Source: Candidatus Avispirillum sp. (GTDB lineage: Bacteria; Bacillota; Clostridia; Oscillospirales; CAG-272). From it: 50,135 nucleotides of DNA. The stretch is taken from assembly GCA_045545335.1 (NCBI GenBank), contig JAZQAS010000123.1, forward strand, positions 1 to 50,135, given 5' to 3'. Positions 1 to 50,135 of this stretch are shown piece after piece. The translations under genes and the position numbers were made by a program. Positions within the stretch are counted from its first letter, which is position 1. Each line of letters begins with the position of its first letter. Under the pieces are notes generated by a model. The model had not been told where the DNA came from. It searched no databases and worked only from the letters and a program-made list of their open reading frames with translations.

Positions 1-11
1 CGATCCGACTT
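1..11 (-). other. Sequencing adapter remnant (MGI/DNBSEQ)
   Basis: CGATCCGACTT is the reverse complement of AAGTCGGATCG, the start of the MGI reverse adapter; the matching forward adapter is at the other contig end. Confidence 0.8.
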
Positions 12-248
12 TATCTTGCAGACTATATAGAAAAAACAAGGACCTTTGAGGACTGCAAGCGCCTCCGCAGATATTTTTACGAGGGGATAGAAAAGGCAGA
101 GAACGAAAAGGAGCGCCGCGAGGTGCTGAGAAGGACGATGATCCTTTCCTTTGAGATGACCGTGGATGCTCTCGTTTCCGAGGGCTCCCCCGTAGATAAA
201 AACACTCTGGAGGCAAAAGAGTGGTTTGAGAAGAACGAAGTAATTTGA
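12..248 (+). CDS. yqeK: 3' part of YqeK-like HD-domain Ap4A hydrolase (5'-truncated by contig end)
   Basis: Frame reads YLADYIEKTRTF...TLEAKEWFEKNEVI*; ADYIExxR motif plus conserved yqeK-LCP-rsfS-leuS synteny. Confidence 0.7.
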   Translation, partial: YLADYIEKTRTFEDCKRLRRYFYEGIEKAENEKERREVLRRTMILSFEMTVDALVSEGSPVDKNTLEAKEWFEKNEVI

Positions 249-296
249 GCGTGAGTTTGTTTTGGCTTTTTAACGATGAGAAAGTAAGGTAAACAA

Positions 297-1448
297 ATGA
301 CGAAATTCAGAAAACTTGTAAAAAAGCTGTTGCCCCGTATGGGTGCGCTTCTGATGGCGGCCGTTCTCGGAGCAGGGCTTTATTTCATGAGCTCCTTTGT
401 GTTCTATACCCCCGAAACAGATAATAAGGAGCCCGAGTTTGAGCTGCAGAAGGACCCAAACAGCGAGGAAGAGGAAGAGCTGAGCATATCGGCCTCCGAT
501 AAGATATTCAATTTCCTCATAATGGGACACGACAGAGCCGCAAGCCTGACAGACGTAATAATGCTCGTGAATTATAATACCGAGATCCAGAGGATAACGG
601 TGATGCAGATCCCCCGCGATACCTACGTGGAGGTAGACGATCATTATTACCATAAGATAAACGGACTTTATAATTACTGCTCAAAGGCCGCAAAGGAAGA
701 GGGCAGTAAGGATCCGGAGATGGACGGATGCAAAAAGATGGAGACCTTCCTTGAAAAGCACCTTGCCATAAAGATCCATTTCTCCGCAGTTATGGACCTT
801 GACGGCTTTGGCGCTATTGTTGACTCCATCGGCGGCGTTGAGATGTACGTTCCTCGGGATATGTATTACGTAGATGCATCTCAGGGCCTGTATATCAACC
901 TGAGAGAGGGCTATCAGCATCTGGACGGAGAGGCCGCAGAGCAGTTCGTCCGTTACAGATACGGATACGTAACAGGCGATATCGGCCGCGGAGACGCGCA
1001 GAAGATATTCATTTCCGCATTCCTTGATAAGCTTCTTTCAAGCGTGAAGGACGTAAAGACAATATCCTCCCTTGCGAAAAATCTCGTCACCTACGTGGAT
1101 ACGGATATAAAGGCCGCGGATATCGCATTTTTCGGTAAAAACTTCATCGGCATCGGCAATAAGGCGGGAGCGGTCCAGCTATCAAATGTAAAGCTTATGA
1201 CAATGCCCGGCAAGGCCACTATGTACGACGGAGTTTCCTATTACGTAATGAATAAGGAGTATACCTCCGATATCATAAACGACTATTATAACGTTTTCAA
1301 TACGAGCGTTCTCTGGTCCTTTGATATAAGCGAGGTGTTCGTAACGAGCGAAAATTCCATACTCCGAGATATTTATCTTGAGTCCCGCGACTCCGTCCCG
1401 CTGAAGATATATAATGCGGGAAGTATTGAAGAAAACGGACTCAGATGA
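297..1448 (+). CDS. LytR-CpsA-Psr (LCP) family cell-wall glycopolymer transferase, N-terminal TM anchor
   Basis: NFLIMGHD, TDVIML, QIPRDTYV, KIN, LDGEAAEQFVRYR, GDIGR..QK motifs. Confidence 0.9.
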   Translation: MTKFRKLVKKLLPRMGALLMAAVLGAGLYFMSSFVFYTPETDNKEPEFELQKDPNSEEEEELSISASDKIFNFLIMGHDRAASLTDVIMLVNYNTEIQRITVMQIPRDTYVEVDDHYYHKINGLYNYCSKAAKEEGSKDPEMDGCKKMETFLEKHLAIKIHFSAVMDLDGFGAIVDSIGGVEMYVPRDMYYVDASQGLYINLREGYQHLDGEAAEQFVRYRYGYVTGDIGRGDAQKIFISAFLDKLLSSVKDVKTISSLAKNLVTYVDTDIKAADIAFFGKNFIGIGNKAGAVQLSNVKLMTMPGKATMYDGVSYYVMNKEYTSDIINDYYNVFNTSVLWSFDISEVFVTSENSILRDIYLESRDSVPLKIYNAGSIEENGLR

Positions 1449-1467
1449 CCCCTGAAAGGAAAAGAAA

Positions 1468-2559
1468 ATGAAAAGGTTTGTAGCTGTGCTTCTTGCGGCA
1501 GTAATGCTTTTGCCCCTCTTCGGCTGTGTCAGAAGATCCACTCTGGACGATGATAACGGCGACGTTAAGGATACCGAAAAGGTAAGCGGCGTTGAAACTA
1601 ACGACGACGGCACGAAAAAGGAAGTAAAGAGCGAAAAGATATATAATTTCCTCGTTATGGGACACGACCGCGAGGCGCGCCTCACCGACGTGATGATGCT
1701 CATCAATTTCGATACGGAGAAGGGAAGCATGACCATCTCTCAGCTCCCCCGCGATACCTATATCCGCATCGAGGGACAGAAATATCATAAGATGAACGGC
1801 CTTTATAACTATTGCGTTGGCCTTGCAAAGGACGAGGGCAGTGAGGATCCGGAGCTTGACGGCTGTAAGAAAACGGCTGATTATCTTTCCGAGATATTTA
1901 AGATCAAGATACATTACAGCGCAGTAATGGACCTTGACGGCTTCGGCGCCATCGTAGATGCCATCGGCGGCGTTTATATGTACGTTCCCTATTCCATGAA
2001 GTACAGCGACCCCGATCAGGGCCTCTATATCAATCTTGCCGAGGGCTATAATACCCTTGACGGAGATGAGGCAGAGCAGTTCGTCCGCTACAGAAGCGGC
2101 TTTGCCAATGCCGATATCGGCCGAGGCGACGCGCAGAAAATGTTTATGACGGCCTTTATCGAGTCCTTCAAGAAGAACATCAGCCTCACCAATATCGTAG
2201 ATATCGCGGCGGCGGTGTTCAAGAACGTAAAGACCGAAATGAAAACGAGAGAGATAGTAAAGCTTGCAACAAAGGCCATAGATATCGAGCTTTCAGGCGT
2301 AACTATGCTGACAATGCCCGGACAGGCCTGCGGAGCCTCCTTCTACGCCCTCAACCGCGAGAGCGTTACCGAGCTTATGAACGAATGCTATAACGTTTTC
2401 ACAGAGGAGATAGAAACGGTGGATGACGATATGCTCCTTTGTAAGGAGAGCGATGCCGCAATGGTCGCCATCTATACTAAGCCCGCAGACGAGTTTTCCT
2501 ATAAAAAGCATAATGCACAGGATGTTTCCGATGAGGATATATATATCCCTATGAAGTAA
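1468..2559 (+). CDS. LCP family protein, tandem paralog with lipoprotein signal
   Basis: Same LCP motifs (QLPRDTY, EQFVRYR, DIGRGDAQK); N-terminus MKRFVAVLLAAVMLLPLFG-C lipobox. Confidence 0.9.
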   Translation: MKRFVAVLLAAVMLLPLFGCVRRSTLDDDNGDVKDTEKVSGVETNDDGTKKEVKSEKIYNFLVMGHDREARLTDVMMLINFDTEKGSMTISQLPRDTYIRIEGQKYHKMNGLYNYCVGLAKDEGSEDPELDGCKKTADYLSEIFKIKIHYSAVMDLDGFGAIVDAIGGVYMYVPYSMKYSDPDQGLYINLAEGYNTLDGDEAEQFVRYRSGFANADIGRGDAQKMFMTAFIESFKKNISLTNIVDIAAAVFKNVKTEMKTREIVKLATKAIDIELSGVTMLTMPGQACGASFYALNRESVTELMNECYNVFTEEIETVDDDMLLCKESDAAMVAIYTKPADEFSYKKHNAQDVSDEDIYIPMK

Positions 2560-2574
2560 AGAAAGGCAGAAGAT

Positions 2575-2979
2575 ATGAATAACGACGCACCCGTAACCGA
2601 GATCAGACTTGAAGATAAAGAAAGCCCCAAGGCAATAGCCGAGTTTATAGTAAAGGTCCTTGATGCAAAGAAGGCAAAGGATATCAAGCTTCTCCACGTA
2701 GAGGAGCAGACCATCCTTGCAGACTATTTCGTTCTTGCAACAGGTAATTCCACAACTCAGGTAAGCTCCCTTTCCGAGGAGGTAGAGTTCAGACTTTCCG
2801 AGAATGGCATCGCTCCCCGCGCAGTGGAGGGCCATCGCGGCGACTCCTGGATCCTTTCCGACTATAATTGCGTTATCCTCCACGTTTTCTCTCAGGAATC
2901 CCGCGATTTCTATAAGCTTGAAAAGCTGTATTCCGAGGGCAGCGAGGTTTCCATCGCAGACCTTCTCACAGAGGACTAA
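2575..2979 (+). CDS. rsfS: Ribosome silencing factor
   Basis: KKAKDI, ADYFVLATGNS, WILSDY..VILHVF..ESRDFYKLEKLY. Confidence 0.95.
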   Translation: MNNDAPVTEIRLEDKESPKAIAEFIVKVLDAKKAKDIKLLHVEEQTILADYFVLATGNSTTQVSSLSEEVEFRLSENGIAPRAVEGHRGDSWILSDYNCVILHVFSQESRDFYKLEKLYSEGSEVSIADLLTED

Positions 2980-3022
2980 TAAAAACATAAGAAAATAATT
3001 CCCACCCGGAGTGAATAAACAT

Positions 3023-5425
3023 ATGAAGTACGATTTCAGAGAATATGAAGCCAAATGGCAGAAGAGATGGGAAGACGAAAAGGCTTTCGAGGCAGTAGAT
3101 TTTTCCGAAAAGCCTAAGTTCTTCTCAATGGTAGAGTTCCCCTATCCCAGCGGATCGGGAATGCACGTAGGACATATCAAGGCGTATTCAGGCCTTGAGG
3201 TAGTTTCCCGTAAGAGAAGAATGCAGGGCTATAACGTCCTTTTCCCCATCGGATTTGATGCATTCGGCCTCCCCACGGAGAATACCGCCATCAAAACAAA
3301 TACTCATCCCCGTAAGGTAACGGAGAGAAATATCGAAAAGTTCACACAGCAGCTGAAGCGTGTAGGCTTCTCCTTCGACTGGTCAAGAGTAGTTGATACC
3401 ACAGAGGAGGACTACTATAAGTGGACTCAGTGGATATTCAGAAAGATGCTTGATAACGGACTCGTATTCCGTGATAAGGCTCTCGTAAACTATTGCCCCT
3501 CCTGTAAGGTAGTCCTTTCCAATGAGGACTCTCAGGGCGGCAAGTGCGATATCTGCCATTCCGATATCGTTCAGAAGTCCAAGGACGTTTGGTACCTCAG
3601 GATCACAGAGTATGCCGATAAGCTTCTCCGGGGCCTTGAGGACGTTGATTATCTCCCCAATATCAAGATGCAGCAGGAGAACTGGATCGGTAAGTCCACG
3701 GGCGCATTCGTAAAGTTTGCCCTTAAGGATACCGATGAAACGCTCACCGTTTATACTACCCGTCCCGATACACTCTTCGGCGTTACCTTTATGGTAATGG
3801 CTCCCGAGCATCCCATCATTGATAAGTATGCCGAAAGAATCGGTAATATGGATGCAATTGAAGCGTACAGAGCCGAGTGCGCAAAGAAGACCGAGTTTGA
3901 GAGAACTCAGCTCGTTAAGGATAAAACGGGCGTGTGCATCGACGGCTTCAAGGCTGTAAACCCCGTAAACGGTAAGGAGATCCCCGTATATATCTCCGAC
4001 TACGTAATGATGGGCTACGGCACGGGCGCAATCATGGCAGTACCTGCTCACGACCAGCGTGACTACGACTTTGCAAAGAAGTTCGGTATTGATATCATCG
4101 AGGTCATCAAGGGCGGCGATATCGCAGTAGAGGCCTATGCAGGCGACGGCGAAATGGTCAATTCCGATTTCCTTAACGGATATACCAATAAGAAGGACTC
4201 TATCGCAAGAATGATAGAGGAGCTTGAAAAGAGCGGCCTCGGCGAGGGCGGCGTTCAGTATAAGATGAAGGACTGGGCCTTCAACCGTCAGCGCTATTGG
4301 GGCGAGCCTATTCCCATCGTTCATTGCGAAAAGTGCGGCATCGTAGGCGTTCCCTATGAGGAGCTCCCTCTGAGACTTCCTCCTATGGAGAACTTCGAGC
4401 CCGGTCAGGGCGGCGAGAGCCCCCTTGCAAAGCTTGAGGACTTCGTGAACTGCACTTGTCCCAAGTGCGGAGAGCCCGCAAAGAGAGAGACCGATACAAT
4501 GCCTCAGTGGGCAGGCTCTTCCTGGTACTTCCTCCGCTATATCGATCCTCATAACGAGGAGAAGTTTGCCGATCCCGAGAAGCTCAAGTATTGGCTCCCC
4601 GTAGACTGGTATAACGGCGGTATGGAGCACGTTACCCGTCATATGATCTACTCCCGCTTCTGGCATCACTTCCTCTATGACCTCGGCGAGGTTCCCACCG
4701 CAGAGCCCTACGCAAAGAGAACTGCTCAGGGCCTTATCCTCGGACCCGACGGCGAGAAGATGTCAAAGTCCAAGGGCAACGTAGTAGACCCTAACGACGT
4801 AGTTGACGCATACGGCGCAGACGTTCTCAGAGTATACGTCCTCTTTATGGGCGACTACGAAAGCTCGACCCCCTGGAACGATAGCTCAATGAAGGGCTGT
4901 AAGAGATTTTTGGACCGCGTTGCAGGCCTTTGCGATATGGCAAAGGGCAGCGGCGCAACACCCGAGCTTGAAACCAAGTTCCATAAGACTATAAAGAAGG
5001 TATCTCAGGATATCGAGAGCATGAAGTTCAATACGGGTATCGCCGCAATGATGGCTCTCATCAATGATATCTACGATCACGGAAGCCTTACAGTAGACGA
5101 GCTCAAGACCTTTATCTCCCTCCTTTGCCCCTACGCGCCTCACCTTTGCGAGGAGATGTGGGAGAGCCTTGGCGAGAAGGAGCTTCTCAGCCTTTCCAAG
5201 TGGCCTGAGTACGATGAGGCAAAGACCGTAGATGCAACCATCGAGATCGCAGTGCAGATCTCCGGTAAGCTTAAGGGAACCGTTGTTATTGCCGCAGATG
5301 CCGATAAGGATACGGCAATTGCCGCTGCAAAGGCAGATGCTAAGATCGCAAGCCTTCTTGAGGGCAAGAGCATAATCAAGGAGATCTACGTTCCCGGCAA
5401 AATCGTAAATATCGTTGCAAAATAA
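3023..5425 (+). CDS. leuS: Leucine--tRNA ligase
   Basis: FPYPSG..HVGH (HIGH), KMSKS, editing domain TTRPDTLFG, RQRYWGEPIP; ATG 3023 has GGAGTG RBS (alternative GTG at 3011). Confidence 0.97.
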   Translation: MKYDFREYEAKWQKRWEDEKAFEAVDFSEKPKFFSMVEFPYPSGSGMHVGHIKAYSGLEVVSRKRRMQGYNVLFPIGFDAFGLPTENTAIKTNTHPRKVTERNIEKFTQQLKRVGFSFDWSRVVDTTEEDYYKWTQWIFRKMLDNGLVFRDKALVNYCPSCKVVLSNEDSQGGKCDICHSDIVQKSKDVWYLRITEYADKLLRGLEDVDYLPNIKMQQENWIGKSTGAFVKFALKDTDETLTVYTTRPDTLFGVTFMVMAPEHPIIDKYAERIGNMDAIEAYRAECAKKTEFERTQLVKDKTGVCIDGFKAVNPVNGKEIPVYISDYVMMGYGTGAIMAVPAHDQRDYDFAKKFGIDIIEVIKGGDIAVEAYAGDGEMVNSDFLNGYTNKKDSIARMIEELEKSGLGEGGVQYKMKDWAFNRQRYWGEPIPIVHCEKCGIVGVPYEELPLRLPPMENFEPGQGGESPLAKLEDFVNCTCPKCGEPAKRETDTMPQWAGSSWYFLRYIDPHNEEKFADPEKLKYWLPVDWYNGGMEHVTRHMIYSRFWHHFLYDLGEVPTAEPYAKRTAQGLILGPDGEKMSKSKGNVVDPNDVVDAYGADVLRVYVLFMGDYESSTPWNDSSMKGCKRFLDRVAGLCDMAKGSGATPELETKFHKTIKKVSQDIESMKFNTGIAAMMALINDIYDHGSLTVDELKTFISLLCPYAPHLCEEMWESLGEKELLSLSKWPEYDEAKTVDATIEIAVQISGKLKGTVVIAADADKDTAIAAAKADAKIASLLEGKSIIKEIYVPGKIVNIVAK

Positions 5426-5450
5426 TTGCAAAAGAATTGTTAAATAGTGC

Positions 5451-5479
5451 TTGACAAGAAGCATTTTCAAGGCTATAAT
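5451..5479 (+). promoter_or_regulatory. SigA promoter of rpsU
   Basis: TTGACA-N17-TATAAT perfect consensus. Confidence 0.8.
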
Positions 5480-5541
5480 ATTTAGGAAGTGCAATTCGGC
5501 ACTTTCCTATGTGCGTAATGCGAAGGGAGGGAAACAGAACA

Positions 5542-5718
5542 ATGGCAGAAATTAGAGTAAAAGAGAACGAGTCTCTTGATAGTGCGCTCCGTCGCTTCAA
5601 GCGTCAGTGCCAGAGATCCGGTATCCAGGCCGAGCTTCGCAAGAGAGAATGCTACGAAAAGCCCAGCGTAAAGAAGAAGAAGAAGTCTGAGGCAGCAAGA
5701 AAGCGTAAGTTCAAGTAA
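5542..5718 (+). CDS. rpsU: 30S ribosomal protein S21
   Basis: [23 protein letters not shown]...[19 protein letters not shown]; GGGAGG RBS. Confidence 0.97.
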
Positions 5719-5725
5719 TTCAATG

Positions 5726-5758
5726 AGCGGCTGACTAAAAGTCAGCCGCTATTGTTTT
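5726..5758 (+). terminator. Intrinsic terminator after rpsU
   Basis: AGCGGCTGACT-AAA-AGTCAGCCGCT hairpin followed by T-rich tract. Confidence 0.75.
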
Positions 5759-5860
5759 AATGAATAGTGAATGATGAATAATGAATAATTACGGTAGAAA
5801 TCCGCAACGGCGGATTTCTTTTTTTCTTCAAATCAGGGTTTGATGATCAGATAAACCAAC

Positions 5861-6175
5861 GTAGGGGAGGATATTATCCTCCAGATTGCAAACGCAGGAT
5901 AACATTGGTGCTAACGTCAACCGATAAAATGAACAATCTATTTGTAGGGGTCGACGTCCCCGACGGGAACCCCCAAAAGCTCACGAATTCCCTTTCGGGG
6001 AACCCCTACGACGTCCCGTTACAGACATAACGTCTCGCGATAAATATCGTTTTATTAATTAGGACAGTCGAGGACGCCTGTCCCTACATTTCGAATATGC
6101 TTTTTGTTTCGTTTGTGTATCAAATTTCGTTTTGGTTCGCGTGCAGATGTGCTGGAGGATGATATCCTCCCCTAC
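5861..6175. repeat. Nested GTAG-type REP composite, copy 1
   Basis: Outer inverted pair GTAGGGGAGGATATTATCCTCC / GGAGGATGATATCCTCCCCTAC; inner inverted pair 5944-6087 GTAGGGGTCGACGTCCCCGAC / GTCGAGGACGCCTGTCCCTAC. Confidence 0.8.
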
Positions 6176-6281
6176 AAATGCGCCCTTTCATCCCCCTCAA
6201 CAATTATTTGATAGTTATTCTCACCTTGACTTTGTGCCTGTCAAATAGTATAATAATCAAAAAAACAAAAGGAAAATATAT

Positions 6282-7229
6282 ATGAAAATCGTACTTCTGG
6301 ACAGCGCGACCCTCGGAGATGATCTTGACCTTTCTCCCCTTGATAAATACGGCGAGGTGGTGGCTTACCCTTCAACCGCCCCCGAGCTTATAAAGGAAAG
6401 ACTTGAAGGGGCTGACGTAGTCCTCGTAAATAAAGTAAAGCTTAACGAGACTACCGTCGGCGATAACGAGACCTTAAAGCTTGTCTGCATCGCCGCAACG
6501 GGCTTTGATAATATAGACCTTGAGTTTATGAAGAAAAAGGGCGTCGGCGTATGTAACGTGGTAGGATACTCCACAGACAGCGTAGCCCAGCTCACCGTGT
6601 CAATGGTCCTCTCCCTTGCAACTCATCTTCCAGAGTATAACGCATTCGTGGAGTCGGGTGAGTATTCAAGAGGCAGCGTTGCAAATAAGCTCACCCCCGT
6701 GTATCACGAGATCGCAGGCAAGACCTGGGGCATCGTTGGCCTTGGCAATATAGGCAAAAAGGTGGCGGCAGTGGCGGAGGCCTTCGGCTGTAAGGTCATC
6801 GCCAATAAGCGCACACCTGTTGAGGGCTATGATTGCACGGATATAGATACCCTTTGCCGCGAGGCGGATATCATAACCGTCCATACCCCCTTGAACGACG
6901 GCACGAGAAACCTTATAAACGAAGAGCGCATCGCAATGATGAAGCCTGACGCAATCGTTGTAAACGTTGCCCGCGGCGCCGTTTGCGATGAGGCGGCGCT
7001 GTGCGCGGCAGTAAAGGCGGGAAAGCTTGGCGGCATCGGAGTAGACGTTTATTCCATGGAGCCCTTCAGAGAGGACAGCCCCTATTTTGAGGTAAAGGAA
7101 ATGGCAAACGTGTGCTTAACTCCCCATATGGCGTGGGGCTCTGCCGAGGCAAGAAAGCGTTGCCTTCTTGATATGATGCAGAGTATAGACGCTTTTCTCA
7201 AAGGAGAAAAAAGATCAAGACTCGTATAA
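6282..7229 (+). CDS. D-isomer-specific 2-hydroxyacid dehydrogenase (glycerate/hydroxypyruvate reductase-like)
   Basis: GIVGLGNIG Rossmann motif, HTPL, NVARG, DVYSMEP, TPHMAW. Confidence 0.9.
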   Translation: MKIVLLDSATLGDDLDLSPLDKYGEVVAYPSTAPELIKERLEGADVVLVNKVKLNETTVGDNETLKLVCIAATGFDNIDLEFMKKKGVGVCNVVGYSTDSVAQLTVSMVLSLATHLPEYNAFVESGEYSRGSVANKLTPVYHEIAGKTWGIVGLGNIGKKVAAVAEAFGCKVIANKRTPVEGYDCTDIDTLCREADIITVHTPLNDGTRNLINEERIAMMKPDAIVVNVARGAVCDEAALCAAVKAGKLGGIGVDVYSMEPFREDSPYFEVKEMANVCLTPHMAWGSAEARKRCLLDMMQSIDAFLKGEKRSRLV

Positions 7230-7331
7230 GAAAAAAAGACACTTTAAAAAAAGTGTCTTTTTTTTAGAAGATGAATAAAAAGGATAAAAGCGGGGAACCA
7301 TAGCATACCGAATATAAGGAGAAAAGAAAAA

Positions 7332-7928
7332 ATGAAAGCAAAAGTTATTCTCGGTCTGTGCATATCCTTTCTCGTATGCTTTACGGTAATGTCCGTCCTG
7401 CCCGTAAACGGCGAGGAGGAGATATACGGTAATATGATAAGGCTCCACGTTCTTGCAAACTCCGATACCCCCGAGGATCAGGCGCTTAAGCTCAAGGTCC
7501 GTGATGCGGTTCTGGAGGCGGCTGAAAAGATAGAATGCCAAAGCCCGACAGATGCCCTCCAAAAGGCGGAAAGCTCTCTCGGAGAGCTTAAAAAGGCCGC
7601 AGAGGACAAGGTGAGAGAGCTTGGCTACAGCTATCCCGTTGAGGTCACCCTTGGAGAGGAGCAATATCCCGAAAGGGAGTACGATGGCTTTTCGCTCCCT
7701 GCAGGCAGATATACCTCTCTCAGAGTTCTCATAGGAGAGGCCGAGGGCAGAAACTGGTGGTGCGTTCTCTATCCGCCTCTATGCACATCAGCGGCAACGG
7801 AGAGGGAAGAGGTGTTCATCGCCGCAGGCTTCACGAAGGGTCAGTACGAGACCATAACGGAGAGTGAAAACAAGACCTATAAGATCAAATTCAAGATAGT
7901 GGAGATCCTGCGCGATATCTTTGAATAA
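7332..7928 (+). CDS. spoIIR: Stage II sporulation protein R
   Basis: IRLHVLANSD..DQALKLKVRDAV, LPAGRY.SLRV.IG.AEGRNWWCVLYPPLC; possible SigF-like GAATA-N15-GGGAACCATA at 7273-7302. Confidence 0.93.
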   Translation: MKAKVILGLCISFLVCFTVMSVLPVNGEEEIYGNMIRLHVLANSDTPEDQALKLKVRDAVLEAAEKIECQSPTDALQKAESSLGELKKAAEDKVRELGYSYPVEVTLGEEQYPEREYDGFSLPAGRYTSLRVLIGEAEGRNWWCVLYPPLCTSAATEREEVFIAAGFTKGQYETITESENKTYKIKFKIVEILRDIFE

Positions 7929-7986
7929 GGCGTGTCGTATAATAAATAATAGAAGAAAAATTATTTAAAAAATTTCAAAAATTGTA

Positions 7987-8015
7987 TTGACAAAGGGAAA
8001 GGTGCATGCTATAAT
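7987..8015 (+). promoter_or_regulatory. SigA promoter of tRNA-Met/tRNA-Glu
   Basis: TTGACA-N17-TATAAT with extended TG, 12 nt before the tRNA. Confidence 0.85.
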
Positions 8016-8027
8016 AGTCAAGCGCGT

Positions 8028-8104
8028 GGCGGAATAGCTCAGCTGGCTAGAGCAATCGGTTCATACCCGATAGGTCGTGGGTTCAAGTCCAACTTCCGCT
8101 ACCA
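8028..8104 (+). tRNA. tRNA-Met (CAT), elongator type
   Basis: GGCGGAATAGCTCAG...ATCGG-TT-CAT-AC-CCGAT...GTTCAAGTC...CCGCTACCA cloverleaf. Confidence 0.93.
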
Positions 8105-8179
8105 GGCCCGTTGGTCAAGAGGCTAAGACACCGCCCTTTCACGGCAGTAACAGGGGTTCGATTCCCCTACGGGTCACCA
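8105..8179 (+). tRNA. tRNA-Glu (TTC)
   Basis: GGCCCGTTGGTCAAG...CCGCC-CT-TTC-AC-GGCAG...GTTCGATTCCCCTACGGGTCACCA. Confidence 0.95.
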
Positions 8180-8218
8180 AAACAAAAGGACACCTTCGGG
8201 TGTCCTTTTTGTTTTGAT
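8180..8218 (+). terminator. Terminator of tRNA operon
   Basis: AAACAAAAGGACACC-TTCG-GGTGTCCTTTTTGTTTT. Confidence 0.85.
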
Positions 8219-8385
8219 ACCCGTATTTAACGGGGAATCGAAAGGGCGTGTCTATGTCGGTACGACAGACAAAAACTCTCCGGTGGAGAGTTTTTAGCCC
8301 GTTGTGCTGATCTTTCGAAAAAATCATGTATCACGTCCGACCGTGAGCGCCGAAACGAGTTTCGGCGAAACCTTCAAATTTGAGT

Positions 8386-8422
8386 ATTCCCCTACGGGTC
8401 ACCAAAACAAAAGGACACCTTT
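8386..8422 (+). repeat. Direct repeat of tRNA-Glu 3' end plus left half of terminator; attL
   Basis: ATTCCCCTACGGGTCACCAAAACAAAAGGACACCTT is identical to 8161-8196; the right half of the hairpin is found at 21634-21656. Confidence 0.9.
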
Positions 8423-8481
8423 GGGGTCTTCACTTAAAGCAGTTTTGTGAGCGACGTCCTCAAGCGGTGTCCAAAAGACAG

Positions 8482-8526
8482 AAAGACCACACAATTGACT
8501 ATGATGTCGGCTGTGTGGTCTTTTTC
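8482..8526. terminator. Hairpin terminator at left end of island
   Basis: AAAGACCACACA...TGTGTGGTCTTTTT. Confidence 0.6.
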
Positions 8527-8537
8527 TGTTTGTAGGC

Positions 8538-8819
8538 TTACTCTTCAAAATCCAATCCCGTGAGCGTTTCGAGCATTAATCTTCCGCCGAGCCGGAATCC
8601 GTATGCGAATATCTCACGCTCGATAATGCCGTACATTTCATTGACACAATCATCGTATTTTGCCAAGGTTTCTTTCTGCTCTTCGGTGAGCGTTACGGAA
8701 AGGTTGTCACGGTTCTTACCCATAAGGTTCAGGAGGTTTTTGATTTCCCGATTGCCTTCGGTACTTTGTTCCTGGGGATTGATGTTTCCGTACCAAAACT
8801 CCTCAAGCAATGTCCTCAT
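8538..8819 (-). CDS. DUF6809-like small protein
   Basis: MRTLLEEFWYGNINPQEQ...L..TLTEEQKE.L.KY.DC..EM...IEREIFAYGFRLG; AGGAGG RBS before ATG 8819. Confidence 0.7.
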   Translation of the reverse strand: MRTLLEEFWYGNINPQEQSTEGNREIKNLLNLMGKNRDNLSVTLTEEQKETLAKYDDCVNEMYGIIEREIFAYGFRLGGRLMLETLTGLDFEE

Positions 8820-8934
8820 AATTCTCCTCCTTCCGCACATAACAAAACGACCGCATCTCCGAGATCATTCCCGGTGATACGGTCGTTTCTTTGTTTTTGG
8901 TTGTCTGTTTTGGCTTTGTTTTTATACGTGGCAT
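8803..8934 (-). CDS. Putative 43-aa leader/small protein overlapping the DUF6809 start
   Basis: AGGAGGTG RBS then MPRIKTKPKQTTKNKETTVSPGMISEMRSFCYVRKEENYEDIA*; contains a long hairpin at 8845-8889. Confidence 0.4.
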   Translation of the reverse strand: MPRIKTKPKQTTKNKETTVSPGMISEMRSFCYVRKEENYEDIA

Positions 8935-8990
8935 AATGTTGCACCTCCTTGTAGCACAACACTATACCGCCATACCTCCGAAAAGTCCAG

Positions 8991-9548
8991 TCATTTTGTT
9001 ACATCAAAAAAATATTCATTATTGATAGGCTTTGCATCGATTTCGTAGTTCTTTTTGCTCAATAGCGATTTGCGTCCGATAATATTCTTTTGAATGAGGA
9101 TTCCATCTTCGTTTTCAAGCTCACACTCGTAATAACAAAAGCCAAATATTTCAAGTATTATATTTGCACCAAGTCTGTTATGCCGAACATGCAAGAAAGC
9201 AAGAACAAAATAAAACAGTAAAAATAAAATCACGCCATACCAAACGGTAAAATCAAACGCAAACAGTGGCAGAACATATGTAAGAACATACTCTGCTGTG
9301 ATCAACTTTTCTTCCTTTATACTTTTCAACATGAACGGCTGCGCGCCTGACTTGTTTCCTTTCCTAAAAGATACAGCTACAACAATAGCAGAAACTATCA
9401 TAACAATAGCCATAATAGCAATGCTGATCATTTCAGTATAGATGTTTGGATTGCCATCAAATATATTCTTTCCATCAATGAATCCAATGGATAACCATAG
9501 CGGAGTCAGTGACAAATAAAACAAACTAAATGATTTTATTGCGGACAT
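8991..9548 (-). CDS. kwaA: Kiwa anti-phage membrane protein KwaA-like
   Basis: About 4 TM helices; YVLTYVLPLFAFDF...HVRHN...NIILEIFGFCYY pattern; adjacent to DUF4868-like gene. Confidence 0.7.
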   Translation of the reverse strand: MSAIKSFSLFYLSLTPLWLSIGFIDGKNIFDGNPNIYTEMISIAIMAIVMIVSAIVVAVSFRKGNKSGAQPFMLKSIKEEKLITAEYVLTYVLPLFAFDFTVWYGVILFLLFYFVLAFLHVRHNRLGANIILEIFGFCYYECELENEDGILIQKNIIGRKSLLSKKNYEIDAKPINNEYFFDVTK

Positions 9549-9563
9549 AGGGTTTCCTCCGTA

Positions 9564-10496
9564 TTATTTCCATTGTCTCGCTCCGTCAACTTCGACCGCA
9601 TCTTTATCAAATGGATCAAGCATACCTTTGTTGCATAACAGTTTAACTATTTTTTCACTTGCTCCATCAACCGACGTATCGAATTTTCCGGTTTCAGCAT
9701 CTAATGGAATCGAGAACTTTTTGGCGATAGAATTACGTGTGTTTTTATTTTTAAGAGCAGTCAATCTTTTTTCGTTAAAGGCTACAAATTTTCTTGGATT
9801 GTGTCCGGATTCAGCAACGCCTTTGAAGATTTCGGTGTCTGTAACAATAGCACTTTGTTCTATCTGTTCAACTTTATCATGACATACCTTTTTATACGAG
9901 CGTGCCATATTAAATAAATTCTCACCAGCAAGGGAAAGGAAGTAAACAGACTTGTCCAATATCAAAACATCCATTGTTGGTCTTAACGAAAGAACCTTGT
10001 CAGAAATTTCGTAAAACTTCCCGTGGTTGTGAGCAAACTTGTTTTTGAGTGTTGTGACAGGATTCTGCATAGAGATGAGTTTTACCGGGACTTCATTTTC
10101 ATCCAGTGTAAGTATACCTTTCAGCAAGTATGCGGAATTATAAGAAAAAGGGTCGCTTTCAGTATCAGGCTTAGCAATAGCTTCAAGGAGCGCATTGAAT
10201 TCGTTAGCTATCAATTCGCTATCAGCTTGTAACTTATACACCGTTAACGAGTTGGCTGTGCCATCATATTCGCGTACATCTTGATATAAGGATATTGCCT
10301 TTTTCTTTCCGTGAAGATAAATTCCCGAAATTTCTTTCAGCAGTTCTGGCAATTTACCTGAGGGTGATAGTTCGATTTGACGGCTTGAATATCCTATGCC
10401 GTCTTTTTTTGTTGAAACAATATTAAGTAGTTGTAATGACCACTGTGTACAGGTCTCAATGTTTTGAAAAACTTCCGTAATGATTGCTATTGACAT
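9564..10496 (-). CDS. kwaB: Kiwa KwaB-like (DUF4868) protein
   Basis: 310 aa; VLSLRPTMDVLILDKSVYFL..GENLFN pattern recalled from DUF4868; paired with KwaA-like gene. Confidence 0.7.
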   Translation of the reverse strand: MSIAIITEVFQNIETCTQWSLQLLNIVSTKKDGIGYSSRQIELSPSGKLPELLKEISGIYLHGKKKAISLYQDVREYDGTANSLTVYKLQADSELIANEFNALLEAIAKPDTESDPFSYNSAYLLKGILTLDENEVPVKLISMQNPVTTLKNKFAHNHGKFYEISDKVLSLRPTMDVLILDKSVYFLSLAGENLFNMARSYKKVCHDKVEQIEQSAIVTDTEIFKGVAESGHNPRKFVAFNEKRLTALKNKNTRNSIAKKFSIPLDAETGKFDTSVDGASEKIVKLLCNKGMLDPFDKDAVEVDGARQWK

Positions 10497-10500
10497 TCTT

Positions 10501-11445
10501 TCACCAACCTAATAAGTTTGATATATTTTCTGCAATTGTTTTTATAACAGGTACACACACCGAATTACCAATCTGCTTATAGGCATCATCGATGGTGATG
10601 GTATTCGGAAAATAGAACTCCTTTGGAAATCCCTGAAAGTCAAGGCACTCGCGAAGGGTTAGTTTACGAATACCGAAGTTATCCCACACCACAGGAACTC
10701 TGTTTGGGTATGTTCCCATATTGGCTGTTAGCGTGGGACACATCATATTCTTTGTCCATCTGACTTCCCTGTCGGTAATGCGATAGATGGCATTGCGGTC
10801 ACGCATACGCTTTGCAAGATAATCATACATTTCCGAGCCGTTATAGTAGTAAATGTTATGTTGTTTCTCACTTCTATGGATTATATCCGCAGAATGAAGT
10901 GTGAGCTTGGTAGGCTTGGGGTGCTGATAAATATGGTCTGCGATATCATCTCTTACGGCAATGATGTATATACGTTTCCGTATTTGAGGTAGATTACCAT
11001 ATTCATTTGCCGCCATCACCCGATAGTAGACCGAATAACCGAACTGCGCCAACGAATTGAATATGACAAGAAAAGTTTTTCCATTATCATGCTCCATTAG
11101 GTTCGGTACATTTTCAAGAAATACCACCTTGGGCCTTTTGGCATCAATAATGCGGGTGATCTCAAAGAAAAGGTTGCCTCTCTTATCATCAAAGCCTTTT
11201 TGACGCCCAGCTATAGAAAATGGCTGACACGGAAAACCTGCGGTAAGCACATCGAAATCGGGAATATCACTCGTATGCACATCTCTTATATCCGATTCTA
11301 TGAGATAGTCATTTCCAAAATTGTGACGATATGTTTTGCAAGCGGCGGCATCATATTCGTTTGCCCATACAATATCAAATCCTGCTTGTTTAAAGCCCAA
11401 ACAAATGCCACCAATGCCTGCAAATAAACTGATAGCTTTTTTCAT
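10501..11445 (-). CDS. DNA (cytosine-5)-methyltransferase, M.Bsp6I-like scaffold
   Basis: SLFAGIGG, GFPCQPFS, ENV, QIRKRIY, CPTLTANMGT, YKQIGNSV. Confidence 0.93.
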   Translation of the reverse strand: MKKAISLFAGIGGICLGFKQAGFDIVWANEYDAAACKTYRHNFGNDYLIESDIRDVHTSDIPDFDVLTAGFPCQPFSIAGRQKGFDDKRGNLFFEITRIIDAKRPKVVFLENVPNLMEHDNGKTFLVIFNSLAQFGYSVYYRVMAANEYGNLPQIRKRIYIIAVRDDIADHIYQHPKPTKLTLHSADIIHRSEKQHNIYYYNGSEMYDYLAKRMRDRNAIYRITDREVRWTKNMMCPTLTANMGTYPNRVPVVWDNFGIRKLTLRECLDFQGFPKEFYFPNTITIDDAYKQIGNSVCVPVIKTIAENISNLLGW

Positions 11446-11446
11446 A

Positions 11447-13006
11447 TTACAAGTCGGTAATCAAAACTTGGCGATCGAGTGAAAACAAGTCCTTGATTTG
11501 TGCGTGAGTATACGGTTCGGTCTGTTGCCTCTCTACCATTTGAATAACATTGGATACTGCAACGGCACTACCGTGTACACCAGTTTCATTGATGATGCGC
11601 ATCAGCTGTGCGTTGATGTTGCTACCAAAACCACCTGCGATGTACGAGAAAAAGGCAAGGCGATTAGAGGAAGAACAATAGTTACTAAGACCTTCGATAT
11701 AGTTGTGAACCATACGATTGTGATGGTCATTGCTGATGGTATATTTGCTGTAAGCTTTGTTATCGATAATTCCACAGTATCCATCGCTATCGGAAAGAAG
11801 CAACACATCAGGTGTCAGACCTATGGGGCCAACGTGGCGCGCATCAAAACCGAACACCTCTTGGAAAAGCCGAACGGTAGCTTTTTCAAATTCTGTGGCT
11901 TCATCTCTGCCTTTGAAAGCCATCTCAAAGTATTCGGTCATAAACGAACCGATAGCGCCACGGGGATAGAGCCGCAAAAGGGATTCTTCGACAAATTTCG
12001 CATCAAGACCCGTCTGTTCGGTAATTTTGTCGACAAGATCGGGTGTAATACGAGTGATTGGTGTTTTCAGAGATTCACCTACGAACGCCTGTTTCACCTT
12101 TTGCTCGTTAATGATTTTTGCGGTGATCGTCTTGGTAGCGGTTAGATTACGAGTATCCTTATTGTGTTTGGGGTCAATGCCGTATTTACGCTGAAAATAC
12201 TCATGTTGTTCTGGTCTGTCAATAAACGGGGGAGTTGTTGCTAAAATAGCGCGTACTTCTTCTATTTTTTCAGGAATGATACGAAGCAACCTATCTTCAT
12301 CGCTTCGCTTGGCAAGTTGGGTATATTCAATCCAGTTGATGAAGGTATTTGCGGTGTCGGTTAAATGGCTATACGGATGATCGGGATTTACTGTACCGGT
12401 CTTGGGGGCGTATTTTGTAAAGAAATCAGCATCCAAGGATGCGTTGCCATTATTTCTGAAAGCGTGCAGTTTTTCTATAACGGAGCGGTAACAAGTATCT
12501 GTTTCGTTCTCTGCATTCGTAATAATAACTTTGGCGATTTCTTCTTCCGAAAGATATCCCACCTCGTTGTCCATCAACAAACGAAGCAGAAATCGGAAAG
12601 GACGAATCTTGAAACGGCGCGAAACATCAACACCACGGCTCGTAGAGAACGATGACGGGAATTGATATTTTAGCACTTGATTTTTCAACACGGTTACAGG
12701 AGAATCGCCGTTCATAATTGCTTCTCCCGCAAGTGTTAGTTTGAGCTGTTTTGTAGATTCCTGTGTAAAAATCAAGCCAAGACTTGCAACCCATGCTTGG
12801 TATGTACGAGCGCCGCCACCCGTTTGGTCACGGCGTTCGCCTTTGCGCTTGATGTTAGATTCTTCTAACGCCTCTTCAAGTGTTAAGTGCGTATCTCTTT
12901 GCCCTTGCCATTCTTGATTTAGAGATATTTCGGCAAAGGTTGCCAACACTTCGGGTATGGAATTTAATTTTCTTTTCGGTCGTGTGACCCACCAAAAGTT
13001 AATCAT
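11447..13006 (-). CDS. Type IIS-like restriction endonuclease with C-terminal FokI-like PD-(D/E)xK domain (BbvI-like by context)
   Basis: PDVLLL...GIIDNKAYSKY.I...HNRMV.NYI resembles the FokI cleavage domain; sits between two C5 MTases. Confidence 0.8.
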   Translation of the reverse strand: MINFWWVTRPKRKLNSIPEVLATFAEISLNQEWQGQRDTHLTLEEALEESNIKRKGERRDQTGGGARTYQAWVASLGLIFTQESTKQLKLTLAGEAIMNGDSPVTVLKNQVLKYQFPSSFSTSRGVDVSRRFKIRPFRFLLRLLMDNEVGYLSEEEIAKVIITNAENETDTCYRSVIEKLHAFRNNGNASLDADFFTKYAPKTGTVNPDHPYSHLTDTANTFINWIEYTQLAKRSDEDRLLRIIPEKIEEVRAILATTPPFIDRPEQHEYFQRKYGIDPKHNKDTRNLTATKTITAKIINEQKVKQAFVGESLKTPITRITPDLVDKITEQTGLDAKFVEESLLRLYPRGAIGSFMTEYFEMAFKGRDEATEFEKATVRLFQEVFGFDARHVGPIGLTPDVLLLSDSDGYCGIIDNKAYSKYTISNDHHNRMVHNYIEGLSNYCSSSNRLAFFSYIAGGFGSNINAQLMRIINETGVHGSAVAVSNVIQMVERQQTEPYTHAQIKDLFSLDRQVLITDL

Positions 13007-14069
13007 AATCCACCTCGTCCTTCAATGAGGATTCCATTGACTCATATTCAATGCCTGCGAATGTTTTCAAAATAGCTTCAAAGATAATTTTTGCACCCTG
13101 GCACGGAACGGCCATACCGATCTGCTTTCTTACGGATTCCTTTGAACCCTCAAATACATAATCATCGGGGAATGTCTGCAATCTTGCACGCTCGCGATTG
13201 GTGAGAGCGCGAGGCTCTTCCCAGTGATAGATATGTGTTCCACCACCACCGGAACCCGTTACCGTATAGGCAGGCTTGGTGGGGTCAAGTCTTTTATAAA
13301 TTTGACTAATCTTTGCTCCACGAACATTCAGTTTTAGCTCGTCTGGCAGATCTGCATTAAAAGCATTTTGACCGGGGAGAATATGCATCAAACGCTCGAC
13401 TACCTTTGCGGATTGCTTGGTAAGTTCATTGTTTGGTGCGTTAGCAGGGATGGGAGGATTCTCGATAGCATTTCTGCAGGTTACATCCATATCTGCATAA
13501 GGAGCATAACTCGGGATTTTGAACTCATATGGCAGATCTTTACGAATGCCAACAATGATTACTCTGTGACGAGCTTGTGGGACACCGTATTTTTCAAAGC
13601 AGTAGAGATTGGGGTATACACGATATCCGGCATCACGCATATCGGCAAGGATTTTTTCAAATGCGTTTCCCTCATTAGCACTACGCAAACCGCCGACATT
13701 CTCTGCCAAAAACCACTGCGGCTGATGTGTTCTTAAAATCTGGACACCGTAAGAGTACAAGGGGCCGAACTGACCATTGAATCCCTTTTGCTCTCCCACA
13801 ACGGAAAAATCGTTGCAAGGGAAACCGAAAGCGAGAGCGTCGATATGAGGGAGGTTGTCCAAGTCAAGTTTGCGAACATCACCCCAAATTACGCTATTGG
13901 GGTCTTGAGGACAAATATTCCTTCTATATGTATTACAGGTGTCGCTGTCATAGTCGTTTGCCCAGGCATGCACAATTTTATAATTATCTAAACCAATGTC
14001 AGCGTTGGTAGCTCCCCAAGCCAATCCGCCGGGGCCACAGAACAGCTCGCCTAATTCAAAAATAGCCAT
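12999..14069 (-). CDS. DNA (cytosine-5)-methyltransferase, M.BbvI-like
   Basis: GELFCGPGGLA, FGFPCNDFS, AENVGGL, SQIYKRL..AYTVTGSGGGGTH.YHWEEPRALTNRERARLQTFPD, as recalled for M.BbvI. Confidence 0.92.
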   Translation of the reverse strand: MAIFELGELFCGPGGLAWGATNADIGLDNYKIVHAWANDYDSDTCNTYRRNICPQDPNSVIWGDVRKLDLDNLPHIDALAFGFPCNDFSVVGEQKGFNGQFGPLYSYGVQILRTHQPQWFLAENVGGLRSANEGNAFEKILADMRDAGYRVYPNLYCFEKYGVPQARHRVIIVGIRKDLPYEFKIPSYAPYADMDVTCRNAIENPPIPANAPNNELTKQSAKVVERLMHILPGQNAFNADLPDELKLNVRGAKISQIYKRLDPTKPAYTVTGSGGGGTHIYHWEEPRALTNRERARLQTFPDDYVFEGSKESVRKQIGMAVPCQGAKIIFEAILKTFAGIEYESMESSLKDEVDYD

Positions 14070-14081
14070 AATTTTTTCTCC

Positions 14082-14291
14082 TTAAATTTCATCGCCGTTA
14101 TATAAAACGAACTTTCTAACAAACGATGCACCTACAGCATCTGCAATTACATTCAATTCTGCTATAGTAAAGCTTTCTCTTTTCATTTTAGCACTAAGAC
14201 TTTGCGGAGACATACCAATACGTCGAGCCAATTCAGCCATACTAATATTAGAACGTACACACAAAACTTTTATCTGTTCGGAAATACTCAT
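14082..14291 (-). CDS. Small XRE/Cro-like HTH regulator (controller-like) heading the defence operon
   Basis: 69 aa, ISMAELARRIGMSPQSLSAKMKR HTH. Confidence 0.85.
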   Translation of the reverse strand: MSISEQIKVLCVRSNISMAELARRIGMSPQSLSAKMKRESFTIAELNVIADAVGASFVRKFVLYNGDEI

Positions 14292-14319
14292 AGAATCCCC
14301 CTATAATAATGTTGTATTT

Positions 14320-14348
14320 ATTATAAACGTTTTTATTTAGCTTGTCAA
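14320..14348 (-). promoter_or_regulatory. SigA promoter of HTH-RM-Kiwa operon
   Basis: Minus-strand TTGACA-N17-TATAAT. Confidence 0.75.
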
Positions 14349-14414
14349 TATATACGATTAGCATATTGTAGCCTTCTCACATTTTTTGTGGGATGGTTTA
14401 TTTTTTTAGAAAAA

Positions 14415-15055
14415 CACCCCTACAAAACATAGTCCTTTTCTCCGTAGATACGAAAAGGATATTTTTTGTAAATAGGGGCCCCAAAACGCCTTTGAAATCT
14501 CCGTATAGTGAAAGACTGAATTATTTTGCGAGACAGGGGCCCCAAAAGGCTACTTTTTTCTGCGTATAGCGAAGAGGATAAATTTTTTCAAAAACTTTTG
14601 AAAAATACCCCCCCAATTAGCCCTTCAATTCTCCGTATAACGGGAGGAATAAAAATTTTTAAAGTTTTTTTCGGAAAGTACCCCCCCAGAACGCTATGTT
14701 TTTCTGCGTATAGTGAGAAACGCCTTTTTGAAAAAGTTTTGCAAAACACCCGAACAAAACCATATGTAAATGTCCGTATAGTGAGGAACTCATTTTTTTA
14801 GAAAGTTTTGAAAAACCGCACTACATTTCCTCGGTGGTGAAGTGAAAGGAAAAAACATTGCGAAACTTCCGCCAAAACGATACCCACGTGGCCAGTGGTA
14901 AGTGAGGTGAAAATTTTTTCAAAAAAGTTTCACAGAATTTTTCCCAAACGGCATCCTGATGTCCGTTGGAGATTAGAGGGAGAAATTTTTTCAAAGAATT
15001 TTTCAAAATTTTCGCCAAAACGCAATTCAAATGTGCAGTAGTTAAGTGAAAGGAG
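14415..15055 (+). repeat. Array of 10 degenerate ~60-75 bp units with fixed CAAAAC-N14-CGT(A)/CAGT geometry (putative alternative-sigma promoter array)
   Basis: Motif pairs 20 nt apart at 14423/14443, 14482/14502, 14543/14563, 14614/14634, 14687/14707, 14755/14775, ~14812/14832, 14873/14893, 14944/14964, 15016/15036, separated by A/T tracts. Confidence 0.8.
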
Positions 15056-15064
15056 CAAATAAAT

Positions 15065-17380
15065 ATGAAAGTTCAAAAGATACCGCAGACTCTGAAAGAC
15101 CTCGGAGAGTTCTGCTGTTGGAAGCATGAGGTCAAGGACGGCAGAAAAACAAAAGTACCATATAACCCTGTAACCGGGTACGGCGCAAGAACAAATGACC
15201 CGTCCACATTCGTCCCCTTCGATACCGCCGTTAACGCATCCGGTTATGACGGCATCGGCATCCGTGTCAGCGGACAGTTCGTAGGCATCGACCTTGACCA
15301 CTGTATGGAGGATGGCAATATCGTATCTTGGGCAAAGGAGATCACAGACCGCTTTGCTGATACCTACATAGAGGTAAGTCCATCGGGAGAGGGCATCCGC
15401 ATCTTCTGCTTGCTGCCTGATAACCTCAATTACAATACCGAAACCTACTACATCAAAAAAGCTGGCATTGAGGTTTACATACCCGGTTACACCAACCGAT
15501 TCCTCACCGTTACCGGGAACGCATTGACCCAGGCTGATGTGACCGAAACGGCAGAGGCACTCACGTGGTTGCTCAACACATATATGCGTCGACCTACTCC
15601 AACCACTCCCGCCGCCGTTGTATGCGGTAAAAGCTATCTCTCCGATGACAGCATTGTCACAAAGGCATCTACTGCCGTGAACGGAGAGAAGTTCGTAAAG
15701 CTGTGGAACGGAGATATATCGGATTACGGCTCACGCAGCGAGGCAGATGCCGCCCTGGTATCCATCCTTGCATTTTGGTGCAGTGGAGATACCGAACAGA
15801 TAGACAGGCTGTTCCGCACTTCGGAACTGATGCGTGAAAAGTGGAACGAGTATCGTGGTGCCGATACTTACGGAAATATAACGATCGCAAAGGTGGTATC
15901 AAAAACGACCGACTTTTACAAACCTATCATCAAACCTTCCGCTGCCGAAGATTTCGGCGTGGATCGGCTGAAGGAACTTGACCCTATGGACTCCGCCAAA
16001 TACCCCTGGAACGATATCGGTGCAGGACATATCTTCGCAGACTTCTTTCAAGACAGACTCCGCTATGTGCCAGAACGCAAGATGTGGTTTTACTACGAAG
16101 ACGGCATTTGGAACAAAGACACCGGCAACCTCCGTGCAATGAAATATTGTATGGAACTTGCCAACCTTATGTACTCCTTTGCCCTTGAAATCAAGGATGA
16201 GGATAAACGTAAGTCATATATGAAATATGCCGCCAAGTGGCAAAACCACTCCAACCGAGTCAACATCCTCAAGGATGCCCAGGTGCATCACCCCATCCAC
16301 TACGGAGACTTCGATGCCGACATTTATGCCTTCAATTGCAAAAACGGCACGCTGCATATCGACACCGGGGAATTTACCGAACACCGTAGCACCGACCTGC
16401 TCACCAAGATTAGTCCTGTCACCTATGACCCCACGGCTCACTCCGAGCGTTTCAGCACCTACATCGATGAGATTATGAGCGGTGACACGGACCGAGCCAA
16501 GTTCCTTCAGAAGATACTCGGTTACGGTCTTACCGGGGATACCCGCCACGAGTGTATGACCATCCTCTACGGTGCAACCACCCGTAACGGCAAAGGCACA
16601 CTCTGTGAAAGTGTACTGAAGGTGCTTGGCGAATACGGCTGCACCTCCCGTGCAGAAACCATTGCTATGAAGAACTACACCAACGGTTCACAACCGAGCG
16701 AGGATGTGGCTCGGCTGGCAGGTGTCCGTTTCGTAAATATCTCCGAGCCGACCAAGGGTATGGTGCTTGACGCTGCCAAGATAAAAGCTATGACGGGTAA
16801 CGACACCTTGAACGCTCGTTACCTTCACGAAAACAGCTTTGACTTCCAGCCGCAGTTTAAGATCTACGTTAACACCAACTATCTGCCGGTAATCAACGAT
16901 ATGACCCTCTTCACAAGTGACCGCATCATCATTATCCCGTTTGACAGGCATTTTGATGAGCAGACCCGTGACACATCCCTCAAGCAGAAGTTTGCCGAAC
17001 CGGATGTGCAAAGCGCCATCCTCAACTGGCTGTTGGCGGGGTATCGTCTGTTACGCAAAGAGGGGCTGCGCCTACCCAAATCGGTAAGGGATGCTACCGA
17101 ACGCTATCAGCACGACAGTGACAAGATGGTGCTGTTCTTTGAGGACCACCTGGTAGCGGACGATACCGCCGAGGAACTGACCTCCGTGGTGTATGCCCGC
17201 TACAAAGGTTGGTGTCAGGAGAACGGATGCTATGCGGAGGGGATGAAGAACTTCAAGCAAGGTTTGGAGACCTTCGCACCTGTCGTCCGGAAAAGACCGA
17301 AGCACGGCGGCGAGAAAACCACACTGCTCATCGGCTACCGACTCATCTCGGAATTCGATGTGCCGCCGCTGACAGCTTAA
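15065..17380 (+). CDS. Primase-polymerase (NrS-1-like) fused to D5/P4-type SF3 helicase
   Basis: GIDLDHC, YIEVSPSGEGIRIF, IEVY..RFLTVTG (prim-pol); SEADAAL..LAFW..QIDRLFR.S.LMR.KW; Walker A GATTRNGKGT, ISE, KAMTGNDTLNARYL. Confidence 0.9.
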   Translation: MKVQKIPQTLKDLGEFCCWKHEVKDGRKTKVPYNPVTGYGARTNDPSTFVPFDTAVNASGYDGIGIRVSGQFVGIDLDHCMEDGNIVSWAKEITDRFADTYIEVSPSGEGIRIFCLLPDNLNYNTETYYIKKAGIEVYIPGYTNRFLTVTGNALTQADVTETAEALTWLLNTYMRRPTPTTPAAVVCGKSYLSDDSIVTKASTAVNGEKFVKLWNGDISDYGSRSEADAALVSILAFWCSGDTEQIDRLFRTSELMREKWNEYRGADTYGNITIAKVVSKTTDFYKPIIKPSAAEDFGVDRLKELDPMDSAKYPWNDIGAGHIFADFFQDRLRYVPERKMWFYYEDGIWNKDTGNLRAMKYCMELANLMYSFALEIKDEDKRKSYMKYAAKWQNHSNRVNILKDAQVHHPIHYGDFDADIYAFNCKNGTLHIDTGEFTEHRSTDLLTKISPVTYDPTAHSERFSTYIDEIMSGDTDRAKFLQKILGYGLTGDTRHECMTILYGATTRNGKGTLCESVLKVLGEYGCTSRAETIAMKNYTNGSQPSEDVARLAGVRFVNISEPTKGMVLDAAKIKAMTGNDTLNARYLHENSFDFQPQFKIYVNTNYLPVINDMTLFTSDRIIIIPFDRHFDEQTRDTSLKQKFAEPDVQSAILNWLLAGYRLLRKEGLRLPKSVRDATERYQHDSDKMVLFFEDHLVADDTAEELTSVVYARYKGWCQENGCYAEGMKNFKQGLETFAPVVRKRPKHGGEKTTLLIGYRLISEFDVPPLTA

Positions 17381-17388
17381 ACCACAAG

Positions 17389-17478
17389 TTCGGGGCAGTG
17401 TGGCAGGTAATTTTATATTTTTCCTATAGTAATAAATATTTTGTAAAAAACCATAATTACTTGCCACATTGCCCCGAA
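17389..17478. other. Putative replication origin: 24-bp inverted repeat around AT-rich core
   Basis: TTCGGGGCAGTGTGGCAGGTAATT ... AATTACTTGCCACATTGCCCCGAA directly after the helicase stop codon. Confidence 0.6.
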
Positions 17479-17525
17479 AAGGAGAAAGGATGTGATGCCT
17501 ATGATTGCATACGGCTTGTGACCTA

Positions 17526-17621
17526 CCCCTGGGGGTGGTCAAATCTCTACGACCTTTTGCTCGTGCAACGGGCGTGGGGTCTCACGCAAAAATTCGCAAA
17601 ATCAAACGGGGTATTAACCCC
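17526..17621 (+). repeat. cos-like site 1
   Basis: AAATCTCT-N17-CAACGGGCGTGGGGT-N7-AAAAATTCGCA; inverted copy at 19519-19616. Confidence 0.6.
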
Positions 17622-17647
17622 AAAATCAAACAAAGGAGCGTACGTTT

Positions 17648-17905
17648 ATGAAATTCAAATTCAACTACAGCAAATCACCCAAGATGTCTGCAAAGGACAC
17701 CAAGAATTACTCCCACGGCAATTACGAATGCCGTCTCCTCTTGCAGACAATGAAAGGCCAGCCGGTGGCTATCTTCCAAAACACCGATAACGATGTGTGG
17801 AAGGTGCAGTACGGTTTCAGTTCTGTGTTCTTTGGAACATACGATGAGGCAATGCAGTTCTGCCGAGAGCGTTTCTGCGATACTTCCGGCAAGCGCCTCT
17901 CCTAA
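17648..17905 (+). CDS. Hypothetical protein (85 aa)
   Basis: AAAGGAG RBS; first gene of capsid module. Confidence 0.7.
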   Translation: MKFKFNYSKSPKMSAKDTKNYSHGNYECRLLLQTMKGQPVAIFQNTDNDVWKVQYGFSSVFFGTYDEAMQFCRERFCDTSGKRLS

Positions 17906-17920
17906 AGCGGAGGTGCGGCT

Positions 17921-18220
17921 ATGGAGTATATCAGATATCACCCTCTCATCGATTGCGATTCCGATGGGGTTGAAAAGGTGCCGATGTTTTTCAGCGCCGA
18001 TGAAGACTCCGTTCGTGAAACCCATTCGATGTACCTTGTGGAGTGTATACCCCACACATTTAGGCTTGTGGCCAAAGACTCCCATACACCAGAAGAGGCT
18101 CTTGCCTACAAAATCCACTGTCCCACCTGTGGACAGATTATGACACCCATCAGCGGTGTTTACGACAAAAACAAATTACAATTGCTCGTTTGCAAGAAAT
18201 GCAATCCGAGCCGCCATTAA
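17921..18220 (+). CDS. Small Zn-ribbon protein
   Basis: GGAGGTG RBS; CPTC...CKKC. Confidence 0.75.
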   Translation: MEYIRYHPLIDCDSDGVEKVPMFFSADEDSVRETHSMYLVECIPHTFRLVAKDSHTPEEALAYKIHCPTCGQIMTPISGVYDKNKLQLLVCKKCNPSRH

Positions 18221-18234
18221 AGGAGGAAATTATT

Positions 18235-18534
18235 ATGGCAGTTTATCCCTTACACGTAGAGGCACAGAGCCTCGTACCCCAGAATTCTTTTTACAGTGAG
18301 GAGCACGCATCCCGTATGTGTTCCTGGTATCTCACCGATCACCCAGTGAAAGACGAGCACGGCTGTATTCAGCAGACCTACCGCTTACACTCTTGTGAGC
18401 GCCGTAGCTTTGCGGATTTTATGCAGTACGATGTGGAATGTCCCAAGTGTCATCAGCGTCTCCGTCCCATCCAGAACGCCATCAACTCTCACGACCTGGC
18501 ACTTTACGCCTGCCCCAAGTGCTACAAGAAATAA
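18235..18534 (+). CDS. Small Zn-ribbon protein, likely paralog of the preceding gene
   Basis: AGGAGG RBS, ATG 18235; CPKC...CPKC with the same spacing as the neighbour. Confidence 0.75.
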   Translation: MAVYPLHVEAQSLVPQNSFYSEEHASRMCSWYLTDHPVKDEHGCIQQTYRLHSCERRSFADFMQYDVECPKCHQRLRPIQNAINSHDLALYACPKCYKK

Positions 18535-18546
18535 GGAGGACAACCT

Positions 18547-19485
18547 ATGAATACTTACAGCAAAATGCTCCCTCATCTCGAGAGTGGTAGCTACGACTAT
18601 GATTTTTGGAACGCTATGCGTGGCAAACAGCACAATGATGAGCGCCTTGCTCACGGCAAAGATACCTCGACCAGTGCTTTCCATATGTCCACGATGAGCA
18701 ACAACAAGTATATGACGGCATTGCAGAAAGAGAGCATCTTCCGTCAGATCGGCACTTGTATTACCACCTACAACAATGGACACCGCATCCTTGCAAAGGA
18801 CACTACCGACCTGGCCGAATGGGTACCGGAAGGTGAAACCATCCCTATGCAGGAAAGCATCAATGACTTCACCGAGAAATCTCTCGGCAGCCACAAGCTG
18901 ACCGTGTTCGTGAAAACCGATGAGGACTTCATCCACGATGTCACCTTCGACTTTGAAGCCTACCTCACCAACCGCTTGGCGAAGAACTTCGGACGAGCCG
19001 AGGAAAAGGCATTTATCACCGGAACGGGCAAAAATATGCCCACCGGTATCCTTGCTGATAAGGATGGTGCGGATATCGGGGTAACGGCAAAGACCATCAC
19101 CTACGATGATGTGGTCAAGCTGTACTTTTCGGTCAAGCCCGAATACCGCAAACACGGTGTTTGGATGATGAATGATGAGACCGCCCAGGTTCTTCGCACC
19201 TTGAAAGATGACGGCGGTAACTATATTTGGAATCACACCAACGATACCATTATGGGTAAGAGGGTCATCATCTCCGAGTTTATGCCTTCTGTTGGCAATG
19301 GCAACAAGCCTATCGCATTTGGCAACTTCTCCTACTATTGGGTGGTTAACCGCCGCCCCGTGAGTGTACGTTGCTTGAGAGAAATGTTCGTTCTCCAGGA
19401 CCAGGTAGGACACCTCGCTTTTGAGTTCTTGGACGGCAAGCTCGTCCGTACCGAGGCTATCAAGGTAATGCAGATAACCGCATAA
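18547..19485 (+). CDS. HK97-fold phage major capsid-like protein
   Basis: AEWVPEGE.IP, LGSHKL, AEEKAFITGTGKNMPTGIL, WMMN..T...LRTLKD..GNYIW, IAFGNFSYY, DGKLVRTEAIK. Confidence 0.88.
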   Translation: MNTYSKMLPHLESGSYDYDFWNAMRGKQHNDERLAHGKDTSTSAFHMSTMSNNKYMTALQKESIFRQIGTCITTYNNGHRILAKDTTDLAEWVPEGETIPMQESINDFTEKSLGSHKLTVFVKTDEDFIHDVTFDFEAYLTNRLAKNFGRAEEKAFITGTGKNMPTGILADKDGADIGVTAKTITYDDVVKLYFSVKPEYRKHGVWMMNDETAQVLRTLKDDGGNYIWNHTNDTIMGKRVIISEFMPSVGNGNKPIAFGNFSYYWVVNRRPVSVRCLREMFVLQDQVGHLAFEFLDGKLVRTEAIKVMQITA

Positions 19486-19518
19486 TTTTCGGGAGGCCCC
19501 TTGTGGGATAACTGCAAG

Positions 19519-19616
19519 GGGCTATTCCCCCTAAAACTTATGCGAATTTTTACACGCAACCCCACGCCCGTTGTACCATCAAAAAGCCACAGAGATTTAG
19601 ATCCCCCTACCGGGGG
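19519..19616 (-). repeat. cos-like site 2 (inverted)
   Basis: Reverse complement reads AAATCTCT-N17-CAACGGGCGTGGGGT-N7-AAAAATTCGCA. Confidence 0.6.
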
Positions 19617-19634
19617 CTTGGAAAGGAGACGGCT

Positions 19635-19805
19635 ATGGATGTGAACTCCATTACAGAAAACAAAGCAAACCGAGTCACAGAAATACAGATAGGAGAAACG
19701 CTTTTTACAGTAGTCTCCGTTGAAAGTGACCGCGCCAAAGAGCACCTTTACGATAAGGTGAAGCGTTTGATACTGGACAACGCTGACCGCTCGCAGGCAG
19801 CATAA
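19635..19805 (+). CDS. TnpW-like small protein (56 aa, not in ORF track)
   Basis: GAAAGGAG RBS; MDVNSITENKANRVTEIQIGETLFTVVSVESDRAKEHLYDKVKRLILDNADRSQAA*; typical position upstream of TnpX-like recombinase. Confidence 0.75.
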   Translation: MDVNSITENKANRVTEIQIGETLFTVVSVESDRAKEHLYDKVKRLILDNADRSQAA

Positions 19806-19848
19806 CAGTTCGCAAATTATTATCATTTATATGTACAAATAACCTTGA

Positions 19849-21570
<1,722 letters not shown>

Positions 21571-21615
21571 CCGGATTTCTCCAAACTATGCCGATATTTT
21601 TCCAAGGAATAAAAT

Positions 21616-21656
21616 CCCTTAGTGAGACACCCTTTCGGGTGTCCTTTTTGTTTTGA
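21616..21656 (+). repeat. attR, containing the right half of the split terminator
   Basis: CCCTTAGTGAGACAC-CCTTT-CGGGTGTCCTTTTTGTTTTGAT; 3' part identical to 8195-8218. Confidence 0.85.
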
Positions 21657-23390
21657 TTATTCAAACTGACTGTTATAAAGGCTTGCGTAGAAGCCGCCTT
21701 CAGAGAGCAGGCTTTCGTGGGTGCCCGATTCAACTATGCTTCCGTCCTTCATCACGAGAATGAGGTCCGCATCCTTAATAGTCGTAAGGCGGTGCGCAAC
21801 GATAAAGGAGGTGCGCCCCTTCATCATTTTCGCAAATGCGTCCTGTATCTTCATTTCCGTTCTTGTGTCAATGGAGCTGGTCGCCTCGTCGAGAATAAGC
21901 ATTGGAGGCAGGGTCAGCATAATGCGGGCAATGCACAAAAGCTGCCGCTGTCCGCCGGAAAGGCCGTAGCTTTGGGATATAACGGTGTCGTAGCCCTCGG
22001 GCAACCTTTTTATAAAGCTGTGAGCGTGAGATGCCTTTGCCGCGGCAATGACCTCCTCGCGGCTCGCATCGGGGCGGCCGATGGCAATATTATCGTGAAC
22101 GGTGCCGTATCGCAGAGTGGTATCCTGAAGCACCATGCCGTAATTCTTGCGAAGGCTCTTTCGCTTGAGAAGAGGAACGGGGGTAGAGTCAACGGTAACG
22201 GCGCCGTCCTGCACGTCGTAAAAGCGCATCAGAAGGTTTATGAGGGTAGTCTTTCCGCATCCCGTAGGGCCGACGATGGCAACTCTCATTCCGGGCTCGG
22301 CCTTAAAGGAGAGCCCCTCCATAAGAGGCTTATCTTTTGTGTAGGAGAAGCTGACGCCCTCAAAGGCAACCTCGCCCCGCACGTCCGTAAGCTCTGCTGC
22401 TCCGTCGCAGGGCTCTTCAGTTTCCTCAATAAGCTCAAAAACGCGTTCCGCGCAGGCAATTGAGCCCTGCAGCTCCGCAATAACACCGGAGATCTCGTTA
22501 AAGGGCTTTGCATACTGGGTCGCGTAGGAGAGCAGGCAGGAAAGACCGCCGATGGTGAGAGCCGCGCCTGCGGAGTAAATGACCGTAAGTGCCCCCGCAA
22601 GGGCAACGACGGCGTAGATCACGTTGTAGATTATCCTCGTCGTGGGATTAACGAGGGATGAGAAGAAGGTAGCCTTGAGGCTTGCCTTTTTGAGGCGGCC
22701 GTTTATCTCGCAGAACTTATCCGTGTTTCGCTTTTCCATTCCGAAAATGCGAACAAGCTTCTGGTTTTGGGTCATCTCCTGAATAAAGGAGGTCTCCTCG
22801 CCTCTGATGGTCGCCTGCGCCTTGAACATGCTGTGGGTTCGGCTTGCGATAAACCTTGCAAGGAGGAGGGAAAGGGGAGTTAAGAGAATAACGATAAGAG
22901 CTATCCTCCAGTCAATTGCGATCATAAAGCCGACTGTGCCGAGAACTGTGATAACTCCCGTGAAAAGCTGAGTAAAGCTCATGAGAAGCCCGTCGGAGAA
23001 CTGGTCAACGTCGGTGATGATACGGCTCACCGTGTCTCCCTCGGGGTGGGTGTCAAGGTAAGATAAGGGCAAGCGCTGAAGCTTTTCAATTGCGTTGTTT
23101 CGCATATCGCGGGCAACGCCGAAGGTAATGCGGTTGTTGATGACGCTCATTATCCAGTTGGTAAGAGCGGTAAGTAAAATAACGGCCCCCGCCTTTATAA
23201 AGAGGGCGGTAATGCCTTGAAAATCAACGGTACCCGCTCCCGTCATAAGGTCGATGGCGTCGCCGAAAACAGTCGGCAGATAAAGGGTGAGACCAACGGA
23301 GACCCCCGCCGAGAGAACGGAAAGAAGAACTAAAAATCTGCGCTTTCCGAGATAGCGGAGTATCCTTTTTAAGGTAGAATTCTTTTTCAT
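21657..23390 (-). CDS. ABC exporter permease/ATPase (heterodimer subunit)
   Basis: TM domain plus GPTGCGKTT, LSGGQRQ, ILDEATS; ATG 23390 after GAAAGGGGG RBS. Confidence 0.92.
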   Translation of the reverse strand: MKKNSTLKRILRYLGKRRFLVLLSVLSAGVSVGLTLYLPTVFGDAIDLMTGAGTVDFQGITALFIKAGAVILLTALTNWIMSVINNRITFGVARDMRNNAIEKLQRLPLSYLDTHPEGDTVSRIITDVDQFSDGLLMSFTQLFTGVITVLGTVGFMIAIDWRIALIVILLTPLSLLLARFIASRTHSMFKAQATIRGEETSFIQEMTQNQKLVRIFGMEKRNTDKFCEINGRLKKASLKATFFSSLVNPTTRIIYNVIYAVVALAGALTVIYSAGAALTIGGLSCLLSYATQYAKPFNEISGVIAELQGSIACAERVFELIEETEEPCDGAAELTDVRGEVAFEGVSFSYTKDKPLMEGLSFKAEPGMRVAIVGPTGCGKTTLINLLMRFYDVQDGAVTVDSTPVPLLKRKSLRKNYGMVLQDTTLRYGTVHDNIAIGRPDASREEVIAAAKASHAHSFIKRLPEGYDTVISQSYGLSGGQRQLLCIARIMLTLPPMLILDEATSSIDTRTEMKIQDAFAKMMKGRTSFIVAHRLTTIKDADLILVMKDGSIVESGTHESLLSEGGFYASLYNSQFE

Positions 23391-23391
23391 A

Positions 23392-25101
23392 TCAGTTGCC
23401 CCCCTTTCTGAACTGCGACTCGTATATCTCGCGGTAAACGGGGCAGGAGGAGAGAAGCTCTTCGTGCTTTCCGACGCCTGCCAGACGGCCGTCGTCAAGA
23501 ACGAGAATAAGGTCGCATCCCATAATGGAGGAGGTCCGCTGAGAAACGGTAAATACCGTGGGAGAGTAGGAAAGCTCGCTTATCGCCCTCCTCATTGCTT
23601 TGTCCGTTGCAGGGTCAAGAGCGGATGAGGAGTCGTCAAGAATAAGGATAGGCGAGTGTCTTGCAATAGCTCGGGCAACGCAAAGGCGCTGTCGCTGTCC
23701 TCCCGAGAAATTGCGTCCGCCGCCTTCGACTGTGGAGTCAAGTCCGCCCTTCTCGCAAATAAAGTCCTCAGCCTGAGCAACCCGAAGAGCCTCCCAAAGG
23801 GTCTCGTCGTCGGCCTCGTTTCCAAAGTTCAGATTGTCCCGCACGCTTCCCGCAAAAAGCACCGCCTTTTGGGGAACGCAGGCAATCAGCCGGAGAAGCT
23901 CGCTTTCGCTGTATGAGAGGGCATCGCGGCCTAAAATGCCCACAGAGCCCTCCGTGGGAGAGTAAAGACCGCAGATAAGGTCAACGAGAGAGGATTTTCC
24001 GCTTCCCGTAGGGCCGATGATACCAACGCTCATGCCGCGGTCTGCGGTAAAGGAAATATCAGAGAGAGCGCTGTCTGCCCCCTCGGTGTAGCTGAGAGTA
24101 ACGTTCTTAAAGGATACGGCGCCGTCAAAGCTCAGCTCCGTGGCCTCGGGCCTTTTCTCCTCCTCAAAGAAGAGCACCGTCTCCACCCTCTGCGCGCTTG
24201 CAACTGCCTTAGTCACGCTGACGATAAGGTTCGCAAGCTTTATAAGCTCAACGAGTATCTGAGACATATAGTTGAATAGGGCAACCACAGCGCCAACGGC
24301 GATAGCCCCCGTATCAACGCGAACGGCACCCGTAAAAAGAAGAGCAACGGTCGCCGCGTTTATAATAACGTAGGTAATGGGATTTGTAAGAGCCGAGAGC
24401 ATACCGACGGTCTTCTGAAGAGAAACGAGAGCGCGGTTCTCCTCTTCAAAGGCATCGACCTCAGCCTCCTCGCGGGCAAAGGCTCGGATAACACGGGCGC
24501 CCCCTGCGTTCTCCCTCGTCAGCCTGAGCACCTTCTCCATCTTTTTCTGCACCTTTTTTTGCAGAGGAATGGAAAGGAGCATAATGCCGAAAACAACGAT
24601 AGCAAGAAGCGGAATAACAACGCAAAACCAAAATGCCCCCGCGCTGTCAACGGTAAATGCCATAATAGCCGCGCCGAAAACTATAAATGGCGAGCGCAAA
24701 AAGAGGCGCAGAACAAGGTTCGTGCCGTTTTGCATGGTGTTAACGTCTCCCGTCAGCCGTGTGATGAGAGCATCGGTGCCGAAGCGGTCGCAGGAGGGGG
24801 CTGAAAGACCCTGTATCTTTTCAAAAAGCGCGTTTCGCACGTCGGTGGAAAAGCTGACGGCGGCACGGGCGCAGAAATACTGCGCGGTAACGGAAAAGCA
24901 AAGACCGAGAACGCCGAGAAGCACCATAACGGCGGCGTCAATAAAAACCCTGCCCGTGTCGCCCCCGCCGATGGCGCGGTCAATGATGTCAGCAACAACG
25001 AGAGGGATAAAAAGCTCAAAGGATGCCTCGATCAGCTTGAAAAGCGGGCCGAGGATAACGTCCTTTTTATATTTTTTCAGATAGATAAGTGATTTTTTCA
25101 T
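23392..25101 (-). CDS. ABC exporter permease/ATPase (degenerate-site subunit)
   Basis: GPTGSGKSS, NFSGGQRQR, ILDDSSS. Confidence 0.92.
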   Translation of the reverse strand: MKKSLIYLKKYKKDVILGPLFKLIEASFELFIPLVVADIIDRAIGGGDTGRVFIDAAVMVLLGVLGLCFSVTAQYFCARAAVSFSTDVRNALFEKIQGLSAPSCDRFGTDALITRLTGDVNTMQNGTNLVLRLFLRSPFIVFGAAIMAFTVDSAGAFWFCVVIPLLAIVVFGIMLLSIPLQKKVQKKMEKVLRLTRENAGGARVIRAFAREEAEVDAFEEENRALVSLQKTVGMLSALTNPITYVIINAATVALLFTGAVRVDTGAIAVGAVVALFNYMSQILVELIKLANLIVSVTKAVASAQRVETVLFFEEEKRPEATELSFDGAVSFKNVTLSYTEGADSALSDISFTADRGMSVGIIGPTGSGKSSLVDLICGLYSPTEGSVGILGRDALSYSESELLRLIACVPQKAVLFAGSVRDNLNFGNEADDETLWEALRVAQAEDFICEKGGLDSTVEGGGRNFSGGQRQRLCVARAIARHSPILILDDSSSALDPATDKAMRRAISELSYSPTVFTVSQRTSSIMGCDLILVLDDGRLAGVGKHEELLSSCPVYREIYESQFRKGGN

Positions 25102-25209
25102 GTTTCACCTGTAAAGCATTTATCAACTAATTATATACCAAAAACCTTCCCCCGTCAATATTAAGGAAATAATGTAGATTTCTTAATAAAGGTAATGTAT
25201 AATGTCGGT

Positions 25210-25785
25210 ATGAAAAAGGATTATGAGCTCATAAGAGCAAAAAGAAAGACCGTAGGCATCACCGTAGACCGAGAGGGAAGGGTCGTGGTGAGAGCCCCCC
25301 GAGGCGTTTCGCTTTCGGATATCGAAAAAATAGTGGAAAAGCATCGCCCCTGGATCGAGAAAAAGAAAAGTGAGAGAAAAAACGCGCCCGATGCAAGAGT
25401 TGAGCTGACAGAGGAGCAAAAGGCGAGCCTTCGTTCTCTTTGCAGAAAAACGGTGACGGAAAAATGCAGATATTATTCCGATCTTATGGGAGTTGCGCCT
25501 GAGAAGATCAGAGTGGGCAGCGCCCTTTCCCGCTTTGGCTGCTGCTCCTCAAAGGGGAATATCACCTTTTCTCTGTATCTGATGCTTTATCCCGAGGAGG
25601 CCGTAGAGCTTGTGGTGGTCCACGAGCTTTGCCATCTTAAGTATATGGACCATTCAAAGGATTTCTACGCCCTTCTTTCAAAATACCTTCCCGATCATAA
25701 GGAGCGAAAAAAGCTTCTCAGCCCCGCATATAGGATGAGCTTTGAAAAAGCGATAAGCGTATATTCCGAAACTTTCGGGAATTGA
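25210..25785 (+). CDS. YgjP/DUF45-like M48 metallopeptidase
   Basis: RKT..I, SRFGCCS, VVVHELCHL..MDHS; start uncertain (25195 or 25210); TATAAT at 25198-25203 suggests a possibly leaderless transcript. Confidence 0.85.
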   Translation: MKKDYELIRAKRKTVGITVDREGRVVVRAPRGVSLSDIEKIVEKHRPWIEKKKSERKNAPDARVELTEEQKASLRSLCRKTVTEKCRYYSDLMGVAPEKIRVGSALSRFGCCSSKGNITFSLYLMLYPEEAVELVVVHELCHLKYMDHSKDFYALLSKYLPDHKERKKLLSPAYRMSFEKAISVYSETFGN

Positions 25786-25893
25786 AAATATCAGAAAATA
25801 TAACAAAGAGCAATTTTTTTGCGAAAAAAGTAAAAAAGTATTAATTTGCGTATATTAATATAAAACGGGTAGACCGCCGAAAGGAGAGGTATC

Positions 25894-26907
25894 GTGACAG
25901 TAGCAGAGCTTTTTTGCGAAAGAGAAAAAACAACTCTTTCCCCCTATGCGTTTCTTACAGCCGAAACTAAGGGGCGCGACTATGCATATACCCCCTGCCA
26001 GAACAGGACCGAGTTTCAGAGGGATAGAGATAAGATCATCCATTCCAAGGCCTTTCGCCGCCTTATGCACAAAACTCAGGTCTTTCTGTTCCCCGTAGAC
26101 GAGCATTACAGAACGAGGCTCACCCATACCCTTGAGGTGTCACAGATCGCCCGCATCATCTGCCGCGCCCTTATGCTGAACGAGGACCTTTGCGAGGCGG
26201 CGGCCCTTGGCCACGACCTTGGCCATACCCCCTTTGGCCACGCAGGCGAGACCGTGATGCAGGAGTGCTTCGACTCCTCCTTCACTCATTATAAGCAGTC
26301 TGTCCGCGTAGTTGAGCGCCTTGAGAATAACGGCGCCGGCCTTAACCTCACCTGGGAGGTGCGTGACGGTATTCTGAACCACGCAGGCAGCAATATGGCC
26401 TCCACCCTTGAGGGCAGGATAATCAAGTATGCCGATAGGATAGCGTACATAAACCACGATATAGACGACGCCTGCAGAGCAGGAATACTTTCAATAGATG
26501 ATATTCCAAAGGATATCATCTCCGTTGTAGGTAAGGGTCATAGCGAAAGAATAAATACTATGGTCACGTCGGTGATAGAGGGCAGCCGCGATAAGCCCGA
26601 TATCATAATGACCGAAGAGGTCGGTGAGGCGATGAACGAGCTTCGCGATTTCCTCTTTGAGGCAGTATATAAAAACCCCATCGCCAAGGGCGAGGAGATA
26701 AAGGCAAAGAGCATGCTTCGCGAGCTTTACGAGTATTACGTGTTCCACCCGGAGGAGATGCCCGAGCTCTATTATTATAATACCGAGCACGAGCCCGTGG
26801 GCAGATGCGTTTGCGATTTTATCTCAAGTATGACGGACAGATACGCCATAGATACCTTCAAAAAGCTGTTCATACCCTCCGTATGGCAGAAGAAAACAGA
26901 CTATTGA
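25894..26907 (+). CDS. dgt: Deoxyguanosinetriphosphate triphosphohydrolase-like HD protein
   Basis: RTEFQRDRDKI, RRLMHKTQV, RTRLTHTLEV, GHDLGHTPFGHAGE. Confidence 0.92.
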   Translation: MTVAELFCEREKTTLSPYAFLTAETKGRDYAYTPCQNRTEFQRDRDKIIHSKAFRRLMHKTQVFLFPVDEHYRTRLTHTLEVSQIARIICRALMLNEDLCEAAALGHDLGHTPFGHAGETVMQECFDSSFTHYKQSVRVVERLENNGAGLNLTWEVRDGILNHAGSNMASTLEGRIIKYADRIAYINHDIDDACRAGILSIDDIPKDIISVVGKGHSERINTMVTSVIEGSRDKPDIIMTEEVGEAMNELRDFLFEAVYKNPIAKGEEIKAKSMLRELYEYYVFHPEEMPELYYYNTEHEPVGRCVCDFISSMTDRYAIDTFKKLFIPSVWQKKTDY

Positions 26908-26927
26908 TGTAGGGAAAGGAGAAGGAA

Positions 26928-28679
26928 ATGATACCCGCAAGCGTGATAGAAGACTTAAAGTTTCGTAACAGTATCGAGGATGTCATTTCCTCCTACGTAA
27001 CTCTTTCCCGTTCGGGAGCAAACCTTAAGGGCCTTTGCCCCTTCCATAGCGAAAAATCCCCGTCGTTCACCGTCTATACGGGAGACGGACATTACTATTG
27101 CTTCGGCTGCGGAGCAGGAGGCGACGTTATCACCTTCGTAATGAGGATGGAAAACCTTGATTACAGAGCAGCCCTGGATCACCTTGCCGCCAGAGCGGGA
27201 ATAACCCTCCCCGAGGAGGATAACAGGGAAAAGGGCGGAGTTTCAAGAACGAGAGTTCTTGAGATGAATAAGCTTGCCGCAAGGTTTTTCCATAAGATGC
27301 TCTATACGGAGGAGGGCGAGGCAGGCCGCGAGTATTTTATCAAAAGACAGCTCTCAGGCTCCACCGTCAAGCATTTCGGCCTCGGATACGCGCCGAACAG
27401 CTACGACAGCTTAAAAAAATATCTCCTTTCAAAGGGCTATACCGAGGAGGAGATGGTGGCGGCCTATCTTTGTCAGCGCAGCCGCAAAAACGAAAAGCAT
27501 ACCTACGATTGCTTCAGGAACCGCGTAATGTTCCCCATTATCGACGTTGCAGGCAACGTGGTGGCCTTCGGCGGACGAGTGCTGGACGATTCTCAGCCCA
27601 AATATCTTAATACCTCCGATACCCCCGCCTTTAAAAAATCAAGAAACCTCTTTGCCCTCAATTATGCAAAGAACTCAAGCGAGCAGAGCCTTATCCTCTG
27701 CGAGGGATATATGGACGTCATAGCCCTCCACGCCGCAGGCTTTACCAATGCGGTGGCAACTCTCGGAACGGCAATAACCTCCGAGCAGGCAAGGATAATG
27801 AAGAAATATACGGATAAGGTGGTCATCTGCTACGATAGCGATGAGGCGGGTCAGAAGGCGGCCGATAAGGCTATGCGCCTGCTCTCCGAGGTGGATATAG
27901 CAGTCCGCGTACTTCGTATTCCCGGAGCCAAGGACCCCGACGAGTATATAAAGAATTTCGGCTCCGTCAAGTTCCGTGAGGTGCTTGATAATTCAAAAAC
28001 TCCCTTTGATTATAAGATATTCCAGGCTCTGAATAAATACGATGTTCAGAATTCCGAGGAGAAGGTAAGAGCCGCAAAGGACCTTTGCCGCTCGATCGCA
28101 AGCCTTTCCTCAAAGGTGGAAAGGGATATATATATCAAAAAGGTGGCAGATGCCCTTGAGCTCTCCGTTGAGAGCGTAAAGGGAGAGGTGCAGTCGACCA
28201 TCCGTCGGGCAAACAGCAACAGAAAAAAGGACGAAAGAGCAGAGCTTCTCAGAAATACTGCAAGGCTCGGAGATTGGGTGGACCCCGATTTTGCCAAGGA
28301 AAAGCGCTCGGGCAGCCTTGAGGCCGCAGTCCTCGGTATGATGCTGTACCGCCCCGAGCTTATAAAGCTTTGCGAGCAAAAGGAGCTTCTCAGCCCCGAT
28401 TGCTTCTATTCCGAGCTGAACCGCAGGCTTTATAATACTATCGTCTCTCTTGAAGAGGCAGGCGGCTTTGAATTCGGCCTCCTTGCCGAGAGCTTTAAGA
28501 TAGAAGAGATAGCAGCCTTTGAAAATATGATAAAAAAGCGCCGCGATCTTTCCAATAACAGCGAGCAGGCCTTTCTTGAAACGGTGGCAGAGCTGAAAAG
28601 GGAAGCGGCAAGAATAAAGGGCAAGACCGAGGGCGAGGATCTTTCAGAGCTCCTTGCAAGACGTCGCCTTGAAAAATAA
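26928..28679 (+). CDS. dnaG: DNA primase
   Basis: CPFHSEKSPSF..CFGC zinc finger, KYLNT, EGYMDV, CYDSDEAG, KDPDE. Confidence 0.97.
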   Translation: MIPASVIEDLKFRNSIEDVISSYVTLSRSGANLKGLCPFHSEKSPSFTVYTGDGHYYCFGCGAGGDVITFVMRMENLDYRAALDHLAARAGITLPEEDNREKGGVSRTRVLEMNKLAARFFHKMLYTEEGEAGREYFIKRQLSGSTVKHFGLGYAPNSYDSLKKYLLSKGYTEEEMVAAYLCQRSRKNEKHTYDCFRNRVMFPIIDVAGNVVAFGGRVLDDSQPKYLNTSDTPAFKKSRNLFALNYAKNSSEQSLILCEGYMDVIALHAAGFTNAVATLGTAITSEQARIMKKYTDKVVICYDSDEAGQKAADKAMRLLSEVDIAVRVLRIPGAKDPDEYIKNFGSVKFREVLDNSKTPFDYKIFQALNKYDVQNSEEKVRAAKDLCRSIASLSSKVERDIYIKKVADALELSVESVKGEVQSTIRRANSNRKKDERAELLRNTARLGDWVDPDFAKEKRSGSLEAAVLGMMLYRPELIKLCEQKELLSPDCFYSELNRRLYNTIVSLEEAGGFEFGLLAESFKIEEIAAFENMIKKRRDLSNNSEQAFLETVAELKREAARIKGKTEGEDLSELLARRRLEK

Positions 28680-28721
28680 ATAAGTAAATTAATGGCCGCA
28701 TAGCGGTATGAAAGGATAATC

Positions 28722-29822
28722 ATGGAACAGGAAAAGAAACAGTTTGATATCAAGGTCCTTATCGAAAAGGGTAAGGCAAAGGGCTCCCTCTCCAATGCGG
28801 ATATTATGGAGGCTATCGAGTTTGCGGATTACGATATCGACCAGATAGAAAAGGTCTACGATCAGCTTGAGGCAAACGGCATTGAGGTCATCAGCTATGA
28901 AAACCCCGCAGAGCTTGAGGATATCGAGAGCGAGGTAGAGCAGCTTGAGAGCGCCGAGGATATGGAAAAGATGCTCCAGCAGGAGGGTCTTGCCATTGAC
29001 GACCCTGTAAGAATGTATCTTAAGGAGATCGGTAAGGTAGCTCTTCTCGATGCAGATAAGGAGCTTGAGATAGCAGAGAGAATGGCAAACGGCGATGAGT
29101 CTGCAAAGCAGATGCTCATTGAGGCAAACCTCCGTCTCGTTGTAAGTATTGCGAAGAGATACGTAGGTAAGGGTATGTTCTTCCTTGATCTTATTCAGGA
29201 GGGTAACCTTGGCCTTATGAAGGCGGTTGAAAAGTTTGACTATACTAAGGGCTATAAGTTCTCCACCTATGCAACGTGGTGGATCCGTCAGGCTATCACC
29301 CGTGCCATCGCAGATCAGGCGAGAACCATCCGTATCCCCGTACATATGGTCGAGACCATTCATAAGGTATCCCGCTATCAGCGTCAGCTCCTTCAGGAGC
29401 TTGGCCACGAGGCCTCTGCAGATGAGGTTGCAGAGAAGATCGGTATGTCTCCCGAGAAGGTCCGCGAGATCATGAAGATAGCGCAGGACCCCGTATCCCT
29501 TGAAACACCTATCGGCGAGGAGGAGGACTCCCACCTCGGCGATTTCATTCCCGATGACGATAGCCCCGCTCCTCAGGATGCCGCATCCTATGCAATGCTC
29601 CGCGAGCAGATCAGAGAGGTGCTCCATACCCTCACTCCCCGTGAGGAGCAGGTGCTCAAGCTTCGCTACGGCCTTGAGGACGGCAGAACTCATACCCTTG
29701 AAGAGGTAGGTAAGAAGTTCAATATCACCCGTGAGCGTATCCGTCAGATAGAGGCGAAGGCGCTGAGAAAGCTCCGCCATCCCAGCCGCTCCAAGAGACT
29801 CAAGGACTTCCTTGATTTCTGA
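28722..29822 (+). CDS. rpoD: RNA polymerase primary sigma factor
   Basis: [73 protein letters not shown]. Confidence 0.98.
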
Positions 29823-30108
29823 TACGAAACAGCGTAAGAGGTAATAAATTTGTTAATTTTTTGTGGTCGTTCAAACAAAGAAGTACTGTAAATTTTGTTA
29901 GCTTTGACCGAAAAATTGACAAATGCAACAAACGGCCAAATGCGCCTTGCACGTATGTCACAATTTAATTTGAAAAGTGTTCAAAAAATCACATTTTTGA
30001 CATGTCAAAACGCCCAAGAGCGAAGAAATTGACCTTGACATAAAGTAAGGTTTGATGTAAAATAATAATGTTAAAGATGCGTAAATACGCTTTGAGGAGG
30101 ATCCCCAA

Positions 30109-31857
30109 ATGAAAAAGAAGCTTGTATGTATCCTGCTTTGTGCAGTAATGCTCGCAACAGCCGTAATGGCAACAGGCTGTTCCGGTCTCGGCAGCGGCAC
30201 GTCAACGGATACAACGGGTACCGATGAGGTCGAGGTCAGCCGTACAAGTATGACCCTCACACTCTGGGTTCCCACAGAAGAAGGCACGACAGAAGAGGCT
30301 CTCTGGCAGGTTGAAGAGGCTATCAACCAGGTAACTCAGGTTGAGTTTGATACCGCCATCAAGCTTTACGGCATTCCCAGCGCAGAATACGAGAAGGTAA
30401 TGGAAGAGCGCCTTACAACCATTGCTACCCGTGTTGAGCAGGAAGAGCAGGAGGCTATCAACAAGAGACAGGAGCAGATCGAGGCAGCTCAGAAGGGCGA
30501 GACCTACGTTGAGGGTACGACCGAGTACGTTAACCCCAATATGGACGGCGACTACAGCCTTGTTGTAAGAGGAGCTACCGGATACACAAACGTTGAAAGA
30601 AATCAGCTTGATATCTTCCTTATCCGCGGCGAAGAGGATTATAAGAAGTATGCTGATGCATTTATGATCGAAAACCTCAACGAGGAGCTCACAGGCGCCT
30701 CCAAGGTTCTCAATAACTTTATCTATCCCGACTTCCTTTCCGCAGCAAAGATCGACGGTGCCGTATACGGTATCCCCAATAACCACGCTGTCGGCGAGTA
30801 TACATACTTCCTTGTAAACAAGGAGCTCGTTGAGAAGGAATATCTTGATCCCACCCGCCTTACAAGCCTTTCCGACTGTAAGGACTTCATCGAGGACGTT
30901 GCCGAGTATCACGAGGGCTACGTTCCCGTATACGGTGAGTATAAGCCCAGCTATTACGAGTACTGGAACGGAAGCGCAAATCAGGATCAGTTCTCCGTTC
31001 TCGCATCCCGCGTTCTCTACAGCTCCAAGCCCGAGGACGTAACCTTTGATAATATCTTCGCTTATAATAACTTCACATCCAACTACTATCTCTATAAGCT
31101 CTTCAAGGAGAAGGGATACGTAAATAACTCCGCAACGGTTCCCGAGAAGTTCGGCGTTGGCTACGTAACCTGCACAGCTGAAGAGATCGCAAAGTATGCA
31201 GATGATTACCACATCAACGTGTTCAAGAGACCCGAGGGCACAAAGGCCGATTATCTTGAGAGCATGTTTGCGGTAAGCACCTTTACAAAGAGCGTTTCCC
31301 GTTCCATGGAGGTCATCACTCTCCTCAATACAGATACACGTCTCCGCACTATCCTTCAGTACGGCGCAGAGGGCGTTCACTGGAAGTATGACGAGGAAGA
31401 TTCCGATATCATCGTTAAGATGGCAGACGGATATAACATGAACCTCAACGAGACAGGTAACGTTTATATGACCCACGCTGACTACGGCGTATCTATCAAG
31501 GCTTGGGACGTAACAAAGGGCCAGAACCTTGACTCCTATATGCCCGCGACCCTTCCTTTCACAGAGTACGTTAACGAGTATAACGTAGAGAACTTCAAGA
31601 AGCTTGATGCGCTCAGCAAGAGCATCTACACCCGTATGGAGTCTATGACCGCAGAGGAGTTCCAGTCCTCCATCGGTAAGTTCCAGGCTGAGGTTGCAAA
31701 CAGCGATGCATTCCAGAAGCTCACTTATATGCCCTCCGATTCCGATGCCGTAAAGGGCAGAACAGAGGAAAACGGCTGGTATTCAGCAGGCTCCCTTGCT
31801 TATATGTGGCAGGAATACTGCGTAAGCATCTACGGTGAGGAGTTCCTCAACTGGTAA
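30109..31857 (+). CDS. Extracellular solute-binding lipoprotein (ABC SBP-like)
   Basis: Lipobox ATG-C; SAAKIDGAVYGIPN, LQYGAEGVHW motifs typical of clostridial sugar SBPs. Confidence 0.65.
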   Translation: MKKKLVCILLCAVMLATAVMATGCSGLGSGTSTDTTGTDEVEVSRTSMTLTLWVPTEEGTTEEALWQVEEAINQVTQVEFDTAIKLYGIPSAEYEKVMEERLTTIATRVEQEEQEAINKRQEQIEAAQKGETYVEGTTEYVNPNMDGDYSLVVRGATGYTNVERNQLDIFLIRGEEDYKKYADAFMIENLNEELTGASKVLNNFIYPDFLSAAKIDGAVYGIPNNHAVGEYTYFLVNKELVEKEYLDPTRLTSLSDCKDFIEDVAEYHEGYVPVYGEYKPSYYEYWNGSANQDQFSVLASRVLYSSKPEDVTFDNIFAYNNFTSNYYLYKLFKEKGYVNNSATVPEKFGVGYVTCTAEEIAKYADDYHINVFKRPEGTKADYLESMFAVSTFTKSVSRSMEVITLLNTDTRLRTILQYGAEGVHWKYDEEDSDIIVKMADGYNMNLNETGNVYMTHADYGVSIKAWDVTKGQNLDSYMPATLPFTEYVNEYNVENFKKLDALSKSIYTRMESMTAEEFQSSIGKFQAEVANSDAFQKLTYMPSDSDAVKGRTEENGWYSAGSLAYMWQEYCVSIYGEEFLNW

Positions 31858-31870
31858 TTTTATAGCGATT

Positions 31871-31902
31871 AAAAGACCGTTGCGAGAGCAACGGTCTTTT
31901 TT
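31871..31902 (+). terminator. Intrinsic terminator
   Basis: AAAAGACCGTTGC-GAGA-GCAACGGTCTTTTTT. Confidence 0.85.
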
Positions 31903-32006
31903 GTATAATGGAAGTTCAAAGATAAATGGGCAGGCGCAAATACGAAGCCTTTGCAGTTTTTGATCTCAAATTTTGGTTTGAGGTGGAGATTTGCAGTTAC
32001 ATTAAT

Positions 32007-32270
32007 GTAGGGGCGTCCACGTCCACATATCTGCACGATTGCGGACAATTTAGCATACCGTTATTTTGTCGGTGGAATGAACGGATATATTGTAGGGACA
32101 GGCGTCCCCGACTGTCCTTTACAGACATAACGACTCTCCGTAAATATAGTCTCGTTATTAGGACAGGCGGGGACCCCTGTCCCTACAACAACGTATATCT
32201 TTTGTATTCGTTTTTGTATCAATTTTTTTCTTCGCGTACTGATCTCGGACGAGCGATGCTCGTCCCTATA
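32007..32270. repeat. Nested GTAG-type REP composite, copy 2
   Basis: Inner pair 32092-32186 GTAGGGACAGGCGTCCCCGACTGTCC / GGACAGGCGGGGACCCCTGTCCCTAC; outer REP CGGACGAGCGATGCTCGTCCCTA. Confidence 0.8.
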
Positions 32271-32309
32271 ATGGTTAATCTGCCCGTAAAACCGGAATTT
32301 GACTACAGA

Positions 32310-32336
32310 AAAGGCTGTCGCAATGCGACAGCCTTT
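32310..32336 (-). terminator. Terminator after acyl-CoA ligase fusion gene
   Basis: AAAGGCTGTCGC-AAT-GCGACAGCCTTT. Confidence 0.8.
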
Positions 32337-32353
32337 AATTATGAATATCAAAT

Positions 32354-34885
32354 TCAAGCGGTAACTATCTTGCTTGCATCTCCGAGATCAAGCATCTTGA
32401 CGGCGTCCTCGCGCATCTTGTACTTCAGTATCTTTCCCGCAGCATTCATGGGGAAGGAGTCAACGAAGGCAACGTAGCGGGGAACCTTGTGCTTTGCCAT
32501 ATGGTCAAGAACGTATTTCTTGATCTCCTCCTCCGTGGAGGTCTCGCCCTCCTTGAGGATAACGCAGGCCATGATCTCCTCGCCGTAGGCCTTGTCGGGA
32601 ACGCCGATGACCTGAACGTCGGAAACCTTGGGATGGGTGTAGATAAAGTCCTCGATCTCCTTGGGGTAGATGTTCTCGCCGCCGCGGATGATCATATCCT
32701 TGATGCGGCCCGTAACCTTGTAATTTCCGTCGGGAAGTCTGCGGCAAAGGTCGCCGGTGTGGAGCCAGCCGTCCTTGTCGATAGCCGCCGCAGTAGCCTG
32801 AGGCATCTTGTAGTAGCCCTTCATAATGTTGTAGCCGCGGGCAACGAATTCGCCGTCGCAGTTGTCGGGCAGATCCTCGCCGGTCTCGGGGTCAACTATC
32901 TTGCATTCAACGCCGAAGATAGGACCGCCAACGGTGTTAACGCGGGTCTCAATGGAGTCCGTGGTCTTGGACATGGTAGTTGCGGGAGATGCCTCGGTCT
33001 GACCGTAGGTGATGCAGATATCCCTCATATTCATCTCGTTGATGACCTGCTCCATAACCTTAACGGGGCAGGGGCTTCCCGCCATGATGCCCGTTCTCAT
33101 ATTGGAGAAATCGGTGCTCTTAAAGTCGGGATGAGAGAGCATTGCGATAAACATAGTGGGAACGCCGTGGAATGCGGTGATCTTTTCCTTTGTGATGCAG
33201 GCAAGACCCTTTGAGGGGGAGAATGCGGGAATAGGGCTCATTGTTGTGCCGTGGGTCACGGAGGCTGTCATAGCCAGCACCATTCCGAAGCAGTGGAACA
33301 TGGGAACCTGTATCATCATTCTGTCAGCGGTGGAAAGGTCCATACAGTCGCCGATGGCCTTGCCGTTGTTGACAACGTTGTAGTGTGTGAGCATAACTCC
33401 CTTGGGGAAGCCGGTAGTACCGGAGGTGTATTGCATGTTGCAAACGTCGTGCTTGTCGATCATAGCGCTGCGGCGGTAGACCTCCTCAACGGGAACGTCC
33501 TTTCCTGCGGCGCAGGCCTCCTCCCAGTTCCAGCAGCCGGGCTGAGTAGATTCGCAGGTAATGATGTTTCTGAGGAAGGGAAGCTTCTTTGTGTGGAGAG
33601 GCATACCCTTGGGGGCGTTCTTAAGATCGGGGAGCAGATCGTTGATGATCTTAACGTAGTCGGAGTCCTTGTAGGAGTCGCACATGACAAGGGTGTGCGT
33701 GTCGGACTGACGGAGCAGATACTCAAGCTCGTGGATCTTGTAGGCTGTGTTGACCGTAACGAGAACGGCGCCGATTTTCACCGTTGCCCAGAAGGTGATG
33801 TACCATGCGGGGATATTCGTTGCCCATATAGCAACGTGATCTCCGGGCTTTACGCCGAGAGCGATAAGAGAGCGCGCAAAGTTGTCAACGTCCTCGCGGA
33901 ATTCGGGATATGTGCGTGTGTAGTCAAGGGTAGTGTAGCGGAATGCATACTGATCGGGAAACTCATCGCAAATGCGGTCAAGTATCTGGGGAAAGGTGTA
34001 GTCGATAAGAGTTTCCTTGGGCCAGATGTACTGTCCCTTGCCGTCAATAGAGGACTGAAGCCTGCCGGAGCGGCTCTGTACTCCCGTAAACTGACTCATG
34101 TAGTTAACGTAGTGGGGGAATACGATACCGGGGCTCTGGAGGTCGGGCATATACTTCTTCAGCCATTCGAGAGAAACGTAGCCCTCGTAGTTGATGCTGC
34201 GAAGCGCCATCATAAAGTCCTCAATGGGGAGATCGCCCTCGCCCATCATTCTGTATTCAACGGAGTCTCCGTTCATAACGGAGTCCTTGATGTGGGTGTA
34301 TTTAATGTAAGCGCCAAGGTTTTCAACGGTCTTTGCGGCAGACTCCCCTGCAAAGCGGTAGGGGTGATGCACGTCCCAAAGAGCGGCAACGCTGTCGTGG
34401 CCAACGGTGTTGAGAACGTCTGCAAGGCGGGCGGTGTCTGTGTAAACACCGTTGGTCTCAACGAGAAGGGTAACGCCTGCAGCCTCAGCAATGGGGGCAA
34501 GCTCCTTGAGTGTGTCGATAACGATGGCGTCGTCAAAGTCGGTGGTAGGCTCAGCGGTAAGGTCGCCGAGGATACGGATGTAAGAAGCGCCGAGCTTTTC
34601 AGCAAGGCTTATATATTCCTTGAGCTCTGCAACAGTCTCAGCTCTCCTGTCTGCAAAGCGGAGAGCGCAGCCTGAGGAAAGGCAGGGTATCTCAAGAGAG
34701 AGACGGTCAAGGTTCTTTTTTGTTTTTTCAATGTTCCCATCGGAGAAGGGCTCCGCGTGAACTGAGAAGATGTTGTCGCCAAGGCCTCGGAGCTCGATTC
34801 CGGAGAAGCCGAAGTCCTTTGCCATAGCGTAAATGTCCGACCAAGAGAAGTCGGGGCAGCCGAGTGTGGAAAATGCGAGTTTCAT
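32354..34885 (-). CDS. Fusion of sugar-phosphate isomerase/epimerase-like TIM barrel and AMP-forming acyl-CoA synthetase (843 aa)
   Basis: N-term MKLAFSTLGCP, LLVET, WDVHH, HIKD, SLEW; C-term QYTSGTTGFPKGV, TYGQTE, GWLHTGD, GRIKDMIIRGGENIYP, GKILK; ATG 34885 after GAAAGG RBS. Confidence 0.9.
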   Translation of the reverse strand: MKLAFSTLGCPDFSWSDIYAMAKDFGFSGIELRGLGDNIFSVHAEPFSDGNIEKTKKNLDRLSLEIPCLSSGCALRFADRRAETVAELKEYISLAEKLGASYIRILGDLTAEPTTDFDDAIVIDTLKELAPIAEAAGVTLLVETNGVYTDTARLADVLNTVGHDSVAALWDVHHPYRFAGESAAKTVENLGAYIKYTHIKDSVMNGDSVEYRMMGEGDLPIEDFMMALRSINYEGYVSLEWLKKYMPDLQSPGIVFPHYVNYMSQFTGVQSRSGRLQSSIDGKGQYIWPKETLIDYTFPQILDRICDEFPDQYAFRYTTLDYTRTYPEFREDVDNFARSLIALGVKPGDHVAIWATNIPAWYITFWATVKIGAVLVTVNTAYKIHELEYLLRQSDTHTLVMCDSYKDSDYVKIINDLLPDLKNAPKGMPLHTKKLPFLRNIITCESTQPGCWNWEEACAAGKDVPVEEVYRRSAMIDKHDVCNMQYTSGTTGFPKGVMLTHYNVVNNGKAIGDCMDLSTADRMMIQVPMFHCFGMVLAMTASVTHGTTMSPIPAFSPSKGLACITKEKITAFHGVPTMFIAMLSHPDFKSTDFSNMRTGIMAGSPCPVKVMEQVINEMNMRDICITYGQTEASPATTMSKTTDSIETRVNTVGGPIFGVECKIVDPETGEDLPDNCDGEFVARGYNIMKGYYKMPQATAAAIDKDGWLHTGDLCRRLPDGNYKVTGRIKDMIIRGGENIYPKEIEDFIYTHPKVSDVQVIGVPDKAYGEEIMACVILKEGETSTEEEIKKYVLDHMAKHKVPRYVAFVDSFPMNAAGKILKYKMREDAVKMLDLGDASKIVTA

Positions 34886-34924
34886 AGTGTTTGCCTTTCT
34901 GTGGTAAAGTAGTATGCAGGAGCA

Positions 34925-35178
34925 AAATAAAAAACGCCTCCGCTCCTGCCGAATGCAAGAGACGAAAGCTAACTTCCGCGGTACCACTCTTATTGACATC
35001 AGAAGATGTCCGCTCATGGGGTACTTACATACCCTGTCCCAAGATAACGGGGGCAACCGGTCAAGCCTACTGAATTCAGCCGACAGCTCAAGGGTGAGTA
35101 GCTTCCGGGTCGGTAATGCCTCGCACCAAACGGCATCTCTCTGTAAAGGACGAAATGAAGCTTTATCCCTATCATTGC
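34925..35178 (-). promoter_or_regulatory. T-box riboswitch, probable Leu (CUC) specifier
   Basis: Stem I with AGAGA and GGTG boxes, specifier loop UA-CUC-A (35096-35098), AGUA box, CCGUUA, antiterminator AAGAGTGGTACCGCGG (34976-34991), terminator; promoter TTGACT-N17-TAAAAT at 35188-35216. Confidence 0.88.
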
Positions 35179-35328
35179 TTTTCGTGTATTTTATCACAGT
35201 GAAGTGGAAAAGTCAATGGTTTTTTTATAAAAAAAGTAAAAAGAATATTTCTTTTCTTATGTACAATGGTGAAAAAATATGGTAAAATGAAGTATAAATA
35301 AATTATATTGAAAGGTCCGGAGAAAACA

Positions 35329-36237
35329 ATGAAGAAACCCATCCCCGTAATATTCGATACAGACATCGGAAGCGATATTGACGATACCTGGGCGCTTGCC
35401 ATGATCCTCAAGAGCCCCGAGATCGACCTTAAGATGATAACGACAAACGGATACGAGACCGAGTATCAGACAGCTCTTGCAGCAAAAATGATGGAGGTCT
35501 GCGGCCGCACCGACGTTATCGTAGCGCAGGGCGAGGCAGGTATGTCCGATCCCCGCTATCAGGAGGAGTGGATCGGCGACTATGACGTTGAGAGCTATCC
35601 CAATCTTTCGAGAAATGCCGTGCAGTCTATAATCGACCTCGTAATGAAGTCTGATGAGGAGATCGTTATCCTCGTTGTAGGCTCTTCAAAGAACGTGGCA
35701 GAGGCCTTCGCTCAGGAGCCCCGCATTGCAAAGAAGTGCCGCATCATAGCGATCGGCGGCGTTATCTATAACGGCCATTGCCAGGGCTGGTATCCTCCCC
35801 TCGGAGCCGACTGGAACGTTAAGTGCGACGTTAGATCATGGCAGAGAGCAATGGTAGAGTCCGATTATAAGGTAGAGCTTCTCCCCCTTGACGTAACGGG
35901 TAATCTTAAGCTTAACGGTGAAGCGTACGCAAAGATCCGCGCGTGCCAGGATAAGGACCCCGTAATAAAGATGCTTATTGAAAATACGGACCTTTGGATG
36001 ACCAAGTTTGATATGGACTATCATCACGGCACCAGCGCCCTCTTCGATACCGTTGCCGTATACTCTTGCTTCACTCATGAGAATCTTGAGTTTGAGACTC
36101 TCCCTCTGTATGCAAACGAGGCAGCCCAGACCCTTATAGACCCCGAACGCGGTAAGGAGATGAACGTTGCTCTCCGCTGGGGCGATAAGGAAAAGTTCAG
36201 AAGATTTCTCACCTCCCGCCTTTGCGGCGAGATCTGA
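35329..36237 (+). CDS. Nucleoside hydrolase family protein
   Basis: N-terminal DTDIGSDIDD Asp cluster, DWNV..D, LPLDVT. Confidence 0.85.
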   Translation: MKKPIPVIFDTDIGSDIDDTWALAMILKSPEIDLKMITTNGYETEYQTALAAKMMEVCGRTDVIVAQGEAGMSDPRYQEEWIGDYDVESYPNLSRNAVQSIIDLVMKSDEEIVILVVGSSKNVAEAFAQEPRIAKKCRIIAIGGVIYNGHCQGWYPPLGADWNVKCDVRSWQRAMVESDYKVELLPLDVTGNLKLNGEAYAKIRACQDKDPVIKMLIENTDLWMTKFDMDYHHGTSALFDTVAVYSCFTHENLEFETLPLYANEAAQTLIDPERGKEMNVALRWGDKEKFRRFLTSRLCGEI

Positions 36238-36313
36238 TAAGAAAAGAGCTATGCTTGAGGCACACTTCTTAAGGAAGTGTGCCTCAGTTATATTCGCCTT
36301 CCAATTTACATAT

Positions 36314-36345
36314 AAAAAAACTGATGCTGAAACAGCATCAGTTTT
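36314..36345. terminator. Bidirectional terminator
   Basis: AAAAACTGATGCTG-AAA-CAGCATCAGTTTT between convergent genes; second hairpin at 36257-36285. Confidence 0.75.
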
Positions 36346-36349
36346 ATAT

Positions 36350-36934
36350 TTATTTAGTGATACCTTCAATAATTGCGTTTATAGCCGTTTCCTTAGCGTT
36401 CAAGGCCTCTGCGACCGAGGTTCTGTTGATCTCAAAGAAGAGGAGATTGTAGCCCATTATGTAGGAAAGGAGGCATCTTGCCAGAAGCGCGGTGTCGGGG
36501 TTTGCGATCTCTCCGCGCTCCTTTGCCCGAACGAGGCATTTTTCAATCATACTGAGCCACATATTACGGGTATAATCGTTGTCCTCGATACGGCTGACGG
36601 TAAATACGCGCTTGTATGCTTCTACGTTATTGTATGCAAGGTTGCAGGTGTAGTCGTAAAGGGTAGAGAGGTTATCTCTGAGAGGCTTTTCAGGATCAAT
36701 AAGGGAGAAAACGGTCCTGTAGGTCTCCTCGTCGAGAAGACGGTCAACAGAATCCATAATATCCTGCTTGTCTCTGAAATGGTAATAGATAACGCCCGTA
36801 GAATAACCGATGCGCTCACCGATGCGGCGAACGGTAATTTCCTTGTAGCCTTCCTGAAGACAGATGTCGAGAGCTGCATCAATGATCAGTTTCTTGATGG
36901 CTTCGTTTCTTTCCTGTTCGTGTTTTCTTGCCAT
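36350..36934 (-). CDS. TetR/AcrR family regulator
   Basis: IIDAALDICLQEGY..ITVRRIGERIGYSTGVIYYHFRDK. Confidence 0.92.
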   Translation of the reverse strand: MARKHEQERNEAIKKLIIDAALDICLQEGYKEITVRRIGERIGYSTGVIYYHFRDKQDIMDSVDRLLDEETYRTVFSLIDPEKPLRDNLSTLYDYTCNLAYNNVEAYKRVFTVSRIEDNDYTRNMWLSMIEKCLVRAKERGEIANPDTALLARCLLSYIMGYNLLFFEINRTSVAEALNAKETAINAIIEGITK

Positions 36935-37153
36935 AGAAGCTCACCCCCAAGGTGCAAAGTGCCAAAGTGCCGAGAAATAATCCTTACTTTCATATTTTGC
37001 CCTATTTTGTGAAATTTGTCAATAATTTTGTTAAAATAATCATGTTATATTAATTGTGTATTTAAATTTTGTGGAAAATGACAAATTTGCTATTGAAATT
37101 AACCAAAAGTATGGTATAATTGATGTGTAGTAAAATAGAAGGTCGGTGAGCAA

Positions 37154-38254
37154 ATGAAAATTTTGGTAGCGCCTGATTCCTTTAAAGGCAGCCTTGATTC
37201 CCAGCGGATCTGCAGAATTATCAGATACAGCGCAAAGCGCACGTTCCCCGATTGCAAAATATGCGAGCTACCCTTGGCCGATGGCGGCGAGGGAACTGCT
37301 CTTCTTATGGCAAAGGCTCTTCGCGGCACCGTTGAGACCTGTGAGGTAGAGGGTCCCTTCGGTAAAAAGTGCAAGGTGTCCGTTGCCTTTGTTGATAAGG
37401 GGAATACTGCCATTATAGAGAGCGCGCAGGCAATAGGTCTGCCTCTTGCAGGCAAGAGAGCAAACCCTGAGAGAACGTCCAGCTACGGCGTCGGTCAGAT
37501 GATATCCTTTGCAACCTCAAGGGGCGCAAAGAAGATCATTATCACTCTCGGCGGCAGCTCAACGAACGATCTCGGCGCAGGTATGCTCAGCGCAATGGGC
37601 GTACAGTTCGTTGATATCTGCGGCAATCATTTCACCCCCGTTGGCGGAAGTATGCTGAGAGTCGAAACGGTGGAGTTCAATCAGGCCTTTTCAAAGTATC
37701 GCGGCATTGAATTCGTGCTGATGTGCGACGTAAAGAACCCCCTCCTCGGCAGCGAGGGCGCGGCGGCGGTGTATTCTCCCCAGAAGGGAGCGAGCCCCGA
37801 GGCGGTACAGCGCCTTGAAAGGGGAGCAGAGAAGCTCTCTCAGATAATGAGCCGAGTCACGGGCACGAATGAGGTGTCCACCCCCGGTGCGGGAGCTGCA
37901 GGCGGCATCGGCTTTGCGGCGATGGCGTTTTTTCGCGCAAGGGTCTGCAGCGGCATAGACTTAATGCTTGATATGTATGATTATCAAAGGCACGTTGAGG
38001 ATGCGGATATAGTGGTCACAGGAGAGGGAAAGCTTGACTCGCAGAGCTTTATGGGCAAAGCTGTAGATGGCGTTCTCAAGGCCTCAGAGGGCAAAAAATG
38101 CGCCATCTTCTGCGGCATCTCAGAGGCAGAGTCCGTTCCCGATGGAGTGGACGTTATTGAGATCGGCCGCGGCATCCCCCTTGAGGAGTCCATAGCCCGT
38201 GCCCCCGAGCTTCTCGCCTCTGCGGCAGATAAATATTTCTCTCAGTTCATTTAA
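37154..38254 (+). CDS. glxK: Glycerate kinase (GlxK family)
   Basis: APDSFKGSL, PLADGGEGT, GGSSTNDLGAG, GAGAAGG, TGEGKLDSQS..GK. Confidence 0.92.
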   Translation: MKILVAPDSFKGSLDSQRICRIIRYSAKRTFPDCKICELPLADGGEGTALLMAKALRGTVETCEVEGPFGKKCKVSVAFVDKGNTAIIESAQAIGLPLAGKRANPERTSSYGVGQMISFATSRGAKKIIITLGGSSTNDLGAGMLSAMGVQFVDICGNHFTPVGGSMLRVETVEFNQAFSKYRGIEFVLMCDVKNPLLGSEGAAAVYSPQKGASPEAVQRLERGAEKLSQIMSRVTGTNEVSTPGAGAAGGIGFAAMAFFRARVCSGIDLMLDMYDYQRHVEDADIVVTGEGKLDSQSFMGKAVDGVLKASEGKKCAIFCGISEAESVPDGVDVIEIGRGIPLEESIARAPELLASAADKYFSQFI

Positions 38255-38266
38255 TACGGAATATAG

Positions 38267-38296
38267 AAAGGAGCAACCAAAAGGTTGCTCCTTTTT
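38267..38296. terminator. Bidirectional terminator
   Basis: AAAGGAGCAACC-AAAA-GGTTGCTCCTTTTT. Confidence 0.8.
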
Positions 38297-38297
38297 G

Positions 38298-38666
38298 TTA
38301 TTTCGTGTCAAATCCCTGATCGAAGATATACTCAAGCCTTTCCTTGTCGCCCGTCAGGTGGAGGTAAGCGAAAACGCACTCAAGCCCCGTTGCGCGGCTG
38401 TATTCCGCGTGGGTGGCGCTTTTGGGGGAGGAGTGGGTGTGGTTTCTGCCTCTCTTGTAGATGGCAAGCTCCTCGTCCGTGAAAATATCAACGAGGCGCT
38501 CCGTTGCCCTTGCCTGACTTTTGGCGGTAACGTACTCCCGCGCGCGGGTGTGGATATCGCCTTTCTTGTCAAGGATAAGCCGCTCTCTCACCATGACCTC
38601 GAGAACGCTGTCTCCAAGGTAGGCAAGGGAAGCGATGGAAAGCTGATTTACGTCTTTTGCATCCAT
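38298..38666 (-). CDS. mrnC: Mini-ribonuclease III
   Basis: LAYLGDSVLE..VR, V.AKSQA, YKRGRN, YSRATGLECVFAYL. Confidence 0.9.
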   Translation of the reverse strand: MDAKDVNQLSIASLAYLGDSVLEVMVRERLILDKKGDIHTRAREYVTAKSQARATERLVDIFTDEELAIYKRGRNHTHSSPKSATHAEYSRATGLECVFAYLHLTGDKERLEYIFDQGFDTK

Positions 38667-38671
38667 TGTGA

Positions 38672-41600
38672 TTAGATCTTCCTCTTGAAATATCTGTTAA
38701 CTATCTTCTGCCAGGGGTTCATGCCCGAGTAGATGGAGGCGATGATATCCTCAAGATACTCAGCCATTGCGTGAAGCTCGGCGTAGGTAAGTCCGTGTCC
38801 GAACTCCTCCTTTTCCATATACTCGATAACGAGGCCCACGTCAATACCGGAGAGGTTGCCGTAGTCCTCCCTCATCCTCTGTGCGAAATCGCGCTGAAGC
38901 TCGCCGGGGCGAGGACCGCAGCCGACGGTGTCGTAGATTTCGAGGATGTAGTCGGTGATCCGTCGTGTCACCTGCCTTGAGTCAACGCTCTTGTCCGTAT
39001 ACGCATCCTGGTTCTTCGCCGTATCGATGACCTCGTAGCGTGCCTTCATCGCCTCTCCCGCTCTCTTGTTTATAAAGCGGATGATAAGGTAGATAAGGGC
39101 GCAAACTGCGGCAACGATAAGAGCGATAAGCATAATGCGGAGGAACCATTCGAGATCGGAGACCTCTTCGGGAACCTCATAGTCGTCCTCGCCTATAAGA
39201 TCGTCGATGTCGGGCTCCTCGCCAACGAAGGGAGGCTTCAGACCGCCGTCGTCCTCCTCCTCAAGACCGAAGTTGGGGTCAAGAAGAGAGGGGTCCATAG
39301 TATCGCTGTTGGGGTCGTACATATCCTCGCAGTACTGACCGGGAGTAACCTCGTACTGCATCCAGCCCATACCGTCGATATAGACCTCCACCCAGGCGTG
39401 AGCGTCCGTTCCGTAGATATCGGAGCGGTTCTTGGCATCGTTTCCGCCAAGGGATTCAAAATCGCTTGCAACGTAGCCCTCAACGTATCTTGCGGGAATA
39501 CCGTATTCGCGAAGGAGCGTGACGGCGCTTGTTGCAAAGTGAGTGCAGTAGCCCTCCTTCACCTCTGTGAGAAAGGCTTCAACAACGGGCTTTGTGCCGA
39601 CGGTCAGATCGCCGTTGGGCGTTTCTGTGTAGGTGTAGTCGCTTCTGAATCTGTTAACGATTGCGTTGACCGTTTCGTGAACGGTGAGCTCGCCGTCGTC
39701 GTCAGAGGCAAGAGCCTCGCTCTTGAGCTCATCGGCATAGAGGGTGATAGCCTCGCTGTCAGCCTTTCTCGTGTACGTGTCGTAAACGTAATCGCGGTAC
39801 TTTTCTTCAAGCTTGAAGCTTTCGATAAGCTCGGCCTTTTCCTCCTCAGTCATGGAGAAGTAGTATCTGTCGGCAATGCTGGTGCCCTGATACTCAATTC
39901 CCTCGGCGCCGAACTGCTCCTCAAGGGCAAAAACGATAGCCGTAGCATCGGCGTCGGTAGCATCGGGAGACTGTAGGATGGCATCGCGGCAAAGCTCGTA
40001 ATATCTGAGGGACATATCTATACTCTCAGCGGTGTCAGCTCGGTTAAGCGCCGTAATATAGGAAACGGTGCTGTAGCCTCTGCCGTATCTGAACTGGAAG
40101 GAGGAGTAGGTGCCCTCAAAATAGTTCTGATATTTGTAGGGGGTGGGTATGATCTCAGAGTAGGTGAGGATACCCATATCGGTGTTCATATGAGCAGGGG
40201 CGAATATAAGCAGGCTCTGTCCGCGGACTCGCCAAACGTCTATCTGCTGCATAGTGAAGCCGTATTTTGTAAAGTTCTTGTAGGTGTTTGCATCCTCAAT
40301 AACGGTGGATGCGGGGTAAACGTAGCTGTAGTAAGAGGTCTTGATAGAGTCGGGGGTAAAGTCCTTGCCGAAGGTCTCGCGGTACTTGTGAACGTCGTCA
40401 TAGGTTGCGCTGTACCAGGATCCCGTGTCGTAGTTGAAGTCGGTAGCGATCCAGCTTCGCAGGTAAACGTTTGAGGTGCCCTCAGCGTCAACTCTGAAGA
40501 GAAGCCTGTCGGAAAGCTCAAGGGGATCGAAGGTGACCTCGCGGGGGGCAAGGTCGTCAATGCCGTAAACGTAAGGGTCGTTCAGGTCAACGTCGCTGCC
40601 TCTCAGATAAGCCGTAACATACGCGCGGGCAGTCTGCACGCGGTCGTTGATGGGCTCGATTATCTTAAAGGGCTGGCTGACGGCGGCAAGAGGGATCCAG
40701 AGAGCAAGAAAAGCTATAAGACCAACGCCAAGGCCCGTGTAGCCGCCTGCCATTGAGATCTTTGAGAGCCTTATTCTCAGCTCCTTTTTCTTTCTTCTCT
40801 TTTCTTTGAGGGCTTCCTTTTTGGCAGTCTTTTTTGCGCCCTGCTCGGCGTTTTCCAAGCTGATAGCCGCAAGGGTCGCCTCAACGGTTGCAGTGTCCTT
40901 TTTCTTTTTCGCCTTGGAAAGGGTTGCAGAGAGAGCCTTCAGCCTCTTCTTCTTGTCCTTCTTTGCCTGCTTTGCGGCAAGCTTTGCAAGCTTCTTGTCC
41001 TGCTTTCTCTTCTTCTTCTCAGCCTTCTTTGAGGCCTTGTGAGTCTTGAAAACAGCCTTCTTTGCCTTTCTTGCAACGGCGGGAGTCATATCCGCGTCAA
41101 TTGCGCGGTCAAAAACTTGGTTCGCCTCGTCCTTAAGGGCCTTTTTCGCTGCCTTCTTTGCGGCGCGCTTTTCAAGTTTCTGCTTTTTCTTTTCTTCCTT
41201 TTTCTTCTTTTTCTCCGCAGTTCTTTCGGCTCTGCCGCCGTAGCGGTGGTCGTAGACCTTGAGAGCGATTGCCGCGCAGATAAATACTATGCAAAAGGCG
41301 ATACCCGCATTGCCCTCGGCAATGTTGTAGGTAAGGATAGGCGCAAACACAAGGGTCATAAGAATAACGATGGGGGTGATGCGCGTCTTTTTCGCAATGC
41401 AGAAGTAAAGGATAAAGCCGATAAGCGTGCAAAGGAGGAAGGCTCCTCCGAAGCGGTAAGGGTCGTAAAGAACGGTGCCTGCGGCGGTGTAATCGTATCC
41501 GTCGTTTATCATAAAGTTTCCGAGGGAGTAGTATCCGAAGGAGGAAACGTGATAAAGGGCGAAGTTGTAGACCCTGAGAGCACTCTTAACGGTAAAGTCG

Positions 41601-41986
41601 ATGGGGTTTCCGAAGGCTATGGCCGTAATTGCAAAATACAGTCCCGTATAAGCAAAGGGAGTGATAATTGCAGGTATCCTTCCCAGAGATGCCGCGGCGC
41701 AGGCAAGGCTCACGGGCAGGGAAAGGAGAGCGATAAAGCCCGGGGAGACCACGGCCGCCTGCCAGTAGTCAGACTCAGTGAGTCCCGCGGCGGCGAGAAT
41801 AAAGGTGGAGATGCCGAAAACGCCCACGAAGAGCACAAGGGTCCTGAGAGCAAGACCGATGTAAAGCATAAGGGGGGACATATCGTCAGCAGGAGAATAA
41901 TAGATATTATCCGGCTTTTTCGGCTTTATTTTGGTTATCTTCTTTGCGCCCGCGCTTGATGCGAGCAGTTTTTTCCTGTTTTTCAA
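38672..41986 (-). CDS. Membrane-bound transglutaminase-like protein with Lys-rich insertion
   Basis: Multiple N-terminal TMs; EGYCTHFAT...GIPARYVEGY...AHAWVEVYIDGMGW; C-terminal TM; TTG start uncertain. Confidence 0.85.
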   Translation of the reverse strand: MKNRKKLLASSAGAKKITKIKPKKPDNIYYSPADDMSPLMLYIGLALRTLVLFVGVFGISTFILAAAGLTESDYWQAAVVSPGFIALLSLPVSLACAAASLGRIPAIITPFAYTGLYFAITAIAFGNPIDFTVKSALRVYNFALYHVSSFGYYSLGNFMINDGYDYTAAGTVLYDPYRFGGAFLLCTLIGFILYFCIAKKTRITPIVILMTLVFAPILTYNIAEGNAGIAFCIVFICAAIALKVYDHRYGGRAERTAEKKKKKEEKKKQKLEKRAAKKAAKKALKDEANQVFDRAIDADMTPAVARKAKKAVFKTHKASKKAEKKKRKQDKKLAKLAAKQAKKDKKKRLKALSATLSKAKKKKDTATVEATLAAISLENAEQGAKKTAKKEALKEKRRKKKELRIRLSKISMAGGYTGLGVGLIAFLALWIPLAAVSQPFKIIEPINDRVQTARAYVTAYLRGSDVDLNDPYVYGIDDLAPREVTFDPLELSDRLLFRVDAEGTSNVYLRSWIATDFNYDTGSWYSATYDDVHKYRETFGKDFTPDSIKTSYYSYVYPASTVIEDANTYKNFTKYGFTMQQIDVWRVRGQSLLIFAPAHMNTDMGILTYSEIIPTPYKYQNYFEGTYSSFQFRYGRGYSTVSYITALNRADTAESIDMSLRYYELCRDAILQSPDATDADATAIVFALEEQFGAEGIEYQGTSIADRYYFSMTEEEKAELIESFKLEEKYRDYVYDTYTRKADSEAITLYADELKSEALASDDDGELTVHETVNAIVNRFRSDYTYTETPNGDLTVGTKPVVEAFLTEVKEGYCTHFATSAVTLLREYGIPARYVEGYVASDFESLGGNDAKNRSDIYGTDAHAWVEVYIDGMGWMQYEVTPGQYCEDMYDPNSDTMDPSLLDPNFGLEEEDDGGLKPPFVGEEPDIDDLIGEDDYEVPEEVSDLEWFLRIMLIALIVAAVCALIYLIIRFINKRAGEAMKARYEVIDTAKNQDAYTDKSVDSRQVTRRITDYILEIYDTVGCGPRPGELQRDFAQRMREDYGNLSGIDVGLVIEYMEKEEFGHGLTYAELHAMAEYLEDIIASIYSGMNPWQKIVNRYFKRKI

Positions 41987-42021
41987 AAGGATATTTCCGC
42001 CGTAGCGGCTCCTTTCTGTAT

Positions 42022-43776
42022 TTAAAGATTATCGCTGCAGATAAGCACGGTCCTGCCGTCAGCCTGCTCAGATTCCTTGATATCGCTGAGGGAGAGGCCG
42101 CTCATCTTCAGCTGAAGCCTTGCGTTGCCCGCGTATTCGATACGCTCCGTGGGGTACAAGTACTTGTTTTCGGGATTGAATAAGAGTATCTCGGTAACAC
42201 AGCCCGTGCCTGCGCCGCCGAACATAGTGGGAACGGTGCAGTATTGGGCAACAGACTCGGGGTCGATGTTTGCGGTAACTATCTTGATGGTAACGTTGAC
42301 CGCCTCGCCGATAATGCCCGTAAGATCGCAGATGCGACGGTCCTCGGGAACCACCTTTGCAGATGCAAAGCGGAGATAGGTGTCGTCGAAATCCGCAAGA
42401 TCGCAAAGGTCAACGGTGCACATACCGCGGTCGTCGCGGGAGTCGTACCAGACAACGGTGCAGTTGTTGCCTCGGCGGATCTCGGAGTTCATTGCGGCAA
42501 CTGCTATCTCAACAACGCCGTCAGCGCAGAATTCGGGCAGCTCGTCCTCAAACTCAGGGCGAACGATGCCGCCCCAGGCGCGCTTAGCTTCGAGAAGCTC
42601 GTCAGCCCCCAAGCCCTTCTTGTCGTCGCCAACGATCTCGGTAAGGCGGGCGATCATCTCCTCGGCGCTCTGTGCGTTTTCCGTAGCGGGAGCGTCTGCA
42701 GACGCTGCGTCTGCGTTCTTCTTATTCTTTTTGTCGTCTTTTTTCTTTTTCTTGCCTGAGGTCTCCTTGATGAGAGAGTCTATCATATCAATAGTCTCAA
42801 TATCTCTCTTGGAGGTACCCTTTTGTCTGCGGCGTCTGTAGCGTCGCTCCTTCTTCTTTTCCTCAAGCTCCTCGAAATAGGCTTCGATGCGCCCGCGGAG
42901 AGTGATCTTTTCCTCGCTCTCGCCGTCGCCGTCGCCCTCTATCTTCTTCTTTGAGCGGAGCTTTTTGAGAAGCTTTCTTGCCTCCTCCTTCTTCACCTCG
43001 GGGGCTGGAGTGGGGGCGGCAAGGTCAACGAAGATGTAGGTGTGTCTGTCGTTGTTAGTGTTGTAGTCCTTTACCTGCCATTCCTCTGATTTAGAGGAGA
43101 GCTTCCAGTGGATAGTCTTGAGTGAGTCGCCCATACGGTATTCGCGGATGTTGGAGATCTCCGACTTGTCGCGGGAGTCGAGCACTCTGACCGTGGGGGA
43201 GGGAACGTCGGAAACGGCGCTCTGTGTGTCCTTTTCAAACTCAAGCTTTCTCGGATAAACGGTAACGTTTGAGAAATTGTTTATATCCACCCTCATCTTG
43301 AAGATGCGGAGAGGATCGCATATGTAAAGCTCGTGAACGCCTATCTCGTAGAGACCTCTGTAGCGGAAGGAAACGGAGTTCTTAACGCTGTAGCCTCCAA
43401 AGGGGATAAGAGAGAGAACGAGGCGCTGGTGGAGACAGCGAACGCCGTCGTCGCGGGGCTTTGACATAATGGCCTCAACGAAGGGATAGGGCAGGGGGGA
43501 GTTGTTGATAACGCGTATCTCATACTCAATGGGAGAGAGCTTCTCCGTAACCTGCCTGTCTGTCATAACGTAGACCTGTATAGCCGCGCGGCCAAGAAGC
43601 ATTATAATAAAGCAAAGAGGCGCGGCGGTGACCATAAACCAGAAAAACACGTGAGAGATGGGATTTCTGAGAAGCTGGGTCATAAGGATAGCGTAGCAGT
43701 ACAGGACAAAGTAGACAGCGGCGCCCCATTGGAGCTTTATGAGAGGCTCGCGCTTTGGTTTGTTCTTGTCAGCCAT
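42022..43776 (-). CDS. DUF58 family protein with charged insertion
   Basis: YRGLY.IG...DPL, IREYRMGDSLKTIHWKLSSK; lies between moxR and transglutaminase. Confidence 0.85.
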   Translation of the reverse strand: MADKNKPKREPLIKLQWGAAVYFVLYCYAILMTQLLRNPISHVFFWFMVTAAPLCFIIMLLGRAAIQVYVMTDRQVTEKLSPIEYEIRVINNSPLPYPFVEAIMSKPRDDGVRCLHQRLVLSLIPFGGYSVKNSVSFRYRGLYEIGVHELYICDPLRIFKMRVDINNFSNVTVYPRKLEFEKDTQSAVSDVPSPTVRVLDSRDKSEISNIREYRMGDSLKTIHWKLSSKSEEWQVKDYNTNNDRHTYIFVDLAAPTPAPEVKKEEARKLLKKLRSKKKIEGDGDGESEEKITLRGRIEAYFEELEEKKKERRYRRRRQKGTSKRDIETIDMIDSLIKETSGKKKKKDDKKNKKNADAASADAPATENAQSAEEMIARLTEIVGDDKKGLGADELLEAKRAWGGIVRPEFEDELPEFCADGVVEIAVAAMNSEIRRGNNCTVVWYDSRDDRGMCTVDLCDLADFDDTYLRFASAKVVPEDRRICDLTGIIGEAVNVTIKIVTANIDPESVAQYCTVPTMFGGAGTGCVTEILLFNPENKYLYPTERIEYAGNARLQLKMSGLSLSDIKESEQADGRTVLICSDNL

Positions 43777-43784
43777 ATTTTACC

Positions 43785-44768
43785 TTATCTTGCCGTTCTG
43801 TAGGGCACTTCAACAGTTCTTGCGATCTCTGCGAGAATTTCGGGTGCAGTCTTCTTTTCAAGGCGGGCCGCCTGGCTCAGCATAATCCTGTGAGCAACAG
43901 CGGGAGCGTAGAGGGCGGAAACGTCCTCAGCGAGAACGTAGTCGCGTCCGCGGATGAAGGCGTAAGCCTGAGAGAGCTTCATAAGGGCAAGGGAGGCTCT
44001 GGGAGAAGCGCCGAGGGTGATCTTCTCGGAGGTACGGGTGCCGCCAACGAGCTGAACGATGAACTTTGCGATCTCGCCGGATACCTTCACCTCGGAAACC
44101 ATCTTTCGGATGTCGTTAAGGCTGTCAGCATCGGTAACGGCGTTAACAAGGTGGAGAGGATTCTTCGTCTGTCTGTCGGCAATAAGGGTGATCTCCTCTG
44201 CCTGATTGGGGTATCCCATGGAGAGGCGGAGCACGAAACGGTCAAGCTGAGCCTCGGGCAGGGGATAAGTTCCGATATATCCCGTGGGGTTCTGAGTTGC
44301 GATGACCATAAAGGGCTTCGGCATCTCGTAGGTGGTGCCGTCAACGGTAACGGCGCCCTCCTCCATAGCCTCAAGAAGAGCAGACTGAGTCTTGGGAGAA
44401 GCGCGGTTGATCTCGTCAGCAAGAAGGATATTTGTCATAACGAGACCGTTCTTGAACTCAAATTCCTCCTTCTGGCGGTTGTAGATGGAGAAGCCCGTAA
44501 TGTCGGAAGCCATTACGTCGGGTGTGAACTGAGCGCGGTTGAACTTAAGTCCGCAGGCCTTGGAGAGAGCGGCGGCAAGAGTGGTCTTACCAACGCCGGG
44601 AACATCCTCGATAAGAACGTGTCCGCCTGCGAGAAGGGCAGTAACGAGCATAACGATCTCCGTATGCTTGCCGATAACGACCTTTTCGACCTCAGCGATC
44701 AGCTTTTGGATAAGCTCATTGGCCTCTTCAGCCTTCTGAGCATTTGCGTTTGAATAATCGAACTTCAT
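43785..44768 (-). CDS. moxR: MoxR family AAA+ ATPase
   Basis: GHVLIEDVPGVGKT, QFTPD, LADEINRASPKTQSALLEAM, ATQNP, GTYPLPEAQLDRF, GASPR. Confidence 0.95.
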   Translation of the reverse strand: MKFDYSNANAQKAEEANELIQKLIAEVEKVVIGKHTEIVMLVTALLAGGHVLIEDVPGVGKTTLAAALSKACGLKFNRAQFTPDVMASDITGFSIYNRQKEEFEFKNGLVMTNILLADEINRASPKTQSALLEAMEEGAVTVDGTTYEMPKPFMVIATQNPTGYIGTYPLPEAQLDRFVLRLSMGYPNQAEEITLIADRQTKNPLHLVNAVTDADSLNDIRKMVSEVKVSGEIAKFIVQLVGGTRTSEKITLGASPRASLALMKLSQAYAFIRGRDYVLAEDVSALYAPAVAHRIMLSQAARLEKKTAPEILAEIARTVEVPYRTAR

Positions 44769-44910
44769 TTATATGGAGCCTCCTGAAAAAAATTAACACG
44801 TAAAAATGGTTATAATAATACCATTATGTAGATTTTACCACACAAAGCCCTTTATAGCAAGAATAAATTTGTGATATTTGCCTTGTTCAAATTTTTTTTA
44901 CAAAAAGGTA

Positions 44911-44963
44911 TTGACAATGGAGAATTATAGAGTATAATAATAGCAGGAATAAGAACTATTCCT
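44911..44963 (+). promoter_or_regulatory. SigA promoter and candidate PerR/Fur operator
   Basis: TTGACA-N16-TATAAT followed by palindrome AGGAATA-N5-TATTCCT (44945-44963). Confidence 0.65.
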
Positions 44964-44984
44964 AAAACCAAAAAGGAGGACAGT

Positions 44985-45359
44985 ATGACAGCTCAGAAAA
45001 TGGCAGTGCTCAGAGCGCTGGAGGAAGCGGGCAGGACCCACCCCACCGCAGAAACTGTCTATATATTGGCAAAGCGTCATCTGCCGTCCATCGCCCTGGG
45101 AACGGTTTACAGAAATCTGACCAAAATGGCAGAGGCCGGAGAGGTGACAAAGATCCCCGTGCCCGACGGGGCCGATAGATTTGATAAAGATATTTCCGAT
45201 CATATGCACATACTTTGCGTAAAATGCGGTAAGATATATGATATAGAGGAAAAGGATGTCAAGGTAGAGATAAAGTGCGTCCCTGAGGGGGTCCGGCTCA
45301 TCCGCTTTGACGTAATGGCAAAATGCATATGTGCCGAATGTAAGGCAAAAAATAATTAA
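44985..45359 (+). CDS. perR: Fur-family repressor, PerR-like
   Basis: [16 protein letters not shown]...[10 protein letters not shown]...CAEC; upstream of rubrerythrin. Confidence 0.8.
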
Positions 45360-45385
45360 ATTTTTTATATAACGGAGGAACTAAA

Positions 45386-45922
45386 ATGGAACTCAAAGGA
45401 TCAAGAACAGAACAGAATCTCATGGCTGCATTCGCAGGCGAATCTCAGGCAAGAAACAAGTATACCTATTATGCATCCAAGGCAAGAAAGGAAGGCTATA
45501 ATCATATCGCAGAGCTCTTCGAGGAAACAGCAAATAACGAAAAAGAGCATGCAAAGTTGTGGTTCAAGCTTCTCCACGGCGGCATCGGCACAACAGCCGA
45601 GAACCTTAAGGATGCTGCAGAGGGCGAAAACTATGAGTGGACAGATATGTACGCTGAGTTTGCCCGCGTAGCAAAGGAAGAGGGCTTCGATCATATCGCA
45701 TTCCTTTTCGAGGGCGTAGCAGCCATCGAGAAGGAGCACGAGGAGAGATACCTCAAGCTTCTTGAGAACGTAGAGAACGGCCTTGTATTCTCCAAGGACG
45801 GCGACGCTATCTGGAAGTGCATGAACTGCGGTCATATCGTAGTAGGCAAGCAGGCTCCCGAGGTCTGCCCCGTATGCGCTCATCCCAAGGCATACTTCTG
45901 CGTAAAGGCTGAGAATTATTAA
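45386..45922 (+). CDS. rbr: Rubrerythrin
   Basis: [39 protein letters not shown]...CPVCAHP. Confidence 0.95.
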
Positions 45923-45938
45923 TATAGCATAAAATGAT

Positions 45939-45971
45939 AAGGGCTGTTGCATTTAATGCAACAGCCCTTTT
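45939..45971 (+). terminator. Intrinsic terminator
   Basis: AAGGGCTGTTGCATT-T-AATGCAACAGCCCTTTT. Confidence 0.85.
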
Positions 45972-46016
45972 GACGTCTTTACGTAAAATAACGGATTGAT
46001 GGGGAGATGAATCAAT

Positions 46017-46245
46017 GTAGGGGCGAGCATCGCTCGTCCGAGTCCAGCACACGAAGAAAATATAATTTGATGCAAAAACGGATACAAAAGATATACGTTG
46101 TTGTAGGGACAGGCGTCCTCGACGGGACCCCCAAAAAGCTCACGAGTTCCCTTTCGGGGAACCCCTACGACTGTCCGTTGAAGACGTATAGCCTCTCTGT
46201 AAATATCGTTTCTGTTCGCGGACAGTCGGGGACGCCTGTCCCTAC
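46017..46245. repeat. Nested GTAG-type REP composite, copy 3 (outer shell inverted relative to copies 1 and 2)
   Basis: GTAGGGGCGAGCATCGCTCGTCCG; spacer is the reverse complement of ~32187-32240; inner pair 46103-46245. Confidence 0.8.
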
Positions 46246-46479
46246 AATATCTCCGTTCATTACCAAACCAAAATTTAAAGAACAAATGCGTAAAGTCTGT
46301 CACAGAGAGCGATTATTTTTTCTTTACTTATTATACCGTCAGTAGTCAATATCACTAAAAGGGAAGGGGGAATATTAGATAACTGAACACTTGAAAATAT
46401 ATTATATAAATGATATAATAAACTGAATAAGCGGTACTATCCGCAAATGCGAATATTTTTTGAAAGGAACGGAAAACAA

Positions 46480-48771
46480 ATGAAAAAATTACTTGCAGTT
46501 CTTCTCTGCGCAGTAATGCTCATTCCCACACTTGTAAGTGTTGTAGATGCGGCCGTAGGCGAGCTCTATCTCGAGCAGGACTTCATCTATGACGAAACTT
46601 ATATGATGGGTGACGTCAACAGCGACGAAAACGTTGACGGTAAGGACGCACTCAGCCTTAAGGCAAACGTTGCAGGCCTTGAGGGATATCCTCTTGATAT
46701 TGAGGCTTCCGACTTCGACGCTGACGGCGAGGCAAGTGCAAAGGACTCCTATTCTCTGAAGCTTGTGCTCTCCGGCGCAAAGACAGCAGAGGAATTTGAG
46801 ACTGTAAACAATAAGCTTGTTCAGATCTATAAGCTCACGATCGGCGGCAACGCGCTCACAGATTACAGCATAGTTGTTCCCGCAGATTCCACAAAGGAGG
46901 AAAACACCTACTTTGCCGCTCTTAACTTTATGAAGTACGTAAGACAGGCAACAGGAGTTGAGCTTCCCATCGTATTCGGCGAAAAGACAACTGCCAAGGG
47001 CGTATACTTCAATACGATCGACCTCAAGAGCGAGGACGGACAGTACCTCGGTATCGACGGCTACAGATACGATATCACAGACGGCGAGCTCCACGTATAC
47101 GGTACCTACCGCGGTAACGGCTATGCCGTGTTCGATATCCTTGAGGATTATCTCGGCTTCCGCTTCTATAAGGGCTATGAGACTTATCAGTATAAGTCAA
47201 GAATAGTAGACCTTCCCGAGGGCGTTTCTGTTGAGAAGATCCCCACCATTAACTTCCGTCACGCACGTCAGACCTTCGGTCAGTATAACGGCGATAATAA
47301 CGAGGACGGAGTACATTGCGGAAACGGTATGTGCGGCCACTATTTTGCAAATAAGCTCAACGCAAGTGAGGGCGGCTACTCCTGCTATGAAAAGTTCTAT
47401 GGCTCAAAGCTCGGTCCCCTTTACAGTAATGCTCACTCCTTCCTTGAGTATTGGCAGATGGGAACAGGATCATGGCCCGAGGGAAGCGTTGACTATGACG
47501 ATCCTAAGGAAATGTCCAAGTACATGTACAACAGCTCTCTGTATGATGCAAAGTTCAAGTCCGGTATAGCTCCCGATCCCTACAGCTGGCAGCCCTGCGC
47601 TACGAGCCAGAATGATTATGATACTCTTTTCCGCGGCATGATCGACTGTAACCGCATGGTAATGAGCTGGGGCAGACCCATCTTTATCGAAGAGGGACAG
47701 ACACTCTTCTCCTTCTCCATTGCAGATAACCAGAACTACTGCACCTGCCGTAACTGTAATAAGATTAAGAGAGAAGAGGGCTTCTCCGGCCTCTACCTCT
47801 CCCTCTATAACAGAGCAACAGAGGATGCTCAGGCATACTATCCCGGCGTTCGTCTTTACGGTATCCTTTATGCAAAGGACTTCCCCAAGACCATCAAGCC
47901 CCATAAGAATTTCGTAATTCTTTATTGCGGTGTAAGCTGCGATAACCATATGATCGGCAAGGAAGAGTGCTATGAAAAGGGCGGCCAGCTCAACGGTATG
48001 AAGAACGACGATGATATCGAGGCTCTCACATACTGGGGCAACGTCTGCAGAGAAACAGGCACCGAGATCTGGTTCTGGATCTACCCCGTAACCTATCACT
48101 ATTACCTCGTCGGATGCCCCAACGTATTCAACTTCTATTGGAATATGAAGTGGCTCCATGAAGAGGGCAACGTAACCGGCTTCTTCTACGAGGGCGGCGG
48201 ACGCGAGTATAACTTTGAGTCTCTCAAGGAGTATGCTGCTGTTAAGTATATGTGGGATATGGATATGACCTTCGAGGAGTATTGCGATATCGTTAAGGAA
48301 TATCTCTATATGAACTACGGCGACGGATACGAGGAGCTTTACAGATACATAGAGATGCAGACAGAGGCGGGCGACCAGTGCGGCACGTGCTTCGTAAATA
48401 ACTTCGACCGTCCCGGCGATATGTATTCCTATGAGTATCTCGCAGAGCACTACGACGAGATGAGAGCTCTCCTTGAAACTGCTCTTGAAAAGGCAGAGAG
48501 AGGCATCCATAAGCAGAGAATTGAAAAGCTCATCGCATGCTGCGACTTTATGGGTCTTACAAGCGTTCATAACGATTGGTATCTTGAAGGCAACAGAGTA
48601 GAGGACTATAAGGCAAGATTTGACTATATGTACGATACTATCGTAAAGTACGATCTTGATGTATTCTCAAGTGACCTCTATATGTTACCCGCGGAAAAGA
48701 ACTATGAAGTAAACATCATGAAGCAGCTTTATGATGAAGGCTCCCGCCGTCCCGGCGTTGATCCCTACTAA
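46480..48771 (+). CDS. Secreted dockerin-containing DUF4838-like (putative glycoside hydrolase) protein
   Basis: Signal peptide; duplicated dockerin repeats GDVNSDENVDGKDALSLK / SDFDADGEASAKDSYSLK; GYAVFDILEDYLGFRF, WQPC, DNQNYCTCRNC. Confidence 0.75.
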   Translation: MKKLLAVLLCAVMLIPTLVSVVDAAVGELYLEQDFIYDETYMMGDVNSDENVDGKDALSLKANVAGLEGYPLDIEASDFDADGEASAKDSYSLKLVLSGAKTAEEFETVNNKLVQIYKLTIGGNALTDYSIVVPADSTKEENTYFAALNFMKYVRQATGVELPIVFGEKTTAKGVYFNTIDLKSEDGQYLGIDGYRYDITDGELHVYGTYRGNGYAVFDILEDYLGFRFYKGYETYQYKSRIVDLPEGVSVEKIPTINFRHARQTFGQYNGDNNEDGVHCGNGMCGHYFANKLNASEGGYSCYEKFYGSKLGPLYSNAHSFLEYWQMGTGSWPEGSVDYDDPKEMSKYMYNSSLYDAKFKSGIAPDPYSWQPCATSQNDYDTLFRGMIDCNRMVMSWGRPIFIEEGQTLFSFSIADNQNYCTCRNCNKIKREEGFSGLYLSLYNRATEDAQAYYPGVRLYGILYAKDFPKTIKPHKNFVILYCGVSCDNHMIGKEECYEKGGQLNGMKNDDDIEALTYWGNVCRETGTEIWFWIYPVTYHYYLVGCPNVFNFYWNMKWLHEEGNVTGFFYEGGGREYNFESLKEYAAVKYMWDMDMTFEEYCDIVKEYLYMNYGDGYEELYRYIEMQTEAGDQCGTCFVNNFDRPGDMYSYEYLAEHYDEMRALLETALEKAERGIHKQRIEKLIACCDFMGLTSVHNDWYLEGNRVEDYKARFDYMYDTIVKYDLDVFSSDLYMLPAEKNYEVNIMKQLYDEGSRRPGVDPY

Positions 48772-48796
48772 TAATTATATAAATAATTATATAAAT

Positions 48797-48824
48797 AAGG
48801 CACCTTCCTCGGAAGGTGCCTTTT
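48797..48824 (+). terminator. Intrinsic terminator
   Basis: AAGGCACCTTCC-TC-GGAAGGTGCCTTTT. Confidence 0.85.
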
Positions 48825-48867
48825 AATGCGAAAGAGCGACTAAAAAACTTTTTAGATTTCAATAATT

Positions 48868-49045
48868 AGTGAAGTTGCGGCAAGCCGCAGTGAAGTTATG
48901 CCTTGCGGCATAGTGAAGTATTGCGCCATTGGCGCAAAGTGAAGTTAAGTGTTCCGTATATCGTGCCGAAGGCACACTTCACGCACGAAGTGCGCTTCAC
49001 GTCCGAAGGATACTTCACGTTCCGAGTAAGCGGAATACTTAGTTC
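48868..49045. repeat. Branched hairpin array (4x AGTGAAGT+hairpin, then 3x hairpin+CTTCAC)
   Basis: AGTGAAGT at 48868, 48889, 48912, 48938; (A/G)CTTCAC at 48976, 48994, 49012; each spacer is a different small palindrome. Confidence 0.8.
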
Positions 49046-49087
49046 AAAAAAAGAACCTTTGTCTTGGTAGACAAAGGTTCTTTTTTT
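49046..49087 (-). terminator. tRNA-Val terminator
   Basis: AAAAAAGAACCTTTGTCT-TGGT-AGACAAAGGTTCTTTTTT. Confidence 0.85.
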
Positions 49088-49089
49088 GT

Positions 49090-49166
49090 TGGTGGAGACA
49101 ACTGGGATCGAACCAGTGACCCCTTGCATGTCAAGCAAGTACTCTAACCAGCTGAGCTATGCCTCC
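49090..49166 (-). tRNA. tRNA-Val (GAC)
   Basis: GGAGGCATAGCTCAG...CTTGC-TT-GAC-AT-GCAAG...GTTCGATC...CTCCACCA; TTGACA-N17-TATAAT promoter at 49180-49208. Confidence 0.95.
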
Positions 49167-49246
49167 ATGAACAGTTTATATTATATACTGATAAGAACGT
49201 TTTGTCAAGTGGATTATTAAAATATATTATAACCTGATTTTCAATA

Positions 49247-49275
49247 AAAAAGCTCCACCTTTCGGGTGGAGCTTT
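49247..49275 (-). terminator. gap terminator
   Basis: AAAAAGCTCCACC-TTTCG-GGTGGAGCTTT. Confidence 0.8.
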
Positions 49276-49289
49276 CAGATAAGCTTTGA

Positions 49290-50088
49290 TTAGTTGAGCT
49301 CTGCGAAGTACTTGATTGTACGAACCATCTGGCTTGTGTAGGAGTTCTCGTTGTCGTACCAAGAAACAACCTGAACCTGATAGGTATCGTCGTCGATCTT
49401 AGCTACCATTGTCTGAGTAGCATCGAAGAGAGAGCCGTAACGCATGCCGATAACGTCAGAAGAAACGATGTCCTCTTCGTTGTAGCCGAAGGAATCAGAA
49501 GCAGCAGCCTTCATAGCAGCGTTGATGCCGTCCTTAGTAACGTTCTCGCCCTTAACAACTGCAACGAGGATAGTTGTGGAACCTGTGCAGGTGGGAACTC
49601 TCTGAGCAGAGCCGATGAGCTTGCCGTTGAGCTCGGGGATAACGAGGCCGATAGCCTTAGCAGCGCCTGTGGAGTTGGGAACGATGTTCTGAGCGCCTGC
49701 ACGAGCTCTTCTGAGGTCACCCTTTCTGTGGGGGCCGTCGAGGATCATCTGGTCACCTGTGTAAGCGTGAACAGTTGTCATGATACCGCTCTGGATAGCA
49801 GCGTAGTCGTTAAGAGCCTTAGCCATAGGAGCGAGGCAGTTTGTTGTGCAGGATGCAGCAGAGATGATAACGTCGTCTGCAGTAAGTGTATTCTCGTTAA
49901 CAGAGTAAACGATTGTCTTGAGGTCGTTGCCTGCGGGAGCAGAGATTACAACCTTCTTAGCGCCTGCTTCGATGTGAGCCATGGACTTGTCCTTGGAGCA
50001 GTAGAAGCCTGTGCACTCGAGAACAACGTCAACGCCGAGCTCGCCCCAGGGGCAATCCTTAGCGTCCTTGCAAGCGTAGATCTTGATC
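49290..50088 (-). CDS. gap: Glyceraldehyde-3-phosphate dehydrogenase type I, 5'-truncated
   Basis: [44 protein letters not shown]; the ORF-track start lies inside adapter sequence. Confidence 0.96.
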
Positions 50089-50135
50089 AAGTCGGAGGCC
50101 AAGCGGTCTTAGGAAGACAAAAGCTCCTGACAACT
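50089..50135 (+). other. Untrimmed MGI/DNBSEQ adapter with 10-nt barcode
   Basis: AAGTCGGAGGCCAAGCGGTCTTAGGAAGACAA-[AAGCTCCTGA]-CAACT. Confidence 0.93.

What the first reader, a model, noticed from the sequence alone, without database searches (positions are those of the whole stretch)
14415..15055. Ten-unit array of diverse alternative-sigma-like promoters in front of the satellite primase: a possible multi-helper sensor
Seen: ten tandem ~60-75 bp units fill the gap before the primase ATG. Each has an A/T tract, a variable C/G-rich block (CCCCTA, GGGGCCC, CCCCCC, CCCGAA, CCGC, TTCGC) and CAAAAC or a close variant. Exactly 20 nt from that C lies CGTA (units 1-6), CGGT (7, weakest fit), CAGT (8, 10) or CGTT (9). 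A purine-rich RBS-like tail follows (GAAAAGGA, GAAGAGGA, GGGAGGA, GAGGTGA, GAGGGAG, GAAAGGAG), and only the last is used as an RBS. Geometry is conserved while sequence varies, which is the opposite of iterons or CRISPR repeats. Known: SigI-type promoters use a variable specificity block, an A-tract and CGWA, and ECF promoters use AAC...CGT. Inference: the units are promoter+RBS cassettes mimicking or captured from helper phages/ICEs with their own sigma-like activators. The island encodes no sigma factor, so replication would switch on with any of several helpers, and the array could also titrate helper sigma factors. This would replace the Stl derepression used by PICIs.
Basis: partly seen in the sequence, partly recalled or inferred. 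Interest (0 to 1): 0.92.

Follow-up and report, generated by a model that had tools for sequence, protein, structure and literature searches.

The report
Helper-phage promoter array on a satellite
A small phage-parasite island carries ten different copies of the special promoters that several families of gut Clostridia phages use with their own sigma-like proteins, stacked in front of its replication gene, so it could probably switch on when any of those phages wakes up.

Summary
The ten co-oriented 57-73 bp units at 14401-15058 are real. They are not iterons or RNA hairpins. They look like copies of a promoter type used by temperate Clostridia phages.

Units 7-10 belong to a motif family (..CAAAC-N14-CC[AG]GTGG.TAGTG..) found 193 times, always on the primase strand. 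It occurs upstream of 44 of 47 full-length primase homologues in a conserved primase/small-ORFs/capsid/serine-recombinase module.

Closely related motifs occur singly in about 45-90 kb proviruses. Each follows a terminator and sits 27-58 nt before the first gene of an operon. The first copy lies 47-58 nt after a small sigma-70-like gene, whose region-4 helix changes together with the promoter subtype.

Units 1-6 (C-rich block, AAAAC, N14, CGTATAG) match a second phage promoter family linked to a second small region-4 protein. A model built only from the phage sites recovers five of the six at E 0.001 or better and the sixth weakly (E 0.26). Nothing elsewhere in the 2.2 Mb genome scores better than that sixth unit.

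Neither the island, the assembled host genome, nor any of 85 related loci encodes these factors. Promoter activity, sigma dependence and titration remain untested.

The parts
14082..14291 (-). 69-aa Cro/CI-type HTH gene, divergent from the array
Evidence: Pfam HTH_26 1.1e-7; phrog_4583 transcriptional repressor 6.6e-11.
14320..14348 (-). Consensus sigma-70 promoter (TTGACA-17-TATAAT) for the HTH gene
   Evidence: 12 of 12 matches.
14342..14369 (+). Weak sigma-70-like promoter facing the array (TTGTCA-16-TATTGT)
   Evidence: 9 of 12 matches; consensus match only.
14375..14408 (+). Intrinsic-terminator-like hairpin (14375-14393) plus T-run, just before unit 1
   Evidence: Hairpin plus T-run found before the first detected unit in 26 of 44 related arrays and seen by eye in the 5 arrays printed. 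It would insulate the array from upstream + strand transcription.
14401..14461 (+). Unit 1, type B (AAAACACCCCTACAAAAC-N14-CGTAGATA)
   Evidence: Phage-only HMM E 1e-3. The -35 block matches a provirus promoter (L153) at 17 of 18 bases.
14462..14523 (+). Unit 2, type B (AGGGGCCCCAAAAC-N14-CGTATAGTGA)
   Evidence: Phage-only HMM E 1.8e-11. 35 of 46 identical to the L188 site, including the whole AGGGGCCCCAAAAC block.
14524..14582 (+). Unit 3, type B (AGGGGCCCCAAAAG-N14-CGTATAGCGA)
   Evidence: Phage-only HMM E 5.5e-4; 35 of 46 identical to the L188 site.
14583..14655 (+). Unit 4, type B variant (TACCCCCCCAATTA-N14-CGTATAACG)
   Evidence: Phage-only HMM only E 0.26; best phage site L187, 31 of 46. 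Weakest type-B unit.
14656..14724 (+). Unit 5, type B (TACCCCCCCAGAAC-N14-CGTATAGTGA)
   Evidence: Phage-only HMM E 4.3e-7; 33 of 46 identical to the L132 site.
14725..14792 (+). Unit 6, type B (AAAACACCCGAACAAAAC-N14-CGTATAGTGA)
   Evidence: Phage-only HMM E 3.9e-8; -35 block 16 of 18 identical to the L173 site.
14793..14857 (+). Unit 7, type A (TTTTGAAAAAC..CCTCGGTGGTGAAGTG)
   Evidence: Satellite-family HMM E 3.7e-4 in the whole-genome scan. No hit with the phage-only type-A HMM.
14858..14913 (+). Unit 8, type A (CCGCCAAAAC..GGCCAGTGGTAAGTGAGG)
   Evidence: Family HMM E 7.3e-6. The same CCAGTGGTAAGTG box occurs in provirus promoters L289 and L312.
14914..14985 (+). Unit 9, type A (TTTTCCCAAAC..GTCCGTTGGAGATTAG)
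   Evidence: Family HMM E 6.7e-8.
14986..15058 (+). Unit 10, type A (TTCGCCAAAAC..GTGCAGTAGTTAAGTG); its tail holds the primase RBS
   Evidence: Family HMM E 1.3e-8; GAAAGGAG at 15049-15056, ATG at 15065.
15065..17380 (+). Prim-pol / D5-type primase-helicase (771 aa), the gene served by the array
   Evidence: Pfam NrS-1 pol HBD 3.8e-28, D5_N 3.9e-25, Pox_D5 7.9e-12; phrog_1829 DNA primase 2.8e-156.
17648..18534 (+). Three small conserved ORFs: 85 aa (17648-17905), 99 aa (17921-18220), 99 aa (18235-18534). The latter two have CxxC pairs
   Evidence: Co-conserved with the primase in many related loci. No Pfam or PHROG family apart from a weak Zn-ribbon match.
18547..19485 (+). HK97-type major capsid protein gene
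   Evidence: Pfam Phage_capsid 8.7e-72; phrog_10.
19885..21570 (+). Large serine recombinase (Resolvase, Recombinase, Zn_ribbon_recom, DUF4368)
   Evidence: conserved at the right end of the module in related loci.

Best explanation
The array is a stack of ten promoters of a non-sigma-A type. That type is used by temperate Clostridia phages, which encode the small sigma-70-like protein that reads it.

Shown by comparison: the island belongs to a conserved family of small elements (primase-helicase, two or three small ORFs, one capsid gene, serine recombinase) that lack any such factor. Each element carries 1-9 family-model (type-A) unit matches in front of the primase gene, downstream of a terminator. 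The window has ten units in all, four of them type A.

Inferred: in a quiet cell the primase operon is silent, because the terminator blocks upstream transcription and no sigma-A promoter lies in the array. When a helper phage is induced or infects, it makes its sigma-like factor. That factor directs host RNA polymerase to whichever unit matches its specificity, and the satellite's replication and capsid genes are transcribed.

Inferred: because the units are of different subtypes, the same island could answer to several helper lineages. The window holds at least three type-B -35 variants plus four type-A variants, belonging to two different factor families.

Possible but untested: on a replicating satellite the array could also soak up the helper's factor.
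For: 1. Family and orientation. There are 193 HMM matches in 85 primase-related loci, all on the primase strand. They occur in 44 of 47 loci with a full-length prim-pol primase and in 0 of 38 loci with a partial or other match. 189 lie within 1300 nt upstream of the start codon.

2. The same motif in phages. The pattern CAAAC-N13-15-CCAGTGGGTAGTG gave 38 viral stretches: 4 were satellite arrays and the rest carried one or two dispersed sites. Five proviruses of 47-88 kb hold 2-3 sites each, all on one strand within a record.

3. Promoter-like placement. For that pattern, 13 of 14 distinct sites have a hairpin plus T-run upstream, and 13 of 14 have an RBS and start codon 27-58 nt after the anchor. 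For the CCAGTGG[N]AAGTG subtype both counts are 27 of 27. Downstream genes are operon-first genes: a 67-76 aa gene heading a recombination/DNA polymerase block, DUF7768 plus primase, a 133-156 aa HTH/Zn-ribbon protein, and a Bro-N/KilAC antirepressor.

4. A candidate reader. A 156-175 aa gene ends 47-58 nt before the first site in every locus tabulated. It scores TIGR02937 sigma70-ECF 42.8 bits against a cut-off of 42.9, Sigma70_r4_2 21-23 bits, and phrog_351 sigma factor 1e-10 to 1e-12. Of 223 homologues, the few that carry a source name include sigma-70 family or ECF-type sigma factor from NCBI and JGI. All top Foldseek matches are sigma factors, with sigma-4 domains at TM 0.71-0.81.

5. Co-variation. 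Different region-4 recognition helices go with different -35/-10 subtypes. Examples: SRNTYTYRRDK with TTTCGGCCAAAC; NNQSAVNYRKQK with CTCTGTTCAAAC; KRTTFLSRLKK with CTTCGTCAAAAC..CCAGTGGGAAGTG; RQSTLNYRKNK with TTCGTTCAAAC. The L196 clade goes with GGGGACCAAAC..CCGGTGGCAAGTG.

6. Type B. About 17 of 64 pattern hits share the full context of terminator, C-rich block, AAAAC-N14-CGTATAGTGA, RBS and gene. In L161, L173 and L132 a 127-132 aa region-4 protein ends 13 nt before the site. This protein is present in 3 of 3 records that are at least 90% complete.

7. Independent recovery. An HMM built only from 13 phage type-B sites recovers window units 2, 6, 5, 3 and 1, and weakly unit 4, and nothing else in 2.2 Mb.

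8. No factor in the satellites or host. 0 of 85 loci and none in the assembly.

9. A matching pair in one genome. In G015 two resident sigma-like genes are followed by ..ATTTTCGTTCAAACCGC..CTCCATTGGGTAGTG. Unit 2 of the co-resident satellite L029 has the same 17-nt -35 block and the same rare CCATTGGG box.

10. Insulation. A terminator lies before unit 1, and no sigma-70 consensus promoter is found on the + strand inside the array.
Against: - No transcription start site or expression data exist. The two RNA runs found hold only assembled contigs of 88-95% relatives and cannot show starts or strand.
- The factor lacks a Pfam Sigma70_r2 match in 5 of 5 proviruses. Its N-terminal half is a beta-hairpin, one long helix and a Cys cluster modelled at low confidence. 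It may therefore be an activator rather than a true sigma.
- A type-A HMM built from phage sites alone finds nothing in the window at E up to 1. Units 7-10 are linked to phages only through the satellite family.
- Unit 4 is weak (E 0.26).
- One array subtype (TTCCATTNGG) had no genuine phage counterpart: 0 of 67 pattern hits.
- In G013 the resident phage's promoter subtype has no close match in the co-resident satellite's array.
- The host assembly (79.6% complete) holds no candidate helper, so no pairing can be shown for this island itself.
- Adjacent units are 57-73 bp apart, roughly one polymerase footprint (recalled figure), so they cannot all be occupied at once.
Confidence: 0.7

Rival explanations
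1. The sites are the same, but the phage protein is a class-II-type activator that replaces the sigma-A region-4 contact at -35, and sigma-A reads the -10. On this reading the units are activator-dependent sigma-A promoters, not alternative-sigma promoters.
For: In type-B units CGTATAGT contains TATAGT, one mismatch from TATAAT, 17 nt after CCAAAA (read by eye). The factors have a clear region 4 but no Pfam region 2. The type-B proteins are only 127-132 aa. NCBIfam also lists a weak match to 'positive control sigma-like factor'.
Against: Type-A boxes (CCAGTGGGTAGTG) hold no good sigma-A -10. The -10 box changes with the factor clade (CCAGTGGGTAGTG, CCAGTGGGAAGTG, CCGGTGGCAAGTG), which is unexpected if sigma-A reads it. 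Foldseek aligns the whole model with whole sigma factors, though poorly (rmsd about 11 A). A YYRDIW helix recalls region 2.3-2.4, but that is my reading of the alignment, not a test.
Confidence: 0.2
2. The main job of the array is to act as a decoy. Many promoter copies on a replicating satellite would titrate the helper's factor and so damp helper gene expression (interference). Driving the primase would be secondary.
For: There are up to 9-10 sites per element, more than expression needs. Each phage has only 2-3 such sites, so a multicopy array could outnumber them. Units of one subtype recur within arrays.
Against: Every one of the 193 matches faces the primase, and the last unit is placed at a fixed distance from, or fused to, its RBS. 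A pure decoy has no need for this. Three related loci manage with one or a few units of another type (L009, L013, L032).
Confidence: 0.1
3. The units are promoters for host alternative sigma factors (SigI- or ECF-type), so the island senses host stress rather than a helper.
For: Units 1-6 fit the published SigI layout: C-rich block, AAA, 13-15 N, CGWA (PMC4711584, passages read). The assembly encodes nine ECF-like sigma genes.
Against: The assembly has no RsgI_N and no SigI above cut-off (best 44.5 bits against 185). No unit-like site occurs anywhere else in the host genome, whereas a host regulon should have targets. The motif subtypes track phage-encoded factors.
Confidence: 0.05
4. The units are origin iterons or priming sites bound by the island's own prim-pol/helicase.
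For: In the 85 primase-related loci the units occur only beside full-length prim-pol primases: 44 of 47 against 0 of 38. Repeats next to the initiator gene are typical of origins (recalled).
Against: The same motif heads unrelated operons (recombinase, HTH/Zn-ribbon, antirepressor) in phages whose primase has a different N-terminal domain. The units are diverse in sequence. Subtypes follow the neighbouring sigma-like gene, not the primase.
Confidence: 0.04
5. Each unit folds as an RNA or single-strand DNA hairpin, so that the array is a structured leader or a set of processing sites.
For: The pyrimidine-rich spacer and purine-rich tail can pair. Unit 1 has a perfect 8-bp stem (z -3.1). Family-wide mean energy is -8.4 kcal against -5.9 for shuffles.
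Against: There is no unit-specific compensation. Own halves give -8.36 and swapped halves -8.03 kcal (Wilcoxon p 0.11). Mutual information shows no antiparallel ladder. Window z-scores range from -3.1 to +1.5. Rfam has no match in the array.
Confidence: 0.02

Closest known systems
Satellite phage P4 late promoters, switched on by helper P2 Ogr (and by P4's own Delta)
   Same: A satellite carries promoters of the helper's own regulated type, so that a helper-made transcription factor switches satellite genes on. PMC8628076 (passages read) states that delta is a homologue of P2's ogr and that both promote expression of P2's and P4's late genes. The names of the P4 promoters are recalled.
   Different: P4 has single promoters and its own activator. 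The regulated genes are late/capsid-size genes, and the factor is a zinc-finger activator working with sigma-70. Here there is a tandem stack of up to ten diversified sites and no factor gene in the satellite. The target is the replication gene, and the factor is sigma-like.
SigI-dependent promoters of Clostridium thermocellum and Bacillus (C-----AAA 13-14N CGWA; ACCCCC--AA 15N CGAA)
   Same: Units 1-6 share the layout: a variable C-rich 5' part, an AAA, a 13-15 nt spacer and CGTA. The published idea is also similar: the variable part sets which paralogue reads the site (PMC4711584).
   Different: The host has no SigI/RsgI pair. Units 7-10 have CAGT, CGGT or CGTT instead of CGWA. The sites are phage and satellite sites, not host regulon members.
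SaPI/PICI induction by helper proteins that remove the Stl repressor
   Same: The outcome is the same in principle: the satellite stays silent until a helper is active (recalled knowledge).
   Different: That mechanism is protein-protein derepression of a satellite repressor. Here the proposed mechanism is positive control through helper-type promoters. The island also has a divergent HTH gene, so a repressor layer may exist as well.
Phage-encoded sigma factors that redirect host polymerase (for example SPO1 gp28 and gp33/34, T4 gp55/gp33; recalled)
   Same: A phage-made sigma-family protein with its own promoter consensus times phage operons.
   Different: The present factors are very small (127-175 aa). 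They have a Cys cluster and no recognisable region 2. They occur in temperate Clostridia phages. I found no description of them or their promoters in searches.
Plasmid and phage origin iterons
   Same: Tandem direct repeats next to a replication initiator gene.
   Different: Iterons are near-identical and are bound by the initiator. These units are diverse, directional, promoter-placed in phages, and track a sigma-like gene.

Membership tests
SigI-dependent promoters | AAA, then 13-15 nt, then CGWA | tested here: met
   Units 1-6: AAAAC-N14-CGTA, against the consensus quoted in PMC4711584. Units 7-10 do not meet it (CGGT, CAGT, CGTT, CAGT).
SigI-dependent promoters | A cognate SigI/RsgI pair in the organism | tested here: not met
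   RsgI_N gives 0 matches. TIGR02895 best score is 44.5 bits against a cut-off of 185. The assembly is 79.6% complete.
SigI-dependent promoters | Other regulon members with the same motif in the host genome | tested here: not met
   No unit-like site outside the array in 2.2 Mb.
Phage sigma-like-factor promoters (family defined here) | Bipartite motif with fixed internal spacing, matching a model built from phage sites only | tested here: met
   Type B: units 2, 6, 5, 3 and 1 at E 1e-3 or better, unit 4 at E 0.26. Type A phage-only model: no hit for units 7-10. Those four match only the satellite-family model.
Phage sigma-like-factor promoters (family defined here) | Placed after a terminator, on the gene strand, shortly before an RBS | tested here: met
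   Terminator at 14375-14393 lies before unit 1; all units are on the + strand; unit 10 abuts the RBS. Phage sites: 13 of 14 and 27 of 27.
Phage sigma-like-factor promoters (family defined here) | Transcription starts that depend on the factor | not testable with these tools
   Only assembled RNA contigs of relatives were available.
Origin iterons | Near-identical repeats specific to the initiator | tested here: not met
   The units differ in sequence. The motif also heads non-replication operons in phages with a different primase N-domain.
Phage satellites (P4, PICI, cfPICI, PLE kinds) | A small integrated element with its own recombinase and replication gene but without a full virion gene set | tested here: met
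   Primase, one capsid gene and a serine recombinase are present. No terminase, portal or tail genes were seen in 14082-21570. The module is conserved in many loci, including 6-8 kb virome contigs.
Phage satellites (P4, PICI, cfPICI, PLE kinds) | Demonstrated dependence on, and packaging by, a helper | not testable with these tools
   Presence in IMG/VR contigs is suggestive only.
Sigma-70 family (for the phage factor) | Region 4 (-35 binding HTH) | tested here: met
   Sigma70_r4_2 21.7-22.7 bits, below the 25.7 cut-off. TIGR02937 42.8 bits against 42.9. Sigma-4 structures match at TM 0.71-0.81, rmsd 1.5-2.7 A.
Sigma-70 family (for the phage factor) | Region 2 (core binding, -10 recognition) | tested here: inconclusive
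   No PF04542 match in 5 of 5 proviruses. One long N-terminal helix with an invariant YYR..W motif. Whole-chain Foldseek matches to sigma factors are weak (E 1e-3 or worse).

The most novel reading that the evidence does not exclude
A widespread family of minimal Clostridia phage satellites (primase, capsid, serine recombinase) uses a 'promoter panel'. This is a tandem, evolving collection of promoters, each tuned to the private sigma-like factor of a different helper lineage. The panel would work as a broad-range helper detector and, once the satellite replicates, as a sponge for that factor. Behind it lies an undescribed group of very small, Cys-cluster-bearing sigma-like proteins of temperate gut phages. 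Their promoter code (-35 block and CC[AG]GT/CGTA box) can be read directly from genome comparisons.
Probability: 0.45. Interest if true: 0.85.

Novelty: new variant of a known kind. Interest (0 to 1): 0.8.

Why it matters
Satellites must detect their helper. The known ways are repressor removal (SaPI/PICI) and one shared activator (P4).

A stack of diversified helper-type promoters would be a simple, evolvable way to widen helper range. It would also make helper-satellite pairs predictable from sequence alone: match the units of an array to the promoter subtype and factor clade of prophages.

The comparison also brings out a large, unnamed family of small sigma-like regulators of gut Clostridia phages, together with their probable promoters. 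That is useful for annotating and engineering these poorly studied phages. It offers a set of possibly orthogonal factor-promoter pairs too.

Tried and rejected
- Hairpin or structured-RNA reading. It looked promising by eye but was rejected.
- Rfam. There is no family in the array; the only matches in the window are a T-box and three tRNAs.
- Tandem Repeats Finder. It reports only three short A/T repeats inside the array.
- HTH operator reading. Rejected because the HTH gene is not conserved while the units are.
- Host SigI. Rejected.
- blastn of the array against GenBank phages. Only two chance-level hits, E 0.7.
- Pattern AAAC-N13-16-TTCCATTNGGNAGTG in viral contigs. It gave 67 stretches, and none matched the unit model. 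That array subtype has no phage counterpart in what I searched.
- Pattern CAAAC-N13-15-CCGGTGGNAAGTG. It gave 22 stretches, of which 11 matched the model and one more was a known satellite array.
- Phage-only type-A HMM on the host genome. No hit at E up to 1.
- RNA runs. One study and two metatranscriptome runs (X1, X2), with shares of 0.09 and 0.08. They hold only Logan contigs, 88-95% like the window, covering parts of the primase and parts of the array. There is no start, end or strand information, and DNA carry-over is possible. I draw nothing from them.
- Terminal repeats of small virome contigs. None found, so this says nothing about packaged ends.
- A unit upstream of the recombinase or capsid gene in the window. 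None seen.
- Literature. Searches (listings only) found no description of such arrays, of these factors or of their promoters. One search listed satellite surveys, of which I read passages of PMC8628076 only. Supplementary files were not opened and may hold satellite catalogues that include this family.
Full report
**The observation.** The gap between a divergent 69-aa HTH gene (14082-14291, minus strand) and a 771-aa prim-pol/D5 primase-helicase gene (15065-17380) holds ten co-oriented units. Their anchors are CGTA six times, then CGGT, CAGT, CGTT and CAGT, spaced 57-73 nt apart. In every unit the C of CAAAAC or its variant lies exactly 20 nt before the anchor. Each unit opens with an A/T tract and ends in a purine-rich tail, and only the last tail serves as an RBS. 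It is not chance: CGTATAGTGA occurs three times in the 2.2 Mb assembly, all within the array, and profile scans of the whole genome find the units and nothing else.

**Setting.** The window is contig C123 of a 2.2 Mb, 79.6% complete assembly of a spore-forming Clostridia member. From about 8.2 to 21.6 kb, next to tRNA-Met and tRNA-Glu, lies an island. It carries defence-type cargo on the minus strand: DUF6809, a KwaB-like protein, and a FokI-like nuclease with two C5 methylases. Then come the HTH gene, the array, the primase, three small ORFs, one HK97-type capsid gene and a large serine recombinase. Primase homologues were found in 60 genome loci and 25 virome loci. The block of primase, small ORFs, capsid and recombinase is conserved in most of the 47 loci with a full-length match, including virome contigs of 6-8 kb. 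The HTH gene is not conserved. This is a family of small satellite-like elements.

**The array is a family trait.** An HMM built iteratively from units upstream of these primases gave 193 matches in the 85 loci. All are on the primase strand. They occur in 44 of 47 full-length loci and in 0 of 38 loci whose match covers only the helicase part or less. 189 lie within 1300 nt upstream of the start codon, and four lie just after the primase gene. Arrays hold 0-9 matches, with a median of 4. The window's units 7-10 belong to this 'type A' family (consensus AAAATTTC..TTTTCGnyCAAAC-N14-CC[AG]GTGGGTAGTG-purines). Units 1-6 form a second 'type B' (C-rich block, AAAAC, N14, CGTATAG), shared with the 96%-identical locus L001.

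**What the units are not.** I first suspected hairpins, because the spacer is pyrimidine-rich and the tail purine-rich. The test failed. Pairing a unit's own halves is no better than pairing halves from different units (-8.36 against -8.03 kcal, p 0.11). Mutual information shows no ladder, and the window units fold no better than shuffles, except unit 1. They are not operators of the HTH protein, which varies while the units stay. Host SigI is absent.

**Local signals.** A perfect TTGACA-17-TATAAT on the minus strand serves the HTH gene. A weak plus-strand promoter overlaps it. Directly after that comes a hairpin with a T-run (14375-14408) on the plus strand, just before unit 1. No sigma-70 consensus promoter lies on the plus strand within the array. 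Related arrays also begin after a terminator-like element: 26 of 44 by a simple rule, which probably undercounts because the first detected unit is not always the first unit. So primase transcription should start inside the array.

**The key result: the same motif in phages.**
- A scan of IMG/VR for CAAAC-N13-15-CCAGTGGGTAGTG gave 38 stretches. Four were satellite arrays. The others held one or two dispersed sites, many in contigs of 36-88 kb.
- Five such records (CheckV 89-100% complete) hold 2-3 sites each, all on one strand within a record.
- The sites sit where promoters sit. 13 of 14 distinct sites follow a hairpin plus T-run, and 13 of 14 precede an RBS and start codon by 27-58 nt. For a second subtype (CAAAAC-N13-15-CCAGTGG[N]AAGTG; 62 stretches) both counts are 27 of 27.
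- The genes served are operon-first genes: a 67-76 aa gene heading a recombination/DNA polymerase block, DUF7768 followed by the phage primase, a 133-156 aa HTH/Zn-ribbon protein (phrog_2308), and a Bro-N/KilAC antirepressor.

**A candidate reader.** A 156-175 aa gene ends 47-58 nt before the first site.
- Family scores: Sigma70_r4_2 at 21.7-22.7 bits (below cut-off), TIGR02937 sigma70-ECF at 42.8 bits against a cut-off of 42.9, phrog_13787, and phrog_351 'RNA polymerase sigma factor'.
- Names: among 223 homologues, the few with a source name include sigma-70 family or ECF-type sigma factor.
- Structure: an AlphaFold model (pLDDT 71.9) has a beta-hairpin, a long helix with an invariant YYR..W motif, a poorly modelled Cys cluster and a four-helix C-terminal domain. 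All top Foldseek matches are sigma factors, and isolated sigma-4 domains fit at TM 0.71-0.81.
- Limit: no Pfam region 2 is detected. Whether it is a full sigma or a region-4 activator remains open.

**Factor and promoter change together.** When the loci are tabulated, different region-4 recognition helices go with different -35 and -10 blocks:

| Region-4 helix or clade | Promoter blocks |
|---|---|
| SRNTYTYRRDK | TTTCGGCCAAAC |
| NNQSAVNYRKQK | CTCTGTTCAAAC |
| RQSTLNYRKNK | TTCGTTCAAAC |
| KRTTFLSRLKK | CTTCGTCAAAAC with CCAGTGGGAAGTG |
| L196 clade | GGGGACCAAAC with CCGGTGGCAAGTG |

These rows are related sequences, so this is a pattern, not a statistical proof. Satellite arrays mix these subtypes in one stack.

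**Type B.** A loose scan (AAAAC-N14-CGTATAGTGA) gave 64 stretches. About 17 of them share the whole context: terminator, T-run, a C-rich block, the motif, then RBS and gene. The C-rich blocks were not part of the search pattern, yet they match the window. AGGGGCCCC matches units 2 and 3; ACACCCC(A/G)(T/A)C matches units 1 and 6 (17 of 18 and 16 of 18); ATACCCCCTC resembles units 4 and 5. In L161, L173 and L132 a 127-132 aa protein with a sigma region-4 end (TIGR02937 at 21-31 bits, below cut-off) stops 13 nt before the site. It is present in 3 of 5 records searched, all three that are at least 90% complete. In L132 the site is followed by a prim-pol primase like the window's. An HMM made only from the 13 distinct phage sites recovers units 2, 6, 5, 3 and 1 (E 1.8e-11 to 1e-3) and unit 4 weakly (E 0.26), and nothing else in the genome.

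**The satellites lack the factor.** None of the 85 primase loci holds a homologue of four factor queries, and neither does the assembly (best E 0.023). No r2 or r4_2 match lies in the island. Of five genomes that carry a related satellite, four hold a family-A factor homologue at E 1e-5 or better, and two of them (G013 and G015) hold full-length ones. In G015 the resident factor genes are followed by a site whose 17-nt -35 block and rare CCATTGGG box recur in unit 2 of the co-resident satellite. In G013 no close match was found. That is one match in two testable pairs.

**Reading.** The units are best explained as promoters of the kind read by these phage-encoded sigma-like proteins. The array would keep the satellite's replication operon off until a helper supplies a factor. 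Its diversity (two factor families, at least seven subtypes in this window) would let several helpers do so. The published SigI consensus (PMC4711584, passages read) resembles units 1-6 in layout, but membership fails on the absence of SigI/RsgI and of host targets. The closest functional precedent is P4, whose late genes answer to P2 Ogr (PMC8628076, passages read). The tandem, diversified, factor-less arrangement in front of the replication gene is new as far as my three literature searches show (listings only).

**What is not shown.**
- No start sites, no factor dependence and no titration have been shown. The RNA data found were contigs of relatives and say nothing.
- Units 7-10 connect to phages only through the satellite family model.
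- One array subtype has no phage counterpart.
- No helper is visible in this incomplete assembly.
- The position of the start relative to the purine tail is unresolved. In type-B phage sites the tail itself is followed by a start codon within about 8-14 nt, so either the tail is the RBS of a very short leader or these messages are nearly leaderless.

Noticed in passing
window 17541-17621 and 19518-19598: An 81-nt inverted repeat, 73% complementary, brackets the block from the 85-aa ORF to the capsid gene, with 1896 nt between the arms. It could mark an invertible or exchangeable capsid module or paired regulatory sites.
   Followed up: partly
window 17389-17478: A long hairpin (34-nt arms, 82% complementary, 22-nt A/T-rich loop) lies directly after the primase stop codon. 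It may be a terminator or a regulatory or origin-like element.
   Followed up: no
window 8161-8200 and 8386-8425: A 40-nt direct repeat (98% identical, 225 nt apart) starts in the 3' end of tRNA-Glu. It looks like an attachment-site duplication from some integration at the tRNA, at the left edge of the island.
   Followed up: no
window 8538-14069 (minus strand): The satellite carries defence-type cargo: DUF6809, an unknown 185-aa protein (phrog_7312), a KwaB-like protein without a visible KwaA, and a FokI-like nuclease flanked by two C5 cytosine methylases. Related loci carry other cargo at this place.
   Followed up: partly
window 17921-18534: Two 99-aa proteins with paired CxxC motifs are conserved with the primase in many related elements. 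No family is assigned. Small zinc-finger proteins are the helper-directed activators in P4/P2 (recalled), so these could act on the helper.
   Followed up: no
L127:3519-4040 and homologues (L128, L196, L283 and others): A large unnamed family of 156-175 aa phage proteins with five invariant cysteines, a YYR..W helix and a sigma-4-like end (phrog_13787; 223 homologues). Each lies 47-58 nt upstream of the first unit-type site.
   Followed up: partly
L132:1330-4161: A 9-kb virome contig has a type-B factor gene, then one type-B site 13 nt later, then a 783-aa prim-pol primase like the window's. This element carries its own factor next to the primase. It may be an intermediate between phage and factor-less satellite.
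   Followed up: no
L006 about -184 to -91 before the primase; L062 about -511 to -436: Arrays also hold other short repeated modules that the model did not classify, such as GAGGGGGTTGAC(T/A)TTTTCGGCTTGTACC and GGGGGTTCGATTC..TTTTCGCTTATAGGCAGAGG. The latter resembles a tRNA T-arm.
   Followed up: no
window 34955-35184 (minus strand): A T-box leader (117.5 bits) upstream of a long minus-strand ORF, unrelated to the island.
   Followed up: no

Follow-up and report, generated by a model that had tools for sequence, protein, structure and literature searches.

Opposed cos-like repeats of two types around the capsid module of a probable phage satellite in a gut Clostridia genome

Satellites that copy the cos site of a helper phage and remodel its capsid are already known from staphylococci. 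P4 is an integrated element that encodes a replicase and has a cos site matching that of its helper, and it has no capsid gene; classical PICIs carry tyrosine integrases. SaPIbov5 and SaPIbov4 are ~14-kb satellites that lack a terS gene of their own, carry a copy of the helper cos site, and encode a homologue of the helper HK97-fold capsid protein, with which small capsids are made; for SaPIbov5, it is a single cos site that these sources describe (PMC5052747; PMC8569155). The cf-PICIs are described as making their own capsids and as encoding a full head-and-packaging set (10.1101/2022.09.08.507074).

The window analyzed here, a stretch of 50,135 nucleotides from a draft genome of Candidatus Avispirillum sp., contains a 13.4-kb island (8189-21657) with direct repeats at both bounds. 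The left, attL-like repeat overlaps the terminator hairpin just 3' of a tRNA-Glu gene (8105-8179). The island most resembles the cos/Ccm satellite SaPIbov5, as its cos-like sites lie beside a capsid homologue that is 35 to 39% identical to major head proteins of Heliusvirales-like and Streptococcus phages. These head proteins, its nearest phage relatives, belong to phage lineages that carry the same cos-like motif. Unlike SaPIbov5, the island has two such sites, of different types and opposed, encodes a large serine recombinase and a TnpW-family protein, belongs to gut Clostridia hosts, and is known here from sequence alone. It shares with P4 and the cf-PICIs an integrated state, a replicase of its own, and a cos-like site matching that of phages, whereas in place of the full head-and-packaging set of cf-PICIs it encodes the capsid protein alone.

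Several traits of satellites are present (Table 1), including an integrase with flanking att repeats, an island-encoded primase/replicase, and a size within ~10 to 15 kb. Scans of the island ORFs with Pfam and PHROGs detected no terminase (including the large subunit), portal, tail, or lysis genes, and the island must therefore borrow these functions from a helper. The cargo appears by sequence to be restriction-modification and defence-like. A long hairpin after the primase gene is a candidate replication origin or terminator. For the three small ORFs upstream of the capsid gene, Pfam, PHROGs, and two ESM Atlas look-ups returned unnamed clusters only.

Table 1. Features of the island, with positions in the window
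Feature	Position	Strand	Basis or remark
Left direct repeat (~30 nt), attL-like	8189..8218	+	94% match to 21626-21657
Cargo: DUF6809, 185-aa ORF, KwaB-like protein, two C5 cytosine methylases, FokI-type cleavage-domain protein	8538..14069	-	Pfam
Cro/CI-type HTH regulator, divergent from rightward operon	14082..14291	-	Pfam, PHROGs
Primase/helicase replicase, 771 aa (NrS-1 pol HBD, D5_N, Pox_D5, DUF5906)	15065..17380	+	Pfam; phrog_1829, E 2.8e-156
Long hairpin, 34-nt arms, 82% complementary, AT-rich centre	17389..17478	.	Repeat search (I2); directly after primase gene
Cos-like copy 1, type A 3' half	17520..17627	+	Core 17566-17580
Copy 1, predicted 10-nt overhang	17570-17579	+	Ungapped extrapolation from HK97
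orf85	17648..17905	+	Kept in related islands; no known family
orf99a, small, C-terminal CxxC...CxxC motif	17921..18220	+	Kept in related islands; no known family
orf99b, orf99a paralogue (~32% identity over part)	18235..18534	+	Weak zinc-ribbon match below Pfam cut-off
HK97-fold major capsid protein homologue, 312 aa	18547..19485	+	Phage_capsid, Pfam E 8.7e-72
Cos-like copy 2, type B 3' half	19510..19617	-	Core 19559-19573 (-)
Copy 2, predicted overhang	19560-19569		Ungapped extrapolation from HK97
TnpW-family small protein	19635..19805	+	PF14202, E 5.2e-07
Large serine recombinase (Resolvase, Recombinase, Zn_ribbon_recom, DUF4368), island integrase	19885..21570	+	Pfam, PHROGs
Right direct repeat, attR-like	21626..21657	+	Alignment with left copy

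A pattern scan of the window found the three blocks AAATCTCT-N17-CAACGGGCGTGGGGT-N7-AAAAATTCGCA exactly at 17541-17598 (+) and 19541-19598 (-), once on each strand. The pattern is far beyond chance, with matches in 0 of 100 dinucleotide-preserving shuffles of the window. This confirmed the earlier note, which had described three shared blocks at identical spacing, with differing spacers, in two copies that face each other across three small ORFs and the capsid gene; the likeness extends slightly past the limits that it gave, to ~17520-17627 and ~19510-19617. A repeat search recovered the pair as inverted repeat I1, with 81-nt arms (17541-17621 and 19518-19598) that are 73% complementary and separated by 1896 nt. 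Throughout the 2.2-Mb assembly, the 15-mer core occurred just at these two sites with up to one mismatch allowed, and a motif profile search likewise returned the two window copies and no others. The ribosome-binding site of orf85 abuts the 3' end of copy 1, and copy 2 takes up the 149 nt that separate the capsid stop codon from the TnpW start. Small GC hairpins are found at both ends of each copy.

The repeats copy a region that, in Heliusvirales-like, Streptococcus, Terrisporobacter, and Gardnerella phages, separates the HNH and small-terminase genes. The motif was located between HNH and terS both in annotated phages, such as TPDSL_ph1 and Javan102, and in viral contigs, where Pfam matches of the flanking ORFs were to HNH (PF01844) and Terminase_4 (PF05119). 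A previously suggested likeness to the HNH-terS cos region of HK97-like Firmicutes phages thus holds. The exact 15-mer was present at 120 viral-contig loci, with AAATCTCT at most 40 nt upstream in 60 of them. The island copies have neither an HNH nor a terS gene alongside. In TPDSL_ph1, a gene annotated as a transcriptional regulator lies just upstream of HNH. Within the genus of the window, one prophage-type locus (G105) has a type A site adjoining terS, and a profile search of this assembly, which is 79.6% complete, detected no motif-bearing helper prophage. Because RNAalifold found 0 conserved RNA pairs in 102 diverse motif instances and the window copies had no Rfam match at gathering thresholds, the conservation lies in the sequence, which suits a DNA site bound by protein. 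In the literature, we found no description of the motif, of cos ends for the phages that carry it, or of satellites with two cos sites.

The identification of the repeats as cos sites is based on homology and position, and the mapped ends of HK97 allow a closer comparison. A survey of contig ends counts against it, as 0 of 99 viral contigs with the type A 3' block started or ended in the core. For HK97, the overhang is described as 10 nt long and the TerS site as a G plus A-tract located at +15 to +29 (PMC11331095). At its right physical end, the 5' block is found at an equal distance from the terminus and aligns with profile nodes 10 to 44 at 12.4 bits (nhmmer, E 1.6e-4); the best score among 500 shuffles was 7.5 bits, and 0 of 500 reached that of HK97. 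The HK97 cos, which serves a terminase assisted by the HNH protein gp74, also lies between the HNH gene and terS. It shares the GGGG..TCAAATCT block and, after it, ACCTTTGC; ~19 nt further on begin 15 GC-rich nucleotides that run up to the cut, and an A/T-tract lies downstream. By ungapped extrapolation, the 10-nt 3' overhang of HK97 falls on GGGCGTGGGG of the core, suggesting that the 15-mer sits on the mapped cleavage site. The two systems differ in the core itself, where the C-rich strand is the one found in HK97, and the profile alignment is significant for the 5' block alone, the only part that it covers. Their TerS proteins show no detectable relation: BLASTP found no similarity between HK97 TerS and a type A TerS, and HK97 TerS matched no Pfam family. 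In the 45-kb genome of phi12, the SaPIbov5 helper, the sole profile match was in the gap before terS, at a weak 5.7 bits (E 0.44).

The two window copies differ in their 3' halves, which are of type A in copy 1 and type B in copy 2, and in phages the two types track different TerS clades. TerS proteins adjacent to type B sites are 85 to 100% identical to each other and 44 to 70% identical to those adjacent to type A sites. The difference between A and B lies at about +20 to +29 from the predicted cut, within the presumed TerS-binding stretch; therefore, the two copies probably engage terminases from different helper lineages. The association of site type with TerS clade may also be plain co-inheritance, type B phages being close kin. 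Type B is rare in the same bacterial family, as copy 2 was matched in 3 of 300 other genomes, with 0 of the 3 demonstrated as phage. Among the roles that the earlier note had offered, two helper terminases provide the best fit, given the two site types and their different TerS clades.

Based on these observations, we favor, at a probability of roughly 0.6, the reading that the repeats are cos packaging sites of a satellite-type island, each probably recruiting the terminase of a different helper lineage. Two kinds of helper phage probably carry the island in their particles. Both sites would have their origin in the cos region between HNH and terS of HK97-like phages with an HNH-assisted terminase, and the island would excise by its large serine recombinase and replicate by its own primase. 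The G-rich conserved 15-mer would be the nicking site (the cosN equivalent), the upstream conserved block GGGG..TCAAATCTCT a common feature of the packaging system, and the ~15 to 30 bp downstream of the cut the putative TerS-binding part, which presumably sets TerS specificity. Having two site types would let a wider range of phages package the island. A cos site on a circular or concatemeric replicon should work equally well in either orientation, and with the sites opposed, a motor that set out from one of them may be prevented from stopping at the other.

A survey of 23 distinct capsid-bearing island loci bears on whether both copies serve packaging. The alternative is that one copy works and the other is a relic of phage recombination, or serves as a decoy, titrating or misdirecting a competing phage's terminase, in which case the outcome would be interference rather than transfer. 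A single copy is enough at 13 of the 23 loci, co-oriented and upstream in 11 and downstream on the opposite strand in 2 (L132 and L139). In several islands, the profile score of the downstream copy is far below that of the upstream copy (42 versus 70 bits in L128; 52 versus 80 bits in L129), and satellites are described, in the sources on them, as interfering with helper packaging. Against this, all three blocks are exact in both window copies, and copy 2 retains the type-specific 3' half seen beside type B phage terS. Moreover, type A upstream and type B downstream inverted occur together at nine loci (the upstream copy being weak in one), and B and A stand in tandem at another (L257). Either orientation of a site suffices, and the A+B pairing recurs in two arrangements. 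Since the capsids of A+B islands, inverted or tandem, are just 28 to 59% identical, this recurrence argues for selection on having both sites. Inversion is not obligatory, because direct pairs occur at L257 (tandem B-A) and in a phage contig (L015). We therefore consider a second copy without a packaging role unlikely.

A transcriptional function is a further alternative. Here, the motif would be a late promoter or leader for a helper-encoded late activator, with the upstream copy turning on the capsid operon once a helper begins its late development and the downstream copy yielding an antisense RNA or acting as a barrier. Type A copies are invariably upstream of the capsid operon, in some islands as the sole copy. 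All upstream type A or C copies are co-oriented with the capsid operon and end just before a ribosome-binding site, as they do before terS in phages, and the regulator gene near HNH in TPDSL_ph1 is also in keeping with this idea. However, the sole copy of L132 and L139, downstream and on the opposite strand, is unable to drive the capsid gene. A promoter scan detected a perfect sigma-70-like promoter at 14348-14320 (-), by the HTH regulator gene, and none in either copy. The sharing of the 5' block with DNA beside the physical end of HK97 and the absence of a conserved fold from the RNAalifold results also count against this explanation, which we regard as distinctly improbable. A dual role for the upstream copy, as cos site plus promoter, is possible.

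The earlier note had also raised the idea of an invertible capsid module, with the repeats as crossover sites for a site-specific recombinase acting on the 1.9-kb segment. Such a role would suit the inverted repeats, whose 15-bp cores are identical, and the nearby serine recombinase gene, but gene order and orientation were identical at 13 of 13 related genome loci, with no inverted form of the module seen in homologous islands, and the many one-copy islands have no partner site. Architecturally, the recombinase is a large serine integrase, and the island is flanked by direct repeats of its own; in phages, the same sequence stands singly before terS. A 2931-nt metagenome contig was colinear with the window across both copies and had no joint at the cores. 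Evidence from sequencing runs consisted of assembled Logan contigs from four runs, none of which contained half of the sampled words, and these contigs were colinear with the window and showed neither pile-ups of begins or ends nor a joint at the cores. An opposite-strands joint (17531/19518) was present in one contig each of runs X5 and X6; it joins a type B 3' half to a following type A 5' half, the tandem form seen in L257, and this order differs from the product expected of inversion. Accordingly, we regard the inversion idea as highly improbable.

A structured noncoding RNA, one per strand, is barely credible: the GC hairpins at the ends of the window copies would suit it, but the 3' hairpin is missing in many phage versions (e.g., L019, L124, and L165), and the Rfam and RNAalifold results given above oppose it.

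Packaging by two helper lineages, our preferred reading, may extend beyond this genome. Members of the island family were found in Acutalibacteraceae, Oscillospiraceae, Lachnospiraceae, Erysipelotrichaceae, and one Mycoplasmopsis genome. We tentatively suggest, at somewhat less than even odds, that these are widespread minimalist capsid-encoding satellites of gut Firmicutes with heterotypic cos pairs, one site per phage TerS lineage, which are packaged by two helper lineages and in which opposition blocks cross-cutting. If so, an HNH-assisted cos layout (GGGG..TCAAATCTCT, N19, G-rich cut, TerS site) would be conserved from HK97 of E. coli to phages of Clostridia, streptococci, and Gardnerella, and the HK97 alignment predicts where cos is cut across a large set of uncultured gut phages. 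If true, a satellite faced with several helpers would have a simple genetic answer in two cos sites that differ in their TerS-side sequences. With its restriction-modification and defence-like cargo, the island family may be a common gene-transfer vehicle in the gut, driven by the very abundant Heliusvirales-like phages.

The two repeats match AAATCTCT-N17-CAACGGGCGTGGGGT-N7-AAAAATTCGCA exactly, at 17541-17598 (+) and 19541-19598 (-), and this three-block pattern had no match in 100/100 dinucleotide-preserving shuffles of the window, so the inverted pair described in the earlier note is real. A repeat finder recovered the pair as 81-nt arms (17541-17621 and 19518-19598; 73% complementary, 1896 nt between them), and pairwise alignment showed similarity across ∼108 nt (17520-17627 versus 19510-19617). 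Most of the differences between the copies fall within the two spacers and the final third, which reads ...AAATCAAACGGGGTATTAACCCC in copy 1 (type A) and ...TAAGTTTTAGGGGGAATAGCCCC in copy 2 (type B). Within the 2.2-Mb, 79.6%-complete assembly, the G-rich core 15-mer (17566-17580 in copy 1 and 19559-19573 in copy 2) and a whole-motif profile were each confined to these two copies.

Copy 1 matched 16 of 50,697 phage records by BLAST, including Oscillospiraceae/Ruminococcus “NatCom” phages (“Candidatus Heliusvirales”), Streptococcus Javan prophages, and Terrisporobacter phage TPDSL_ph1; Gardnerella phage vB_Gva_AB1 was also matched with the Streptococcus version of the motif as the query. In the annotated phage records, the match occupies the intergenic stretch that separates an HNH endonuclease gene from terS; in four viral loci, the ORFs on either side of the motif encoded Terminase_4 downstream (4/4 tested) and HNH upstream (2/2 tested). 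These positions confirm the intergenic location suggested in the earlier note. The exact 15-mer occurred in at least 120 viral-contig loci; among the matches listed, 60 had AAATCTCT no more than 40 nt upstream. One phage-type IMG/VR contig (L015; 4640 nt) contains two direct HNH-end/site/terS modules (1076-1177 and 2493-2595), 1.4 kb apart and with different TerS proteins; either the phage carries its packaging-recognition module twice, or the contig is an assembly chimera.

We found no published mapping of DNA ends for motif-carrying phages and therefore compared the sites with HK97, whose GenBank record spans cos end to cos end. Part of the published HK97 account (PMC11331095) places the cut between -1 and +1, leaving a 10-nt 3' overhang, gives +15 to +29 (a recognized G and the adjacent A-tract) as the minimal TerS site, and describes stimulation of cleavage by the HNH protein gp74. 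The last 52 nt of the record comprise GGGGGGGGGATCAAATCTTC, 19 nt including ACCTTTGC, and the terminal GACCGCCGCCAAA; copy 1 has the same layout, with GGGGGTGGTCAAATCTCT, 19 nt including ACCTTTTGC, and then the core. A motif profile built from 102 diverse instances matched HK97 at 39682-39716 (783-817 of L261, the HK97 right end) through its 5' block only, with 12.4 bits (E = 1.6e-4; 4 kb searched) against 7.5 bits for the best of 500 shuffles. In phi12, the helper of SaPIbov5, the sole profile match in the 45-kb genome was the ∼100-nt gap directly before terS (L278, 20518-20573), at a weak 5.7 bits (E = 0.44). The 5' block, GGGG..TCAAATCT.. and then ACCTTTGC, is common to HK97 (Escherichia coli) and phages of Clostridia, streptococci, and Gardnerella, lies at an equal distance from the cut in each, and could serve HNH-assisted terminases as a conserved recognition element. 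Some phage versions of the core (L163 and L186; GACCGCCGCCCCCT) resemble that of HK97; no relationship was detectable between HK97 TerS and the TerS proteins of motif phages.

From the HK97 alignment, we infer the cut position by ungapped extrapolation: the 10-nt overhang is predicted to fall on GGGCGTGGGG of the core, with cuts at ∼17570-17579 in copy 1 and ∼19560-19569 in copy 2. The equivalent TerS site is predicted to be TCGCAAAATCAAACG in copy 1 and TCGCATAAGTTTTAG in copy 2, a position that coincides with the stretch where the copies diverge. No physical DNA ends were seen at the sites in assembled metagenome and viral contigs. We consider the identification of the repeats as cos sites to have good indirect support. 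A structured RNA was rejected, as the copies had no Rfam match at gathering thresholds, RNAalifold predicted no pair across the 102 instances (<85% mutual identity), and many phage versions lack the hairpins found at the ends of the window copies; these results indicate a DNA site rather than an RNA. Many of the 102 aligned instances had been collected because they matched the core or the type A 3' block exactly, which inflates the apparent conservation of both blocks.

The sites lie in a 13.4-kb island edged by a ∼30-nt direct repeat (94% identity), the left copy of which overlaps the terminator hairpin 3' of tRNA-Met/tRNA-Glu; host ABC transporters adjoin the island on the right. Another genome of the genus has a 40-nt stretch resembling this repeat (90%; G304:C107:23343-23381), possibly an empty or occupied site. 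Pfam and PHROGs scans defined the gene content and detected no terminase, portal, protease, tail, or lysis genes among the island ORFs.

Features of the island in window coordinates
Feature	Position	Strand or direction	Placement and remarks
Left direct repeat	8189-8218		
DUF6809, KwaB-like protein, two C5 methylases, FokI-cleavage-domain protein	8538-14069	leftward	cargo
Cro/CI-type HTH gene		leftward	right of cargo
Primase/helicase, 771 aa			right of HTH gene, left of long hairpin
Long hairpin, AT-rich center, 34-nt-arm inverted repeat	17389-17478		directly 3' of primase gene, 5' of copy 1; candidate replication origin of the island
Copy 1	17520-17627	+	between hairpin and three small ORFs
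orf85	17648-17905	+	small ORF between copy 1 and capsid gene; no known family
orf99a	17921-18220	+	as orf85
orf99b	18235-18534	+	as orf85
HK97-fold capsid protein, 312 aa	18547-19485	+	between small ORFs and copy 2; Phage_capsid, E = 8.7e-72
Copy 2	19510-19617	-	right of capsid gene, left of TnpW
TnpW, then large serine recombinase			right end of island
Right direct repeat	21626-21657		

The cargo, in which the two C5 cytosine methylases flank the FokI-type protein, looks like a restriction-modification or defense set. At one comparison locus (L127), the FokI-like, methylase, and HTH genes are 96 to 98% identical to those of the window and adjoin a primase that is only 26% identical, suggesting that modules are exchanged between islands. 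The paralogous orf99a and orf99b (∼32% identity over the C-terminal half) each terminate in a CxxC...CxxC zinc-ribbon-like motif, and one or two such genes occur per related island; neither a family nor a function was found for them. Outside the island, a T-box leader at 34955-35184 (-; 117.5 bits) is unconnected with the repeats.

A capsid-protein search recovered 13 loci from Acutalibacteraceae, Oscillospiraceae, Lacrimispora, Faecousia, Erysipelotrichaceae, other Clostridia, and one Mycoplasmopsis gallinarum assembly. In each of the 13, the genes run from primase through small ORFs, capsid, and TnpW to serine recombinase in one orientation, and no inverted form of the capsid module was seen among related islands, which argues against the earlier proposal that this module is invertible. 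We then added island-type loci drawn from viral contigs, the phage collection, and genomes of the same family, retaining rows whose capsid match reached at least 200 aa; the resulting 25 rows correspond to 23 distinct loci, not all of them independent events (L129, L130, and L076 are near-identical). Opposed sites, type A upstream and type B downstream, occur in 9 of the 23 (the window, L126, L128, L014, L046, L129, L130, L076, and L137, the last with a weak upstream copy). Eleven have only an upstream co-oriented copy (nine type A and two of a third type), two have only a downstream opposed copy (L132, type A, and L139), and one (L257) has types B and A in tandem, both upstream. Upstream copies lie before orf85 or immediately before the capsid gene, and downstream copies are always 33 to 89 nt 3' of the capsid stop. 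Based on this survey, a single copy in either orientation suffices, and A-B pairing arose or persisted in two different arrangements.

In L257 (G003:C89, 1502-1705, minus strand), a more distantly related island whose capsid is 28% identical, the type B-like and type A-like sites form a direct tandem with 15 nt between them just upstream of the capsid gene; the same B-then-A layout occurs on a metagenome contig (run X6, record 24). The island on the M. gallinarum DSM 19816 scaffold (L132, 7001-9937; capsid 51% and recombinase 53 to 79% identical) implies either that the family made a striking change of host or that this assembly is contaminated.

In the island-copy alignment, the type A ending is found on all upstream co-oriented copies, and the type B ending on nearly all downstream opposed ones. 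Both types occur in phages: simple patterns assigned 61 phage/viral loci to A (37), B (13), or other (11). Five full-length TerS proteins beside B sites are 85 to 100% identical to one another and 44 to 70% identical to 24 A-site TerS proteins, a group itself diverse (the comparison leaves out the L074 ORF, which is not a TerS and scores 0). Site type thus follows TerS clade, as it should if TerS binding resides in the 3' half. Because the B phages are close kin, plain co-inheritance alone could also give this pattern. We infer TerS specificity of each site from the association.

Regarding potential helpers, the island capsid is 35 to 39% identical over its full length to major head proteins of motif-carrying Heliusvirales-like and Streptococcus phages. 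Copy 1 was matched in 16 of 300 other same-family genomes; three of these loci are phage-type with the site adjoining terS, including one in the same genus (G105), and the remaining classifiable loci are island-type. Copy 2 was matched in 3/300, with phage identity established for none, and the motif profile search found no helper prophage in the window's 79.6%-complete assembly. Use of the two sites by two helpers is plausible.

We propose that the serine recombinase would excise the island and that its primase would replicate the excised DNA. Helper TerS would then bind the 3' half of the matching site, and TerL, together with HNH, would cleave the G-rich core. DNA would be packaged in the direction leading away from the HNH-side block (rightward for copy 1, leftward for copy 2) until the motor, following the concatemer, reached that same site again, yielding one 13.4-kb unit. 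The island capsid homologue probably makes heads assemble at a size that suits this unit, as two published accounts describe for Ccm of SaPIbov5 (PMC8569155; PMC5052747). Because the two cores are identical, a motor might cut at the other site if it met that site in the same orientation, an outcome that opposed orientation would avoid; the tandem sites of L257 show that opposition is not obligatory.

Among known systems, the closest is SaPIbov5, a cos-type SaPI, which shares with the island a copied helper cos site and a capsid-protein homologue without a terminase. The island differs from it in hosts, integrase type, and paired heterotypic sites. Literature searches turned up no account of a satellite carrying two cos sites.
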